Below, piece by piece: positions 1 to 64,000 of a stretch of DNA of 64,000 bases. This DNA comes from Magnetococcales bacterium (lineage in GTDB: Bacteria > Pseudomonadota > Magnetococcia > Magnetococcales > UBA8363). The stretch spans positions 19,350-83,349 of the forward strand of contig PEAK01000009.1 of the NCBI GenBank assembly GCA_002753515.1, read 5' to 3'. A model generated the notes under the pieces. That model ran no database searches, was not told the origin of the DNA, and saw nothing but the letters and a program-made list of their open reading frames with translations. Both the position numbers and the translations under genes were made by a program. How positions within the stretch are numbered: position 1 is the stretch's first letter; every line of letters starts with the position of its first letter.

Positions 1-2
1 AT

Positions 3-746
3 CGCCATACCATAGTGGCTTTCGACCAGGAACTTGAACAGTTGGACGCCCTGCTCATTCGCCAATTCGCCGTCGTGCGCAACATGATCGACGATTCCAG
101 AACCGCTGTGTCCCACTACGACGTTGCGCTGGCCAAGCAGGTCATTCTCAAAGATCCCGAAGTGGACGAGTTGGAACTCACCATCGAGGAAAGGTGTATC
201 AAAATTCTCGCCCTGCGTAACCCTATGGCAGACGATTTGCGCTGGGTGGTAGCCACGCAAAAAGCTTCGTCGGAACTGGAACGGATCGGCGACTTCAGTA
301 AAAATATTGGCAAACGGGTCGGCGTACTGGCGCTCAATCCCCTCCCCGAAGCCTGTAACGGCCTGCATATGATGAACACGATCATCCTGGAACAGCTCGA
401 TCGCGTACTCGAAGCCTGGGTCGAGGAAACGGCAGAGGCCGCCATCAAGGTTTGGGAAGGCGATGAGGCGGTCGATGCCTTGTACGACAGCCTGTTCCGC
501 GAATTGTTGACCCATATGATGGAAGCACCAAAAAATATCAGTTCCTGCATCCATCTTTTGTTCATCGCCAAAAATTTGGAGCGGATCGGGGATCACATCA
601 CCAACATTGCCGAAGATGTATACTACCGCATCACCGGTAAAAAACCCCCTGCAGAGCGTCCCAAGGCGGATAAAACGTGTTCCGCCTCCAGCTATTGCAT
701 ACACGTCAACCCAGTGCCGAACGAAACAATCCAGGAAAACGAATAA
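3..746 (+). CDS. phoU: Phosphate signalling complex protein PhoU (5' end probably lies upstream of the window)
   Basis: Two PhoU repeats (ELERIGD, NLERIGDHITNIAE). The frame is open from base 3 (RHTIVAFDQEL). Confidence 0.95.
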   Translation, partial: RHTIVAFDQELEQLDALLIRQFAVVRNMIDDSRTAVSHYDVALAKQVILKDPEVDELELTIEERCIKILALRNPMADDLRWVVATQKASSELERIGDFSKNIGKRVGVLALNPLPEACNGLHMMNTIILEQLDRVLEAWVEETAEAAIKVWEGDEAVDALYDSLFRELLTHMMEAPKNISSCIHLLFIAKNLERIGDHITNIAEDVYYRITGKKPPAERPKADKTCSASSYCIHVNPVPNETIQENE

Positions 747-749
747 CCG

Positions 750-2846
750 TCACCAACCCGTTTCACGGACCCACAATGCCGCCACATTTTTCCACACCCT
801 TCCGGCCAAGGTGTCGGGTTCGCCACGTACAATGACCGTTCCAGGAATGCTCTGGGCAATGGAAGACCCCTCTCCCGCACCCGTCCGTTGAAAGCGAATG
901 ATGAAATGGGGCTGAATGGGGCGCAGGGTATCGCGCTCCATGCGTTCAGCCTCGATAGGCCCTCCGTAAAGGGAGGCCAACTTGAGATCTTCCAGTTTGG
1001 CCACCGCAAACGGATCGCTATCGACCCATTGCACCTCCATGACCGGATAATTGGCGTGATCGGGATAAAACGCCCCCCGGGATCCCGGAATCACCTGAGA
1101 CCGATCTTTTTCCGCCACATAGGCGAAGACCCGTTCGGAACCAAATTGCCGGATTTCCAACAAGGCATCCTCTTTGCCCACCCACAATCCCGGGGTCAAG
1201 CCTTCCTTGATCAGGGTCACCGTTCCCGAAACAGGTGCCCTGATGACAAGACGTTCCCTTTGGGCCAACAAACCGGCCATTTGCACCTGGGCCGCCACCC
1301 GTTTTTGTTCGGCAACCAAGCGGTTGGCAAAAAATTTCGGGCCATAAAGCAACAACTCTTCGCGAAAACGCACCTCTTCCAGACGACTTTGGGTTAAACG
1401 CCAATTGAGTTCCGGGGCCGCCATGGACAATAGGGGATCACCCTGTGCCACCCGTTGCCCCCCGGTGACCTTGAGGGTTTCGATCACCCCGCCCATAGGT
1501 GGGAACACACCGGCATATACCGAACAGCGCCATACCGCCGGCATGGTGATCGCGCTTTGCCAGGGGAGGAAAAACACCATCCCCGCTAACACGCTCATAA
1601 GCATCCACAAGCGAACATGGCCCGCAGCCATTTCCCGACGATTGGAAAACCACCAGCTCCATTCACGTACGATCGGCCCCAACAAGAACCAATACAGTTC
1701 AACCCCCATGAGAAACGCCCCCAACCATTTAAAAAACAGATGGTAAACCAACAAGGCGATGCCGAGATAAAGAAAAAATCGATAGACCCAGGTGATTAAT
1801 GCAAAACCTATCAAAAAGGAGCGCATACCCCGCGACCACCGTTCCGGTGGGGGGAGGGTGGCCCCCAATAGAACCTTGCGGATGAACCATTTGCCCATGG
1901 CAAAAGAACGTTCGTGCAAATTGGGCATATCCAAGGCGTCGGATAGCATGAAATAGCCATCAAAACGCATGAAAGGATTGATATTAAGCAACAGTGTGCC
2001 GGTCCAAACGACCGCGACCAACGAAAACAACGCCCCGCGCCATGGTCCCTCTTCCACCAGCGCCCAGGCCAGCAAAGCCCAAATAGCCAGCAAGGATTCG
2101 GCAGCCACGCCTGCCAAGGCCACCTTGAAACGATCTTTTTTTCGCGTTAAACGCCAGGTTTCGTTGGTATCGGTGTACAGCAAGGGCCACATCACCAAGA
2201 AAGCGACACCCATGGCCGGAATGCGACACCCCAAGCGTTTGGCCACCAGGGCATGCCCCAGCTCATGCACCAATTTGGCGGACAGCAGGGTCACGAACAA
2301 GGTGGCCACCCCCGCAGGCGTTGTCATGCCGTTCAGCGACCCCACAAAAGCATCCCATTGCCTTAAGGTGAGAAATCCCCCCAAAAGCAGGGCCAACCCG
2401 GTCACAAGCAAAAAGCTCCAGTGGGTCAGCAGCGTGACAACCGGCACCAAAGTGTGCAAGAACGCATCGGGACGCGCCAAGGGAATACGGAAAAACAGGT
2501 AATGATGCAAAAGTTTGGTAAACCAACCCACGGGTTGCATACGTTGTGCAACATCAACGCTGGATGGTTGTGTCAACCCTTGCACGGTCAAAAAATGGAC
2601 CAGAAGGATCAAGCGTTCCTCGCTGATCGTCAGGGTGGTTTCGCGATGAACCCGGTCGAGCAAATCCTGGGGACCGGTTGCTTCGCCCCAGCGGGCGACC
2701 ATTTCAAACTCAGGCCAGCCCAAGCGAAAAAATTGATTGCGCGGTTGATCCCATAACAACCAGGTCGGTGCCCCACCCGGCCCGGTCCCCCCGGGTAAGA
2801 GGCGTAGATCCTGGCGTAACAAAGGCAGATGTGGCGTCCCGGTCAC
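750..2846 (-). CDS. M50 (site-2) zinc metallopeptidase fused to a HlyD-type adaptor domain
   Basis: HELGH and NINPFMRFDG motifs within several TM helices, followed by a lipoyl/coiled-coil adaptor (GGVIETLKVTGGQRVAQGDPL...IRAPVSG). Confidence 0.85.
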   Translation of the reverse strand: MTGTPHLPLLRQDLRLLPGGTGPGGAPTWLLWDQPRNQFFRLGWPEFEMVARWGEATGPQDLLDRVHRETTLTISEERLILLVHFLTVQGLTQPSSVDVAQRMQPVGWFTKLLHHYLFFRIPLARPDAFLHTLVPVVTLLTHWSFLLVTGLALLLGGFLTLRQWDAFVGSLNGMTTPAGVATLFVTLLSAKLVHELGHALVAKRLGCRIPAMGVAFLVMWPLLYTDTNETWRLTRKKDRFKVALAGVAAESLLAIWALLAWALVEEGPWRGALFSLVAVVWTGTLLLNINPFMRFDGYFMLSDALDMPNLHERSFAMGKWFIRKVLLGATLPPPERWSRGMRSFLIGFALITWVYRFFLYLGIALLVYHLFFKWLGAFLMGVELYWFLLGPIVREWSWWFSNRREMAAGHVRLWMLMSVLAGMVFFLPWQSAITMPAVWRCSVYAGVFPPMGGVIETLKVTGGQRVAQGDPLLSMAAPELNWRLTQSRLEEVRFREELLLYGPKFFANRLVAEQKRVAAQVQMAGLLAQRERLVIRAPVSGTVTLIKEGLTPGLWVGKEDALLEIRQFGSERVFAYVAEKDRSQVIPGSRGAFYPDHANYPVMEVQWVDSDPFAVAKLEDLKLASLYGGPIEAERMERDTLRPIQPHFIIRFQRTGAGEGSSIAQSIPGTVIVRGEPDTLAGRVWKNVAALWVRETGW

Positions 2847-4222
2847 AACACGGCCATTCGCCGCAAAGCCGCCAGCGGACGGTGAAACAAGGCATGAAAC
2901 AGCGATACTTCAGGACCATAGATCTTGGCGGTCCCTTTCAATCCCAGGCGTGGCAAGGGATGACCGTTCGCCATCTCCGCCTTGAGTTGATAGACCAGCT
3001 TGCCTTCAGCCGAAGGGGTCGCTTCATAGGCGGCAAAACGTAACCGTCCCGCCAAGGGGCGCAAGGGATCACTATCAAGATACAGCACCACCTCCGAACC
3101 CATTGCTAACGGCATGGCCTCCGCTGCCGGCAGCTCCATGGTCATCTCGACATGCTCGGGGGCAGCGATCTCCAACACCTTTTCACCCAACCGTACCGGT
3201 CTACCCAGCCAAGCATACGGATCGCTAAACACCGCGATACCGTCAACGGCCGCATGGATCCAGGCTCGTTCCAACAACTCCGCAGCATAGGCAACCTTGG
3301 CAGAGGCCTCACGAACCAAATTTTTATGGGTAGCGATTTCCGCCATGCGCTCCTTGTCGGAAAAGGCGAGCTGCTCCACCTTGCGCAACTGGGTCTCAGC
3401 CAAAGCCAATTCTTCCTGGGCCAGTTGATGCCGCGATTTCAACTCGGTAACATCCAGGGCAAACAACAATGCCCCCTTTTTGACCGCAGCATGGGGTTCG
3501 ATAAAAAATTGCGCCACCATCCCATCCATTGGGGCGGTCACCAAAGAAGGATTGACCGCCGCCACCCGCGCAGGTGCCAATACCGATTGGCGCACATCGA
3601 TTGCAAACATCGCCAGCAGGACCACCAGAACCAAAAGCAACCACAAGCCTTCCCGCAATTTTTTCAGCACCTGCCTCCCGGAATATCTCTTCCCCTGCCA
3701 CAGCGCCACGGATTCACCATAACCTTGCAGCAAATGCTCCAGGAGTATGCGTTCCCCTTCTTCCCATGCCCGATCCCTGGTCAACCAAAGACCACCCAAC
3801 ACATCCCCTGTTCGCGGGTGTTTGAGCGGCAACCACAAGCCACTCGCATGTATCCACGATTCCCCTTCGACAGCCAATTCCTTGGGAAGACGATCCAGTG
3901 GCAATTCTTGAATCTGGTCGAACCCCGGGGCCTGATGCACCTGGTCGATGGCCTTTTGGTACCAAACCATTTGCGGGGCATTGGCATCAAACCGGGGCAC
4001 TCCGGAAACCGCCGCAATGGTCACTTTACCCGATGCCGACCAGCGCCAAAAAATGGCCTGGGCATAAAAAACCAACCTCAGGGTTTCATTGACCACCACA
4101 AAGCCCAATTGCGCCAGGCTTTCCGCTTTACGCGCCTCCTCCTGTAGCGTCAGCAGGGTTGTCAACCCCTGGACCTGGCGCTCCAGCAATTCGACTGGTG
4201 GATGATGGACGGATTGGGTCAT
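2843..4222 (-). CDS. HlyD-family periplasmic adaptor with N-terminal GAF-like domain
   Basis: GAF-like N-terminus, one TM helix and lipoyl halves (VTAPMDG, IHAAVDG). It overlaps the next gene by 4 bp. The ATG at 4222 is preferred to the TTG at 4234. Confidence 0.8.
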   Translation of the reverse strand: MTQSVHHPPVELLERQVQGLTTLLTLQEEARKAESLAQLGFVVVNETLRLVFYAQAIFWRWSASGKVTIAAVSGVPRFDANAPQMVWYQKAIDQVHQAPGFDQIQELPLDRLPKELAVEGESWIHASGLWLPLKHPRTGDVLGGLWLTRDRAWEEGERILLEHLLQGYGESVALWQGKRYSGRQVLKKLREGLWLLLVLVVLLAMFAIDVRQSVLAPARVAAVNPSLVTAPMDGMVAQFFIEPHAAVKKGALLFALDVTELKSRHQLAQEELALAETQLRKVEQLAFSDKERMAEIATHKNLVREASAKVAYAAELLERAWIHAAVDGIAVFSDPYAWLGRPVRLGEKVLEIAAPEHVEMTMELPAAEAMPLAMGSEVVLYLDSDPLRPLAGRLRFAAYEATPSAEGKLVYQLKAEMANGHPLPRLGLKGTAKIYGPEVSLFHALFHRPLAALRRMAVL

Positions 4223-4256
4223 GGTTGTGGCCAACGAACAAAAGAAAACAGCCCGA

Positions 4257-5477
4257 TTATCCAGCGTGACCCATGGATTTGGAATGCAGCAGAACAGGCA
4301 TCAGGTCACATCCCGGGCTGAAAGAAAGGGAGCCGGTCTGCAACAAGGTTTCATCGTAAACACGGTTTAAATCAGGAATCACCCCGGTTCCAAAGAGGGC
4401 AAACGGCACCGGATCCGAGTTATGGGTCCTGGAGGCTATCGGAGTCGGGTGATCGGGCAGGGACAAGACACGGAAGTTCCCACGTTTGTCCAAGGCTTCC
4501 AAGACAGGTCCCACCAACCTCCGGTCAAAATCTTCAATGGCTTGAATCTTTAGATCCAGCCGTCCGCCATGACCCGCCTCATCCGGGGCCTCCACGTGAA
4601 CAAACATGAGATCATGGCGTTGCAACCCTTCCAGGCACGCGGCAACCTTACCTTCATAATTGGTATCCAACCATCCCGTCGCCCCGGGTACCGTAAACGG
4701 TTCAAAGCCAATATGAACAGCTATCCCACGCATCAGGTCAACGGCGGAAATCATCCCACCGGTTTTGCCATACCGATCAACGAACAATGGCAGCTCGGGC
4801 CTGCGCCCCTGGCCCCAGAGCCATATGGCGTTGGCCGGTTTAAGACCCTCGGCCAAGCGTTTCTGGTTGACCGGATGCGCCAGCAGGAATTGTTGCGATT
4901 GTTCCATCAAACGATGTATGGGAGCCGCATCGGCACCATTGGGGAGATACTCTTCAATCAAGCGACCGGAAATATCGTGCGGTGGAGTGGTCGTAACCTT
5001 GTCGCCCCCCCCATGCCATACCAGGAGATGACGATAGCTGACCCCGGGATAGAAACGGAACGCATCACTGCCCAGTTCGTCATTGAGGAGGGGTATGATT
5101 GCAGCCGCTTCCGAGGTGGCGATGTGCCCCGCCGCAAAGTCGTCCATGCGGCTGAAACCGTCTTCAAGAGTCACCAAGTTGCAGCGGAATGCCAGATCAT
5201 CCGCGCCCAATGTGACCCCCATGGCAGCCGCCTCCAAGGGGGAACGACCGGTGTACCCTTGGGTGACATCGTAGCCCAACACCCCGAGATTGGCGACATC
5301 ACTACCCGGATAGTAGCCCGTAGGGGTATTTAATGACCACCCCCCGATCCCATCACGGACCATACGATCCAGGTTGGGGGTATTGGCCACCATCAGGGGG
5401 GTGCGTCCACCCAGCTCGGCGATGGGCTGATCACTCATCCCATCGCCGAGCAATATAACGTACTTCATTTCCGGCAT
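4257..5477 (-). CDS. apgM: Cofactor-independent phosphoglycerate mutase (ApgM family)
   Basis: GDGMSD, PGSDVAN, HVEAPDEAGH and DHPTP metal-binding motifs. Confidence 0.88.
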   Translation of the reverse strand: MPEMKYVILLGDGMSDQPIAELGGRTPLMVANTPNLDRMVRDGIGGWSLNTPTGYYPGSDVANLGVLGYDVTQGYTGRSPLEAAAMGVTLGADDLAFRCNLVTLEDGFSRMDDFAAGHIATSEAAAIIPLLNDELGSDAFRFYPGVSYRHLLVWHGGGDKVTTTPPHDISGRLIEEYLPNGADAAPIHRLMEQSQQFLLAHPVNQKRLAEGLKPANAIWLWGQGRRPELPLFVDRYGKTGGMISAVDLMRGIAVHIGFEPFTVPGATGWLDTNYEGKVAACLEGLQRHDLMFVHVEAPDEAGHGGRLDLKIQAIEDFDRRLVGPVLEALDKRGNFRVLSLPDHPTPIASRTHNSDPVPFALFGTGVIPDLNRVYDETLLQTGSLSFSPGCDLMPVLLHSKSMGHAG

Positions 5478-5496
5478 GAACCGACTCCGGGAAATG

Positions 5497-6477
5497 TTAT
5501 TTCAGGAGATGTTTAACAACCTCCCTCTCCTTGCGCAACTCGTCATGCACAGCATCAAACTTGGCCTTGGCCCAAGGGGTCATGGGCAATCCCTCGACCA
5601 CTTCATAGGAGCCGTCCTTGGTGGTACGCACCGGATAGCCGAAAATAAGCCCTTTGTCGGCGCCGTATTGACCATTGGAACACACGGCCACGGAACGCCA
5701 ATCCCCAGCGGGAGTGGGATTCATCAGGTCAATGACGTGATCCAGGGCCGCATTGGCAGCGGAAGCCGCGCTGGAAGCGCCACGGGCTTTGATGATGTCG
5801 GCACCGCGATTTTGCACCGTCTTGACGAAGGTTTCCTGCAACCAGGTCTGATCGGTAATCACTTGGGCCGCCGGTTTGCCGCCAATCTTGGCATTTTCAA
5901 AATCGGGGTATTGATTGTTGGAATGGTTACCCCAGATGGCCATATTGGTCACTGCCGTAACCGGTTGACCCGACTTTTCCGCAAGCAGGCTTTGCGCCCG
6001 ATTCTGGTCCAAACGCATCATGGCGGAAAAACGATCCTTCGGGACATCGGAGTTGTTCATGGCAATCAGACAGTTGGTGTTGCAGGGGTTACCCACAACC
6101 ATGGCCCGCACATCATTGGCACCCCGGTTCAACGCCTTGCCCTGCCCGACAAAAATCGGCCCGTTCTCCTTGATCAGGTCACCCCGTTCCATGCCCGGTC
6201 CCCGGGGTTTGGCACCGACCATGAAGACCCAGTTGATACCGTCAAAAGCTTCTTCCGCTTTGTCCGTGAGGTCCATACCGGACAAAAGTGGAAAAGCGCA
6301 GTCAGCGAGTTCCATTGCGACCCCTTGCAGGGCTTTCATGGCGGGGGTGATTTCCAACAGTTTCAGGTGGACGGGACGATCCTTCCCAAAAACCTGACCA
6401 GAGGCAACACGAAATAAAATGCTGTACGCAATTTGCCCGGCAGCACCGGTTACAGCGACTCGAATTGGATTGGCCAC
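5497..6477 (-). CDS. mdh: Malate dehydrogenase
   Basis: [28 protein letters not shown] and WGNHS motifs. GTG start at 6477 with AGGAG upstream. Confidence 0.96.
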
Positions 6478-6549
6478 GAATATACTCCTTGTCAATTGTT
6501 TAGGTCTGGGGCGCTAGTTTGCATCAGGATGAGGCCAATGGCAACCATT

Positions 6550-7221
6550 TCATTCCTGGACCCGGTCCTTTTTTTCGCGCTGTTGAGCCGCCTCCAGTAT
6601 CATCTGCTCGGCTCCCAGCCGGTCACCTCGGGCATAGCGATCCAGTAACCCGCACGCAAAGAGATGGCGCCAAAAACGACCGCGTTCTTCAAGAGAAGAT
6701 AACGCAGGAGCCATCTTCTTCCGCCATTGAGAAAACCATAACGCCATCTCCCCCAGATTATCCGGGAGTTGTTCGGCGATTTTTTGCCGCAGCCAACCCG
6801 ATAACGCCGGTCCCGTACCCCCGGTGGAGATGGCCACCGCAACCGGGGAACGGCGAATCAACGCCGGCCAGATGGCGCTACAAAATTCGGGCTGATCCAC
6901 CACGTTGACAAACACCCCCCGTGCCTCCGCCTCCCTGCGAATAGTCCGGTTGATGGCATCGTTCGCGTGCGTGCTGACAACCAACCAGACACCCTCAAGG
7001 TGATCGGGGCTGAAGGTGGTGCCGAGCCAATCAATACGTCCCTGGTGCGTCTCAGGCCATAAAGCCACCATCTCCTGCGGTGCAACCAACCGCAAACGGG
7101 CACCCGCCTGCAACAACAAATCCCCCTTGCGTAACAATTCCTCGCCCGCGCCAACCAACAGACAGGCCCGACCTTTCATATCGAGAAACAATGGCAAAAA
7201 GGCCCCTTCCATCACCCACAT
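6550..7221 (-). CDS. Precorrin-2 dehydrogenase / sirohydrochlorin ferrochelatase (N-terminal half of CysG; SirC/Met8-like)
   Basis: LPLFLDMKGRACLLVGAG, VNVVDQPEFC and VAISTGG motifs. No methyltransferase domain. Confidence 0.88.
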   Translation of the reverse strand: MWVMEGAFLPLFLDMKGRACLLVGAGEELLRKGDLLLQAGARLRLVAPQEMVALWPETHQGRIDWLGTTFSPDHLEGVWLVVSTHANDAINRTIRREAEARGVFVNVVDQPEFCSAIWPALIRRSPVAVAISTGGTGPALSGWLRQKIAEQLPDNLGEMALWFSQWRKKMAPALSSLEERGRFWRHLFACGLLDRYARGDRLGAEQMILEAAQQREKKDRVQE

Positions 7222-7330
7222 CTCCTTTGAGTACCCTCACACCCACTTAAATAATAAGGATTGACAATGCCATCGTGATCATGAAAATGCGAACACTCCC
7301 CCTAACGTCACAACCTGCGGAAGGCCCTCC

Positions 7331-7567
7331 ATGCAATCCACCCCTGAACCAACCCTTGAATTGGACGTACGCCTCCACCCGCCACCGCAACCCATGGTAC
7401 TGATCCTTGAGGCAACGGCCAAGCTTGCACCGGGTTCCTCCCTGAAAGTCATCCATAGCCGGATACCCCACCCGCTCTATCCCCGCCTCCAGGAACGCGG
7501 CCTATTGGTGGAAACCCACGAACATGCCGATGGGACGGTCGAATTGGTGATCAGCAGACCCCTTTAG
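7331..7567 (+). CDS. DUF2249 (TusA/SirA-like fold) small protein
   Basis: LDVR..PPQPMVLIL..HSRIPHPLYPRL pattern. Confidence 0.75.
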   Translation: MQSTPEPTLELDVRLHPPPQPMVLILEATAKLAPGSSLKVIHSRIPHPLYPRLQERGLLVETHEHADGTVELVISRPL

Positions 7568-7590
7568 ATTGTCAAGCGGATGGCGGAAAT

Positions 7591-8394
7591 TTACCCACGC
7601 ACGGGTGGGAACAATCCATCCAGATAGCTTTTGAGGTCCCGATTGATGGGCATGAAATAGACATGCTGACCGCGACGAATTGCAAAATCCATGGCGGCAT
7701 GGGCAAATTCGATATTCCATTCCTCTGTCGGCTGGAAAGAACGGGGGAAAATAGCCAGATTCCGTTTTTCCCAATACCCCTGGGATTGCGCGGTGGTCAC
7801 GGGGGAAATTCCCCAATAAATATCTTGCCCTTCCAGCAATTCGGCATAAATTTGCATCAATCGCAGATCAAAAAATGGTTGGGTGAAAAATCCATCCGCT
7901 CCGGCACTCAACTTTTCCCGAACGTAAGACATCTCCTCTTGAAAACCGGATCGATAGGGATCGATGGCGGCATAGACTTTGACTTCCGGCATCTCCGCCT
8001 TGAATTTTCGAATCACATCCACCGAGCGGATTTTATATTGCGGAAAAAAGGGATCGGGATGAACATCCCCGGTGACCACCAGCACTTGGTTGATACGATG
8101 CTCACGCAAATAATCCACCATGGGCAGGGGGTGATCGGGATTCAGATCGCGGGCACGGATGTGCGGAATCGCCGCAGCGAAATGTTGGCGCGCCAATGCG
8201 CAGCCCTCCCAGGAACGCATGGAAAAACGCGGGAGATCGGGAATATTGATCAATGAAACAGCTTTGTAGCCCATCTTGATCATTGTCAGCTCTTCATGGA
8301 GGGATTCTTGATCCCTGGGCACAAGCTCAAATGAAACCAAGGATTTATGACTTCCAGAAATGTCTTGATTCTCGCCCATCATGTCACTCTCCAT
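7591..8394 (-). CDS. metF: Methylenetetrahydrofolate reductase family protein
   Basis: SFELVPR, IPHIRARD, VLVVTGD and GADGFFTQPFFD motifs. Confidence 0.85.
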   Translation of the reverse strand: MESDMMGENQDISGSHKSLVSFELVPRDQESLHEELTMIKMGYKAVSLINIPDLPRFSMRSWEGCALARQHFAAAIPHIRARDLNPDHPLPMVDYLREHRINQVLVVTGDVHPDPFFPQYKIRSVDVIRKFKAEMPEVKVYAAIDPYRSGFQEEMSYVREKLSAGADGFFTQPFFDLRLMQIYAELLEGQDIYWGISPVTTAQSQGYWEKRNLAIFPRSFQPTEEWNIEFAHAAMDFAIRRGQHVYFMPINRDLKSYLDGLFPPVRG

Positions 8395-8647
8395 TTTTTT
8401 TGTCCTCTTTATTTTATAGATCGCAAAGGATGGGTAACCCGTGCCTTCAGCCCCTTTGCTATAAAACGAAACAGTTTCACGGTTTTTGACAAACGTATTC
8501 CTTGAAGATTGGCAACGCCAAAATCAAGAGCCAAACAATAACCATGAATTCTGATATATTTCAACTTGTTGTCTATTTTCTTGAAAAATTTGTGAGTCTA
8601 TTTCATTTTTCCGTTGTCGTATGAAAAAGAGGAAAAAGCATATCCTG

Positions 8648-9064
8648 CTACTTCCTGCCTAACAACTCTTTCAGATTTTCAAAGGGATTGTATTTGGCCA
8701 AATCCTGTTCGTCCCTTGCCATCGTGATAGCCTCGTCCGGCTGATATTCCACGTACCGTGAATGTTCGTTATCATGGCAATATATACAAAGATTTTCCCA
8801 ATTACTGCCATCGGCGGGGTTATTGTCGTGATTATGGTCCTTATGATGAACGGTCAGCTCCGTGATATTCGACTGATCAAATACACGCCCACAACGGGCA
8901 CAGACCCAGGGGTGAATGCGCAACGATTGCTCTCGGTAACCCGCCATGCGTTTGTCCCGGTTGCCAATCGCCCCACCGACAATACGTTGCATCGCCTGTT
9001 CCCTTTCCTCCGGGCTGCGATCTTTGGGCTGTTTGGGTTTTGGCGAAAAACCTTTCCTTTTCAT
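8648..9064 (-). CDS. yajD: HNH nuclease, YajD family
   Basis: YREQSL..PWVCARCGR..ELTVHHKDHNHDNNP.DGSNWENLCIYCHDNEH. AGGAGG precedes the ATG at 9064. Confidence 0.9.
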   Translation of the reverse strand: MKRKGFSPKPKQPKDRSPEEREQAMQRIVGGAIGNRDKRMAGYREQSLRIHPWVCARCGRVFDQSNITELTVHHKDHNHDNNPADGSNWENLCIYCHDNEHSRYVEYQPDEAITMARDEQDLAKYNPFENLKELLGRK

Positions 9065-9560
9065 GAAGTGCCTCCTGTGACAAGCTACCATAACGGAAGA
9101 GTATTGATACTTAAATCATTTTTTTGGATTGTAAACGCCGATTCAGTTTCACAAAAAGTGGAAATGTCTATTAATATCAATATTCTATGAAACTTTGTAC
9201 AATTTCAACCCGTCTGAACCGACTATTTGCCCTTTTTGAAAAAAAATGACCGATCTATAGACAAGGACACTTGAATGCCCGCAATTAAAGAATTATTCTC
9301 ATCTAACTTGGACCCCTAGATTCAGGGACCTGTCCAGCAGTACCCCGGAAACACTGAAGCTGCCTGCTGTTCCCTGTAAGGTTCAAACCAAGGATAGCGC
9401 GCATCGGAAAGGAGTACCCTTACTCCAACATTGAAGTCGTACCCGACAGTGTTTATTCTAAAATTCTTTAAGTGAGAATGTTTTTTTCTCACCGTCACAC
9501 TGGCCCAGACAAGCTGTTTGACCCAGTTGACCCAAACACAACAGGAGGCAACAATTTACC

Positions 9561-10235
9561 ATGACTAACACTCTGAGCGAACGAATTCAACAAGCCAGAA
9601 AGCATGCGGGACTCACGCAAAAGGAACTCGCCGATAAGGTGGGAATCAGCCAAACAGCCGTTCATAAACTGGAATGCGGACGCTCCCGCTCATCCCGCAG
9701 AACCGTCGCCATCGCTTTGACCTGTGGCGTCGATCCCATCTGGTTGGATAACGGTCGCGGTGAAATGGCGCTCCCGGGTGCCGCCCCCTATTCCGCTGAG
9801 TTCAACGGTGTCCGGGAAGATGGGGAAACCTATCGTTCCTACCCGCTCATTGCCCGTATCCCCCTCATTTCCTGGGACGAAATGGACAAATATTGCGGTC
9901 GGGCCGCAGAAGAATTCACGCCCGATGTTTCCTCCTGGGTTCCGGTTGCCCCTCGAGCCAGTGATCGCTCCTTTGCCCTGAAGGTTCCCGACGACTCCAT
10001 GGAGCCCGAATTTTACGAGGGTGAAGTCATCATCATTGATCCGACCCGCAAAGGTTCACACAACCAATTCCTGGTCGCCCGTGAGGGAAGAAATCGCCCA
10101 ACCTTCAAACAGTTGATCCTTCATGGGAACCAGCAATATCTCAAACCCCTTAATTCCCGCTACCCGCTTATCGATGTCAAAAGCGAAATTCAAGTGTGCG
10201 GTGTGGTCGTCTGCAAATACAAAGATTATATGTAA
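9561..10235 (+). CDS. XRE-HTH plus S24 peptidase repressor (phage CI/LexA-like)
   Basis: HTH (GLTQKELADKVGISQTAVHKLE), catalytic Ser in DDSMEP and Lys in TFKQL. AGGAGG RBS. Confidence 0.9.
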   Translation: MTNTLSERIQQARKHAGLTQKELADKVGISQTAVHKLECGRSRSSRRTVAIALTCGVDPIWLDNGRGEMALPGAAPYSAEFNGVREDGETYRSYPLIARIPLISWDEMDKYCGRAAEEFTPDVSSWVPVAPRASDRSFALKVPDDSMEPEFYEGEVIIIDPTRKGSHNQFLVAREGRNRPTFKQLILHGNQQYLKPLNSRYPLIDVKSEIQVCGVVVCKYKDYM

Positions 10236-10382
10236 ACCGCAACCAACGCGGGATACGTAGTTTTCCTGCGTCATTCCCGCGAAAGCGGGAATCCAGAAAA
10301 TCAGGGAAAGTAGGAAGGTTCTCTGGATCCCCGCTTTCGCGGGGATGACAATAACTGCACATTCCAAGATAGCTGCGGTTTA
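10233..10382. repeat. 150-bp REP/REPIN- or MITE-like element, copy 1
   Basis: Terminal inverted repeats TAAACCGCA...TGCGGTTTA. Two internal inverted palindromes, GTCATTCCCGCGAAAGCGGGAATCCAG (10270-10296) and CTGGATCCCCGCTTTCGCGGGGATGAC (10323-10349). A homologous copy lies at 61872-62021. Confidence 0.9.
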
Positions 10383-10517
10383 ACCAAACCCTCCAACACC
10401 CCTTCAAAAAAGACACCATCAAGTCGGAGAACCAGGACAACCTCACCCCCAGCGCCCGACCGACCGGGCATGGGGTAAGACCATCCTTAAGAAGCTTACA
10501 GACCCGCACCCCAATCG

Positions 10518-10579
10518 TTGCGCACCCAAATGATCACGGGAATCCAAATCTGACCTGACTTGGATTCCCGTGTGCGCAA
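10518..10579. terminator. Extended hairpin between convergent genes (terminator or degenerate REP)
   Basis: CACGGGAATCCAA (10535-10547) pairs with TTGGATTCCCGTG (10560-10572), with an outer TTGCGCAC/GTGCGCAA pair. It shares the GGGAATCCA core with the REP-like element. Confidence 0.55.
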
Positions 10580-10722
10580 GGGTGCTTAATCCCAAGATAT
10601 CTTCAATAATAGGCAGTTTTACCGAATATCAAACTAAGCTGATCCACTCGCGATCAAAAAATACCACCTGACCTGACAGCCATCCCGGATCCATCCCGCC
10701 TGAACGTCACCAGCACCATTAC

Positions 10723-13700
10723 TTATGGTACCAGGGTGACGCCACCATTGCTGCTGCCGGTGATATTGAATTGAATAGTGGAAATCTTCCCCGGGAGATA
10801 ATGGTCCAAACGTATCCCGGTTGCCGCATTGGGAACATTGGAGGAATTACCGGTGACCGCTGACCAGATACCCTGGGCGACCATCCCACTGTAGGTGGAA
10901 TCACCCGAGCTTCCCAATACCCCGGTCACGACATATTTGGGTACACCTCCCCCCTGGAAAAAGGTCAGATTGCCATCTGTCTTCAGGCTCGCCAAAATTC
11001 CATCATAGGAAGAGATCAACGTATCCAGATTGATGGAAGAAATTGAGATCCCGGAAAATGAAACATCTACCTTGGAGTTGGTTCCGTCAAAGGTGATCAT
11101 GTTACCCGCGATAGATGGTATCACCGTTACCAGGATATCGACGGTTGAATTACCAACGTAAGGGGCGGCATTGACCAATACACCTGCCAAAAGGGAATTC
11201 TTCACCGAACTGGGAAGCCGCGCCAACACGGTACCCAAAGCCTGAACACGCATTCCTACAAGAATCTTGGGGGTGTTTGTGACCGAAACATCCATTGTGT
11301 CGATAATATCCCCGACACTGGAGATACCCGCTGTGCTTCCAGTGAGTTGATGGTTCAATTTGGATAATATCATGGTTCTGATATTATCATTGATAAAGGT
11401 AATACTCTGGGGCGTGGCACCCGCCAAACTGGTCACGGCATTCCTGAAAAAGGTATTGGCATTGGCGGATAAAGCCGCCACTGCCGCTGCATTACCCACC
11501 GTGGTGTTCTTCGCCACCACAGTCACCTGGGAAATATACGATGCTGTGGTTTTAGGATCGGACTGGGGAGTGCTTTGAACAACCCCACCGCTTAAATAAC
11601 TGGTACCGGCATCCGTTACCGTATAAGTGATGGAGCGCACAGAAGCCGTGGGACTGGCGTTGCTGGCATTCTTATATTGCACCGCCCTCAAAGCCGCTTG
11701 ATAAGCCGCAATAGTACCATTACCCGTGATTGTCAAAGTTCCACCCGCATAGGAACTGGTTGCGCCGGTAATATAGGTGCTGGCCGCAGCAGGAAGACTC
11801 AGGACATCATCTGCAGCGGTATAATTACCACTGATGACGACAGAAGCACCGGAGATGGTATCGCTCTCACTATCCGTGAAAACAACTCCACTATCGATCG
11901 TAGTCGCCACATTTTTATTTGGATCCAGACTCACATTATAAGTAGATGTGGCTGGCGTGGAAGTAAACACCGGTACATCATTGATGGGATAAACAGTCAC
12001 CGTACTCTGCATACTCGCCAGCGCCGTAGTCGAACTGCCGGATCCACCGGAATCGGTAACCACATATTGGACCAGGCGAGAACCGTAAGTTGGGTTGTCA
12101 CTGGTATTTTGATAGGTTACCGTTCGCAATACCGTTTGATAGGTTGCCTTGGTATCGGTCCCAGTAAGAGTCAACGTCCCCGTTCCGGCACTCCAGGTGG
12201 CCGTCACATTGCCCGAGACGGTCGCCGCCAAGGCGTCCTGTCCATTGATATAGGTAGCCGGGGTAATGGTAACCGTTGCGCCTGAAAGGGTACCATTGTC
12301 TGGATCCGTGACGGTCGCAGTGGAACTGATCACCTTTTTGTGCTTCAGATTGGTAGTGCCTATAGGTTCCTGATCCTCAACATAACTGACGCTGGAAGCG
12401 GCGTTGGCCACCGTGGGGGGATCATTGACCACAGTCACCGTCATCGAACTGGTTACCGCAGTACTGGTCGGATTGCCGCCATTCGTTGAACCCCCAACAT
12501 CCGTAACCTGCCACGTCAAGGTCCGAGTCCCAGCACCCGGATCACGGCTGTTGTTGATATAGGTCACTGACCGCAGCGCCGTTTGATAATTGGCAAGGGT
12601 CGTCGTTCCAGTCAAAGTCAAAATATGAGTGGTAGTATCCCAGGTGGCAGAGATGCCGTTTTGTGTCGTCATTTGCAATGTATCAGCCGGGCCATCTCCG
12701 GAGGTCGTCGGAATCCCAGTCAGAGTGATAGTAGCCCCTTGAATATCATTAGACTCCGAATCGGTAATGGTGAGCTGGTTGCTGGGATCAATGGAGATCG
12801 CCGGCGTGATCACTCCCGGTGTGGCATCTTCGGCATAGGTCACCGCTGCGGTGGGGGCCGTCACCACCGGGGGATCGTTCACCGGAACCACCGTTACCGT
12901 TGCAGTCACCATGCTGCTGGTCGCAACCAAGGGAACGCCCGAATCCGTAAGGGTGAAACCAACCTTGCGAATCCCGCCGGTCGGGTTGTAGTTGATCAGA
13001 CCCGTCACCGCATCATAATTGGCATAGGTCACCGTTGCCAACGCCGCTTTGTACTTGGCCAATGTTGCCGTGCCGGTCATCGTCAAAATGCCGGTTGTCT
13101 TGTCATAGGTTCCCGTGATGCCATCGGCATTGGCATAACCCCCGGACACATTCGTCTGACCCGCAAACGCGAGACGATCCTCGGGATAAACCGTGACGCC
13201 ATTGTTATCGGTAATCTTAACCGTTGCACCGGTTATGGTATCCCCTTCCGCATCGGTCGCAGCAATAGCACTGTCTATGATGGTCGCTGCCGCTTTTTCG
13301 ATATAGGTAATGGCACCTGTTGTCGTCAAGGCCGGGGGATCATTGACCGCCACCACGGTCAGACTGCTGGTCACGGAAATACTGGTGGGATTGCCGCCAT
13401 TCGCAACACCGCCGTTATCCGTCATCGTCCAGGTCAAGGTCCGGGTTCCGGCTCCCGGATCGCGACTGTTATTGATATAGGTCACCGATCTGAGCGCCGT
13501 TTGATAGTTGGCTATGGAGGCCGTTCCCGTCAACGTCAACGTGTGCGTAACCGCACTCCAGGTTCCGGTAATGCCATTTTGACTGGTAAACTGCAGTGTG
13601 TCAGCCGGACCCACCCCATTGGTGGTCGGAATTCCCGACAGGACAATCGTTGCGCCCAATATCTGGTTCGATTCCGAATCCGTCACGGTGAACTGGCTAT

Positions 13701-16700
13701 TGGGATCAATGCTCATAGCCGGCGTGATCACTCCCGGCGTGGCATCTTCGGTATAGGTCACCGTTGCGGTGGGTGCCGTCAAAACCGGGGGATCGTTGAC
13801 CGGAACCACCGTCACCGTATCGGACACAGCCGTGCTGGTCATGGGTGCGGGCGGCGTACCCGTATCGGTAACCGTAAATTTAACCTTACGGAAACCACCT
13901 GTGACATTGTAGTTGATCAATCCAGTGGTGGCGTCATAGTTGGCATAGGTCACCGTGGCCAATGCCGCCTGATATTGGGCTACGGTTGCCGTCCCGGTCA
14001 AAGTCAACACCCCGGTCGTCTTGCTGTAGGTCCCGGTAATACCATCCGCATTGGAATAGGCCAGGGCAACATCGGTTTGTCCAGCAAAGGCAAGGCGGTC
14101 TTCCGGGTAGATCGTCGTCCCATCGCTGCCGGTAATCGATACCGTCGCCGAAGCAATGGAATCCCCCTCGGCATCGCTTATCGTGATGGCTGCGTCAATG
14201 ACAACCGGTGCAGCCTTTTCCAGATAAGTTACGGCTCCCGTGGACACAATCACCGGGGCATCGTTGACGGGTGTCACCTTGACCGTACTGGTCACAGCGA
14301 CAGAACTGTCGGTTCCATCCGTGATCGTCGTCGCAAGAATACGATCCGTAGCCGTGGGGTTGGACCCATTATGATAAAATGTCACCGATTTAAGGGCAGC
14401 GAGATAGGCCGTTGTACTCGCTACCCCCGCCAGCGTCAATTTGCCTGCGGTTGCATCCCAGGTTCCGGTAATCTTGGTCGTATTGGTAAAGCCCAGGACA
14501 TCGTAATCTTTCACATCTTTTTGATAGCCGCTGGTAATCGTCACCGTTGCCCCGGCCATGGTCACATTGTCGGGATCGGAGATGGTCAACGTCGTATCAA
14601 AAGGGGTCGCTGCATCTTTTTCAGTGTAATTTAACGTGCCACCCGCAGTCATGAGGGGGGGATTGTTGATTGGAACAACGGTTACGGTATAGATCACCGC
14701 TGTACTGGAATCGGTTCCATCCGACACGGTGACCGTAATCTCTCGATCACCCGCCGCCGGATCATGACTGGAGGATGTATAAGTTACGGCACGCAGAGCC
14801 AGTTGATAATCTGCAACCGTAGTCATTCCCGTCAACGTCAATACACCCGTTGTCGCGTTCCAGTTTGTTTTAATTTTGGTGGTTCCGACAAAACTCAATA
14901 GATCTTTGCCTGGATCAAATCCGCTGGATAGGGCAATGGTAGCACTGGTCAGATTGGCATTATCGACATCGACAACCTGGACGGTTTTATCCAGCAAAAT
15001 CGGTGTATTGGTACCCAACCCCTCGGTCTCAGTGAAAGTTGACGCCGCAGTCCCCTGGGTCACCACCGGGGGATGGTTCACGTGCGTCAGGGTAATGGTC
15101 AGGGACTTGGTGTCGGTCAAGGGGGTGTTCACAGCCCCGGAATTGCCCAGATCATCCACTTTCACCGTTAACGTGTCGGTACCGTAAAACAAGTAGTCCC
15201 CCAGATACGTCAAACCCGCCAACGCCGTATTCAGATCGGCCAGGGTACCTGAAAAAATCATCGCGGAAGAATTATTGCTGCCGGAATTAAAGGTGAGCCC
15301 CTTGGTAGTGCCCAAGGTCAATTTCCCATGATTCACCGTCAAGGTCACCTTTTCCGTACCCGTTCCAACATCAACATCAGCAATACTTAAACCCAGAATT
15401 TTCAACGCGGTTTCCTGCAAGCCGCTTTGATCCTCCGGCATGGTGAGTACTGGGGCATCATTGACAGCCGTCACAGTGATCACCGCCGTCGCTTTGTCCG
15501 GCCCCACCTTGTTGGCAGCGGCACCCGTCGCAGCAAACACATCAAAACCAAAGACAGTGCCATCCGCAGAATTCTGGTTCAGCTTCGGAGTAAACCGCAA
15601 CCCGGTCGCCCCTTCATCGACGGTAATGAAATCTCCCTCCGCGATCATCGTTTTACCATCGGTTTTGAAGAGAGTACCGTTGGTAATATTGGCAATTTTA
15701 AAATGGGTCACTTCGGCACCATCGACACTGTTGCGCCCTATCACCAATCCCGATGTGGTCTGAACATCCTCATTGGTGGTCGCAGGGGTCACAGTGGGTC
15801 GGTCGGCCACTGGATTGACCGTCACTTTAAAGCTTTTGGAAGTCGAACCAACCGTTTTACTGCCATCGGAAACCGTCAGCGTTATGGTGGCGGATCCAAA
15901 CTGACTTGCAACGGGTGCAATCGTTACTGTCCTGTTGGCATCTGTACCGGAAATCACCACATTGACAACAGGAATCAGAGTGGGATTGGATGAATCGGCC
16001 GTGACCGTCAGCGTATTGGCCGCAGTATCCAGATCCGCAACCTGAAAGGAGAGCGGACCCACTGTCGCATTTTCATTGACTGTGACATCAGCGATGGCGG
16101 TCAGGGTTGGCGCATGATTAATCGCAGTCAGCGTCATGGCGACGGTCGTTGCGGCGGGAACCGTTGTTCCGCTACCCACATTGCCCATATCGTTCAATTC
16201 GATCGCAAGCGAATCGGCCCCATAATACAGGGTGTCCCCGAGATAGTTCAGATTGGTCAATGCTTTGGTCAAGTTGGCAAGGGTATCCAACAACACCAGC
16301 GATTTACTGGACTGACTGTGATCCGAAAAAACGGACAAGGTTCCATGTTGTACCGTCAACGTCAGTTGGATTTTTTCCGGGCTGATCAGGGTCAAATCGG
16401 GATCGCCGATCTGAATGCCGGTGATAGTGGCCTGGGTCTCTTCCAAAACGTTGAGAGTGGAGGGGGCGGTAATAAACGGTGGCCTGTTCATTTTCTTGAG
16501 GGAAATGGTCACCTTGGCAGGTACGATGGCCACCGCCGGGGATGCATCGGGCCCGTCCTGGGCACTCACCGTCAATGTATACACCGGGAGGTTTAGATAA
16601 TTCAGATTGGCGTTGGCGGCAACGGTAATCTGCCCCGTCGTTGCATCAATGGCAAACGCGTTGCCGGTATTACCACCCGTGATCGCGTAGGTTGGCGGAT

Positions 16701-19700
16701 CCTTTTCAATGTCGGTCGTACTCACCGAGCCCACGACAGTCCCAACCTTCGCCGTCTCATCAACGGAGAAGTTATAGGTGGTGCTGACAAAAACAGGTGG
16801 GTAGTTGACAAATTTTACCGTAATAACGGTCGAACCACTGACAGTCAAAGGATTTCCAGAACCTATGTTACCCATATCGTTGATTTCAACGCTTAAGGTA
16901 TCACTACCGCTATAATGCAGTTCCGGGGCATAGCTCAATTGAGACATAACCTTGTTCAAGGCGCTCATTTTACCTTGGAGCGTCACGCTTTTCGACCCGG
17001 ATCCCCCCGCAATGACCGTAGCACCGGTCAAATCACTCAACGTCAGCACCCCATGCAAAACCGCCAGTCTGGCCGTCATGTCCCCACCCGGGGTTTTGGA
17101 CGTGATATCTGGATCCGCGATAACAATGCCCGTGATCTCCGCCTTGCCATCTTCCAACACACTCACCGGTGCGGGCATAACCACAGTGGGTGGCTCATTA
17201 ACATTGTTGATCTGTATGGTAACCACCGCGTTGCCATCGGCAAGCGTCAATGGCGGCGTATTATTATCGGTTACCGACACCTCCAGGGTATAGGTTGACA
17301 AGGTTTCAAAATCGAGTTTGGCATCCTTGTTCACGGTGATCTGCCCCGTGGCGGCATCGATGGCAAACGTATTACCCACATTACCCTTGGCAATGGCATA
17401 GGTCAGTTTGGGGGCATGCGGGGCAGAAGCCTGTACGGCCCCAACGACTGTCACAGCGGGACTGTTTTCATCGACCGAGAAGGTCAGGTTGGTATTGGTC
17501 AGTACCGGGGGGAAATTGACCGGTTTGATAGCGATTGTAGCACTTCCAGATGCCGTTAACGACCCCCCGCTCCCCTGAAATCCCAGATCATCGACCGACA
17601 CGCTCAGGGTATCGGTGCCCCGATAATATTGATTGGGATTGTAAACGATTTTCCCCAGAACGTTGTTCAAGGAAACAACCGTCCCATTGATGGTCAAACT
17701 CTTGCTACCCGAAGCCCCAGCCGTTACCGTCACCCCCGCACTGTCGGTCAGATTCAGCACACCATTGTTGACTTCCAGCTTGACCGATTCCACCCCTTTG
17801 TCCCCACCCGTCAGCAAGCTGTCGGGATCGGCAACCACAACACCCGCAAGCGGCAATTGGCCATTCTCATTGACGCTGAAGGAACCAGGGACCGTAACGG
17901 TCGGCGGTTTGTTGATCTTGCTTAAATTGATGGTAATTGTAGCCGTAACATAGGTGATCTTTTGCGTAAAGGTATCGGCCACATTGTCGGTGACCGTCGC
18001 TGTCAAGGTGTACGATGAGGCCTTGCCATAGTCCAACGCGGCAACCGTTGTAATGGTTCCAGTCGCCGAATCCACGGTGAATACATCACTGGGGGTCAGA
18101 GTATACGCCAGAACTTTGGAAGTGTCCGTCGTCGTTGCCACCAATTTCCCGACTATGGTTTGCGGTGGAACATCATCATTGACAGCAAATGTCTGCGCCG
18201 TCATGACTGGAGGGACATAAAAGGTGGCTGTCTTAAGAACCGGCCTGTTATTTGAATTCGTATTGGAAGAAGAGGCCGGCGTGCTTGCTGTGGGAGCCGG
18301 AGTCGCCGCAGCCGATTGAGACGCATTATTAAAAACTGAATTGGGATCGGAAGCAGCGGTTGGCGTTGTCTTCGCCCCGGTATCAACCGGTTTGGCGGAA
18401 GTATCCGATTTGGCAGAAGTATCCGGTTTGGCGGAAGTATCCGATTTGACGGAAGTATCCGATTTGGTGGAAGTATCCCCGGCAACCGCTGTATCACCTT
18501 TTCCGGTACCGCCAGTGGTTGCAGCCGTATCCTTGGAACCTCCCGCTGCATCGCTACCACCCGTCTTGGCACCGGTCTCAGTACCTACCGGCTTGGTTGT
18601 GTCACCCGGGGTTGGCGGCTTGCCACCACTCTCCGTCAAGGGTGCGGAGCCAGCCTTGACGGCATTTCCCAACTGCTTAGCCACGTCATAATCCTGAATA
18701 CCAATGGCTTTGGCCTGGTCTTTGATCTCCTGCTTCACTTCCCTGGCTGTTTTTTCGAGGATCTCAGACAAACCTTTGCCTTCTTTCACCTCCTTTGACA
18801 CTTCTTTGGAAAAATCTTCCACTTTGCTGGCGGTTTTTTCGAGGGCAGCCGCCGCAGCCGTGTCATCCACCTTGGCATTGGCAACAGCTTCCGGACTGAC
18901 AGATTTACTCTCCAACGCCGCTTTCTTGTCGGTCAACTCGGCAAGCTTCTCCTTGTCTCCAGACGTTTCCGCCGCTTTCATCTCTTCCTTGATCTGGTCC
19001 AGCTGTTTCTCCGTCTCGATGGCCTTGACGATATCCTCCTTGGTTTTCTCCTGCAATTTTTCTTCAGCCGCCGCCACTAATTTGTCCAAGGCTTCCGGTG
19101 ACCTATCCAAAATCTTTTTGACCTCTTCAACACTGGAAGCCGCCCCTTTGGCCACCAAAGACTTGGCGAGATTGTCCGCCAAGGCTTGTTTCGCCGCCGC
19201 CGGAAGCCTTTGCACAGCAGTGCTGGCATAAGCATTTGCCAGCTTGGCCGGCGGAGCCGAAAAAACAACAGGCGGTGTTTTCTTGGAACCGCTTAACATC
19301 TGGTCTCTTTTGACCACCTCGGGTGCCTTGCTCAGATCAGCAGCCTCAGCATTGGCAATCAGGGCAGTCAAAAAAAGAATCTCGCCAGAGGAAGAACTGA
19401 CCTTTTTGTCAATTTCCTCCATCCACACCAGCACCTCGTCCCTGAGAGAAATGACCTCGATCCCCTGATCGTCACCCAAACCGTTCAGTTGAATAAACCC
19501 TTCCGTACCACGAACCCCCATGGTCGCGACCGGGGTCACCATGTGAAATGGTTTGCTCTTGAGCTGGCCCAGGCGTCCCGAAGTGAATTTGGCCGATCCC
19601 TTGTTCAACTTCACCTCGCCCTTGTTGCCATCCTCTTCATTGACCGTATTATCCGGTCGCACCTTGAAGGCGTATTTCTGCACCAGGAATTCGCTGTCCT

Positions 19701-20088
19701 CACCCAGTGCAATGACGGCATCATCTTTCATTTTGAGGATCAACCGCGCCTTGGAGCCGGTCACGATGCGATCACCTTCAAATACGGGTGAACCTTCGTC
19801 CAGAACCCGTTTTTCCTTGTCTATTTCGGCGAAAGCCAAGCCTTTCAACTGGGTAACCGAAGCCACCGCCTCCCGTTGCGGCGCTGTTTCCGTTGCTTTG
19901 GTGGTTTTGGACTCTTTTTCTTCACCAGGGGATGGCTTGGCCCGTTGCGAAAGCTTGTCGCGATCCAGGGCAATACCCTTGTGTTCCACAGACTTTTGCG
20001 ATCCAAGCAAAAGGAACACGGCAACAGCGGCAATGCCGATGATGATCAGAAAAGCTACAAACCATTTATTTTGGAACAAGTTTCGCAT
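10723..20088 (-). CDS. Giant (3121 aa) surface adhesin-like protein: N-terminal TM, FecR-like domain, coiled coil, low-complexity linker, many cadherin/Ig-like repeats, unique C-terminal domain
   Basis: TM helix FVAFLIIIGIAAVAVFLLLG; FecR signature GDRIVTG..LGEDS..TPVATMGVRGT; repeated VN[DE]xP boundaries and cadherin motifs (FAIDAATGQITV, LDFE). Confidence 0.85.
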   Translation of the reverse strand: MRNLFQNKWFVAFLIIIGIAAVAVFLLLGSQKSVEHKGIALDRDKLSQRAKPSPGEEKESKTTKATETAPQREAVASVTQLKGLAFAEIDKEKRVLDEGSPVFEGDRIVTGSKARLILKMKDDAVIALGEDSEFLVQKYAFKVRPDNTVNEEDGNKGEVKLNKGSAKFTSGRLGQLKSKPFHMVTPVATMGVRGTEGFIQLNGLGDDQGIEVISLRDEVLVWMEEIDKKVSSSSGEILFLTALIANAEAADLSKAPEVVKRDQMLSGSKKTPPVVFSAPPAKLANAYASTAVQRLPAAAKQALADNLAKSLVAKGAASSVEEVKKILDRSPEALDKLVAAAEEKLQEKTKEDIVKAIETEKQLDQIKEEMKAAETSGDKEKLAELTDKKAALESKSVSPEAVANAKVDDTAAAAALEKTASKVEDFSKEVSKEVKEGKGLSEILEKTAREVKQEIKDQAKAIGIQDYDVAKQLGNAVKAGSAPLTESGGKPPTPGDTTKPVGTETGAKTGGSDAAGGSKDTAATTGGTGKGDTAVAGDTSTKSDTSVKSDTSAKPDTSAKSDTSAKPVDTGAKTTPTAASDPNSVFNNASQSAAATPAPTASTPASSSNTNSNNRPVLKTATFYVPPVMTAQTFAVNDDVPPQTIVGKLVATTTDTSKVLAYTLTPSDVFTVDSATGTITTVAALDYGKASSYTLTATVTDNVADTFTQKITYVTATITINLSKINKPPTVTVPGSFSVNENGQLPLAGVVVADPDSLLTGGDKGVESVKLEVNNGVLNLTDSAGVTVTAGASGSKSLTINGTVVSLNNVLGKIVYNPNQYYRGTDTLSVSVDDLGFQGSGGSLTASGSATIAIKPVNFPPVLTNTNLTFSVDENSPAVTVVGAVQASAPHAPKLTYAIAKGNVGNTFAIDAATGQITVNKDAKLDFETLSTYTLEVSVTDNNTPPLTLADGNAVVTIQINNVNEPPTVVMPAPVSVLEDGKAEITGIVIADPDITSKTPGGDMTARLAVLHGVLTLSDLTGATVIAGGSGSKSVTLQGKMSALNKVMSQLSYAPELHYSGSDTLSVEINDMGNIGSGNPLTVSGSTVITVKFVNYPPVFVSTTYNFSVDETAKVGTVVGSVSTTDIEKDPPTYAITGGNTGNAFAIDATTGQITVAANANLNYLNLPVYTLTVSAQDGPDASPAVAIVPAKVTISLKKMNRPPFITAPSTLNVLEETQATITGIQIGDPDLTLISPEKIQLTLTVQHGTLSVFSDHSQSSKSLVLLDTLANLTKALTNLNYLGDTLYYGADSLAIELNDMGNVGSGTTVPAATTVAMTLTAINHAPTLTAIADVTVNENATVGPLSFQVADLDTAANTLTVTADSSNPTLIPVVNVVISGTDANRTVTIAPVASQFGSATITLTVSDGSKTVGSTSKSFKVTVNPVADRPTVTPATTNEDVQTTSGLVIGRNSVDGAEVTHFKIANITNGTLFKTDGKTMIAEGDFITVDEGATGLRFTPKLNQNSADGTVFGFDVFAATGAAANKVGPDKATAVITVTAVNDAPVLTMPEDQSGLQETALKILGLSIADVDVGTGTEKVTLTVNHGKLTLGTTKGLTFNSGSNNSSAMIFSGTLADLNTALAGLTYLGDYLFYGTDTLTVKVDDLGNSGAVNTPLTDTKSLTITLTHVNHPPVVTQGTAASTFTETEGLGTNTPILLDKTVQVVDVDNANLTSATIALSSGFDPGKDLLSFVGTTKIKTNWNATTGVLTLTGMTTVADYQLALRAVTYTSSSHDPAAGDREITVTVSDGTDSSTAVIYTVTVVPINNPPLMTAGGTLNYTEKDAATPFDTTLTISDPDNVTMAGATVTITSGYQKDVKDYDVLGFTNTTKITGTWDATAGKLTLAGVASTTAYLAALKSVTFYHNGSNPTATDRILATTITDGTDSSVAVTSTVKVTPVNDAPVIVSTGAVTYLEKAAPVVIDAAITISDAEGDSIASATVSITGSDGTTIYPEDRLAFAGQTDVALAYSNADGITGTYSKTTGVLTLTGTATVAQYQAALATVTYANYDATTGLINYNVTGGFRKVKFTVTDTGTPPAPMTSTAVSDTVTVVPVNDPPVLTAPTATVTYTEDATPGVITPAMSIDPNSQFTVTDSESNQILGATIVLSGIPTTNGVGPADTLQFTSQNGITGTWSAVTHTLTLTGTASIANYQTALRSVTYINNSRDPGAGTRTLTWTMTDNGGVANGGNPTSISVTSSLTVVAVNDPPALTTTGAITYIEKAAATIIDSAIAATDAEGDTITGATVKITDNNGVTVYPEDRLAFAGQTNVSGGYANADGITGTYDKTTGILTMTGTATLAKYKAALATVTYANYDAVTGLINYNPTGGIRKVGFTLTDSGVPLVATSSMVTATVTVVPVNDPPVVTAPTAAVTYAEDATPGVITPAISIDPSNQLTITDSESNDIQGATITLTGIPTTSGDGPADTLQMTTQNGISATWDTTTHILTLTGTTTLANYQTALRSVTYINNSRDPGAGTRTLTWQVTDVGGSTNGGNPTSTAVTSSMTVTVVNDPPTVANAASSVSYVEDQEPIGTTNLKHKKVISSTATVTDPDNGTLSGATVTITPATYINGQDALAATVSGNVTATWSAGTGTLTLTGTDTKATYQTVLRTVTYQNTSDNPTYGSRLVQYVVTDSGGSGSSTTALASMQSTVTVYPINDVPVFTSTPATSTYNVSLDPNKNVATTIDSGVVFTDSESDTISGASVVISGNYTAADDVLSLPAAASTYITGATSSYAGGTLTITGNGTIAAYQAALRAVQYKNASNASPTASVRSITYTVTDAGTSYLSGGVVQSTPQSDPKTTASYISQVTVVAKNTTVGNAAAVAALSANANTFFRNAVTSLAGATPQSITFINDNIRTMILSKLNHQLTGSTAGISSVGDIIDTMDVSVTNTPKILVGMRVQALGTVLARLPSSVKNSLLAGVLVNAAPYVGNSTVDILVTVIPSIAGNMITFDGTNSKVDVSFSGISISSINLDTLISSYDGILASLKTDGNLTFFQGGGVPKYVVTGVLGSSGDSTYSGMVAQGIWSAVTGNSSNVPNAATGIRLDHYLPGKISTIQFNITGSSNGGVTLVP
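12430..14268 (-). repeat. Tandem duplication of a two-domain unit (~920 bp each) inside the giant adhesin
   Basis: Both units share YPEDRLAFAGQT, EDATPGVITPA and YQTALRSVTYINNSRDPGAGTRTLTW. Confidence 0.9.
18389..18478 (-). repeat. Five tandem 18-bp repeats encoding the DTS(A/T/V)K(S/P) linker
   Basis: Five copies of G(G/A)TTTGGCGGAAGTATCC with minor variants. Confidence 0.9.
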
Positions 20089-20391
20089 CGCCGTGTACCC
20101 CTGACACCCACGGGAAGGGGCTGGTCACTATCCCCCGGGTTGGATAGCCCAGTTCACCCAGTCTTGCATCATGTTATCTGATTACCCCTTAAATTTCCAC
20201 GATTATTCAGTAAAATATCGTAACCGGGAAGTTTCTTTTGTCAAACACAAAACGAACCGATCAAAGGTGCTTTCCAGCGTGGCTTTTGAAGGCCGTTCCT
20301 TTGATCGGTCCTGTTCCCACCCCCGAATCTTTTTCAGAATCGGGATCAATCGTCTCTTTGTGTAACAAACACGCCTGGAAATCCAGATCCC

Positions 20392-23076
20392 CTATTGCGA
20401 TGCCAGACGCGCCTGGATCCCGGTCAGACTGGCAATGCGATCCCGCGCCTGATTCGCCTCCTTCTGACTGCCGTAAGGGCCAGAACGAACCCGCTGATAG
20501 GGCGTACCCGCCACAATCGCCTGTTCCCGCGTAATCGGCAAACCCATGGCGCTGATCTGGGACTGCACGTTATCCGCCAACGCCTTTTGCCGATAGGAAC
20601 CCAGTTCCAAAAACACATCACCCCGGCCGACCGCAGCATGATTGTTGCCCCTGCCCGGACCCGGCGAGCGGGTGAAACCCGGAGGCAGTTGCGACAGTTG
20701 ATTCAAGGCCGGCTGCCGATCATAGGCTTGACGATCCGCATTATCCATGGGCATGGAGGGATCCTCCTGCTCTTCCGGCGGTAATGCGGGCCGTGCCGGA
20801 GTTGGGGCAATCGTATTGGCCGCACTCTGCCCAACATCCGCTGGCAGCCCACCGGTAGGTGCCGGATTGCCACCATTGGTCCCGAGACTCCCCACGCCCC
20901 CGGGCATGGTGAAATCAAGGTAAGACCCACCCGGTGCCATGGCCGACGGCGATGGAATTTCCTGATTTTTCACAGCAGGTTCCGTAGGGACCAACTCGTT
21001 ACCTTTCCGACCACCCTTTTCCGGGGTCTCTTTCTTCTCCGGAACCGGATTATCCTTCGCAGGTTGCCCCATGTCCTTGCCGGGTTGACCGGGTTGCGAC
21101 CCATCCTTGCCGGCCCCGGGTTGTTGGTTCGCCTTTCTCACCGGTTGTGCCGTCGCATGAACCATTTTCTGCGCATTCTTCGCCTGTTGCGGCTTCATCT
21201 CCCTGGGCTTGCCCTGGGTCATGACCACTGGCCGCAAGAAAATCACCAGTTCCGTCTTTTTCGCCTGATGCTCCTGATTACTGAACAAGAATCCCACTCC
21301 AGGCAAACGACCCAGCACCGGCAAACCATTGGTCAGTTCCTTGGTTTCATCCTGCATCAGACCACCCATGACAGCAACCTGCCCGGAATGCACCCGCATC
21401 ATGGTCTCCATCTCCTTGACTTCAATCTCGGGGATCTGGCTGATAACAGGCGCTTCCAAACCGGTGGTGGTCGTATTTCTCTGCAAAGCGGGGTTGGGAT
21501 CGTTCTTCCATGCGTAAATACGTGAAATCGTTGGCCGGACATTCAGGTTAACAATATCCTGGTCCGATATCTGCGGCGTCACCGACATGATCAAACCCAC
21601 TGGAACCGTATTGACCCGGGTATTGAATACCGGAACCTGGGCCGTAGCCGCCGCTGCGGTACCCGTCGTCGTCGTGGTCCCATTATTGGTGGTGGCTGTG
21701 GCCGTGGATTCCAAAGTGAAAAACACCTCGTTCCTCACCACTTTGAGCAATGCCGCCTGGTTGTTGAGGGCCATGATCTTGGGCGATGAAAGAACTTTGG
21801 TATTACCAAACGATTCCAAAGCCTTCAAGGCAACACCGATCGGCCCGTTGGACCCCTGACCCGTGTTATGATTGATGGTGAAGAAATCCATCGGGGAATC
21901 AACAGGATTCATTTTGGAGAAAGCCCCGGTGAACGTTACCCCCGACGTGTGGCTGAATACCTGGTTCCAATCGACACCTTCGCGAAAGTCATCGTTCAGC
22001 TCAACTTCAACAACGGTCGATTCAATCAACACCTGGCGGTGTACATTATCGAGGACGGTGTCCAAATATTTTTGGATGCGATCATGCTGGGCCGACGAAG
22101 CGAATACCGAAATGATACCCGCCTCAGGATTGATGGAAACCGTACCGGGCGGTTCACTTCCCGAGCTGACATTGGTATCCAAACCACCGCCCGTGGGTGG
22201 CACGATGCCCCCCAGAATATCGCCCGCTCCCGCTGCCGGAATCACCCCGGGAATTGGCCCAGAGCTGGACCCACTCTTGCCCATTTTATCGCCCAAGCCC
22301 ACAGATGTTCCCCCCCCGGAGGTTGCCGAGGTACCGCTATCAACCATCGAAACCCGGGCTTCGCTACCGAGAATGGATTGAATATTCTGCGTCAACGTAC
22401 GCCAAAACCGGCTGCTCGATGACGTTGTCAGGTGGGTCATCGATTGATTGGCATCATTACTCGACGTATCACTGCTCGTCAAATTGGTCGTACCCTTATT
22501 GGCACTATTGGTCTCACCCGTCGAGACCTGACTGGAAACCTTGTTGCCGCTCTTGGCATCACGTTCCACGTTGATGTAGTCCACCTGGTAAATCTTCAGA
22601 TAAGCCTTATCCGGTGAAACAATGACGGTCTCGCCATCAATTTCGTAGCGGATTCCAACCTGCTTGGACACCCGATCCAAAATTTGCGGCAGGGTCTGGT
22701 CGATGGCACTCAGTGTCACCCGACCGGAAATCCCGGGATAAACGTCAATATTTTTGTTGGCATCCCGGGCCAGGGCAAACAATAAATCTCGCACTGGCAT
22801 TTCCGTGACCGTAATGGTGTAAACCTCTTCACGTGTCCCGGGATCAACCCCATCCTTCTGGGCAATCACATCCGGCGGTAAATCCGCACCCGCCGTAATA
22901 TGGGCAGGGGGATCGGTGGGACGCAAAAAATGGGATTTTGATGCTTTGATGTCGGTAGTTTGACAAGATGCGATCAAAACACCTCCCAACACCGCCCCCA
23001 GGAAAAGGGCACTTCGACGGCCAAATTTCCGGGTTTTGGGTTGCATCGGGCGTCCCCGGGGGCGAATAGGCTTCAT
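20392..23076 (-). CDS. mshL: MSHA-type secretin MshL with long Pro/Gln-rich tail and C-terminal SPOR domain
   Basis: Lipobox IASC; STN domain (MPVRDLLFALARDA); QVLIESTVVEVELND, LSSPKIMALNNQ and KKTELVIFLRP; SPOR motif FLELGSY...YQRVRSGPY. The start may be 23046. Confidence 0.85.
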   Translation of the reverse strand: MKPIRPRGRPMQPKTRKFGRRSALFLGAVLGGVLIASCQTTDIKASKSHFLRPTDPPAHITAGADLPPDVIAQKDGVDPGTREEVYTITVTEMPVRDLLFALARDANKNIDVYPGISGRVTLSAIDQTLPQILDRVSKQVGIRYEIDGETVIVSPDKAYLKIYQVDYINVERDAKSGNKVSSQVSTGETNSANKGTTNLTSSDTSSNDANQSMTHLTTSSSSRFWRTLTQNIQSILGSEARVSMVDSGTSATSGGGTSVGLGDKMGKSGSSSGPIPGVIPAAGAGDILGGIVPPTGGGLDTNVSSGSEPPGTVSINPEAGIISVFASSAQHDRIQKYLDTVLDNVHRQVLIESTVVEVELNDDFREGVDWNQVFSHTSGVTFTGAFSKMNPVDSPMDFFTINHNTGQGSNGPIGVALKALESFGNTKVLSSPKIMALNNQAALLKVVRNEVFFTLESTATATTNNGTTTTTGTAAAATAQVPVFNTRVNTVPVGLIMSVTPQISDQDIVNLNVRPTISRIYAWKNDPNPALQRNTTTTGLEAPVISQIPEIEVKEMETMMRVHSGQVAVMGGLMQDETKELTNGLPVLGRLPGVGFLFSNQEHQAKKTELVIFLRPVVMTQGKPREMKPQQAKNAQKMVHATAQPVRKANQQPGAGKDGSQPGQPGKDMGQPAKDNPVPEKKETPEKGGRKGNELVPTEPAVKNQEIPSPSAMAPGGSYLDFTMPGGVGSLGTNGGNPAPTGGLPADVGQSAANTIAPTPARPALPPEEQEDPSMPMDNADRQAYDRQPALNQLSQLPPGFTRSPGPGRGNNHAAVGRGDVFLELGSYRQKALADNVQSQISAMGLPITREQAIVAGTPYQRVRSGPYGSQKEANQARDRIASLTGIQARLASQ

Positions 23077-23225
23077 ATTTTTTTCCCCAATCGTCGTAAA
23101 GAAACACACCCCATGGAACATCCCAAGGATGTGATCGGCCACTGTCAGTCAAGCGGATGAGCAAGTTTCAGGCCAGCGACAAGACGTAATTGAAGGAACC
23201 AAAAGGATACCGCTGTTTTTCGCAG

Positions 23226-23948
23226 TTACGGGTTCGTTGGACAGGTGTCCCGGGAAACCTGCCAACTCCCTGCGGAGACGCCATGCAGACGAACCCGTGC
23301 CAAAATGGCCAAGAATTCATCCCGGGAAATTTCCCGGGCGCCAAAACGGAGCAGATGCTGAGTGGTCATTTGACAGTCGATGATGGAAAAACCCCAACGT
23401 TGTAGATCGGTAACCAACGTGGCGAAAGCCACCTTGGAAGCATCGGGCTGGTCATGAAACATCGATTCCCCAAAAAAACATCCCCCCAATGCGACCCCAT
23501 ACAACCCACCCACCAGTTTTGACACCCCATCCACCCCGGGTATCCAGGCTTCAACTGAGTGGGCATACCCCAACTTATGCAACCGGATATAAGCCGATTT
23601 CATCTCCCTGGTGATCCAGGTGCCCGCCCCCTCGGGACGTCTGGCACGCGCACAAGCGGCAATCACCTCGTTAAATGCCCGGTCATAGGTGATGTTGAAC
23701 ACCCCCCTTTTGATCACTTTCTTCAGGGAACCCGGAACATGCAACCACTCCGGTCGCAATACCAACCGGGGATCCGTACTCCACCACAGCAGGGGATCCC
23801 CATTGGAAAACCAGGGGAAGATACCCCGGGAATAGGCTTCCAACAATCTTTGGGGCGACAAATCGCCACCAATGGCAAGCAATCCATTGCCCTCAGCCAG
23901 GGTCGCCGGCGGAAACACCGGATCCTTATCCAGAAAAAAAATGGCCAA
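23226..23948 (-). CDS. aat: Leucyl/phenylalanyl-tRNA--protein transferase
   Basis: GLLAIGGDLSPQRLLEAYSRGIFPW, AHSVEAW, GESMF and DASKVA motifs. Confidence 0.96.
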   Translation of the reverse strand: MAIFFLDKDPVFPPATLAEGNGLLAIGGDLSPQRLLEAYSRGIFPWFSNGDPLLWWSTDPRLVLRPEWLHVPGSLKKVIKRGVFNITYDRAFNEVIAACARARRPEGAGTWITREMKSAYIRLHKLGYAHSVEAWIPGVDGVSKLVGGLYGVALGGCFFGESMFHDQPDASKVAFATLVTDLQRWGFSIIDCQMTTQHLLRFGAREISRDEFLAILARVRLHGVSAGSWQVSRDTCPTNP

Positions 23949-23952
23949 GGCT

Positions 23953-26676
23953 TCAGTGGGCCTCCCCCCAATTGTGACCCGTACCGATATCCACCTTGAG
24001 GGGTACCGCCAGAGTCATGGCCGACTCCATGGTTGATCGGACCAATCCCTGAACAGTTTCCACTTCATCCCCGGGGGTTTCCAGAACCAATTCATCATGT
24101 ACCTGCAGGATCATGCGACTCCGCAACCCCGTCTCCTGCAACTGCCGATGCAAACGTATCATGGCCATTTTGATCAGGTCAGCCGCCGATCCCTGGATGG
24201 GGGCGTTGATGGCGGTCCGTTCCGCCAATTCGCGCAAGTTACGATTGGAATGGTTGATCTCACGAATGGGACAGCGCCGCCCCCCCAACGTGGTCACATA
24301 ACCGTGGCTCTTGGCAAACGCCACGGTCCGATCCATGAAATCACGCACACCCCGATAGCGGTTGAAATACACTTCCATGTAACGCGCTGCCTGAAAATTG
24401 GATATCTCCAGCCGTTTGGCCAAACCATACGAACTCATCCCGTAAATAAGACCAAAATTGATGGTCTTGGCCATGCGCCGTTCCTCCGGACCCACATGCC
24501 TCCCATCGGCGGCAAACAATTCCCGCGCCGTGGCGGTATGGATATCCTCATCGGCGGCAAAGGCCTCCTTGAGACGGTCCACATCCGCCAAATGCGCCAA
24601 CAGTCGCAATTCGATCTGCGAATAATCGGCTGACAGCAACACCCATCCCGGCGGGGCGATGAACGCCTTGCGTATGGCGCGCCCATCGGCTGAACGTACG
24701 GGAATGTTTTGCAGGTTGGGCTCCGAAGATGAAAGACGCCCGGTCAAAGCAATGGCTTGGTTAAAACTGGTATGCAAACGCCCGGTCCCCGGGTGAACGA
24801 GCTGCCGCAAATTATCGGTGTATGTCGACTGCAACTTGGTCAACGAGCGATATTCCAACACCTGGGCGGCAATGGGATGCCCCTCCTCCGCCAATTTGGT
24901 CAATACCGTCACATCGGTAGAAAAACCGGTCTTGGTTTTTTTGCCCCCCTTGATCCCCATCTCGTTAAACAATATCTCCCCCAGTTGCTGGGTCGAGTTC
25001 ACGTTGAATTCTTTACCCGCCAACCGATGTATTTCGTGAACCAAGATCTCACTGCGCCGCCCCAAATCAACCGAAATGGTTTGCAACACCCCCTGGTCGA
25101 TGAGGACACCATTGTTTTCCATATCCCCCAAAACCGGGATCAACGGCATTTCCACGTCAGTGAATAGCTTCCAGGAATCCGCCACGCCGGACAAAAGAGA
25201 TGCCATTTTGGCCGCCGCTTCCCACGCCACCTCTGCATCTTCGCACGCATACGGTCCCGCTTTATCCAATGGAACGTGGTCAAACGTAACCTGATTCTTT
25301 CCCGTTCCCGCCACCTCCTTGAACGTGATGGTGGTACGGCCCAACTCTTCCAGGGCGATGGTATCCAGATTGTGTCGGCGGTTGGCACCCTGGAGCATGT
25401 GCGACAACACCATGGCATCCTTGAAGGGTCCACAAAGAGCAATCCCATATTTTTTTAATAAAACATATTCATACTTTAAATTTTGCCCCACCTTGACCAC
25501 ATGGGGATTTTCCAGGATGGGCTGCAAACGTTGCAGCACCGGCTCCAATTGCAACTGTCCCTCCGGGGCTGCCGCAGCAACATGGGCGACCGGCAAATAC
25601 CACGCCCGCCCCCCACCCCAGGAAAACGACAGCCCCACCAAACGGGCCTGTACCGGGTCGGTTCCTGTCGTTTCGGTATCCATGGAAAATTCCCCTTGCC
25701 TTTCCAATTCCTGGGCAAAGGCTGCAAAATGATCCATGGTGGTAATGAGTTGATAATCGGTTTGACATGTCGTCGGACTTGCAGCCACCACCTGCGGCCC
25801 CGCATCGGGGGCAGCCATCTGCAGTTGCCTGACCAACGAGGTGAATTCCATCTCGGTATAAAACGCCAGCAACCGTTCCCGATCAATCGGGCAACGTTTT
25901 AAATCTTCCAGTGAAATATCCAGAGGAATATTGTTGTTGATGGTCACCAACTGCAATGCCAGACGCACCTGATCCTGACTTTGCTCCAGATTGGCCCGTC
26001 GTTGCTTTTGCGGTATCTCGGACAACCGGGCATACAGGGCGTCCAGACTGCCAAACCGCTGCAACAATTCCGCCGCCGTTTTCGGGCCAATCTTGGGCGC
26101 TCCGATAATATTGTCCGAGCTGTCACCCACCAACGCCATGGCCTGCGTCAAGCGATCAACCGGTACCCCCCAGATCTCTTCCACCTCCCGAGGCCCAAGC
26201 CAACGATCCTTGCCAGTGTCCAATATTTTGATCGCGGGAGAAACCAATTGCATCAGGTCCTTATCCCCAGAAACAAGAACCACTTCCATCCCGGCCTCCT
26301 CCCCTTTGCGCGCCAAGGTGCCCAGAATATCGTCAGCCTCATAACCTGGCAGTACAAAAGAGGGAATGCGAAAGGCCTCGACCAGCCGAAAAATGGGTTC
26401 TATCTGACATAAAAGCTCATCCGGCATGGCTTTGCGGTTGGCTTTGTAGTTTTTATCCAGGGCGTGTCGAAATGTGGGCCCTTTGGCATCAAAGGCCACG
26501 GCGAGGTATTCCGGCCTATGCTCATCCAAAACCTTCTGAACCATTTTCAAAAAACCAAAAATGGCATTCGTGGGAAAACCATCGCGTCGCGCCAAATTGC
26601 GCACACCATGAAACGCACGGTAGATATATCCGTGGCCATCGATCAAAAATAACCTAGCTGGCGTATCCGTTACCAT
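23953..26676 (-). CDS. polA: DNA polymerase I
   Basis: 5'-3' exonuclease (YEADD, SGDKD), 3'-5' exonuclease (DTETT) and polymerase motifs (ADYSQIELR, AKTINFG, QVHDEL). Start taken at the internal ATG. Confidence 0.97.
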   Translation of the reverse strand: MVTDTPARLFLIDGHGYIYRAFHGVRNLARRDGFPTNAIFGFLKMVQKVLDEHRPEYLAVAFDAKGPTFRHALDKNYKANRKAMPDELLCQIEPIFRLVEAFRIPSFVLPGYEADDILGTLARKGEEAGMEVVLVSGDKDLMQLVSPAIKILDTGKDRWLGPREVEEIWGVPVDRLTQAMALVGDSSDNIIGAPKIGPKTAAELLQRFGSLDALYARLSEIPQKQRRANLEQSQDQVRLALQLVTINNNIPLDISLEDLKRCPIDRERLLAFYTEMEFTSLVRQLQMAAPDAGPQVVAASPTTCQTDYQLITTMDHFAAFAQELERQGEFSMDTETTGTDPVQARLVGLSFSWGGGRAWYLPVAHVAAAAPEGQLQLEPVLQRLQPILENPHVVKVGQNLKYEYVLLKKYGIALCGPFKDAMVLSHMLQGANRRHNLDTIALEELGRTTITFKEVAGTGKNQVTFDHVPLDKAGPYACEDAEVAWEAAAKMASLLSGVADSWKLFTDVEMPLIPVLGDMENNGVLIDQGVLQTISVDLGRRSEILVHEIHRLAGKEFNVNSTQQLGEILFNEMGIKGGKKTKTGFSTDVTVLTKLAEEGHPIAAQVLEYRSLTKLQSTYTDNLRQLVHPGTGRLHTSFNQAIALTGRLSSSEPNLQNIPVRSADGRAIRKAFIAPPGWVLLSADYSQIELRLLAHLADVDRLKEAFAADEDIHTATARELFAADGRHVGPEERRMAKTINFGLIYGMSSYGLAKRLEISNFQAARYMEVYFNRYRGVRDFMDRTVAFAKSHGYVTTLGGRRCPIREINHSNRNLRELAERTAINAPIQGSAADLIKMAMIRLHRQLQETGLRSRMILQVHDELVLETPGDEVETVQGLVRSTMESAMTLAVPLKVDIGTGHNWGEAH

Positions 26677-26851
26677 GACTGCTGCCTTTGATGGTCTTGC
26701 CACCCCATTGATGGGCTCGTGGTCGCGCAACGGCCCACACCCCAACAAAACACGGCCGCGCCCCTCTGTAACATCACCGAGGGATGCGACCGTCTCCAAT
26801 AGGTGGCCTTGCCGTGTTTCGTCAAAAATTCAACAAAGCGGCATCCATGCG

Positions 26852-27373
26852 TTAAGCCGCTTTTTCGCCCGCCAAGGCCCCTTTGCCTTGCGCACCCGCA
26901 TTTTGCAGTAACGAAAGCTCTGACGAGGAAAAAATTTTGTCGGTATCCAGAAGAATGACAAAATGGTCGCCTTGTTTACCCATCCCCCGCATAAAATCGG
27001 TACGCATTCCCGTACCAATCTTGGGGGCGGGATCAATATGTTCTGGATCCAGCTCCATCACTTCCTTGACCGAATCCGCCATGGCCCCGATCACCGTCGT
27101 CACCTCTTCCTGCACCACATCGATAATGATGATACAGGTATTGACCGTCCTTTCACTCTTGGCCATGCCAAACTTTAAACGCAAATCCACGACTGGTACC
27201 ACACTGCCACGCAGATTGATCACCCCACACATGAAATCGGGAGTCCTCGGAATCTTGGTCAAAGAGGTCCATTCCAAGACTTCCTTGATTTTGGAAATCT
27301 CAATGGCATACACCTCTTTATCCAGGTGAAACGTCAAAAATTGCGTTGATACGGTAATCCCCGGTACGCTCAT
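26852..27373 (-). CDS. cheW: Chemotaxis coupling protein CheW
   Basis: QFLTF..YAI..IKEVLE..GVINLRGSVVPVVDLR. Confidence 0.95.
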   Translation of the reverse strand: MSVPGITVSTQFLTFHLDKEVYAIEISKIKEVLEWTSLTKIPRTPDFMCGVINLRGSVVPVVDLRLKFGMAKSERTVNTCIIIIDVVQEEVTTVIGAMADSVKEVMELDPEHIDPAPKIGTGMRTDFMRGMGKQGDHFVILLDTDKIFSSSELSLLQNAGAQGKGALAGEKAA

Positions 27374-27399
27374 AGCCCTATCCTCCCCTGGTCAATCAA

Positions 27400-29103
27400 T
27401 CAAAATGATTCAAACTCATCATCGGCATGTTTGTCTTGGCCCATCTTGAGATCCACCCCATCCGATTTGGGTGGAGGCAAGGCCACCGCCTTTTTCTTCC
27501 CGGCATGAAGAACCGGTTTTTTAATATGGGCGACCTGGGTCTTGTGATGAGACTTGGACGGCGTGCCACGCCCCACTATCCTGGACTGATTCCCCAGATT
27601 GAAAAAAGCAACGGATTGGCCCATCATGTCGGCCTGGGCATTCAGCTCTTCCGCCGTGGCCGCCATTTCCTCTGAAGCACCTGCATTTTGCTGGATCACC
27701 TGATCCAATTGTTGAATCGCCTGGTTAATCTGCGATGCCCCTTGATTCTGTTCCTGGCTTGAAGCGGCAATTTCCTGGATTAGTTCTGCGGTTTTTTGTA
27801 TGTCAGGGACCAGTTTGTTGATAATCCCGCCCGCTTTCTCCGCCACGCTGACACTTGAAGCGGACAATTGACTGATCTCGCCCGCAGCCGACTGACTGCG
27901 TTCCGCCAGTTTTCTCACCTCGGCGGCGACCACCGCGAACCCCTTGCCATGCTCCCCCGCACGAGCTGCTTCGATAGCGGCGTTCAAGGCCAACAGATTC
28001 GTCTGCCGCGCAATTTCTTCAATGATTCCGATCTTGGAAGCAATCTCCTTCATGGCCTGTACCGCTTCACCGACAGCCGCGCCCCCTTCCTCCGCATCCT
28101 TGGCCGCTTTTTGTGCAATGGTCTGGGTGGTTGAGGAATTATCGGTGTTCTGCGAAATATTGGACGACATCTCCTCCATGGCCGAAGAGGTTTCCTCAAT
28201 GGAAGCGGCCTGTTGCGTAGCCCCCTGAGACAATCCCTGCGCCGCATCGGAAATTTGCGTACTCCCCGAAGAAACCTGCGCCGAAGCCGCGGCGACATCG
28301 CCAATCACCTGCCTGAGCTTGTCCGTCATCTTGTTCATCGCCGCACCCAGGGTTCCCACCTCATCGTGCCGATCAATGGTAACCGATTGCGTCAAATCGC
28401 CATTCGCCAAGGCTTCGGCTAGCCGCACCCCCTCGTTTAATGGAACGGTAATGGAACGGGATATGCTAAATCCCAGCAACAGTCCAAAAACCAGAGCAAA
28501 TACGGTAAATCCCACGATCAGATTGCGACTGGCGTGGTACAGCGCCGTGTTGTCGTCCGATACTTGCTTGGCGCGGGCTTCCTTGAAGTGAGATATTTCC
28601 TCGACCCGTTTATCAACCACATTGAGCTTTTCCCGAGCCTTGCCAAAACTCAACTCGGTAGCTTTTTTGAGAGCATCCGCACCCTCGCCCTGAGCCATTT
28701 TGATCACTTCCTTATGAACCAATTGCCATTCGGCAATCTCCGACTCCAACTTACCCACCAAGTCCTTACCCTTTTCGGTATAAAACTTGGTCTTGGTTTC
28801 CGCCATATCTTTCTGGAGTTCTTGATAGAGTGCAGGTAGCTGACCTAAATATCTCTCTTTCATCTCCTTGGAGGCTGCAAGTAAAAAATTTTTTTCTGCA
28901 CGGACGATTTTATTAATATCAATATAGACCTCCTTGATGATTTTCACCCCTTGCAATTCATACTCATACATTTGCGTGTCGGCCGCATCCAACGCACCCA
29001 TATTGACGATGCCAATTCCCCCAACACCTGCCATCAGAGCCAAGATGAATAAAAAGGCAGCAATCAGCTTGGTGCCAATTTTCATATCTTTAATCCACTG
29101 CAT
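27400..29103 (-). CDS. Methyl-accepting chemotaxis protein (4HB sensor, HAMP, signalling domain)
   Basis: Two TM helices, a HAMP domain and [40 protein letters not shown]. Confidence 0.96.
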
Positions 29104-29353
29104 CGCCCTCTTCTCCCACGATTGTTTGTTGAACAATTATACAATCTATTTATCACTCCATCAAATCCATTTGGAGCAATCTTGATGAATAACCCGATTC
29201 AATGAACACCCGTACATATCCGTTGAACTCCTACACGATCCAACGGCCCTAAGCAAATCAAATATTTTATTGTTTATGTCAACCAAATCTATCATCCTGA
29301 GCTCTACCACGATTGTTTGCTTCCGTTTCAGTCGGCCCGGGAAGGATACCAAT

Positions 29354-29380
29354 AAAAAAGCGGCCCCGAAGAGCCGCCTT
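29354..29380 (-). terminator. Rho-independent terminator ending the SCP2-RND-sgp cluster
   Basis: GCGGC/GCCGC stem followed by a U-tract on the minus strand (AAAAAA on plus), just downstream of the stop at 29404. Confidence 0.75.
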
Positions 29381-29403
29381 GAACACCATCCGAAGCAACC
29401 GGC

Positions 29404-29880
29404 TTATTTGCCGGGAGCGGCCTCTGCAGGTGCTGGAGAAGCCGGAGGGGCACCCCAACCCGGGCCACCATAACCACCTCCCGGATAACCACCACCCCAA
29501 CCCGGACCACCGTAACCACCTCCCGGATAACCACCACCCCAACCCGGACCACCCCAACCACCACCCGGGTATCCGCCATAGGGACCATAGCCATAGCCGT
29601 TGTTCATACCGTTGTTCCAACCGTTGTTCCAACCGTTGTTCCAACCATTATTACCCGAACCACCGCCATCGCCGCTCATATTGAAACCAAAGCTTCCTGA
29701 ACCCCGGCCACTCCCACTACCATTGCCGTTGCCATTGCCGTTGTTCATCCAATTGTTGCCCCAGTTGCCATTATTATAGCCGGGACCATTACCCCACCAA
29801 GCCGATGCCTCCTTGGCCTGGATCATACCCATGCCACCCAACAAGGCGGCGACTGCCATCGCAGTCAGTGTTTTTTTCAT
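29404..29880 (-). CDS. Sulfur globule envelope protein, SgpA/SgpB-like
   Basis: Sec signal ending ASA|WWG-GPGY, an FNMSG motif, GYG/GPY/GGYP repeats and a Pro/Ala tail ending AAPGK. This is the layout I recall for Allochromatium vinosum SgpA. Confidence 0.75.
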   Translation of the reverse strand: MKKTLTAMAVAALLGGMGMIQAKEASAWWGNGPGYNNGNWGNNWMNNGNGNGNGSGSGRGSGSFGFNMSGDGGGSGNNGWNNGWNNGWNNGMNNGYGYGPYGGYPGGGWGGPGWGGGYPGGGYGGPGWGGGYPGGGYGGPGWGAPPASPAPAEAAPGK

Positions 29881-29942
29881 ACATTTTCTCCATCAGGTTG
29901 ATTAAAAAACAAAATTTCGGACAAAAAATCGAACTATCCAAA

Positions 29943-30326
29943 CTACCACCCCCAGCCACCAGGACCTCCCCAGCCGCCAGGACCTCCCCAACCGCCAGGA
30001 CCCCAACCACCAGGCCCCCAACCACCGGGTCCCCAACCATTATTGCCCCAGCCATTGTTACCCCAGCCGTTGTTCCACATGTTGTTCCAGCCATCGCGGG
30101 TCCAGCCGTCCACATCGCCTTCAATTTTAAAATTGAGCCGCCCCGAACCACGACCGCTACCATTATTGTTCCAATTATTGTTATTACCCCAATTATTTCC
30201 CCAGTTATTCCATCCCGGACCATCGCCCCATCCCGGCCCCCACCAAGCCAGAGAGTCCGCAGGAGCCATTGCCAGAATACCACCGAGCAACGCCAGCAAA
30301 GTTACCATATAATATTTTTTTCTCAT
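29943..30326 (-). CDS. Second sulfur globule protein-like paralog (Gly/Trp/Asn-rich)
   Basis: Signal ending SLA|WWGPGWG. Shares GSGRGSG with its neighbour and has GWGPG repeats. GAGGAG lies upstream of the ATG at 30326. Confidence 0.68.
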   Translation of the reverse strand: MRKKYYMVTLLALLGGILAMAPADSLAWWGPGWGDGPGWNNWGNNWGNNNNWNNNGSGRGSGRLNFKIEGDVDGWTRDGWNNMWNNGWGNNGWGNNGWGPGGWGPGGWGPGGWGGPGGWGGPGGWGW

Positions 30327-30533
30327 AACCATACTCCTCGCCACAAGAAAAGGAAAACCACCACCCTGCGACCTGCCGGAAAAGCAAAGGATCCTCATCC
30401 ACGGGAAGACCCCCAGCACGCCTGCGGTGAATAAAACACCGGCGAACCACCCCTGGTCCCCCGGACATGCCAACAACTCAAAATACCCTTGATCTTTCGT
30501 AATCAAGAAATGCTCTCAGCCAACCCACTCAAC

Positions 30534-31181
30534 CTACGGGTAATTGCCACCCCACGCACGATCATCCCACCGATAAGGCGACCCGTAGTACCGATTTCCT
30601 AACGTATCCCACGGTCGGTCCATACCATACCCGGGACCATAGCCATTTTGGATACCATAGCGGTTCCCATTCCAGGAACCATCGGGACCCGGTAACAGGG
30701 GTGCCCCGTGTTCCCATGGTGCCACGGCTCCAGCCCCGTAATACCCTTTACTCATCTCCCAGTCCCAATCCGCATAGGGGGAAGAGGAGATCCAAGGGTC
30801 ATACTCCATCAGTGGAGAACCCCAATACCCCCCCCACTGGTTCGCCCCCCAAGGGTCATACATGGGAACCGGGGCCCGATAGCGCCGCACGTCACGTGCC
30901 CGCCCCTCTCCCGTACCATACCCGCCTTCCCCCCACCTGGGATCGTATCTTTCACCATGAGCACGGTCCCGATTCCAATCCGTTCCCCTGCCTCCCAAGC
31001 GGCCATCACCAGCATCACGATCCCGATTTGCCGCTGATTGTCCCATCTCGTGGACAAACGAACCCATAAACCTGCCAAACCGCCCCCCCAAATCCTGAAG
31101 CTCCCCACCATCACCCGCACAGGCCACCCCACTCGCCATCAGTAGCGCCAATCCCGAAAAACCCGTGGACAGTGATCGCAT
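30534..31181 (-). CDS. Secreted Gly/Trp/Tyr/Arg-rich low-complexity protein
   Basis: Signal peptide ending VACA; YDP(R)W motifs; GYGPGYG. Confidence 0.65.
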   Translation of the reverse strand: MRSLSTGFSGLALLMASGVACAGDGGELQDLGGRFGRFMGSFVHEMGQSAANRDRDAGDGRLGGRGTDWNRDRAHGERYDPRWGEGGYGTGEGRARDVRRYRAPVPMYDPWGANQWGGYWGSPLMEYDPWISSSPYADWDWEMSKGYYGAGAVAPWEHGAPLLPGPDGSWNGNRYGIQNGYGPGYGMDRPWDTLGNRYYGSPYRWDDRAWGGNYP

Positions 31182-31378
31182 CTTCCCACCCCCAACCACA
31201 GTGCGCGGCAAACCATTTTCCTGAATCACTACAAGTTATCCAAAACTCGCCCATCGATTATGGCTGTGATCCCTGCCAAAGACCAGGGGATAAATTCTGA
31301 TTATGTCATTATTCTAATATTATTAATTTCTAATATACAGGGTTCCAAGAGGCTTGGCAAGAAAAAATATCCCCCCCT

Positions 31379-32077
31379 CTATTTATTTTCCGTCCCACCC
31401 GCAACCGATGCGGGTTGCACCTTTTTAAATCCTTCCGGCACCTCAAAAAGGGCGGCTGCCTGGGGCTCGATGCGAATATTCTCCAAAGTGACTTCCAACC
31501 CATCGACATAAAGCTCACGGACAGCAATCCTCAAAAGCCTGTCCACCCACATCCGCCCATAAGGCTTGACCCCCCCCTGATCGGAACGCAAGGATATCTC
31601 CCAAAGACGCGTCTCCCGCCCTCCAACACTTTGAACCCCCATCTCACGACAAACAAACCGTCGATCCTTGCGACACGGACTTTCCGGCTCATCCGGAAGC
31701 GGAGGACGTGCAATGTCCAATCCTTCCGACTCCGTGTATTCCTTGGTTGTGGGAGACAGCATCCACATCCGTTTTTCCCGAGGACGGAAAATCATCCACA
31801 CCGACTGCCCCATCCTTTCCCCTTCGGTTCGCACCCCATCGCGACCGACATACATCCGTCCCCTGCTCGTTCCATTGTTATCCTTGGCACCCTTACGCAC
31901 CACATCAGCGGAAAATTCCTGAATCGGATCCACCATCGAACTTTTTTTATCCTCAGCACGCACCCATGACGCGCAGCATAAAAAGGCCAGAAGCAAAGCC
32001 CCCAGCCTGACCACATCCAACCGCAAACCAAACGGCAAAACGTTGTAAAAGAAGGCCATCACAACCTGCCATGGCAT
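31379..32077 (-). CDS. Exported beta-rich protein, DUF4412/LolA-like (start uncertain)
   Basis: Signal ending WVRA; EFSADVV..GRMYV..VRTE..WVD..ALFEVPEGFKK pattern typical of DUF4412/LolA-fold proteins. Confidence 0.55.
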   Translation of the reverse strand: MPWQVVMAFFYNVLPFGLRLDVVRLGALLLAFLCCASWVRAEDKKSSMVDPIQEFSADVVRKGAKDNNGTSRGRMYVGRDGVRTEGERMGQSVWMIFRPREKRMWMLSPTTKEYTESEGLDIARPPLPDEPESPCRKDRRFVCREMGVQSVGGRETRLWEISLRSDQGGVKPYGRMWVDRLLRIAVRELYVDGLEVTLENIRIEPQAAALFEVPEGFKKVQPASVAGGTENK

Positions 32078-32165
32078 GCATGAATTTCTGAAAGACCAGA
32101 CCTGACCCGGCCACTCCTGACGTCAATCATCCGCAACCCAACTCCCAATAAATCCGGTTTCACAC

Positions 32166-32675
32166 TCACCAATCAAAGGGATCTGGATAATAATAAGGAG
32201 GCCCCATTCTATTGCCCCACCACCCGGGATCCGCATACCTTTCCCCCAACCTGCGCCATCCCCAGCCGGAACTTCGAGACCAAGATCCCACACCGAGAGC
32301 ATCATAATTAAAATCGGGCCAACCAAAAGTGTAGGGCATCGATGGCCTCTGGTACATGCCCATGGTACCCCAGCGACCACCATCAACACGTTCCTCATCG
32401 CCACGTCCGGTTTGCTGCCGATCCGCATTCCCTTCAGCAAACTCCGCAGGCACTTCCCCCCACGGACGCCTCTTTTCAGCACCCCCGGACTTGGATTCAG
32501 GCAAAGTTGGCTCGGCACCTACCCCATGATCGCGACGAAACGTCCCTGTGCCGCCATCAGTCCCAGGACGCAGACGGTAATACTCGCTACCCCACGGCAG
32601 CTCACCCGCTTGACCTGTACCAATGGACATCCCAACCAACAACGCAGTCACTGCCACTCGAAGATATGTCGACAT
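32166..32675 (-). CDS. Secreted Gly/Trp/Arg/Pro-rich low-complexity protein
   Basis: Signal ending GQA; RRPWGEVP motif; aromatic C-terminus PYYYPDPFDW. Confidence 0.6.
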   Translation of the reverse strand: MSTYLRVAVTALLVGMSIGTGQAGELPWGSEYYRLRPGTDGGTGTFRRDHGVGAEPTLPESKSGGAEKRRPWGEVPAEFAEGNADRQQTGRGDEERVDGGRWGTMGMYQRPSMPYTFGWPDFNYDALGVGSWSRSSGWGWRRLGERYADPGWWGNRMGPPYYYPDPFDW

Positions 32676-32778
32676 GTCGTCCCAACCCACCGTCGACCCA
32701 AAACCAATGCCTTCATTGTTAAATCACATCCTTGAAGAAAACCGACAGCCCCGACAACTGACAAACATCATACCAAGT

Positions 32779-33711
32779 CTAACGCCACGGGCCACGATAG
32801 CCGCCACCATTGAGTGAAAAATCCTCCGGCCCCAGGTAAGGATCCGTGGGAAATCGGTTCCATCCATCCCGCTCATATCCAGAATCGTACGGGCGCATCC
32901 ACGTGTTTGGAGAAGAATTCCATCCTGATCCCCGACTATCGCGATTCACCGCATCATAGCGACTGCCCCAGGAAAATGCCGCACCACCTGTGCTGTTACC
33001 ACTTCTGGAGGCATCATACCCCCCGCGCCCGGAATAATCACCAGCCCACCCTCGATCCAAGGCCGGACCTTCGCCATAGCGGTTGGCATAAGGGGGGGCA
33101 TCTCGGTATCCGACGGATCCGGAATAATCACCCGGGTAACCCGCTCCGGGGTTCACCCGGTAGCCATTCTCCTGACCATAGCCCCCGAGACCATCACCCC
33201 GATTCCCGGCATTCAATCCATTCTGGCCAACCGGAGGGAGCCCTGGCCCGACCGGATACGCAGGACGACGCCCTTTGCGCAAATAGTAGGGGTCAATTTC
33301 ACGCCTGGGGTCCAAAGTATCCGGATCCACATCCTGCCCAGGTGGAGCAACAGGGGCCATCGCCTCACGCCCAGCATCGTACACCCCCATTTTCGGTGAC
33401 ACATAAGGCGCGTCAAACACCGGCACCCCGACAGCTCGATCACCGGAATACCGGCCTCCATCCGTACCCGAACGATCTCGAACACCCTCACCTTCATCGC
33501 GGAATCCGGGGGGAGGATCCCAATAACGACCATCCCGACCTTGCGATTCCAAGCCCCGACCCGGGGGCGGCGTCTCCAAACCTCGCGTCGGCAAATCCTT
33601 GGCTTGTCCTGTGCCCGGCTTGCTGTCCTCGCCAAACACCAATCCTGGAATCAAACTTAAAACACCCAGCAGCGAACATCCAATCTTTGCCAAACACGAT
33701 CGAGGCATCAT
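32779..33711 (-). CDS. Secreted Gly/Pro/Tyr/Arg/Asp-rich low-complexity protein, translationally coupled to the RND pump
   Basis: Signal ending LVFG. Its ATG overlaps the RND stop codon (ATGA at 33711-33708). Confidence 0.65.
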   Translation of the reverse strand: MMPRSCLAKIGCSLLGVLSLIPGLVFGEDSKPGTGQAKDLPTRGLETPPPGRGLESQGRDGRYWDPPPGFRDEGEGVRDRSGTDGGRYSGDRAVGVPVFDAPYVSPKMGVYDAGREAMAPVAPPGQDVDPDTLDPRREIDPYYLRKGRRPAYPVGPGLPPVGQNGLNAGNRGDGLGGYGQENGYRVNPGAGYPGDYSGSVGYRDAPPYANRYGEGPALDRGWAGDYSGRGGYDASRSGNSTGGAAFSWGSRYDAVNRDSRGSGWNSSPNTWMRPYDSGYERDGWNRFPTDPYLGPEDFSLNGGGYRGPWR

Positions 33712-36700
33712 AAGTCCCCGTTACCACCTTCATTAAAACTCTTTGGTTTCAAACGAATTCCCCTACGCCCGGCAGTTCCACCCTGACCCTTCTGACCTCG
33801 AACCGGGGCGGAAGTTCCAACACCGGTCACATGTCCCGACTCCGGTTGCACCTCCGCTTTGGGCAACTCTGCGTTCTCCTGAGTGCTGGACACAATCACG
33901 GGAGTCACTGGCACCTCTAAACCCGGCACTTCCTGACGCGAAGAAACCTCACCTTCCCCAGATGCAGCCAACGTTGCTTCACCCTTGTCAGTCTCAGTAA
34001 CACCCGCAACCGGTGAAACAACAATCTGGGGATCCACAACCGGAACGGACGCCGCTTCTTCCGAAGGGGTTGTCTTGCCTTTTTTCGCCGACCGGCCTTT
34101 ATTCGTGGAAGAACCTCCCAGTCGCAAATCTTCGTCCGATACGGTTTTGCTGGCCACCGTTTTACGCATCTCGTTCTTGACAGCCGTATAGTCCGATTTG
34201 TGTGCCCCGTGCAACTCCACCGGGGCAGCACCGGCATCCGGGTCACAAGCCACACCCCGCAACGGAATCTCGATACCCGATGCACCCATGGCCGCGAGTT
34301 CCGCAGGATCAGGATGCACAAAAGCTTTCTGTGCCGTCACACAACCCAGTGGAATAACCAACAACGTCAACAGCGTCGAGACCAGGGAGCCGAACAGCAA
34401 TGAAATCGCCATCCCCTGAAAGATAAAATCGCCCAGGATGACACTCGACCCGGCCACCAAAGCCAGAGCCGTAATCAGAATGGGACGCGTTCTGGCCTTG
34501 CACGACAGGATAACCGCATCCCGTACCGAGGCCCCCTTCAGAATCTCTTGCTGGGCAAAGTCGACCAGCAGGATGGAGTTGCGGACAATGATACCCGCCA
34601 GGGCGATGAAACCAATCATCGACGTTGCCGTAAACTTGGCATTCAGCAACATATGGCCGGGTATGATGCCCAGCAACGTCAGCGGAATCGGTGCCATGAT
34701 GATAGCCGGCAAAATAAAGTTGCCGAACTCCCAAACCACCAACATGTAGATCAGGATCAACGCCGCACCGAAAGCCATCCCCATGTCGCGGAAAGTCTCA
34801 TAGGTGACCGTCCATTCGCCGGTCCACTCAAAACCCGATTGGCTGTAATTTTCCGGCGGTCCGAGATAATTACCCGACATGTAGACCCCATCCGGCGTCT
34901 TGTAGGTTTTAAGCACCTTTTCCACATCCGACATGGCATAAATCGGCGCATCCAATCGTCCCGTCACCTCCCCGGTCACGAATTCCACCGGACGCAAATC
35001 CTTGTGGAAGATAACCGGATCCTGCATATCCTTGACAAAGCGACCCAACTCACCCAGCGGCACCGCCGTCCCTTCCGGAGTGGAGATGGGCAGATCACTC
35101 AAACTGGAAATTTTGGATCTGATTTCCAACGGCACCTGGATGACGATATAGGTGGGCTCCAGGATGCTCCCCCCCTTGACATCACCGAGCTGCGCACCAC
35201 CCATGGCCATGCCCAGATTACGGTTGATGGCATCCACGGAGATACCCCGGCGTACCGCCTTCTCGGTATCCACCTCGAAGCGCCAGAATTCAAAAGGTTT
35301 TTGGATATAATTGTCAGCATCGACAATGTTTGGGGTATTTTCAAAAATTTGTGTCAAATGCTCCGCCACCTGCCGGCGAATCGCCGCAGTCGGACCCGTC
35401 ACCTCCGCCACCACCGATTGCAAAACCGGTGGTCCAGGAGGCATCTCCACAACCTGGATGCGCGCCCCCACCCTCTTGGCATAGGGGGTCAAAATCTCGC
35501 GTGCCGCAACAGCCAAATCATGGCTGGTACGCTTGCGCAGCTTTTTATGCAGAAGCTGCACCTGAATATCCCCCTCCCACGAGTTGCGGCGCAAATAATA
35601 GTGCCGCACCATGCCATTGAAGTTGAATGGCGATGCCGAGCCAACATACGTTTGCATGGCCGTGATTTCAGGCACCTGTTCCCGCAACATTTCGGTCATA
35701 CGGTTGGCAACGTTGACCGTCCTGGGTAACGCCGTCCCCTCCGGCATATGCAGGACAACGTCAAACTCCGGTTTGTTGTCCAACGGCAGGATTTTCACCG
35801 TGACCGCCGTGGTATAAAACAACAGCATTGAGGCAAAAAATCCCGCCACCAACAAACCCAGAAAGGCAAAACCTTTAAACCGGCTATCCAGCAAACCAGG
35901 GATAACCCAACGAAAGAACCGTTCCAGACGTTCCGTGGAACGATGCTCCTTTTCCGAATGCATATGCAGCGAACGCATGCTGGGTTTGATCAATTGCGCC
36001 AGCCATGGGGTGAAAATAAATGCGGCGAACAAGGAAAACAGCATTGCCACCGAACCCAGGGCCGGAATCGGCAACATGTAGGGCCCCATCATACCCCGGA
36101 CAAATCCCATGGGCAGCAGGGCGGCAATCACGGTGAACGTTGCCAAAATGGTCGGGTTTCCCACCTCGCGCACAGCATCGATGGAAATCAAATGGCAACA
36201 CCTGTCTTCCAAGAGCCAGCGCCGGTAGATGTTTTCCACCACCACGATGGCATCGTCCACCAGAATACCAATAGAAAAAATAAGGGCGAACAAGGAGACA
36301 CGGTCAATCGTGTAGCCCATGATCAAGGCCGCGAAGACCGTCATCAAAATCACCACCGGGATCACCACCAATGTCACCACCGCCGGCTTGAATCCCAAGG
36401 AATACCAAACCAACAAGGTCACCGCGATGGTGGCAATGAACAGTTTAAACAACAACTCGTTCACCTTTTCGTTCGCCGTTTCCCCATAATTGCGCGTGAC
36501 CGATACATGGACATTCTTGGGGATCAAATGGCCCTTCAACTCCGCCACCTTCGCCAACACCCCATTGGCCACCGTGACACCATTGGAACCCTTTTTCTTG
36601 GCAATGGCCAATGTCACTGCCGGTACACCGTTGGCCGGAGGGGTGTCACCCTGATAAGCGGGACCCGTGGTATAGGTGACCACCTGGCGGGTCTCCTCAG

Positions 36701-37574
36701 GACCGGCGAATACCCTGGCCACATCCCGGACATAAATCGGCGAATTAAAACGCGTCCCGACCATCAAACGCGAAACATCCTGGGCCGTCTTGAGAAAGGA
36801 ACCCGTGTAAACCGTATAGCCCTGATCACCATTCTCCAGATGACCAATACCCTGCTCGCTATTGGCGGTCTTGATCGTCTGGGCGATCTGATCCAGACTG
36901 ATCCCATAACCCGATAACCGTTCCGGGAATACCTCGACCCGGATCTGCTCGGCGCGACCACCAACCACAAACCCCTGGCTGGTGTTCTCAACCTGTTTGA
37001 TTTGTTGCAACACGTCCAAGGTCAAAGCCCTGAGGGCGCTGTCGTTGATATCCTCCGACCACAGCGTCAACGTAACAATGGGGACATCGTCCACCGCCTT
37101 GGGCTTCACCAGGGGACGTTGCACCCCCGGGGGCACCTTGTCCATATTGGACTCGATCCGGTCGTACAGCTTGACCAGCGACTGCTCCATGTCCTGGCCC
37201 ACGTCATATTCCACCGTGATCATCGCCTGACCACGCATGGAGGAAGAATAAACATGCTTCACCCCGTGGATTTCGCTCATGATCCGTTCCAGGGGATCGG
37301 TAACCAGGGTCGCCACCTGTTCCGATGAGGCACCGGGATATTGCACAAAAATATCAACCATCGGCACCGAAATTTGCGGATCCTCCTGCCGAGGCGTCAA
37401 GAACAAACCCATGACCCCCATGGCCAGACACGCAAACAAAAACAACGGTGACAGGGGGGAATGGATAAAGGCTTTGGCCATCGTGCCGGCCACGCCAAGG
37501 TTGTGGTGAGGCCCTTCCATCTTTTCAGGTGGTGGGGGCAATTTGTTTCCGCTGGAATCGGAGGCTTTGATCAT
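33708..37574 (-). CDS. RND (AcrB/AcrD/AcrF family) permease with ~200-aa low-complexity C-terminal tail
   Basis: PRQEDPQISVP, GILVDDAIVVVENI, GIIVRNSILLVDF and RTRPILITA motifs; 12-TM layout. Confidence 0.93.
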   Translation of the reverse strand: MIKASDSSGNKLPPPPEKMEGPHHNLGVAGTMAKAFIHSPLSPLFLFACLAMGVMGLFLTPRQEDPQISVPMVDIFVQYPGASSEQVATLVTDPLERIMSEIHGVKHVYSSSMRGQAMITVEYDVGQDMEQSLVKLYDRIESNMDKVPPGVQRPLVKPKAVDDVPIVTLTLWSEDINDSALRALTLDVLQQIKQVENTSQGFVVGGRAEQIRVEVFPERLSGYGISLDQIAQTIKTANSEQGIGHLENGDQGYTVYTGSFLKTAQDVSRLMVGTRFNSPIYVRDVARVFAGPEETRQVVTYTTGPAYQGDTPPANGVPAVTLAIAKKKGSNGVTVANGVLAKVAELKGHLIPKNVHVSVTRNYGETANEKVNELLFKLFIATIAVTLLVWYSLGFKPAVVTLVVIPVVILMTVFAALIMGYTIDRVSLFALIFSIGILVDDAIVVVENIYRRWLLEDRCCHLISIDAVREVGNPTILATFTVIAALLPMGFVRGMMGPYMLPIPALGSVAMLFSLFAAFIFTPWLAQLIKPSMRSLHMHSEKEHRSTERLERFFRWVIPGLLDSRFKGFAFLGLLVAGFFASMLLFYTTAVTVKILPLDNKPEFDVVLHMPEGTALPRTVNVANRMTEMLREQVPEITAMQTYVGSASPFNFNGMVRHYYLRRNSWEGDIQVQLLHKKLRKRTSHDLAVAAREILTPYAKRVGARIQVVEMPPGPPVLQSVVAEVTGPTAAIRRQVAEHLTQIFENTPNIVDADNYIQKPFEFWRFEVDTEKAVRRGISVDAINRNLGMAMGGAQLGDVKGGSILEPTYIVIQVPLEIRSKISSLSDLPISTPEGTAVPLGELGRFVKDMQDPVIFHKDLRPVEFVTGEVTGRLDAPIYAMSDVEKVLKTYKTPDGVYMSGNYLGPPENYSQSGFEWTGEWTVTYETFRDMGMAFGAALILIYMLVVWEFGNFILPAIIMAPIPLTLLGIIPGHMLLNAKFTATSMIGFIALAGIIVRNSILLVDFAQQEILKGASVRDAVILSCKARTRPILITALALVAGSSVILGDFIFQGMAISLLFGSLVSTLLTLLVIPLGCVTAQKAFVHPDPAELAAMGASGIEIPLRGVACDPDAGAAPVELHGAHKSDYTAVKNEMRKTVASKTVSDEDLRLGGSSTNKGRSAKKGKTTPSEEAASVPVVDPQIVVSPVAGVTETDKGEATLAASGEGEVSSRQEVPGLEVPVTPVIVSSTQENAELPKAEVQPESGHVTGVGTSAPVRGQKGQGGTAGRRGIRLKPKSFNEGGNGDL

Positions 37575-37798
37575 GGTCCTTGTTACATCCGGAAATTAAG
37601 GGTGTATAAACACGAGTCCACAAACACGCCCCACTGCCACATCCTCAACTTGAGAGAACGGCCCTGGAGCCAAACACGATCACTTCCCTGGGGATATTCC
37701 GACCATCGACCCGACTTGGCAAGGTCTTCAATCACACCCCCCTACACGCAACTGGCAACACTCCCCCGATCAGATCGGTGGTTCAGCCAAACAAACCG

Positions 37799-39097
37799 CT
37801 AAAAAGCCTTGGACGGCTTTTCCACTTCCTTGCCATGGGTATCCCAACCACCAATCATGGCAGTCGGTGGCTCGGCATAAACCTTTTCCCCCACCTGCAA
37901 GCCGGACAAGACGCTGACCGATTCCTTCTCCACATGCCCCCCGAGGCGAACCATGCGTAACTCCGGTTCTTTCCCTTCATTCGCGATCAGGACAGCCGGT
38001 AAAGAGCCGCGCCAAATCACCGCTGTTTTGGGTATGATCGGCATGTTGCGCACCGGCGTGGTCACATCGGGTATCATCACCTCGGCATACATCCCCGGCC
38101 CCGCCAACGACCCCTTGGCCAGATCCAACTTGACCGTCACCGTATGCCGCTGCGGATCCGCCATGGGAAATACCTGCGCCACCTGCGCCTCCGCTTCGAT
38201 ACCCCCTACATCCAACTTGGCGGGCACCGTCATCCCTTTTTTGATTCCGGTCATGAGGCGTGCCGGAACCTCCACCTTGATTTGGAGACGCCGTGTATCC
38301 GCAAAGCTGATCAATGGCATTCCCGGCTGCACGGTGTCACCCACTTCGACACGTTTGGCCACAATCACCCCGGCAAACGGGGCAATGGACTTGGTATCCC
38401 GTAATTTGGCCTCAAGCTCCTGCAAGGCGGCCTGCGCCTGGGCAAGGGCATACCTGGCCTGATCAATCTGCGTCCCCTGGGCGTAAATCTGCGCCCTGCG
38501 CGTCAATTCAGGACTGTCCACCCCCAACATATCGGACATGGGACGGGTCATCACCCGGTCGAACATACGCGGCATGTCCATCCCCATATTGTCCGAAGCC
38601 ATGCTCGATCCCGAATAAACCTGACGGGTATACTGCACTCGGGCATTGCGCCAGTTGGAGGTCGCCGTTGCCAAGGCCGCCTCAGCCGATCGATGCTTGG
38701 CCAGGAGGTCGTCCTCATCCAAAGCAACCAGGATGACACCCTTCTTGAACCAATCCCCCTCGACGCCGGCTACATACTCAACCCGCCCGGGCATTTGCGC
38801 CGCAAAAGAGACTTCCCGGTATGGCACAACCGTTCCACCCAAGGTTGTCGTAGCGCCAATAGCTGCCTCCTCCACGGTGACGACCCGCAAACCAGGGGCC
38901 GCAGTCGCACCTGTTGCCACCGGAGCCGCACTGCCACCTGCAGCCCAAGAGACCTCCCGGTGGCTGACCCAGACCGCAAGCGCTATCGACAACGCTATCA
39001 ACGCGACAAATTGCCTCATGGAACCAACCACCTTAAAAGCCCAGGGCCCCACCATCAAGCGCACCTCACCTGAAAAAAACGGGTTGCGGTACGACAA
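37799..39097 (-). CDS. RND periplasmic adaptor (membrane fusion protein)
   Basis: AQMPGRV..EGD, coiled coil, IAPFAGVIV..VEVGDTVQPG, PGMYAEV and VLSGLQVGE. The start may be 39055 or 39019. Confidence 0.9.
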   Translation of the reverse strand: MSYRNPFFSGEVRLMVGPWAFKVVGSMRQFVALIALSIALAVWVSHREVSWAAGGSAAPVATGATAAPGLRVVTVEEAAIGATTTLGGTVVPYREVSFAAQMPGRVEYVAGVEGDWFKKGVILVALDEDDLLAKHRSAEAALATATSNWRNARVQYTRQVYSGSSMASDNMGMDMPRMFDRVMTRPMSDMLGVDSPELTRRAQIYAQGTQIDQARYALAQAQAALQELEAKLRDTKSIAPFAGVIVAKRVEVGDTVQPGMPLISFADTRRLQIKVEVPARLMTGIKKGMTVPAKLDVGGIEAEAQVAQVFPMADPQRHTVTVKLDLAKGSLAGPGMYAEVMIPDVTTPVRNMPIIPKTAVIWRGSLPAVLIANEGKEPELRMVRLGGHVEKESVSVLSGLQVGEKVYAEPPTAMIGGWDTHGKEVEKPSKAF

Positions 39098-39107
39098 AAT
39101 ACTGACT

Positions 39108-39503
39108 TCAGACGCGTCCCATCACCGAGAAGGATTTGATGAATGGTCCTGCCATGCGAGGATCTTTAATCATGGCACCGTAGTCACCCACATTAAATTT
39201 CAGCTTACGCGATGTATAGGCCATACCGAGCCCCATCATGCCGATCCCCTTGGAAATCCACTTCTCCCAATTGGCTTTGCTGGCGCGCAAATCCCAATTG
39301 ACCGGTTCCCCACCATAAGCACCGCTCTTAACGACCCTGCCCTTTTGCACTACGATCACTCCAATCGGTTTATCGTCACCTTCAAACCCGTAAGCGATGC
39401 TCGAATTGAAGTCGATCTCGGCCAAAGCGTCAGCCAACTCCTTTTCCTTGTTCCACTCTTCCTGAAACTTGTTCATCCATTCTGCGGAAAATAACTCAGC
39501 CAT
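39108..39503 (-). CDS. SCP2 sterol/lipid-carrier domain protein (cytoplasmic)
   Basis: LFSAEW..WN..DLRAS..W..GMAYTSRKLKF.VGD pattern of the SCP2 family. AAGGAG RBS; no signal peptide. Confidence 0.8.
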   Translation of the reverse strand: MAELFSAEWMNKFQEEWNKEKELADALAEIDFNSSIAYGFEGDDKPIGVIVVQKGRVVKSGAYGGEPVNWDLRASKANWEKWISKGIGMMGLGMAYTSRKLKFNVGDYGAMIKDPRMAGPFIKSFSVMGRV

Positions 39504-39728
39504 TTCAGCTCCTTTATTATGTTAAGAAAGGTTAGCGCATCGCCATCGGGGGAAGTCCCGTTGCCCGGGATCGCCATAGCACATCCCCCCGTGCAGAGTC
39601 CCATTTGCTCTTTGGTTTTGTTAATTTTTTCGCCAAGAGACCACTCTCCCGAAAAGCGCTTCACCATACCGCATCACAACCCGTTTGACAATCCCGATCT
39701 TCCCGCCCCGGAAAATTTCGGTAGTTCC

Positions 39729-39995
39729 TTACGTTAAACTGGCCGGCAATTCCCCTGGTTCCAACCGGTCCCACGCCACCAACACCAGCCGAGCGGCACG
39801 GTATTCACCGAATATTTTTATCTCATTGTTCTTGAAAATGCGGAAGGTTCCACTGGGATGGTCCGGCTTCATGACATCCGCAGGGTCAAGGATGTAGCAC
39901 AGTTCGTCACTGCTCACCTGCTCCTGAATCTCCACCCACACGAACAGCTCATCTTCGTAATGCCAGAAATCAGAGAAAAACGTATTCGTTTTCAA
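39729..39995 (-). CDS. Small hypothetical protein
   Basis: 88-aa ORF with a TTG start and protein-like composition, filling an intergenic gap. No recognisable motif. Confidence 0.35.
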   Translation of the reverse strand: MKTNTFFSDFWHYEDELFVWVEIQEQVSSDELCYILDPADVMKPDHPSGTFRIFKNNEIKIFGEYRAARLVLVAWDRLEPGELPASLT

Positions 39996-40191
39996 AGAAG
40001 TTCGAGGAGCATGAGGCTGTGAGTCGGTTGATGGTGTCCCATTACAACTTCTGTTGGCAGCCTCGAACCTTGCGGATCCCTATTGGGAACCGGCACTATC
40101 AGTGCCGTACTGCCATGGCCGTCAGGCTGACGGATCACTCCTGGCACCACAATTTTCTGTGATTATTAGCGTAAACGAACCCACCCCCCCC

Positions 40192-41568
40192 CTATTCCGC
40201 ATCTTCCACGACCTGCTGTACCTCTCCCCCAGCGGGAAAGCGATTCATCATCCACAACAACAGCAAAAGTCCCGGCATACCTGCCAGAGAGGTCGCCCAA
40301 AAATACCACTCCCAAGTCATGTGATCGGCCATCCATCCCCCAGCCGATGACAGAACGGTACGCGCAAACGCCATAAACGATGAAAGCAAGGCATACTGGG
40401 TGGCCGTGTAAGCAATGTTACACAGTGAAGACAGGTAAGCCACGAAAGCGGCGGTTCCCATGCCGCCCGCCAAATGTTCAATCAGGACGGTTGCCGCAAA
40501 CACTGCCATATCATGGCCAGAGCGCGCCAAAACAACGAAGGTCAGGTTGGAAAGCAATTGCAATACGCCACAAACCAGCAAGGCTTTCATAATGCCCAAG
40601 CGTTGCACAACCCAGCCACCAAAAAAAGCCCCGACAATGGTCGCCGTCAAGCCGACGACCTTGCTGATTTCCGCAATTTCGATACGGGAAAAACCCAGCT
40701 CGGTGTAAAAAGGATTGCCCATGACCCCGGTCAAGGCGTCACCCAATTTATAAAGCAATATGAACAGCAGTACTTGAACCCAACCTTTTCGCGACATGAA
40801 TTCGGCAAACGGACCAACCACCGCTGCCGATATCCATAATACGACCCGACGTCCCCTATCGTTCAAGCCATGGATACCGGCAATCCGTGCCCGCATCCTT
40901 TTTTCCAGTTTGATGGAAGCGCCACTAATTGGCACCTCCGGTTCCGGAGTCAGCAGGATGGTCACCATCCCCACACTCATAAGCCCCGCCATGATCAGAT
41001 AGGTCATGGTCCAACCGAACCAAGTCGCCAGATACAACGCCAAGGCACCCGAGGTCAACATGCCCAAACGGTACCCCAGGACCACAACCGCAGCCCCGGC
41101 ACCATATTGTTCCTCCTCAAGGATTTCCACCCTGTAAGCGTCAATGACAATATCCTGGGTCGCCGACCAGAATGCGGTCACCAGGGCGAATACAGCGGTC
41201 CACCAGGGAACCTCCCCGGGATGGGTAAAGCCCATGGCGGCAATGGAAAGCATGAGAAACAATTGCGTCAACAATGCCCAACTCCGGCGCCGACCCAGAA
41301 TATCCGTCAGCCATGGCACCGGCATGCGATCCACCAACGGCGACCATAAAAATTTAAACGTGTAAGGCACACCCGAAAGGGCAAAAAGGCCTATGGATGT
41401 TTTACTGACCCCCGCCTCGGACAACCACAGCGATAACGTTCCAAAGGTCAGGGCCAACGGCAATCCACTGGAAAACCCCAGCATCAAGACCGCAACGATT
41501 CTGGGATGCCCATAAATATGTAAGAACTCAGCTATGGCCTCCAGCAGGTTGGACGAACCCCATCGCAT
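40192..41568 (-). CDS. ampG: AmpG-family muropeptide MFS permease
   Basis: LGFSSGLP, KFLWSPLVD, GRRRSW, SATQDIVIDAYR and TATQYALLSS motifs. Confidence 0.93.
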   Translation of the reverse strand: MRWGSSNLLEAIAEFLHIYGHPRIVAVLMLGFSSGLPLALTFGTLSLWLSEAGVSKTSIGLFALSGVPYTFKFLWSPLVDRMPVPWLTDILGRRRSWALLTQLFLMLSIAAMGFTHPGEVPWWTAVFALVTAFWSATQDIVIDAYRVEILEEEQYGAGAAVVVLGYRLGMLTSGALALYLATWFGWTMTYLIMAGLMSVGMVTILLTPEPEVPISGASIKLEKRMRARIAGIHGLNDRGRRVVLWISAAVVGPFAEFMSRKGWVQVLLFILLYKLGDALTGVMGNPFYTELGFSRIEIAEISKVVGLTATIVGAFFGGWVVQRLGIMKALLVCGVLQLLSNLTFVVLARSGHDMAVFAATVLIEHLAGGMGTAAFVAYLSSLCNIAYTATQYALLSSFMAFARTVLSSAGGWMADHMTWEWYFWATSLAGMPGLLLLLWMMNRFPAGGEVQQVVEDAE

Positions 41569-41694
41569 GATCGATTACCCTTCCCTGCTGCCCAACGAAC
41601 CATCCCCCCGAGGCCACACTGTAATGTAACTCGCCTGCAATGGCCAATGAATTATGCACGGGCAGCAGAATGCGAACAGGATTGTCCGAAGGAA

Positions 41695-42735
41695 TCAACG
41701 TCTTTGAAAAAACCAGTGCCTCTCCAGAGCAAAGCGGAACGCCCGCGCCAGCATGCGACGACTCAGATTGTGTTTGATGAGAAAATCCTGGGCGCCTTCA
41801 TGAATACCTCTTGATTGCATCTCTTCATTTTCCCTGTCGGCCATCATCAGAATGGGCGTATCCGCCGCCTTGGACTTGACCGCACGAAATGTGTTCAAAC
41901 CATCGCTGTCCGGCAAGGATAGATCCAACAAGATCCAATCAAAAGAGACCCTTGGCAAAATTTCAAGGGCCTGCTGCAAATTTTCAACAAGGGACACCGT
42001 TATTTTCTTCGGAAGCATTTTGTCCTCTTTGCCATCCGCATCACCGTCAAACCACTCTTTGACCAGCATGGCAAACAGGGGATCATCCTCCACTACCAAT
42101 AGTCTGTATTCCCGATCAAGGTCCAACTCCACATCATCCACTTCCAGATACCCGGTAATCATCGTCCGAATCAATGCCATGGGCGGATCGCTGACAAACG
42201 CCATATAAAAATGCAGGATGAAGAAACAAATCATGGCGTAGGCCATCGACACATGGATACCCGCAACAACCGATAGCCATTCCGAAGGAATACCCATTTT
42301 CGGCCATTCCTTGTAATACACGAACAAGAGACCGCTAATCCACAATACAGGCGATATCAAGGCGTTCAGAACAAGGTAGGCCACCCGTTGCAAAGGATTG
42401 TGTTTCAACCGACGCGTTTTTTTGAAAGGGTGACTCAGGTTGGGATTAAAAATTCCCCTTGAATAATAATGAATAACCTCAATCATCTTTTCCATGGTTG
42501 GAATGTATTGCCGCCACTCCCCGGTGATCAAGTGCCAAAAAATGGTAAAGATCCACAACCAGATGAGACTGAATGCCAAGGTTCGATGCCAGCGCGCCGC
42601 CCGCTCATAATCCAACCAATCCAACAACCCGGTCACATGAAAGCCGGTAATGATCAAACAAGTGATCAACAAAGCCTGGGACCAATGCCAAAATCGTTCG
42701 TATCGGGTGAAAAAAATCTCGCGATGTTTGATCAT
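41695..42735 (-). CDS. Di-heme cytochrome b (PhsC/HydC-like) fused to a C-terminal receiver (REC) domain
   Basis: ERFWHWSQA, WH, KHNPLQR, IH and LH heme-ligand motifs, then LLVVEDD..ILLDLSLPDSDG..GAQDFLIK. Confidence 0.88.
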   Translation of the reverse strand: MIKHREIFFTRYERFWHWSQALLITCLIITGFHVTGLLDWLDYERAARWHRTLAFSLIWLWIFTIFWHLITGEWRQYIPTMEKMIEVIHYYSRGIFNPNLSHPFKKTRRLKHNPLQRVAYLVLNALISPVLWISGLLFVYYKEWPKMGIPSEWLSVVAGIHVSMAYAMICFFILHFYMAFVSDPPMALIRTMITGYLEVDDVELDLDREYRLLVVEDDPLFAMLVKEWFDGDADGKEDKMLPKKITVSLVENLQQALEILPRVSFDWILLDLSLPDSDGLNTFRAVKSKAADTPILMMADRENEEMQSRGIHEGAQDFLIKHNLSRRMLARAFRFALERHWFFQRR

Positions 42736-42741
42736 GGCACC

Positions 42742-44355
42742 TCACTTTCTGCGCCGCCGGCGCAGAATGACACGCATGGTAGCGTGCATCAAAGTCCCGG
42801 ACACGGTCAAAACAACAAACCCCCTGCCAATGACATGCAACAGCGGATTGTTTTTCCGTCCAGGCATATAAATCCCCTCCACCCCATCCATACGGCCACC
42901 GTTACGATGACAATCCTTACATGTCAAAGAGAGTTCCTTGGGGGCCACCATGTGGGTCAGGGGAAAATTCATAACAGCTTTGACAAAACCAACCTCACCA
43001 CTGAACGGAACACCCGCCGCTGCCATGCCGACGCGCACGGAACGTTGCCAATCACCTGAAACTTCAAATGCTTCCCGATCATCTACGTCACTCTTGAGCA
43101 AATGATTGGCCACCAAATGCCGGTTGACGGAATCGTACGGCATCACAGCCCACATGCGTTTAAAAGGCCAAATTCTGGAATCGGGATCCCGCGCCTCACC
43201 ATGGATGTGATTGAGTTGCACACTGTCCCCGTCCGGCAATTTATCCCCCGGCCCCACATAATCCACCCGACCGTTGAACCAGGCATAACGCGGAGTCAGG
43301 TTTTCCGCCCAGATCGAGGTCCCGTGGGTACTCGTGTGTTTGAAGTTCAATTTTTCAGCGATATGCCCTTCCTGCCGCAATATATCGGGGACATCGGTAT
43401 TGCCGGTTTTTTTCCCCGCCGTACGCCAATCCCAATGAACCATGGTCTCCACACCACCGCGAGCCATAACGGGAATGTGACAGGTCTGGCAAGCAACCCG
43501 ATTCACATGATCATCCAGTTTGAAATTACCGGGGTGGGGTGTATTACCATGACACGAGGCACAGGAGGCACGCGTATGATCCGTCTTTCCGGGGCGGTCG
43601 ATACCCAAGGAATCTTGTGCTTTCATGCGATACCGCGACCCGGTGATACGATGCCCGTTGGAGGTATGACAAATAATACAGCCGAAATCGAGACCACTGG
43701 CATTCATGTGCACGTCCAGGAAACGATCTGGATGTGTCAATGAGGAATCCAAATCGCCATGTTTGGCGCCATCCCCCGACCCCCCCCGAAAATGACAAAA
43801 CCCACAATTGGCACGGCTCGGACGGCCCACGCTCTGGGCCAAGGCCGCATAGTCGGGTTTTTTTAATATCTTATCCTTGTACCGCAGTTCCGAGTAACCA
43901 TAATTATATTTTTTATAGCCTCCTGTCTGCTCATGGCAGACCAGGCAATCCACCTTATCGTCTGCATCCTGACGATCTTCGGGATCCTGCCAGCCAAAAC
44001 CAGGATGACAGGTCGTACATTCGCGAAAATTACTCACCGTGGAACCACAAAAAGCATTCAGGACATGTTTTTTTCCGAAAACCTTGCCACTGGTGGTATC
44101 GGTGAACTCCCAGGTCCAATGAATATCCTTGCGCACCATGGCCGCCGCTTCGGTATGACAACTCAAACACGCCCGTGTAACCTCGCGACCCGACTGAAAA
44201 GGCCCCGCCAAAGCGGAAAGCATACGATGCTTGGTAGTGGAAATCGGGATATCAACCCTGCCCTCGCCAGAAGCCCCACCCACGAATCCGACAATACACC
44301 CGGGGAGCAAACACAAAAAAAAACCTACTAAACGCCAATTTATTGCTCGGACCAT
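42742..44355 (-). CDS. Octaheme c-type cytochrome, tetrathionate reductase (OTR) family, with C-terminal membrane anchor
   Basis: Eight CxxCH motifs (CLSCH, CTTCH, CLVCH, CGFCH, CIICH, CASCH, CQTCH, CKDCH); IHWTW and KHGDLDSSL motifs. Confidence 0.92.
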   Translation of the reverse strand: MVRAINWRLVGFFLCLLPGCIVGFVGGASGEGRVDIPISTTKHRMLSALAGPFQSGREVTRACLSCHTEAAAMVRKDIHWTWEFTDTTSGKVFGKKHVLNAFCGSTVSNFRECTTCHPGFGWQDPEDRQDADDKVDCLVCHEQTGGYKKYNYGYSELRYKDKILKKPDYAALAQSVGRPSRANCGFCHFRGGSGDGAKHGDLDSSLTHPDRFLDVHMNASGLDFGCIICHTSNGHRITGSRYRMKAQDSLGIDRPGKTDHTRASCASCHGNTPHPGNFKLDDHVNRVACQTCHIPVMARGGVETMVHWDWRTAGKKTGNTDVPDILRQEGHIAEKLNFKHTSTHGTSIWAENLTPRYAWFNGRVDYVGPGDKLPDGDSVQLNHIHGEARDPDSRIWPFKRMWAVMPYDSVNRHLVANHLLKSDVDDREAFEVSGDWQRSVRVGMAAAGVPFSGEVGFVKAVMNFPLTHMVAPKELSLTCKDCHRNGGRMDGVEGIYMPGRKNNPLLHVIGRGFVVLTVSGTLMHATMRVILRRRRRK

Positions 44356-44459
44356 GACAGTTTCTCCCGTTGGTCCCGCCGCACAAAGCCCAAAAGACCA
44401 CGCGACTGACTATCCATTCAGCCTGTCCAAGGATACTCAAGTATGTCGCAAACAGTGCT

Positions 44460-44849
44460 TTAGAACAGGGGATGGCGACGCACGCAGTCCAAAAGCGCGA
44501 CGACAGTCGCCTCCATATTTTCTAACCCATAATGCTTACGGACCGAGTCCATCCGCTCCACAGTTTCCCTGCTCAGGAGAATGCTGGAAAAAACGAAGTT
44601 TTTTTCAACGCTCTCAAATATTTCCAACTGCTGCCTCGGGGTCAGAAACCTTTCCATCCACAACCGCAAAGCCATCACAGCGCTGTCAGAAGGGTTGTTG
44701 GAAATATCATTGAACTGATCCACCACCCACTTTTCAATATTAATGCGATAGTGGTCGATCATGAATTGAATATTTTTATGGACGTCAGCAAAATTCAATA
44801 GCGTCAGTGATCCTGCCATAGCTCTGTCCTCCAAGCGATCAACCGTCAC
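44460..44849 (-). CDS. Hypothetical protein (possible ribbon-helix-helix-like C-terminus)
   Basis: ORF within the operon, 10 bp from the upstream gene. The start may be 44819. Confidence 0.55.
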   Translation of the reverse strand: MTVDRLEDRAMAGSLTLLNFADVHKNIQFMIDHYRINIEKWVVDQFNDISNNPSDSAVMALRLWMERFLTPRQQLEIFESVEKNFVFSSILLSRETVERMDSVRKHYGLENMEATVVALLDCVRRHPLF

Positions 44850-44859
44850 TGTGAGATCA

Positions 44860-45435
44860 TCACATGCAGCGTCCCCCAGCCTCCTTAAGAATCATGTCCA
44901 CCGCATCATGGCCGTTTTCTTTTGCCAGCAAACGTGCCGTAGCCCCCTCTTTATTCATCAGATTAACCGTGGCATTAGCCGCAACCAAGACTGCAACCGC
45001 ATCGGCATGACCAGCCTGCGAGGCAAACATCAATGCCGTCATGCCGTCCTTGTTTTGAACATTGACATCCGCGCCACGGTCCACCAAAAGTTGAACCACC
45101 TCTTGTTTGCCATGCTTTGCCGCCACAATGATCGTCGTATTACCAGAATCATCTTTAGTGTTTACAGCTTCCCCCTGATCCAAAAGGGCTTTAACCTGGG
45201 CCACTGAGCCATTCTCCGCCTCTTTGAACAATCGAGACGCCCCCTTGGCATCCTTGGCCGTATCCGTGACAGGCTTGGAAACCTCCATTTTTTTTCCAGC
45301 CTCAGCAGGCACTGCCGCCGGTTTGGCAGCCTCAACTTTCTTTCCACTTTCCTCGGTTGCCGATGCCGCATGACCTGCAACGGAATACAGGGAAACGAAC
45401 GAAACCATGAGTAAGATGGACCAACCGTATTTCAT
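44860..45435 (-). CDS. Exported ankyrin-repeat protein
   Basis: Signal ending GHA; ankyrin repeats (GNTTIIVAAKHG, GMTALMFASQAG, GADVN). Confidence 0.88.
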   Translation of the reverse strand: MKYGWSILLMVSFVSLYSVAGHAASATEESGKKVEAAKPAAVPAEAGKKMEVSKPVTDTAKDAKGASRLFKEAENGSVAQVKALLDQGEAVNTKDDSGNTTIIVAAKHGKQEVVQLLVDRGADVNVQNKDGMTALMFASQAGHADAVAVLVAANATVNLMNKEGATARLLAKENGHDAVDMILKEAGGRCM

Positions 45436-45484
45436 AATGAAACGAACTCCTATTAAGCTATGGAAAAACGGCCTTTGTAGCACC

Positions 45485-46057
45485 CTACTGATGCCTGACG
45501 ATACGAGCAAATGGAGAGAATAACTCCCGACGGGATATCTCCGTCTGCGTGGAACAAACCCGACCGGTCCGAGCCATAATGGCATCGCGGGTCTCTATAA
45601 TTTTTTCATGGGCCAGGAACACCGCATCGTTGTTGATGAAACCCGCCACATTCAAAACCAATGGTTCAAGAAAATGCAAACCAAGGTGATCATGGAACTG
45701 CACATGCGCCTTGCGTTGACCTTGATTCACAACGATTGAAACCAAGGGACCCAGGCCTGACGCACCATGACTCCGAACCATTCGCAACCACTCGGCGGTA
45801 TCCGCATGGTCTTGGGGCGGAACAAGAATGCGTACCAACCTGTAGGGGGACAGCAGCAAGAACATCCGCCAACCATCCACCTCTCGGAAAGCCCGAGTAC
45901 AGGGGGACAAGTTACCATTACCCCCTGACCCGACCCCAACCAGATCCAGCTCCCACGATTCAACCGGTTGACACTCTATCACTCCAGCGTAGTAGCTGGC
46001 AAACGCATCCATCAAACTTTGCCCAGCCTCGGAAACAACTTCTTCGGAGTTGCCCAT
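45485..46057 (-). CDS. Putative HybE/HupJ-like Tat-substrate chaperone
   Basis: AFREVDGWRMFLLLSPY and LG.HFLEPL..F patterns resemble HybE; C-terminal SRRELF. Confidence 0.5.
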   Translation of the reverse strand: MGNSEEVVSEAGQSLMDAFASYYAGVIECQPVESWELDLVGVGSGGNGNLSPCTRAFREVDGWRMFLLLSPYRLVRILVPPQDHADTAEWLRMVRSHGASGLGPLVSIVVNQGQRKAHVQFHDHLGLHFLEPLVLNVAGFINNDAVFLAHEKIIETRDAIMARTGRVCSTQTEISRRELFSPFARIVRHQ

Positions 46058-46072
46058 GCCCCCTCCTCGCCC

Positions 46073-46582
46073 TCAGGTCAACGTCATCTCCAGACGATCC
46101 GCCAAAGATCGATAAAGTTGCAGCGCGCTCCCTTCGCGAAGTGCCGATACAAAACGCTGTATCCAGGGTTGAATGAATCGCTCCTTGAATACAGCACCAC
46201 TCATGGAACCGGGAGCCCGGGAACTCTCCTGCAAATAAACCAGGAATTCCAACAAGGTTCCCAAATAGTCAGCCGGCATCCCTTCCACCGGTTCCAATCC
46301 CGCTTCGCGAAAAACCTCTTGTAACGCCCCAACCCCGTTCCCCCCCATCAACCCCTCGTTCCACACCGATAGGAATGGAGGGGCAATGGTACGGGGAAAA
46401 CCATTGATGAAGAGGCGGGTATGTTCCCCCTGCCATTCCTCCAGGGTAATACGTTGCAACTCCAACACCGGCTCCACCAACCAGGGGCAATGCTCTGACC
46501 ACTCTCGAACATTGTCCAGGGCATCCCCCTGGGGGTGGGCCAACAGTCCAACCAGAATACGCAATTCCAGATTGGCGTCCAT
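46073..46582 (-). CDS. TorD/DmsD-family molybdoenzyme chaperone
   Basis: EHTRLFI, APPFLSVW and MPADYLGTLLEF motifs. Confidence 0.88.
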   Translation of the reverse strand: MDANLELRILVGLLAHPQGDALDNVREWSEHCPWLVEPVLELQRITLEEWQGEHTRLFINGFPRTIAPPFLSVWNEGLMGGNGVGALQEVFREAGLEPVEGMPADYLGTLLEFLVYLQESSRAPGSMSGAVFKERFIQPWIQRFVSALREGSALQLYRSLADRLEMTLT

Positions 46583-46584
46583 GA

Positions 46585-47541
46585 TCACCACGGGTAAGCG
46601 TAAATGCCAGCAGCCATGAAATAAGCCCGCAATTGAAACCCACCATTCAGTACCAAAAGCGAAGCCGTCACGATGGGAGCCTTGCCACTCCACGAGCCGA
46701 ACACACACTTCAGCTCCATGGCCAAGGGGACGATCAGTCCGAACAACACGAATCCGAACAACCAACCATTGCTGCCCCACAACATTTCTGCCGAGCGATA
46801 CCCGCCTTCGGACCCGGACAGGGTAAAGTTGAAGAACGAAAACACAATGATCAATTCCGCCGTGATCAAACCAAGGTCAATCCGTTCATATAACGCACGG
46901 ATCGAGTGATCGACCCGGTGATAGATGAATGTATACATGACGATGAGCAACCACGCCATGGCCGTGGAAAACGCTGATACGGTAAAGAGGATGGGAACCG
47001 CCGGGTTATGCCACAGGGTGACCGCCGGAAAACTTTGCAACAACAACCCGGTGTACACCGCCGTGCCGATACCGGTCACAATGCCCACCCAACCGAGGAT
47101 GGGATGAATCTTTTTGGCAACCCCCGCCACCTGCAACACGATGGGCATCTTGAGGACATTGCCAACGACAGGCCACCCCAAAAGGCGAGGTTTTTCGACC
47201 ATGTACGGCAGGGCATAAAGCACTGCGGCAATTTGAATCCAGACGATGAATTGCGAACCCCAGGCGATCCAGGAATCGGGCTTGTGAAACACCCCGTAGG
47301 GCGACACGATGTAGAAAATTGCCCATTTGTTCAGCAGATGCAAAAATAACATCCCCGAACCAACCACCATCATGGCCACCCCGGAAAGCGCCCCCCACAT
47401 CACCAGTTCTTTTTCTTCCCGGAGATACATGTGGGTCAGAAAGCTGACCGCGACCACCGCTGCTCCCATCCCTCCCAGGAACAAATATACCGCAAACCAT
47501 GTCGTCCAATGTTGCTGGGTTGTGAAAGTCAAAATATCCAT
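46585..47541 (-). CDS. NrfD/PsrC-family membrane anchor subunit
   Basis: YLFLGGMG, SWIAWGS, YTGLLL and LWHNP motifs; about 8 TM helices. Confidence 0.9.
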   Translation of the reverse strand: MDILTFTTQQHWTTWFAVYLFLGGMGAAVVAVSFLTHMYLREEKELVMWGALSGVAMMVVGSGMLFLHLLNKWAIFYIVSPYGVFHKPDSWIAWGSQFIVWIQIAAVLYALPYMVEKPRLLGWPVVGNVLKMPIVLQVAGVAKKIHPILGWVGIVTGIGTAVYTGLLLQSFPAVTLWHNPAVPILFTVSAFSTAMAWLLIVMYTFIYHRVDHSIRALYERIDLGLITAELIIVFSFFNFTLSGSEGGYRSAEMLWGSNGWLFGFVLFGLIVPLAMELKCVFGSWSGKAPIVTASLLVLNGGFQLRAYFMAAGIYAYPW

Positions 47542-47551
47542 GGACCCCTCC

Positions 47552-48151
47552 TCATCTTTCGGGAATGTAGTAAACGTTGGGGCGGGTGCCCAGATGGGCC
47601 ATCAGTGGCCGCGCCTTGCCCGATCGAACCAGTTGTGTAACCGGATCATTGGGTTGATCCAGATCCCCGAACATACGTGCATAACCAACACAGGTTTGCA
47701 CGCAAGCCGGCTCGCCTTCCTTCAGCAAACGGTGATAACAGAATGAGCATTTGTCCATGCTGGGGGATTTTCTCTGCAACTTGCCGTAATACTCCTTGCC
47801 CGTGTCGATATCATCCGAAGTAGCTGGATACCGGGCATCATAAGGACAGGCCATGGCACAGGCACCACACCCCAGGCAGCGTTCCACTTCCACCAACACC
47901 ACCCCTTCCTTCGTTTTATAGGTGGCACCGCTGGGGCAAACCGTCATACAGGGCGGGTTGTCGCAGTGGTTACACAACCGGGGGATGAAACGACGCGTAA
48001 TCCCATGTCCATCGCCCACCTCCCGATCATGAACCTTGGTCCTCCAGTGATCCGCCCAGACCGGCGTCTGGTTTTCCAATGAACAGGCGGCCATGCAGGC
48101 ATTGCAACCGACACAGGTAGCCAGGTCAATGACCATTGCATAATGAGTCAT
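47552..48151 (-). CDS. Four-cluster Fe-S subunit (PsrB/NrfC-like)
   Basis: CVGCNACMAAC, CNHCDNPPCMTVCP, CLGCGACAMACPY and KCSFC..PACVQTC. Confidence 0.95.
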   Translation of the reverse strand: MTHYAMVIDLATCVGCNACMAACSLENQTPVWADHWRTKVHDREVGDGHGITRRFIPRLCNHCDNPPCMTVCPSGATYKTKEGVVLVEVERCLGCGACAMACPYDARYPATSDDIDTGKEYYGKLQRKSPSMDKCSFCYHRLLKEGEPACVQTCVGYARMFGDLDQPNDPVTQLVRSGKARPLMAHLGTRPNVYYIPER

Positions 48152-48175
48152 GATGTATTCTCCTCGTCGGCGCTC

Positions 48176-50956
48176 TTAGATTTTTTCAATCTTGATGGTA
48201 AATTCCTGCGAACGAAACCCCGCCACCACAGGTTCCACCCAATTGGGAATCAACTTGTTGGTCGCCGTCCCAATACCATAGCTCAAGCGTAACGCCTTGT
48301 TCTCCACACCAAAGGAGGAATGAAGGAACAGGGAATCGGGATGCAACTGTGCCGTCACATAGGCAGTACCAGTCGCCTGCTGCCCGGAACGACTGTTGGT
48401 CAGACGGATGGGGTCGCCCGTTTTAATTTTCAAGACCTTGGCCCGGTCGGGATGAATCCATATGCCCGTATAAATATCCTTCTTGAAGCGGTTGATGGCC
48501 GCCAGGACCGGATTGTTGCTGTTGGTGGAGCCATAGGATACGGTCGGCGTCTTACCGTAGGTGAAGTAAAACTCATTCGGCTCCAGGGCATCCGCCATGG
48601 ACTTGTTTTCCCGACACTGCGCCGGCATGGTAGATGCCAATACATTGAATGACGCCCCCTTGCCACCCATGGTCTGCAACCATTGAAACAGGGTGCCAAA
48701 AAATTCCAGGCGACCACTGGTCGTTGGAACGGCCATGTGTCGCGGCATGGAATGGGCATGCAGCAATTCATCCCGCCGCTCTTCGAAATAGATGCCCTGC
48801 TCCTTCAGTTCAGTATACAGCTTGTCGCGACTGACGTGGATCCGCTCCGCAGTCGAAGAAAAAGAGGTGTCCCGACAAGCCCGGGAAAATGGGCTGTTCA
48901 CCCCCTCCGCCTTGTATTTTTCAAAGGCCGTGCGCGTTGCCGCTGCCGGAATGCCACTCAGCCCCTCCAACATTTTGTGGAAGTTTTCATCGCTTCCACT
49001 GATGATCTGACTCATTTTCAGCAAAATATCCGGTGTTTCCAGTGTGTCATACAACGGGTCAATGGCGCGAAACCGGGTCACCAAAGCCAGATCATGGTTC
49101 ACCCCGTTGCCATAAAGCGTCGGCTCATCCCGTTCCAGGTAGGTGGGATTGGGCAGAATGACATCGGCATAGGGAACCGTGTCGGACGGCAGCACGTCCA
49201 CCAACACCACCAGTTCCATGTTTTTATGGGCCATGATCTCCTTCCAGTTGGAATCTGGATAATAATGGCGCACTGGATTGGCAGCATTAATCAAAATGGC
49301 CCGGGCCAGGTAAGGTTCACCGTTCAACATGACCTTGCCTTCCACAGCCTCACGCAAACCGGTGTCGGCCAGGGCGGGCACGGCCACCCCCTCACGCCCG
49401 GCAGCCCGTTCCTGGGCGGCGAACACAAAGGACCATGCCGGATGTTTGTGGGGAAAGGTATCGGGGTTGGACAGAGCCTTGATCAATTCCGCGACAAAGG
49501 GAACCCCCGCCATGGTTGTCATAAGCGGGCCGGGCATCGCCTTGCCCTCGCTCTTGGCCTTGTGCCAATTGGTAATCTTGTGGCGGTATTCCGCCGCCAT
49601 GATCCAGCCGCCCTTGCGATCAATACCACCCACCAACGTTTGCAACATGGCCTGCGTCCGACGCAACATGTTGATGTTGGCGTACCGCGCCCCATGCCAA
49701 CCCGGGTCAATGATGGGCCGACCGGCGTGGGAAAATTCCTCGGCGATGCGACGAATCACCTCGGCGGGAATACCCGTTACCTTGCTGGCAGCCTCCGGGG
49801 TTTTATCCTTGATCTCAAGCTTTTGTGCCTGAAACACCGTCATGACGGGTTTGCCGGCAACGGCCAAATTCTCGGCAACGGTCAACGCCGGCTTGATTTT
49901 GCGCCCCCCGACATCCAAGGCATTCTGGTTGCTGTAACTCGGCAAGGCAACGACTTCACCAGACATTTCATCCAACACCAGCGGATGCCCTGCGGGGTCG
50001 GTGGAGAGTTGCCATTGGCCGTCCGCGGCACGTTGCACCAGGAATGGTAGATTGGTGTGGTTGCGAATAAAATCGGCGTCGTACCAACCTTCCTCCATCA
50101 TCACCTGCATCACCGCAATCAAAAAGTCCAGGTCGGTCCCGGGTCTGATGCGAATCCATTCATCCGCTTTGGCAGCCGTCTCGGAAAGACGTGTGTCCAA
50201 AGCGACCACCCGCGCCCCACGCTTGCGCCCCGTCGCAAAACGCACCATGCGCGAGGTCGACACCGCGCCAATGGAAGCGTTGTTGGCGATGAACAAAATA
50301 TAATTGGCATTGTCGAAGTCAGGCAGCACTTCATCGTGAATATTGAAGTTGCCGGTCACCGAATCGGTCCCCAGATGCCCGGAAGCCACGCAATGCTGCA
50401 TCGGCGATGCCACAATGTTGGGGACGCCATTGGACAGGGCAAACGGGACCGCCCAGTTCATGTAAAACACGCAGGAGGTCCACCCCCCCACCATGGTCCA
50501 CTCCCACGGCTGAATCTTGGCAGCCTTGGACTTGGACTCGATATAACTCCAAGCCTCCGCCCAAGTAGCCGTCCGGAATTTCCCTTCGCCGCGCTTACTC
50601 CCTTCAACCCGTATCATCGGCGTTTTGATCCGATCCACATCATAGACCTGCCGGACACCAGCCTGACCACGGGCACACATCTTGCCGCGATTCAGGGTTG
50701 AATTGGGGTTGCCGTCCAATTTGACAATCCGCCGATCCTTCCCCTTGCCAACCACCGTTGCCTTGATGTTGCACAAGGATGAACAAAAATTACAAATACT
50801 GTGTACCACCTCCTCTTGGTTTTGATCCTTATCCTTCACTGTCGCCCAGGCCTCGCTGACCAAATCGAGAGGCTTGAGAAGACTCAACCCGGCCAAACCA
50901 CCACCGGTTGCCCACATGAAACCACGTCTTGTCAATTTTGGATAATGCCATGCCAT
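48176..50956 (-). CDS. Tat-exported Mo/W-bisPGD catalytic subunit, polysulfide/thiosulfate/sulfur reductase (PsrA/PhsA/SreA) group
   Basis: TRRGFM Tat signal; Fe-S motif CNFCSSLC..MCARG; Cys at the Mo-ligand position (PMQHCVAS); YADVILP. Substrate not determinable by eye. Confidence 0.85.
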   Translation of the reverse strand: MAWHYPKLTRRGFMWATGGGLAGLSLLKPLDLVSEAWATVKDKDQNQEEVVHSICNFCSSLCNIKATVVGKGKDRRIVKLDGNPNSTLNRGKMCARGQAGVRQVYDVDRIKTPMIRVEGSKRGEGKFRTATWAEAWSYIESKSKAAKIQPWEWTMVGGWTSCVFYMNWAVPFALSNGVPNIVASPMQHCVASGHLGTDSVTGNFNIHDEVLPDFDNANYILFIANNASIGAVSTSRMVRFATGRKRGARVVALDTRLSETAAKADEWIRIRPGTDLDFLIAVMQVMMEEGWYDADFIRNHTNLPFLVQRAADGQWQLSTDPAGHPLVLDEMSGEVVALPSYSNQNALDVGGRKIKPALTVAENLAVAGKPVMTVFQAQKLEIKDKTPEAASKVTGIPAEVIRRIAEEFSHAGRPIIDPGWHGARYANINMLRRTQAMLQTLVGGIDRKGGWIMAAEYRHKITNWHKAKSEGKAMPGPLMTTMAGVPFVAELIKALSNPDTFPHKHPAWSFVFAAQERAAGREGVAVPALADTGLREAVEGKVMLNGEPYLARAILINAANPVRHYYPDSNWKEIMAHKNMELVVLVDVLPSDTVPYADVILPNPTYLERDEPTLYGNGVNHDLALVTRFRAIDPLYDTLETPDILLKMSQIISGSDENFHKMLEGLSGIPAAATRTAFEKYKAEGVNSPFSRACRDTSFSSTAERIHVSRDKLYTELKEQGIYFEERRDELLHAHSMPRHMAVPTTSGRLEFFGTLFQWLQTMGGKGASFNVLASTMPAQCRENKSMADALEPNEFYFTYGKTPTVSYGSTNSNNPVLAAINRFKKDIYTGIWIHPDRAKVLKIKTGDPIRLTNSRSGQQATGTAYVTAQLHPDSLFLHSSFGVENKALRLSYGIGTATNKLIPNWVEPVVAGFRSQEFTIKIEKI

Positions 50957-51013
50957 TCCCTGTTCTCCCAGTCTTGTTCACCCTGAATGATCGGTTCACA
51001 TCCTCACTACTTG

Positions 51014-51028
51014 TCAAGCTTTGTGCCA
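51014..51028 (-). promoter_or_regulatory. Putative sigma54 -24/-12 promoter of the molybdoenzyme operon
   Basis: The minus strand reads TGGCAC-AAAGC-TTGA (consensus TGGCAC-N5-TTGC), 57 bp upstream of the ATG and next to a divergent sigma54 activator. Confidence 0.65.
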
Positions 51029-51223
51029 AAACCGAGAAAAATATGCGTCATTGATTGACTATGCAGATAATTTATTGTTAAAATTGTCAAATTACATACC
51101 ATCCCGAGTACCTGTCCATGCCGACTGCGACCTTTTCCCAGGGAGAATGATCCCGCCAACTGTCTTTCGTGGCAGTTGCGAACACCCCTAACTGACAACC
51201 GTGACAAAGTGACCCCCCCTTCC

Positions 51224-52615
51224 ATGTCCCAAAATCCGATTCCCGAACCCATCACCACCCTTCCCTTACAGGATCTCCTGGACAGCTATGCCGAACCGGC
51301 CATCCTCATGGACAAACACTATGTGATTCACGGATGCAACTCTGCCTACGTCACGCAATTCGGCCAGGTGAATTTGTCCAAGGGATTAAAATGTTATGAA
51401 GTGTCCCATTCCTTTGCCAAACCATGCGACCAGGAGGGGGAATCCTGTCCCATGCTGGCCTGTGTCGATTCAGGTCTGCCCGACAGACTCATGCATGTTC
51501 ACGTCACCTCCCGTGGTCGCGAATATGTCGAAGTCGAAATGCGGCCTATCGCCATACACGGTGGCAAACCAGAATTTTTCCTGGAAATACTCAAACCCAG
51601 CCATATCGCCCAAGCCACGCCCTCACCAGTCGGCCTGGTAGGTGCCTCGGAACCGTTCAACCAGATGCTGGATCTGATCCGACGCGTCGCCCCCAGTCGG
51701 GTATCGGTCTTTTTATCCGGTGCCTCCGGAACCGGAAAAGAAGTCGTCGCACGCGCCATCCACGATGCATCCGACCGTTCTGACAAACCTTTTGTCCCGG
51801 TGGAATGTTCGGGGCTCACAGAATCTTTGTTTGAAAGTGAATTGTTTGGTCACGAAAAAGGGGCCTTTACCGGTGCCTACTCCAACAAGAAGGGGCTCGT
51901 TGAAGCGGCTCATGGCGGTACTTTGTTTCTCGATGAGATTGGCGACGTCCCCATGCCGTTACAGGTCAAACTGCTCAGACTCCTTGAAACCAAAACCTAC
52001 CGCAAGGTGGGTAGCGTCGATACCCGGCATACCGATTTCCGTCTGATCTCCGCCACCAATCAGGACCTGACATCCATGGTGGAATCAGGAACCTTCCGTC
52101 TGGACCTTTACTACCGCATTTCTGTTTTCCCCATTCATATCCCATCACTCAGCGAACGCAAAAAAGATATCCCCCTGCTGATTGAAACCTTGCTACAACG
52201 GATGGAAGGATTTCGAGGCTTCGGTATCACGACCCAAGCCGTTGAGGCTCTACAAAACTATGATTTCCCAGGAAATATACGGGAACTGCTCAACTTTCTG
52301 GAACGCGCTTCGCTGTTGGCGGAAAACAAACCCATCGATATCAAGCATCTGCCGCAGGTGTGCCAAATCATGCCATCCGCATCCAACTCGGAAGAAGAAA
52401 ACCTGGATGATACCATCCTTTCCCTCAAGGAGGTTGAACGACGCTATATCAAACGGGTTCTTACTCGAAACCAGGAAGATCGGCGTGTTTTAGCGGAAAA
52501 ATTAGGTGTCAGTGAGCGCACTCTGTATCGCAAGATCGAAGAGGCCAACCTGGGGGGGACCGGCGAACCATCCCCATCCGCAGGTGACAACAGTCCGGAT
52601 GCCGCCGAATTGTGA
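51224..52615 (+). CDS. Sigma54-dependent activator (PAS, AAA+, Fis-HTH)
   Basis: GASGTGKE, ESELFGHEKGAFTGA, LFLDEIG, FRLDLYYR, FPGNIREL and LGVSERTLYRK. Confidence 0.95.
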   Translation: MSQNPIPEPITTLPLQDLLDSYAEPAILMDKHYVIHGCNSAYVTQFGQVNLSKGLKCYEVSHSFAKPCDQEGESCPMLACVDSGLPDRLMHVHVTSRGREYVEVEMRPIAIHGGKPEFFLEILKPSHIAQATPSPVGLVGASEPFNQMLDLIRRVAPSRVSVFLSGASGTGKEVVARAIHDASDRSDKPFVPVECSGLTESLFESELFGHEKGAFTGAYSNKKGLVEAAHGGTLFLDEIGDVPMPLQVKLLRLLETKTYRKVGSVDTRHTDFRLISATNQDLTSMVESGTFRLDLYYRISVFPIHIPSLSERKKDIPLLIETLLQRMEGFRGFGITTQAVEALQNYDFPGNIRELLNFLERASLLAENKPIDIKHLPQVCQIMPSASNSEEENLDDTILSLKEVERRYIKRVLTRNQEDRRVLAEKLGVSERTLYRKIEEANLGGTGEPSPSAGDNSPDAAEL

Positions 52616-52639
52616 TTTTTCAAAGCATGGCGGGGATGG

Positions 52640-53248
52640 TCAATAAATATACAATTCATCAAAAGTGCGGACAGTTCGCAACAATTCCAGCAGTGGCTGT
52701 TGCAGCTCTCCGGGCGATTGCACAGCGCCAATCCGTCGCAGATTGTTGATAATCAAACCCCACGTTTCCAAATGATCCATGTCGATCTGCGCCGCCAATA
52801 CCGACATGGCTTCAAAGGAGACAATGGCCATATTGGCATTTTCGCTCATTTTTTTTGCCATTTGTTCAGAAATTCCCCGTTCCGATAGATCCTGCTCGGT
52901 ACGCGTCAAGGCATGGGGCAGGGACAATACCCCCTTGGTTGTAACGCTTTCGACAACCACCAAAGGACGTATCAACGAGGCAATGGCGCTACGCAACGCA
53001 AATTTGTGGCCGCGCATTGCTTGAATGGTGGAACGCTTTTCGTAGATGGCAAAGACCACCACCAAAAACGCCCCTTGCAAACAAAATCCAATCAATTGCG
53101 GCAACAAACTCAAGCTCAAACTGGCCGCCGAATACAACCACAGGGTCAAAAACGGTGCCGATGCAAAAAAAATCACCAGAAAAATCAAATACAGGGCCAA
53201 AATACCCCTGACAAACGCCATGTGCCGACCAAACCGGGGGGGAATCAT
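52640..53248 (-). CDS. Hypothetical membrane protein
   Basis: Two N-terminal hydrophobic helices and a soluble helical C-terminus. Confidence 0.6.
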   Translation of the reverse strand: MIPPRFGRHMAFVRGILALYLIFLVIFFASAPFLTLWLYSAASLSLSLLPQLIGFCLQGAFLVVVFAIYEKRSTIQAMRGHKFALRSAIASLIRPLVVVESVTTKGVLSLPHALTRTEQDLSERGISEQMAKKMSENANMAIVSFEAMSVLAAQIDMDHLETWGLIINNLRRIGAVQSPGELQQPLLELLRTVRTFDELYIY

Positions 53249-53276
53249 AAGCTACCTCCTTGTGGCTAACAGCTTG

Positions 53277-53585
53277 CTACTGGCATGACTTTGGAACAGC
53301 GAGCATGCACGATTCCAGCGTATATCCACACAAAACGATGGCGCCATGATGCAGGCTCCAATCGCCGTCCAGATACCTGAATTCATAGACCCGCCGCAAT
53401 ACCAAACGCCCACGTTCATTGCGTTGGATCCCCATATGACTCAATGCCACCGTATCATCCACCAACTCAACGCCCATGCTCCGACACACTTCCCGGGCCG
53501 TTTCATGGCATTGTTCCCGAGCTTTCATACTGGCATACCAAATCCAGCCTATCAAAACCAGTATACCTGTCGCCATCAGGTCCAT
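53277..53585 (-). CDS. DUF3301 family membrane protein
   Basis: TM helix followed by AREVC..LVDDTVAL..RRVYEFRY. Confidence 0.8.
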   Translation of the reverse strand: MDLMATGILVLIGWIWYASMKAREQCHETAREVCRSMGVELVDDTVALSHMGIQRNERGRLVLRRVYEFRYLDGDWSLHHGAIVLCGYTLESCMLAVPKSCQ

Positions 53586-53605
53586 TCCGCGTTTCCATTC
53601 AGGAT

Positions 53606-54256
53606 TTAAATTTTGGCCAAGTCTTCCTGCCCCACATCAGCAACCAGCAGACGGGATTTGATTTTTTCCAGGACCATCTCGGTACACGTCTCTACCGAAT
53701 CCTCCCCGGTCTTAAGAAGCAAATCGGGACGGATCGGCTCCTCATAAGGAGATGATATTCCGGTAAAATCATCTATTTCCCCCGCCCGTGCCCTCTTATA
53801 GAGCCCCTTGGAATCCCTGGATTCACAAATGTCCAGGGGACAGTCACAAAACACCTCAATAAAATCCCCGGCGGCCATAAGGTTTCGTACCTTTTGTCGA
53901 TCCGCCCGGAACGGTGAAATAAAAGCGGCCAGGACGATAACCCCTGCCTGAGTCAGCAGCTTGGCCGCCTCACCAACGCGGCGAATGTTTTCGCTCCGAT
54001 CCCTGTGAGAAAATCCAAGGTCAGCGCACAACCCATGGCGAACATTATCACCATCCAGTGCAAATGTCCGATACCCCCATTTATAGAGCCGTTCCTCCAA
54101 CGCATAGACCAAGGTCGATTTCCCTGACCCGGACAACCCGGTAAACCAAACCAGAAAACTGCGGTGCCCTTGCAAACGTTCACGCTCATCGCGCGAAATG
54201 GACATGACCTGCCAGATGGTATTCGTACTTTTTTGGTTCATCTCTTTTTCAGGCAT
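53606..54256 (-). CDS. cysC: Adenylyl-sulfate (APS) kinase
   Basis: WFTGLSGSGKST, LDGDNVRHGL, ENIRRVGE and FTGISSPYEEP. Confidence 0.96.
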   Translation of the reverse strand: MPEKEMNQKSTNTIWQVMSISRDERERLQGHRSFLVWFTGLSGSGKSTLVYALEERLYKWGYRTFALDGDNVRHGLCADLGFSHRDRSENIRRVGEAAKLLTQAGVIVLAAFISPFRADRQKVRNLMAAGDFIEVFCDCPLDICESRDSKGLYKRARAGEIDDFTGISSPYEEPIRPDLLLKTGEDSVETCTEMVLEKIKSRLLVADVGQEDLAKI

Positions 54257-54266
54257 GATTCGCTGC

Positions 54267-54476
54267 TCAACGTCCATTGCTGGATGCAAAAATGACCGCC
54301 AATTGATCTTTAATCTGCAATTTCCTCTTTTTCAAACGTTCCACCGCAAACTGGTCCATCGTACGACCTGAATCAGCAATCTGCATTTTCAAGGATTGAT
54401 GCTCTTCGTACAATGTCCGGAATTCATCGTTCTTCGCCAGAAGGTCCTTGACCCGATCAGATTGATCCTCAAACAT
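54267..54476 (-). CDS. DUF465/YdcH family small protein
   Basis: F..LYEEH..L..I..LKKRKLQIKDQL pattern. Confidence 0.8.
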   Translation of the reverse strand: MFEDQSDRVKDLLAKNDEFRTLYEEHQSLKMQIADSGRTMDQFAVERLKKRKLQIKDQLAVIFASSNGR

Positions 54477-54584
54477 TTTGAACCCCCATTCCTTGTTTAA
54501 TTTGACTCATCATGGTCGGCCATCGCAACACCAGCACCCAAGACAAATACAAAATATTCATCCCCAATAAAAACATAAAGAGTA

Positions 54585-55103
54585 TCACGCAGGTTCATTC
54601 GACGCCATCCCATCGTCCTCTGGTGATAAATCTCCTGCGCGACCCAGACGAACGGCCTCCCTGGCGAGCCAGTCGGCCTTCTCATTATCCGGATGACCAG
54701 CATGACCCTTGACCCATCGCCATTCTATATCATGTTTTTGGCACACTGCGTCCAATCTTTTCCATAAATCACTATTGGATACCGGCTTGCCATCAGATTT
54801 CAACCATCCCCGCCGTTTCCAATTCGGCATCCACTGCGTCATACCATTTTGAACATAGGCGGAATCGGTAACCAGAACCACACGGCAACTGCGTTTGAGC
54901 GCCTCCAACCCGCAGATCGCCGCCATCAATTCCATACGATTATTGGTCGTGTCAACATGATAGCCACAAAGATGCTTTTCATGCTCTCCGTAACGTAAGA
55001 CCACACCCCATCCACCAGGACCAGGGTTACCACTGCAGGCACCATCGGTAATAATGGAAACTGTTTTTTGATCTGTAGATGGTTGCGAACCGGGCCTGTG
55101 CAA
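54585..55103 (-). CDS. rnhA: Ribonuclease HI
   Basis: [26 protein letters not shown] and [15 protein letters not shown]. Confidence 0.97.
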
Positions 55104-55217
55104 TGTTTAATTTCCGAACCAGGATAGGAGTGCCACAGACGATCCCACTATGATATACAATTGCGACCGCAGTCTGGAAGACTTCATTTGGGATCTTACC
55201 ACAAAGGATGGAAACTC

Positions 55218-56228
55218 ATGGCAAACGTTCTCGTGACAGGGGTGGCTGGATTTATCGGCTTTCACTTGGCAAAACACCTCCTGGCCAGAGAAGATCATGT
55301 CGTTGGACTTGATAATATGAATAATTATTATGCCCCACAATTGAAACATGATCGTCTCGATATATTGTTGAAGCACCATAATTTTAAATTTTCCGCCATG
55401 GATCTGGCTGATCGCAAATCTTTGCAGCAACTATTCCATCAGTACCGTTTTGACAAGGTCGTCAATCTCGCAGCCCAGGCAGGCGTTCGCTATTCCGTTG
55501 AAAATCCGGATACATACATTCAAAGCAATCTGCTGGGATTTGCCAACCTCCTCGAAGATTGCAAAAAGCACCAGGTCGGTCATCTGGTATTTGCTTCCTC
55601 ATCATCGGTTTACGGTGCCAATACCCGCATGCCCTTTTCGGTCCATCAAAACGTCGATCATCCCCTTTCCCTCTACGCCGCGACCAAAAAAGCAAACGAA
55701 CTCATGGCACACTCTTATGCCCACCTGTTTGCCCTGCCGGCCACCGGTTTGCGTTTTTTTACCGTCTATGGACCCTGGGGGCGACCCGACATGGCATTGT
55801 TCAAATTTACCCGTGCCATACTCGCCGATCAGCCGATGGATATCTTTAACCATGGAAATATGAAACGAGACTTCACTTACATCGATGACATCATCGAAGG
55901 CATCGTCCGGGTCATGGACCGACCGCCAGCTCCCAATAGCCGTTGGGATAGCAACAACCCCGATCCCGCCTCCAGCAAGGCCCCTTACCGCATCTACAAC
56001 ATCGGCAACAATAATCCCGTTGAACTCATGCGCTACATCGAAGCCTTGGAACACTCCCTGGGCAAAAAAGGAATCAAAAACATGTTACCCATGCAAATGG
56101 GTGATGTTCCGGCAACCTGGGCCGACACGGATGATCTGATGGCCGACATCGGATTCCAACCTCAGACCTCTATCGAAACTGGAATCGAGCAGTTCGTGCG
56201 CTGGTACCGTGATTATTACCAAGTGTAA
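55218..56228 (+). CDS. NAD-dependent epimerase (UDP-glucuronate 4-epimerase type)
   Basis: [23 protein letters not shown] and [15 protein letters not shown]. Confidence 0.93.
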
Positions 56229-56262
56229 CACCGCATCCAGACAGATACGCGAGCATGCCGAC

Positions 56263-57414
56263 ATGAACACATCCACCCCTTGGCCCAGCGATAAAGAACC
56301 CATGACCCAGAATCTCACGCAGGTCTCCGTCCTGGAGCCTTTGGTCGGGACCATGATGGAATGGTTCGCATACCTGGCACCCTCCGGATTTCCAAAAGCG
56401 ATCCTGTTCCGATTCGCCGACCGGCTCCCAGCCCCTCTGGCCTCTTTAAGCCCCGAAAAATTCCTCACCCTTTTCGATCTTATGGATAAAGCTGGTTTGG
56501 TCATCCACGCCAAAACCGAAGTCCATCTTTTTGCGCCGGTACTGAAGGTTGTTCAGGAAACCCTTCCCATTCCCCGCATCCAACACGCCATCCAGAATGC
56601 AGGAAGAGTGTTATTGGCCACTCTTGCCACCGGCGACACATCACCCATGGGTCACCACGAAATAAACCGGCTTGCCTGGCATGTGCAAATGCTCGCGGCA
56701 AACGCCTTGAAATCACAAGATACCTCTCTGGCCACCCAGTTACTGCAATGGTTGGACCGTGCAGGTCGACTGCTCATCGACCCATGGCCCGATCGTGCCA
56801 TCAATGCGCACCAAAGCGCGTTGAACCTATCGCGACAAATCCTGGGATCGCATCACCCTCTGACGATCACCCGTCTCAACAATCTCGGGGAAACATGGCG
56901 GCGCCTCGGGGAATTCTCCCAGGCCGAACAGTGTCTTCTTAGCGCCCTCTCCCTGCAACAACAGCACCTGAAAGGACATCGGCACCTCCAGGCCAACTGC
57001 CTGGGCAATCTTGGCCTGCTCAAAATGGACCAGAACCAACTGGCGGATGCTCGTAACAACCTGACTCAAGCCTGGTCCTTTGCCAGTGTCACACGGGGTT
57101 TGGATGATCCCCTGGTGTTCCTGTGCATCAACAACCTGGCAAAAATTGGGACCATCCTAAACGACAACGAACACGTCATTCAACTGATACATCAAGCCTT
57201 GGCAAGGCACAACAAGGTCAGCCGCATCGGATCGCACCTGAATATTGCCATCATTCTGAACAACCTTGCCATCGTGGAAAACAAAGCGGGCCATTTGGAA
57301 GTAGCCCGGGAAACCTCCAGAAAAGCCGCCGCCATGGCCCGCCATTGCCTTCCCAACGGCCACCCCCAACTCACCCGATTCATCAGCCAAAACGCCTCCC
57401 GACCGATCCCGTAA
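56263..57414 (+). CDS. Tetratricopeptide-repeat protein (start uncertain)
   Basis: HPLT..LNNLG, LGNLG, INNLA and LNNLA TPR motifs. Confidence 0.75.
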   Translation: MNTSTPWPSDKEPMTQNLTQVSVLEPLVGTMMEWFAYLAPSGFPKAILFRFADRLPAPLASLSPEKFLTLFDLMDKAGLVIHAKTEVHLFAPVLKVVQETLPIPRIQHAIQNAGRVLLATLATGDTSPMGHHEINRLAWHVQMLAANALKSQDTSLATQLLQWLDRAGRLLIDPWPDRAINAHQSALNLSRQILGSHHPLTITRLNNLGETWRRLGEFSQAEQCLLSALSLQQQHLKGHRHLQANCLGNLGLLKMDQNQLADARNNLTQAWSFASVTRGLDDPLVFLCINNLAKIGTILNDNEHVIQLIHQALARHNKVSRIGSHLNIAIILNNLAIVENKAGHLEVARETSRKAAAMARHCLPNGHPQLTRFISQNASRPIP

Positions 57415-57484
57415 GAAAAAATACGACCTTTCGTTGCAGCGCTGCCTCGGGCACTGCCCATACCCGTCATTTCCCCGCACAAAG

Positions 57485-57508
57485 AAAAACCCCGGCGCAT
57501 GGCCGGGG
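57485..57508 (-). terminator. Rho-independent terminator after phaC
   Basis: CCCCGGC/GCCGGGG stem with an A-tract on the plus strand (U-tract on minus). Confidence 0.7.
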
Positions 57509-57546
57509 CATTTCCTACTAAATACAACACGACAACATCGGCGCTA

Positions 57547-58611
57547 TCAACCGTGTGCTTTGATCCAGGTCGCAATAGCTGGCGGTACTTCTGCCATGGA
57601 ACGGCCAGAAGTAAAAATACCAATATGGCCACCCTTGAAGGGGAATTCAGAATAATCCCTGCTGTTGGCATACTTCCCCAGAGCTTGTGAAGCGGGGGGG
57701 GGAACCAGGTGATCCTTGGTTGCGAACACATTGAAAACCGGCATGGTGATGTTTTTCATATCCACCCGTTTGCCACCAATGCGCACTTCACCCTTGATCA
57801 ATTTGTTATCCTGGAAGAAATCCTTGACAAACTGACGGAAGGTTTCGCCCGGTTGGTCGGGGGAATCGAAAATCCACTTTTCCATCCGCAAAAAGTTCAT
57901 CAGCCCCGTTGGATCATCCAGGGTCGGAATCATATCCAGATATTTCTGACCCGTAAGACGATACGGATTCATGGTCAGGAAGGTGAAATTCAACAGATCA
58001 CCCGAAACATTGCCCATGGCATCAACGATCAGATCAACATCCAAATCCTTGCCCCAGGATCCCAACACATTTTTGCCCCCGTGAAAATCGACCGGGGTCA
58101 CCACTGTCACCAGGTTTTTAACCTTTTCAGGATACAGCGAGGTAAAACAAATGCTGAACGTCCCACCCTGGCAAATGCCCAATATGTTGATGCTCGGCAG
58201 ATCGTATTTGGCGCAGATGAAATCGACACAACGACGAACATAGCCATTGATGTGATCGTCCAACTCCTGGTAGCGGTCCGATGCATCGGGATAGCCCCAG
58301 TCGATGATGTACACATCCAACCCCTGATCCAGCAAACCACGGATCAAGGACCGGTCTTCCTGCATATCTGCCACATAGGGGCGGTTGACCAAGGCATAGA
58401 TCACCAACACCGGGATGGCATGCGGCTTTTCCACCCGCGGGGTGTAATGGTACAGGACAACCTTGTCCTCTTCGTAGGCCGCTTCCTTGGCACTAATCCC
58501 CTCACTGATGGGTCCAAGCTCACTCAAGACCTTCATACCACCGGCCAAGTGCTTGTAGTATTGGTTCAATTCCTTGGCTGCTGCCTCGGGTTTAATATTG
58601 AACGGCGTCAT
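57547..58611 (-). CDS. phaC: Class III PHA synthase subunit PhaC
   Basis: YALVNRPY, catalytic box GICQGG, FLRMEKWIFDSPDQ, DHLVPP and GGHIG. Confidence 0.96.
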   Translation of the reverse strand: MTPFNIKPEAAAKELNQYYKHLAGGMKVLSELGPISEGISAKEAAYEEDKVVLYHYTPRVEKPHAIPVLVIYALVNRPYVADMQEDRSLIRGLLDQGLDVYIIDWGYPDASDRYQELDDHINGYVRRCVDFICAKYDLPSINILGICQGGTFSICFTSLYPEKVKNLVTVVTPVDFHGGKNVLGSWGKDLDVDLIVDAMGNVSGDLLNFTFLTMNPYRLTGQKYLDMIPTLDDPTGLMNFLRMEKWIFDSPDQPGETFRQFVKDFFQDNKLIKGEVRIGGKRVDMKNITMPVFNVFATKDHLVPPPASQALGKYANSRDYSEFPFKGGHIGIFTSGRSMAEVPPAIATWIKAHG

Positions 58612-58614
58612 GGA

Positions 58615-59808
58615 TTAGGCTCCTTTATTCTCGGTTTCACCTTTGGCGGCGTGGGCCTTCTTGTTCCCTGGCTTTCTTTCACTGGCCGGTACCGGGCCAA
58701 GAGTCTTTTCTGCATGCGCCTTCAGTGCTTCCAGATCATGCCGCATGTTCTCCAGCTCACCACTCCTGGCGCGAAGTTCTTTCAGCTCATCGTCCATCTC
58801 GCGCATCTGACGCTTCAAAACCTGAATTTTTTTGTAGGCCGAATCCACTTCCCGACGGTTGGGAATATTGGCCGCTTCCAGCATGTCGTCCATCAAGCCC
58901 TGGAAGGTTTTACGGAAATTCATCATATCCTTGACCATACGGGCGTTGGTCTCAAGATATTTCTCGCTGACCACCAGCTCAGCATGCGCTTCCTCCAGAC
59001 AGTCGATCCACAGAACAAAGGCATCGCGTAACGTCTCGATCTTTTTCTCACCCTTGCCCAGATCCAGCAACTTGGCATGGAGTTTTTCCAATGCCTTGAC
59101 CTTCATACCATTCTTCAGTTGCGAATATTCGGCGAAGGATTTTTGGAAATCCATGCCGTAAGACATGGCGCGTTGGATCACTTCCTGCTTTTCGCGACCG
59201 ATGCCCACCCCGGGAAAGGCAAGGATGGTTTGCAACAACGCCACCGGTCCGGCAGAAGCGGGAAGGGCGCTGTTCAGTTGGGAAAACAACGGATTGCCGG
59301 CCAGCACCTGGTTGAACATATCCAAAGACTGGTTCATCGGCCCGGTGGGATTGAAAAACGGAAAAGCGAACGGGTTATCCTGGGCACTTGCCATCAGGCT
59401 GCGAAACTGTTCAACGATCTTTTCCACGGCTGCAGGCCATTCCCCGGCCTTGGAAAGATCGCCTGCGGATTGCACCATGGTCATCATGGCCTGGGCCATC
59501 TGAGTGAAACCATTCATGGAGGCCATCATGTTTTTGATCAGCGTTTCCTGGGTTCCCGATGTTTGGAACGCGGCAAACGGATTGGTCATGGATGGCATGG
59601 CCCCCATGGCCTTGGTGAAAAAGTCCATCGGGTTACCGGGCATGCTGGGCATGGCCGTCTTCCACCAATTGAAGTCCATCGGCATGTTGGGCATGGCCGT
59701 CTTCCACCAGCCATTCTGGGCCATGTTGGATGACTCCTGCCAGAATTTTTGCTGAAGCTCTACCCAACTTCGCATCCAGTCCGTTGATGAAAACGGCGAA
59801 TTTTCCAT
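58615..59808 (-). CDS. phaE: Class III PHA synthase subunit PhaE
   Basis: PGVGIGRE..Q, LWIDCLEEA and IPNRREVD motifs; 3 bp from phaC. Confidence 0.88.
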   Translation of the reverse strand: MENSPFSSTDWMRSWVELQQKFWQESSNMAQNGWWKTAMPNMPMDFNWWKTAMPSMPGNPMDFFTKAMGAMPSMTNPFAAFQTSGTQETLIKNMMASMNGFTQMAQAMMTMVQSAGDLSKAGEWPAAVEKIVEQFRSLMASAQDNPFAFPFFNPTGPMNQSLDMFNQVLAGNPLFSQLNSALPASAGPVALLQTILAFPGVGIGREKQEVIQRAMSYGMDFQKSFAEYSQLKNGMKVKALEKLHAKLLDLGKGEKKIETLRDAFVLWIDCLEEAHAELVVSEKYLETNARMVKDMMNFRKTFQGLMDDMLEAANIPNRREVDSAYKKIQVLKRQMREMDDELKELRARSGELENMRHDLEALKAHAEKTLGPVPASERKPGNKKAHAAKGETENKGA

Positions 59809-60031
59809 GGTGTTCTCCTTAAAGAGCCTTTTTTAGGCACCTATCCTGATTGATTGATTTCGAAATATGATGACAAACAAAAACACCCGATTCCCTCTAA
59901 AGGGTCGGGTATGGTTTGGAAGGCGCGTCCCTGCGCCATGTACTCGGGTCATTCACCACCTTCTCCCCAAAGGGGAGGAGATGTCCCCGCAACCGGACCG
60001 GTTGCAACATCCCTATTCCGTTCCGGCTTGA

Positions 60032-60388
60032 CTACTTCACACCACCCTTGGCTTTCTCCATCAAATCCTTGATGTTTTGGTCGATCAAATTTTTCAACTC
60101 CGATTGACCACGGGTCAACACTTCCATGCTCTTCTGGGCATTGGAAAGGATCATCTTGCCCACCTCGGAAGCCAGCTCCGCCTGGTTGGTCACGGCATCC
60201 TGGACTGTCTTGATGCTGCCCATGTGCTTCATCTGCTCAGCGCCCGACTTGATGAAATTCTCGGCCGCTTCCAGCTGCTGCTTGGCCAGATCCTGAACGG
60301 TCCGGTCATTGATTTTTTGCAGTGTCGTGACGGTATCCATCATCTTTTGCGACAGTTCCGTCAACTGTTCGGCGATCTTCTTGTCCAT
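60032..60388 (-). CDS. phaP: Phasin
   Basis: Small helical protein rich in Gln, Lys and Ala, inside the pha cluster and preceded by a PhaR box. Confidence 0.8.
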   Translation of the reverse strand: MDKKIAEQLTELSQKMMDTVTTLQKINDRTVQDLAKQQLEAAENFIKSGAEQMKHMGSIKTVQDAVTNQAELASEVGKMILSNAQKSMEVLTRGQSELKNLIDQNIKDLMEKAKGGVK

Positions 60389-60416
60389 ATTCTCTCTCCC
60401 TTAGGGGCGGTCAGTT

Positions 60417-60447
60417 TGCTGCATTGCAACAATGTTGCGTTGCAGCA
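60417..60447. promoter_or_regulatory. PhaR operator upstream of the phasin gene
   Basis: Near-perfect palindrome TGCTGCATTGCAACAATGTTGCGTTGCAGCA containing two TGC-N3-GCA boxes. Confidence 0.75.
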
Positions 60448-60562
60448 TATTAGGCTTGGTCCACCAAGTCAACGTTTTTTTTCAATCCATACCAAAAAAA
60501 ACAAGTCACGAATCTTTCCAACCATTCACACGCCACACATGACAAAAAAATATCTAAAAAAA

Positions 60563-61024
60563 TCAATGCTCAGAAGGATCATCCCGCTTGGAACCGAGAA
60601 CGCTCGACGACCCGGGGAAAAAATTATTCCAAAATGACAGACTCCTGTCTGTCATCTGCGACATGAGGGCCACGGGATCTGCGGCCGCACGGATACGATT
60701 CTGCTGGTCGAGAAAAAAATCCATACTCTGCTGCAGATATTCCCCCAAAATACCCTGCGACTGCAACGAATCACCGTAAAATCGGATGATACTCTGCAAC
60801 AGATCGGTGGTTAAGACTGGCGCTCCCCCCTCCTCACGCTCGCTGATAATCTGCAAAAGTATGGCTCGGGTGATATCGGCCCCGGATTTATTGTCCACCA
60901 CCTTGAAAGGGGATCCGGCCAAAACCAGCCGCCGGATCCCTTCCAAGGTTACGTAGGTCGAGGATTCGGTGTCGTAAAGACGCCGATTGGGGTACTTTTT
61001 GATGATGCGAACGGATTCGGTCAT
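60563..61024 (-). CDS. phaR: PHA synthesis repressor PhaR
   Basis: IIKKYPNRRLYDTESSTYVTL and DITRAILLQII. Confidence 0.96.
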   Translation of the reverse strand: MTESVRIIKKYPNRRLYDTESSTYVTLEGIRRLVLAGSPFKVVDNKSGADITRAILLQIISEREEGGAPVLTTDLLQSIIRFYGDSLQSQGILGEYLQQSMDFFLDQQNRIRAAADPVALMSQMTDRSLSFWNNFFPGSSSVLGSKRDDPSEH

Positions 61025-61087
61025 GGTTTCGTCTGCTGATTCATGGACTGTTTGGTGACCGAATTGCGCCTCATTATTCCTCAGATG

Positions 61088-61834
61088 TCAATAGCCGGTG
61101 TATTGGGCACCATTGACGTCAATGTTGGTACCGTTGATGAAACCGGCATCATCATCGGCCAAAAAGGTGACCACGCGGGCAATTTCCTTGGGTTCGGCCA
61201 TGCGGCCGGCGGGAATCTGGGCCAAAATACCCTGCATGACCTTTTCAGGGATCGTCTTCATCATGGCCGTTGCCGTGTAACCGGGACATACCGTGTTGCT
61301 GGTCACATTCTTCTTGGCCCCTTCCAAGGCCACGGACATGGAGAACCCGGCCATGCCAGATTTGGTCGCGGCATAGTTGGCCTGACCAAACATACCCCGG
61401 CGGCCATTCATGGAGGAGATGTGAATGATACGGCCAAAACCACGATCCACCATGCCGGAGAACACCTGCTTGGTCATGTTGAAAACGCTGTTCAGGTTGA
61501 CACTGATGACCTGATTCCAGGCAGCCACTTCCATCTTCTTGAGGGAAGCGTCCTTGGTGATACCGGCGCAGTTAACCAAAATATCAACCGGGCCGAGCTT
61601 GGCTTCAACTTCCTTGACCGCATTGGCACAGGAATCAAAGTTGGACACGTCGCATTCCACCAAAAAACAATCAACCCCCTCCTTCTTCAAACCGGCGGTC
61701 CAGGCGGGAACATTGTCTTTCTCAAACGCCGCATACGTTGACGCAACAGTTTTTCCTGCCTTGGCAAGATCGCGAATGATGTCGGTGCCGATACCGCCCA
61801 TGCCACCCGTGACCAATGCAACTCTCTTCGTCAT
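61088..61834 (-). CDS. phaB: Acetoacetyl-CoA reductase
   Basis: VTGGMGGIG, AGITKD and GQANYAATK; position in the pha cluster. Confidence 0.93.
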   Translation of the reverse strand: MTKRVALVTGGMGGIGTDIIRDLAKAGKTVASTYAAFEKDNVPAWTAGLKKEGVDCFLVECDVSNFDSCANAVKEVEAKLGPVDILVNCAGITKDASLKKMEVAAWNQVISVNLNSVFNMTKQVFSGMVDRGFGRIIHISSMNGRRGMFGQANYAATKSGMAGFSMSVALEGAKKNVTSNTVCPGYTATAMMKTIPEKVMQGILAQIPAGRMAEPKEIARVVTFLADDDAGFINGTNIDVNGAQYTGY

Positions 61835-61871
61835 TGCTCTCTCCTCCTGAAAAAAAACATGAATTTTTAGT

Positions 61872-62021
61872 TAAACCGCAGCTATTTTGGGATGCGTAGT
61901 TTTTGTCATCCCCGCGAAAGCGGGGATCCAGGAGATCTTACTATCTCCCATGACTTTCTGGATTCCCGCATTCGCGGGAATGACGCTGGAAAATTACGTA
62001 TCCCGAGTTGGTTTCGGTATA
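61872..62021. repeat. 150-bp REP/REPIN- or MITE-like element, copy 2 (opposite orientation), between phaA and phaB
   Basis: Its reverse complement aligns end to end with 10233-10382; most differences are in the central spacer. Confidence 0.9.
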
Positions 62022-62041
62022 GTATCCATCCGTTGATCAGA

Positions 62042-63223
62042 TTAGTCTCTTTCCACCGCAATGGCTATACCTTGACCACCGCCGATGCACAAGGTCGCCA
62101 AGCCTTTTTTGGCGTTGCGACGTTGCATTTCATACAACAGCGTGACCAACACCCGGCAACCCGAAGCCCCAACCGGATGACCCAGGGCAATGGCGCCACC
62201 ATTGACGTTCACCTTGCTCAAATCCCAACCCATGTCGTTGTTGACCTTGATGGCCTGAGCGGCAAAGGCTTCATTGGCTTCGATCAGATCCAGATCGGCA
62301 ACCTTCCAACCCGCTTTTTGCAGGCACAGACGGCTGGCGGGAATGGGACCGGTACCCATGATGGCGGGATCAACACCGGCACTGGCATAGGCCACGATAC
62401 GGGCCAAGGGTTTGATACCCAATTCTTTGGCTTTGTCCTTGGACATCAAAACCACGGCAGCGGCACCATCGTTGATGCCAGAGGCGTTGCCGGCGGAAAC
62501 CGAACCACCCTTTTTGAAGGCGGCAGGGATCTTGGCGATGGCTTCGATCGTCGCGCCCTTGCGCACAAATTCGTCGGTGTCAAAAACCAGAGGCGGTTTT
62601 TTTCCCTGGGGAACCTCGATGGGAATGATTTCATCCTTGAAAGTCCCAGCCTTTTGGGCCGCTTCCGCTTTATTCTGCGAACTTACGGCAAACTTGTCCT
62701 GCTCATCCTTGGAAATCTTGAACCGCTCAGCAATATTTTCTGCGGTGACGCCCATGTGATATTCGTTGAACACGTCGGTCAGACCATCATAAATCAAGCT
62801 GTCTTCCATCCGCCCGGGTCCCATGCGGGTTCCGGTACGGCCATCCAGGATCAGATGCGGCGCCAAGGTCATATTCTCCTGACCACCTGCAACGATGATG
62901 TCCGCATCGCCCAATTTAATCGCCATGGTGGCCAAATGCACCGATTTCATGCCGCTGCCACACAGCTTGTCAACCGTCATGGCGGGGGTGGTATCAGGGA
63001 TCCCGGCTCCCATGGAGGCTTGGCGGGCGGGATTTTGCCGGGCACCGGCAGTCAAAATCTGACCCATGATCACTTCTTGAACCTGTTCCGGCTTGATTCC
63101 GGCACGTTGTATGACTCCCGCAATCACCTTGGAACCGAGAACCGTGGCTGGAATCTTGGAAAGGGTACCCAAAAAATTGCCCACTGCGGTACGCCCTGCG
63201 GCGACAATGACGACTTCTTTCAT
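62042..63223 (-). CDS. phaA: Acetyl-CoA acetyltransferase (beta-ketothiolase)
   Basis: [21 protein letters not shown] and CIGGGQG. Confidence 0.96.
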
Positions 63224-63517
63224 CTAAATCCTCCTGAAAAAGTAAGTTCAAATCGGTCTGGCACAAAGATAACGCCGGATACCCTCGCCTTAACGAATTG
63301 TGGCGATTGTGTCCCAGAACGTGACTTCTGCAACCAAAAATGTGGTGACCCCGATTTGTTACCATGTTTGCGGAAATTTGGAAAGGAAAACCTTAAAATC
63401 AACAAAAATAAATTGGCCAATAAAGTGGTATAATACGTCGATTCTTGATATTGATCGGAGCCGCAATGCCGGTAGGCGATCAGAATAAAAACAAATATAT
63501 ATTGTATTACATGTGAC

Positions 63518-63554
63518 AAAAAAAGACGGAGGGCCCATTCACTGCCCTCCGTCT
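63518..63554 (-). terminator. Rho-independent terminator after the RTX gene
   Basis: 11-bp AGACGGAGGGC/GCCCTCCGTCT stem plus A7 on the plus strand. Confidence 0.85.
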
Positions 63555-63579
63555 GTTGAACTACGTCAACTGCGATTTC

Positions 63580-64000
63580 TTACCAGCCAATCAGTTCCAT
63601 GTTATCAAACTGGATGTGCGTTCCATCTTCCAACGTAATGGTCCCAGAAGCATTGACTTCATCAAACCGGATCTGGTGATGCTCCATATCAACGGTGTAA
63701 TTAAACTCGGTCTCGAGCGTCCAGTTGCCACCGGGATTGGCGGGAGTGGCCGGACCACCATTGACATCCTGTAACCGAATTTCATCCTCCCAACCCGCAC
63801 CCTCACCCCCATCTATTTTTTCTTCACCACCACCATGTTTGCCGACGGTGAACAAATCGTTCCCTTCGCCGCCATTGAGCTGATCATTCCCCGCACTTCC
63901 AGCATAGAGGATATCGTCCCCGGCACCACCAGAGATCACATCATCCCCGGCACCGCCTTGCAACACATCACTACCCTCCGTACCTGTCGTGTGTTGATCC
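63580..64000 (-). CDS. C-terminus of an RTX / hemolysin-type calcium-binding protein (partial)
   Basis: GGAGDD twice, GGEGND, and a T1SS-like C-terminus TITLEDG..F.NME.I.W. Most of the gene likely lies beyond the window end. Confidence 0.85.
   Translation of the reverse strand, partial: DQHTTGTEGSDVLQGGAGDDVISGGAGDDILYAGSAGNDQLNGGEGNDLFTVGKHGGGEEKIDGGEGAGWEDEIRLQDVNGGPATPANPGGNWTLETEFNYTVDMEHHQIRFDEVNASGTITLEDGTHIQFDNMELIGW

Follow-up and report, generated by a model that had tools for sequence, protein, structure and literature searches.

Many magnetotactic cocci carry sulfur globules, according to PMC6783814. The genome studied here, from the order Magnetococcales, contains dsrAB; soxB was not found in it. 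Nine neighbouring genes in this genome combine an RND pump with proteins that resemble SCP2 carriers and sulfur-globule coats, which raises the question of whether the cluster serves the handling of stored sulfur and, if so, in which direction and by what route the sulfur would travel.

Organization of the Gene Cluster

In the window, i.e., the whole stretch of 64,000 nucleotides that was analysed, nine co-directional ORFs span positions 39503–29404 and a single terminator closes the run (Table 1). The earlier note had described this arrangement together with an RND adaptor, an RND permease, the overlap of the next ATG with the permease stop and the lack of a TolC-type gene in the cluster, and all of these features were found again. 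The ORFs lie where they had been placed, the hairpin at 29380–29357 was detected, the overlap reads ATGA, the adaptor and permease were matched by both Pfam and NCBIfam, and no PF02321 (OEP/TolC) match was obtained anywhere on contig C2; about 14 such genes are located elsewhere in the genome. Among the nine cluster proteins, Pfam and NCBIfam matches were limited to the adaptor and permease, and the other seven had no Pfam match at E ≤ 0.1. Weaker promoter-like and terminator-like sites are also present inside the cluster, and with regard to co-transcription these count against the explanation that we prefer below. The cluster is real and conserved, and it is apparently undescribed so far, as no published description was found in the literature.

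Table 1. Features of the cluster, in the order of transcription (window positions).
Feature	Positions	Strand	Remarks
Cytoplasmic SCP2-fold protein, 131 aa	39108..39503	-	Predicted fold, conservation, Atlas lead
RND periplasmic adaptor (MFP)	37799..39097	-	HlyD_D23 4.7e-16; TIGR01730 3.6e-44
Met/Phe-rich insertion, GMxMPxMFDxxxTxPM	38537..38584	-	Alignment; predicted alpha-hairpin tip of adaptor
RND permease, ACR_tran, 1288 aa	33708..37574	-	ACR_tran 1.2e-148
Cytoplasmic C-terminal tail of RND, ~200 aa	33711..34322	-	Low complexity, sequence variable
RRGIRLK motif near RND tail end	33747..33767	-	Conserved across clade-A pumps
Secreted Gly/Pro/Tyr/Arg/Asp-rich protein	32779..33711	-	Start overlaps RND stop
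Secreted Gly/Trp/Arg-rich protein, no family	32166..32690	-	Relatives seen only in closest Magnetococcales loci
Secreted DUF4412-family protein, LolA-superfamily fold	31379..32077	-	EFSAD motif conserved; two invariant Cys
Secreted Gly/Trp/Tyr/Arg/Asp-rich protein	30534..31229	-	Probable start 31181
Sgp-like protein 2	29943..30332 (ORF to 30506)	-	Signal peptide; probable start 30332 or 30326
Sgp-like protein 1, divergent SGP-family member	29404..29880	-	Custom HMM score
Terminator-like hairpin, intrinsic type	29357..29380	-	10 pairs then T run; cluster end

The Pump and Its Adaptor

In a FastTree phylogeny the permease falls into a distinct monophyletic clade, here called clade A. The nearest solved structure is 6vej (TriC-like; E 1.7e-70), with MexK and MdtB also near. 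Two other assignments were tried and rejected: as a CusA/CzcA heavy-metal RND (TIGR00914) the permease scored 248 bits (cut-off 701), and as an HAE3 (HpnN-type) RND (TIGR00921) 22.2 bits (cut-off 351.9). TM10 carries an Arg, and the TM4 motif VDDAIVV, with the Asp-Asp pair of the proton relay, is kept in the permease and in all RND clades compared. Because this pair is conserved, the clade-A pump is probably active. Of the 23 clade-A pumps inspected, 22 contained the RRGIRLK motif; none of 6 cyanobacterial and none of 11 clade-C pumps had it.

For the adaptor, alternative Met codons at 39055 or 39019 may be the true start. Its tip insertion is kept in the Magnetococcales and gammaproteobacterial orthologues and missing from the cyanobacterial adaptors in the alignment, and it is conserved in clade A only. 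From what is generally known of adaptor tips, such an insertion may bear on OMF docking. A search with a single OMF query returned no OMF in any of 80 loci; an ordinary RND paralogue on C124 adjoins one.

Predicted Carrier and Coat Proteins

The SCP2 protein has neither a signal peptide nor Cys, contains 6.1% Met, and is extremely conserved, with 66–98% identity across Magnetococcales, Gammaproteobacteria, and cyanobacteria. The Pfam SCP2 model (PF02036) left it unmatched at E ≤ 0.1, and a PDB sequence search returned nothing below an E-value of 0.28. The name SCP2, given to it earlier, is supported by the predicted model (pLDDT 80.9), which has the alpha/beta SCP2 fold with the Thermus SCP2 structure 2cx7 as the top Foldseek match (TM 0.78, E 1e-6). 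Further matches were 1wfr and the UbiJ-SCP2 structure 6h6o, and homologues are annotated at source as 'SCP-2 sterol transfer family'. Similarly, PF14371 (DUF4412) did not match the window protein 31379–32077 in the Pfam search, and its earlier label, DUF4412/LolA-like, is borne out by the orthologue in locus L026, which matches PF14371 (4.7e-7, 30.2 bits vs. a cut-off of 21.6), and by the LolA-like fold of the window model (pLDDT 89.7), which matched EPDR1, LolA, and RseB (E ~5e-8, TM 0.46–0.59).

The two last gene products, labelled Sgp-like by the earlier note, were unmatched by Pfam SGP (PF17228; membership cut-off 26.7 bits) at E ≤ 0.1 (ORFs 29404–29880 and 29943–30506), and a genome-wide search for the family was likewise empty. 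A second SGP HMM was built from eight Pfam-SGP-positive gammaproteobacterial neighbours, with the shuffled mature part as control (100 shuffles for Sgp1). With this HMM, Sgp1 (29404–29880) scored 44.3 bits vs. a shuffle maximum of 16.9, and Sgp2 without its signal peptide 5.9 bits vs. −26.3. The label thus stands despite the lack of a PF17228 match, since both scores exceed those of all shuffles: the two proteins resemble accepted SGPs in residue order, beyond a common composition. The two last genes are accordingly read, from their sequences, as predicted divergent members of the SGP family of sulfur-globule proteins. The mature part of Sgp2 starts with AWWG and its body is rich in Gly, Asn, and Trp.

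Of the remaining secreted proteins, the one directly after the pump has a counterpart at the same place in many clade-A loci, where the next gene encodes a Pro-rich secreted protein in 25 of 42 entries. The protein 30534–31229 shows 25–45% identity among Magnetococcales loci; a weak Atlas match to the 'sulfur globule protein CV3 family' (score 0.77) is a lead only.

Conservation and Co-Occurrence

Synteny was assessed in 80 loci, comprising 526 kb of upstream and 633 kb of downstream sequence. The SCP2 gene was followed by the adaptor and RND genes in 16/16 Magnetococcales loci each, and among those gammaproteobacterial and other loci that extended far enough downstream by the adaptor in 40/53 and the RND in 37/49; SCP2 stood without an adaptor in 13/53 gammaproteobacterial loci. 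DUF4412 was found downstream in 13/13 Magnetococcales and 15/31 gammaproteobacterial loci, and the cluster order as such recurs in Magnetococcales and several gammaproteobacterial families. Altogether 22 Sgp-like ORFs were found in 16 of the 80 loci, all downstream of the module on the same strand, and none was found upstream in the 80 loci. Pfam SGP matched 8 of these 22 aligned proteins, which include the two from the window, at E ≤ 0.01; in locus L045 a Pfam SGP gene (1.6e-14) directly follows the pump.

Co-occurrence was counted in 400 genomes of one proteobacterial class, as raw counts with kinship ignored. On this basis, Pfam SGP was present in 45/73 genomes with a clade-A RND vs. 2/327 without, and SGP-positive genomes carried the clade-A RND in 45/47 and SCP2 in 41/47 cases. 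The coupling was not strict, as 8/68 SCP2 genomes had no clade-A pump, 13/73 pump genomes no SCP2, and 28/73 pump genomes no Pfam-detectable SGP. The 124 dsrA-positive genomes comprised 42 with both pump and SGP, 24 with the pump only, one with SGP only and 57 with neither, so that pump and SGP remained associated within this subset, and dsrA was present in 66/73 pump genomes and 61/68 SCP2 genomes. It was also present in 41/45 non-cyanobacterial SCP2 genomes vs. 0/14 control genomes. The module is thus far from equally common outside the SGP-carrying genomes, and it is frequently linked to sgp-like genes. Both the co-occurrence with SGP and the downstream sgp-like genes uphold the link to sulfur globules that the earlier note had drawn.

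Cyanobacteria carry a different version. The adaptor followed SCP2 in 6/8 and the RND in 6/7 of their loci, in the arrangement sqr-arsR-DUF3122-SCP2-rhodanese-adaptor-RND-DsbA, with a type I SQR (E 6e-98 to 3hyv) in 7/10 such loci. The SCP2 identity is ~67%, SGP and DUF4412 are lacking, and dsrA was found in 0/5 of the cyanobacterial SCP2 genomes searched. The pump lies outside clade A and groups with the clade of ordinary OMF-linked paralogues (FastTree, SH-like support 95); therefore, the sqr link may be a separate recruitment. An SCP2 that adjoins sqr and rhodanese without SGP, DUF4412, or dsrA suggests a cargo that all sulfide oxidisers share.

Proposed Role and Alternatives

That the module is tied to the handling of zero-valent sulfur is well supported, because the synteny, the SGP and dsrA co-occurrence, and the cyanobacterial sqr operon all speak for it. 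We regard it as somewhat probable that the cluster represents one copy of an envelope module, conserved in sulfur-storing bacteria, which handles zero-valent sulfur via a pump relay. We infer what is carried, in which direction it moves, and in what order it is handed on, and propose that the relay would lead from SCP2 through the pump to a periplasmic carrier, with S8 as the cargo. The proton-driven clade-A RND would work with its adaptor, in which a conserved hydrophobic Met/Phe-rich loop replaces the hairpin tip, and would take very hydrophobic sulfur (S8 or long polysulfanes) out of the cytoplasmic membrane; the Met-rich SCP2 might supply the pump with this cargo out of the cytoplasm. Transport would end with the release of the cargo into the periplasm, where the LolA-fold DUF4412 protein and the secreted low-complexity proteins, including the SGP-family coats, could take it up and enclose it as a globule. 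Known RND pumps load their substrates on the periplasmic side or from the outer leaflet, and we know of no precedent for a cytoplasmic carrier feeding an RND pump. The non-obligatory coupling of SCP2 and pump, the pump genomes without SGP, the position of the cyanobacterial pump outside clade A and the failure of Pfam to match the window SCP2, DUF4412, and Sgp proteins also count against this explanation.

A more detailed version of the relay is put forward tentatively, and we rather doubt it as a whole: a Met-lined SCP2 would capture S8 or polysulfane and pass it to the clade-A pump with a TolC-independent adaptor, then to the LolA-fold carrier and into SGP-coated periplasmic globules, and the cyanobacterial sqr sister system would expel the sulfur of anoxygenic photosynthesis. 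If true, elemental sulfur would be an RND substrate, and the module would be the first zero-valent sulfur transport machinery and the missing step of globule biogenesis.

An unlikely, but not negligible, alternative is that the pump clears by-products of sulfide oxidation, such as polysulfides, organic polysulfanes, or metal sulfides, and is co-regulated with the globule genes while being dispensable for globules. Its nearest solved relatives are indeed drug pumps, the Met-rich SCP2 and adaptor tip would suit soft metals too, and the 28 of 73 pump genomes without a Pfam SGP match fit such a role. In Azospira (PMC5358917), an SQR/RND/adaptor operon and other RND pumps were H2S-induced, the authors read the operon as possible metal-sulfide efflux, and its deletion left the H2S oxidation rate unchanged, which we also count against the relay. 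However, genomes that lack the pump hardly ever have SGP (2/327), the pump gene stands in a fixed order with those for the LolA-fold and secreted low-complexity proteins, and the permease is far under the CusA/CzcA cut-off (248 vs. 701 bits). Moreover, with no OMF nearby and an altered adaptor tip, release into the periplasm is a better fit than export out of the cell. The same synteny and co-occurrence would also agree with the export of a globule component other than sulfur, in which SCP2 and pump deliver a lipid or an organic polysulfane end-group or aid the assembly of the coat. SCP2 and LolA folds are classically lipid carriers, yet no conserved lipid-synthesis gene was found in the 80 loci, and the cyanobacterial version, devoid of SGP, DUF4412, and dsrA, keeps SCP2 beside sqr and rhodanese, so we consider this quite improbable.

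Transport in the opposite direction, with stored sulfur passing from the periplasmic globules to the cytoplasmic Dsr system and SCP2 as the acceptor, would account for the cytoplasmic location of SCP2 and the strong dsrA co-occurrence with pump and SCP2. It appears very unlikely, as RND pumps are known as exporters, dsrA was absent from all five cyanobacterial SCP2 genomes searched, and the pump is missing from 58/124 dsrA-positive genomes. Finally, the lack of Pfam matches for seven of the nine proteins and the internal promoter-like sites would suit an ordinary efflux operon that happens to lie beside secreted low-complexity genes in this lineage. This reading is strongly disfavoured and hardly credible, since the gene order recurs in Magnetococcales and several gammaproteobacterial families, the Sgp-like genes occur downstream only, and the SGP and dsrA figures speak against chance.

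Comparison with Known Systems

As in tripartite RND pumps such as AcrAB-TolC and TriABC-OpmH, the permease is of the ACR_tran type and has the TM4 Asp-Asp pair, and the gene just upstream encodes a HlyD-type adaptor. The cluster differs in that its pump belongs to a distinct clade with a ~200 aa cytoplasmic tail ending in RRGIRLK, the adaptor tip bears the Met/Phe-rich insertion, no OMF gene is nearby, and the operon is led by an SCP2 gene and trailed by secreted low-complexity genes. MmpL3 and HpnN would follow the proposed logic, as they release hydrophobic cargo to a periplasmic carrier and bypass TolC; they belong to the HAE2/HAE3 families and are not known to work with an adaptor, whereas the cluster has one and its permease is far below the HAE3 cut-off (22 vs. 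352 bits). CusCFBA also combines a small accessory carrier, an adaptor, and an RND with Met-rich accessory parts. CusF is periplasmic, whereas SCP2 is cytoplasmic, the CusA/CzcA score is far under the cut-off and the OMF is absent from the cluster.

LolA and the UbiJ/UbiT SCP2 families shield hydrophobic cargo in water, LolCDE-LolA in lipoprotein transfer and UbiJ/UbiT by binding quinones, and the DUF4412 and SCP2 models match LolA and UbiJ-SCP2, respectively. In contrast to these systems, the cluster has no sequence-level membership and no Lol or Ubi genes, and the DUF4412 family is set apart by an EFSAD motif and a conserved Cys pair. Like SgpA, SgpB, and SgpC of Allochromatium vinosum (PF17228), the two Sgp-like proteins carry a Sec signal peptide followed by a Gly-rich mature part of low complexity, and their motifs come in the same order as in PF17228-positive gammaproteobacterial proteins at the same operon position; the window copies differ in being Asn/Trp-rich and under the Pfam threshold. 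In A. vinosum the sgp genes lie singly at scattered places, and to our knowledge they have not been described within a pump operon. In Azospira suillum PS, which makes elemental sulfur, Dsui_3440-3443 encode an unknown protein, an RND pump, an SQR, and an adaptor (PMC5358917), and judged by gene content alone this operon resembles the cyanobacterial sqr-linked arrangement.

Layout of the Gene Cluster

The host genome comprises 4.33 Mb in 134 contigs, and the window occupies positions 19350–83349 of its contig C2. As the earlier note had described, nine co-directional minus-strand ORFs lie at 29404–39503, overlapping or separated by short gaps, and a terminator-like hairpin closes the cluster. 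The claimed overlap of the RND pump gene with the gene of the secreted Gly/Pro/Tyr-rich protein that follows was also seen, the TGA stop of the former being shared with the ATG of the latter (ATGA). Weaker promoter-like and terminator-like sites are found inside the cluster, and a single transcript is therefore plausible though unproven. An Rfam search of 29000–40300 returned nothing at E ≤ 0.1, and a sigma-54 promoter pattern matched 41 times in the window versus 39 times expected by chance, with no match in 39504–40200. Where the adaptor-pump spacer lies in the window, other loci have spacers of 100–250 nt and cyanobacteria a 171-aa gene. The ORFs directly downstream of the cluster were named from translations read by eye. 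The cluster proteins are 89–100% identical to those of locus L004, whose record is labelled Magnetococcales.

Features of the cluster, its surroundings and related loci (G000, host genome; C69 and C124, contigs of G000; L numbers, loci with relatives; clade A, SCP2-linked proteobacterial RND pumps)
Feature	Position	Strand	Remarks
SCP2-type protein, 131 aa	39108–39503	−	ORF
RND adaptor	37799–39097	−	HlyD_D23 4.7e-16; TIGR01730 3.6e-44
Adaptor Met/Phe-rich insertion, GMGMPxMFDxxxTxPM	38537–38584	−	Predicted helical hairpin tip; clade A
Non-coding spacer, 224 nt	37575–37798		Between adaptor and pump genes
RND permease, 1288 aa	33708–37574	−	ACR_tran 1.2e-148
RRGIRLK motif	33747–33767	−	Tail end; also in RND tails of L004–L081
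DUF4412/LolA-like protein	31379–32077	−	
Secreted protein	30534–31229	−	
Sgp2	29943–30506	−	Sgp-like
Sgp1	29404–29880	−	Sgp-like
Terminator-like hairpin	29380–29357	−	10 pairs and T run; cluster end
Downstream ORFs	23953–29136		Include a 948-aa ORF
MCP-like ORF	27400–29136		
CheW-like ORF	26852–27373		
3121-aa ORF	10723–20088	−	
Third Sgp-like gene, 155 aa	G000:C69:31547–31993		= L002:1480–1947
Nearest pump paralogue in host	G000:C124:5496–11247		Conventional OMF-adaptor-RND operon; 41% identity
ParA/MinD-like ATPase gene	L026:18980–19639		CbiA 1.2e-13

Identification of the Cluster Proteins

Pfam gave no match at E ≤ 0.1 for seven of the nine cluster proteins, and NCBIfam gave nothing useful for those seven. 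Apart from the SCP2-type protein, the adaptor and the pump, the N-termini of the cluster proteins (six) are signal-peptide-like. The family labels SCP2, DUF4412/LolA-like and SgpA/B-like, originally read from the sequence, were borne out by other evidence. Homologues of the 131-aa protein carry the source name 'SCP-2 sterol transfer family', and the structures matched by its AlphaFold model (pLDDT 80.9) include 2cx7, the SCP2 of Thermus (TM 0.78, E 1e-6), and UbiJ-SCP2; a search of PDB sequences with the SCP2 profile had no match below E 0.28. The protein lacks Cys, and its Met content is 6.1% (family mean 6.8%) versus 2.7% in neighbouring ORFs. The family is highly conserved, the best 120 of 2787 matches all being 68–98% identical. 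Named bacteria with a homologue include Magnetococcus marinus MC-1, M. massalia MO-1 and Magnetofaba australis. For the DUF4412/LolA-like protein, the orthologue in locus L026 reaches PF14371 with 30.2 bits (cut-off 21.6), and the model (pLDDT 89.7) matches EPDR1, LolA and RseB with E-values of about 5e-8 and TM scores of 0.46–0.59. Members of this family keep two invariant Cys and have an EFSAD motif at the N-terminus of the mature protein.

Three features, in this order, unite Sgp1 and Sgp2 with the proteins that occupy the corresponding place in operons of other loci: after the signal peptide comes A-x-A-WWG, the middle of the protein has a G-x-F-x-F-N-M-S-G block, and the tail is rich in Gly, Tyr and Pro. 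The Pfam sulfur globule protein model (PF17228, SGP) was reached at E ≤ 0.01 by 8 of 22 aligned Sgp-like proteins, and an HMM built from these eight scored Sgp1 at 44.3 bits, whereas none of 100 shuffles in which the signal peptide and composition were kept exceeded 16.9 bits. A third Sgp-like gene of the host, whose product is 63% identical to Sgp1, stands alone with no pump nearby. The Atlas search with the 30534–31229 protein gave only a sub-threshold lead (0.77) to 'CV3 family'.

Special Features of the Pump and the Adaptor

The TM4 Asp-Asp pair is kept in all pumps, and active, proton-driven transport is therefore probable. In clade A the pumps have a cytoplasmic tail of low complexity and variable sequence, 150–400 aa long (about 200 aa in the window), which closes with a near-invariant RRGIRLK, present in 22/23 clade-A pumps, 0/6 cyanobacterial pumps and 0/11 pumps of the paralogue class (clade C). 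A role of this motif as the SCP2 docking site was considered and not adopted, as cyanobacterial pumps keep SCP2 without the motif. The gammaproteobacterial pump tails show an extra hydrophobic helix after TM12.

The tip of the adaptor hairpin is the contact site for TolC-type channels. The conserved insertion at the predicted tip is common to the Magnetococcales and gammaproteobacterial orthologues only, the cyanobacterial adaptors being without it. In agreement with the earlier remark that no TolC-type outer-membrane factor (OMF) is encoded, PF02321 had no match on contig C2, which holds the cluster, while about 14 such genes are found elsewhere in the genome. Near the module, OMFs were found in 0/80 loci by tblastn with one OMF query from C124, a search by which divergent OMFs can be missed. 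A hydrophobic tip, together with the absence of an OMF from the vicinity, would be consistent with release into the periplasm, and the uninterrupted cyanobacterial hairpin with expulsion from the cell. We infer this contrast, which would agree with the places where the two groups deposit sulfur.

Occurrence of the Module in Other Genomes

With one genome per species, 576 SCP2 relatives were retrieved, and the best 80 of the 576 loci were used. According to the record labels, these belong to Magnetococcales, sulfur-oxidizing Gammaproteobacteria (Thiotrichaceae, including Beggiatoa-like bacteria and Thiomargarita, Ectothiorhodospiraceae, Thiohalomonadaceae and Thioalkalispiraceae) and filamentous cyanobacteria.

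Gene order around SCP2, by tblastn with the window proteins, in loci whose downstream sequence was long enough
Group	Adaptor after SCP2	RND after SCP2	DUF4412 downstream
Magnetococcales	16/16	16/16	13/13
Gammaproteobacteria and others	40/53	37/49	15/31
Cyanobacteria	6/8	6/7	0/5

When all ORFs of at least 60 aa were scanned by motif and composition (526 kb of upstream and 633 kb of downstream sequence), 16 of the 80 loci yielded 22 Sgp-like ORFs; each of these lies downstream of SCP2 and on the same strand, and none upstream. The gene directly after the pump encodes a Pro-rich protein with a signal-peptide-like start in 25/42 clade-A rows; ParA-like or other genes take this place in the Beggiatoa-like loci. 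No adaptor after SCP2 was found by tblastn in 15 loci (13 gammaproteobacterial/other-labelled and 2 cyanobacterial-type), and in the 10 of them that were inspected, SCP2 lies among unrelated genes. SCP2 stands alone in the gammaproteobacterial loci L020, L033, L037 and L051, with a gene of about 1300 aa before it and one of about 272 aa after it. In 14 loci the module ends downstream with a ParA/MinD-like ATPase gene, and in 15 a divergent gene for a DUF5658 membrane protein lies upstream of the module.

In the ten cyanobacterial-type loci the SCP2 identity is about 67%. The gene order is sqr, arsR-type regulator, DUF3122, SCP2, rhodanese, adaptor, (171-aa gene), RND and DsbA-like (L061, L068, L071, L074, L079, L030 and L080). 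The SQR, found in 7/10 loci, is of type I (6e-98 to the Aquifex enzyme 3hyv). In Geitlerinema, a type I sqr with arsR behind it has been described in connection with sulfide-driven anoxygenic photosynthesis, in a paper whose available part contains neither the word RND nor sterol (PMC5061849). The cyanobacterial loci are an independent link of SCP2 and an RND pump with zero-valent sulfur production, in organisms without SGP, DUF4412 and dsrA. In a FastTree analysis of 44 pumps, in which rows L028 and L092 were ignored as probably wrongly picked ORFs, the proteobacterial SCP2-linked pumps formed one clade (support 100), and the cyanobacterial pumps joined, with support 95, a paralogue class of about 45% identity that is widespread and sits in ordinary OMF-adaptor-pump operons, e.g., on C124 of the host genome. 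The cyanobacterial SCP2-pump pairing may therefore have arisen separately. The paralogue class is also present in many genomes without SCP2.

Co-Occurrence with Coat-Protein Genes and dsrA

Among 50 genomes holding SCP2 loci and 14 named control genomes, dsrA was present in 41/45 non-cyanobacterial SCP2 genomes, 0/5 cyanobacterial genomes and 0/14 controls, and Pfam SGP in 28/35 gammaproteobacterial/other genomes, 1/10 Magnetococcales, 0/5 cyanobacteria and 0/14 controls. A second set, an even sample of 400 genomes from the class to which the Ectothiorhodospiraceae-labelled genome G014 belongs, was searched with four queries and yielded SCP2 in 68, the clade-A pump (matches at E = 0 and 50–69% identity) in 73, SGP in 47 and dsrA in 124; these counts ignore shared ancestry, and some absences may reflect assembly gaps. 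The SGP genomes held the clade-A pump in 45/47 and SCP2 in 41/47 cases, and SGP was found in only 2 of the 327 genomes without the pump. The 124 dsrA genomes divided into 42 with pump and SGP, 24 with pump only, 1 with SGP only and 57 with neither. Therefore, the module follows the coat-protein genes and not sulfur oxidation generally. The converse is looser, 28/73 pump genomes lacking a match to the Pfam SGP model, which misses divergent Magnetococcales copies; in addition, 8/68 SCP2 genomes were without the pump and 13/73 pump genomes without SCP2. Profiling and synteny against sgp genes, the check proposed in the earlier note, spoke in favour of a link with sulfur globules, both in the pump-less genomes and in the loci with Sgp-like ORFs.

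Proposed Function

In the host genome dsrAB is present and soxB was searched for and not found, a pattern reported in freshwater Magnetococcales in a study that also describes sulfur globules in many magnetotactic cocci (PMC6783814). On these grounds the host fits a zero-valent sulfur reading. We consider with good confidence that the cluster is functionally tied to sulfur deposition, and we lean somewhat towards a module for handling zero-valent sulfur, with the mechanism in broad form. The pump would take a highly hydrophobic sulfur species out of the inner membrane, possibly also being fed from the cytoplasm by SCP2, and would release its cargo into the periplasm, where it would be taken into globules by the LolA-fold protein together with the secreted proteins of low complexity, the SGPs among them. 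That elemental sulfur itself is the cargo of the full relay is a tentative proposal, doubtful at present.

The same genes could be read otherwise. Protective efflux of toxic by-products by the pump is unlikely, and export of a globule component other than sulfur is less probable still. Mobilization of sulfur towards Dsr appears very improbable, and there is only a slim chance that the genes, recurring as they do in this order, are mere neighbours.

To our knowledge, the route of insoluble zero-valent sulfur to and from bacterial globules is a long-standing question of the sulfur cycle, and the only known parts for globules are coat proteins and oxidizing enzymes. The module offers named candidates, namely a pump, its unusually tipped adaptor, and one carrier each in the cytoplasm and the periplasm. 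In the sampled genomes, these candidates accompany the coat-protein genes in a nearly one-to-one manner. If the handling of zero-valent sulfur by the module is true, elemental sulfur would join the known RND substrates, periplasmic versus extracellular sulfur deposition would be explained, and a genomic marker of sulfur storage would be at hand for bacteria not yet in culture, among them magnetotactic cocci and giant sulfur bacteria.

No paper joining SCP2, an RND pump and sulfur globules was found in the literature search; supplementary tables, which lay outside it, may bear on sulfide induction (e.g., PMC5358917). The nearest published system is an H2S-induced operon of Azospira suillum in which the genes for an RND pump, SQR and an adaptor stand together with that of an unknown protein; its deletion left the oxidation rate unchanged, and the authors suggested metal-sulfide efflux (PMC5358917). 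New here are the position of the highly conserved SCP2 gene as the constant first member of the module, the link to the cyanobacterial sqr operon, the co-occurrence counts with SGP and dsrA, and the adaptor-tip and tail motifs.
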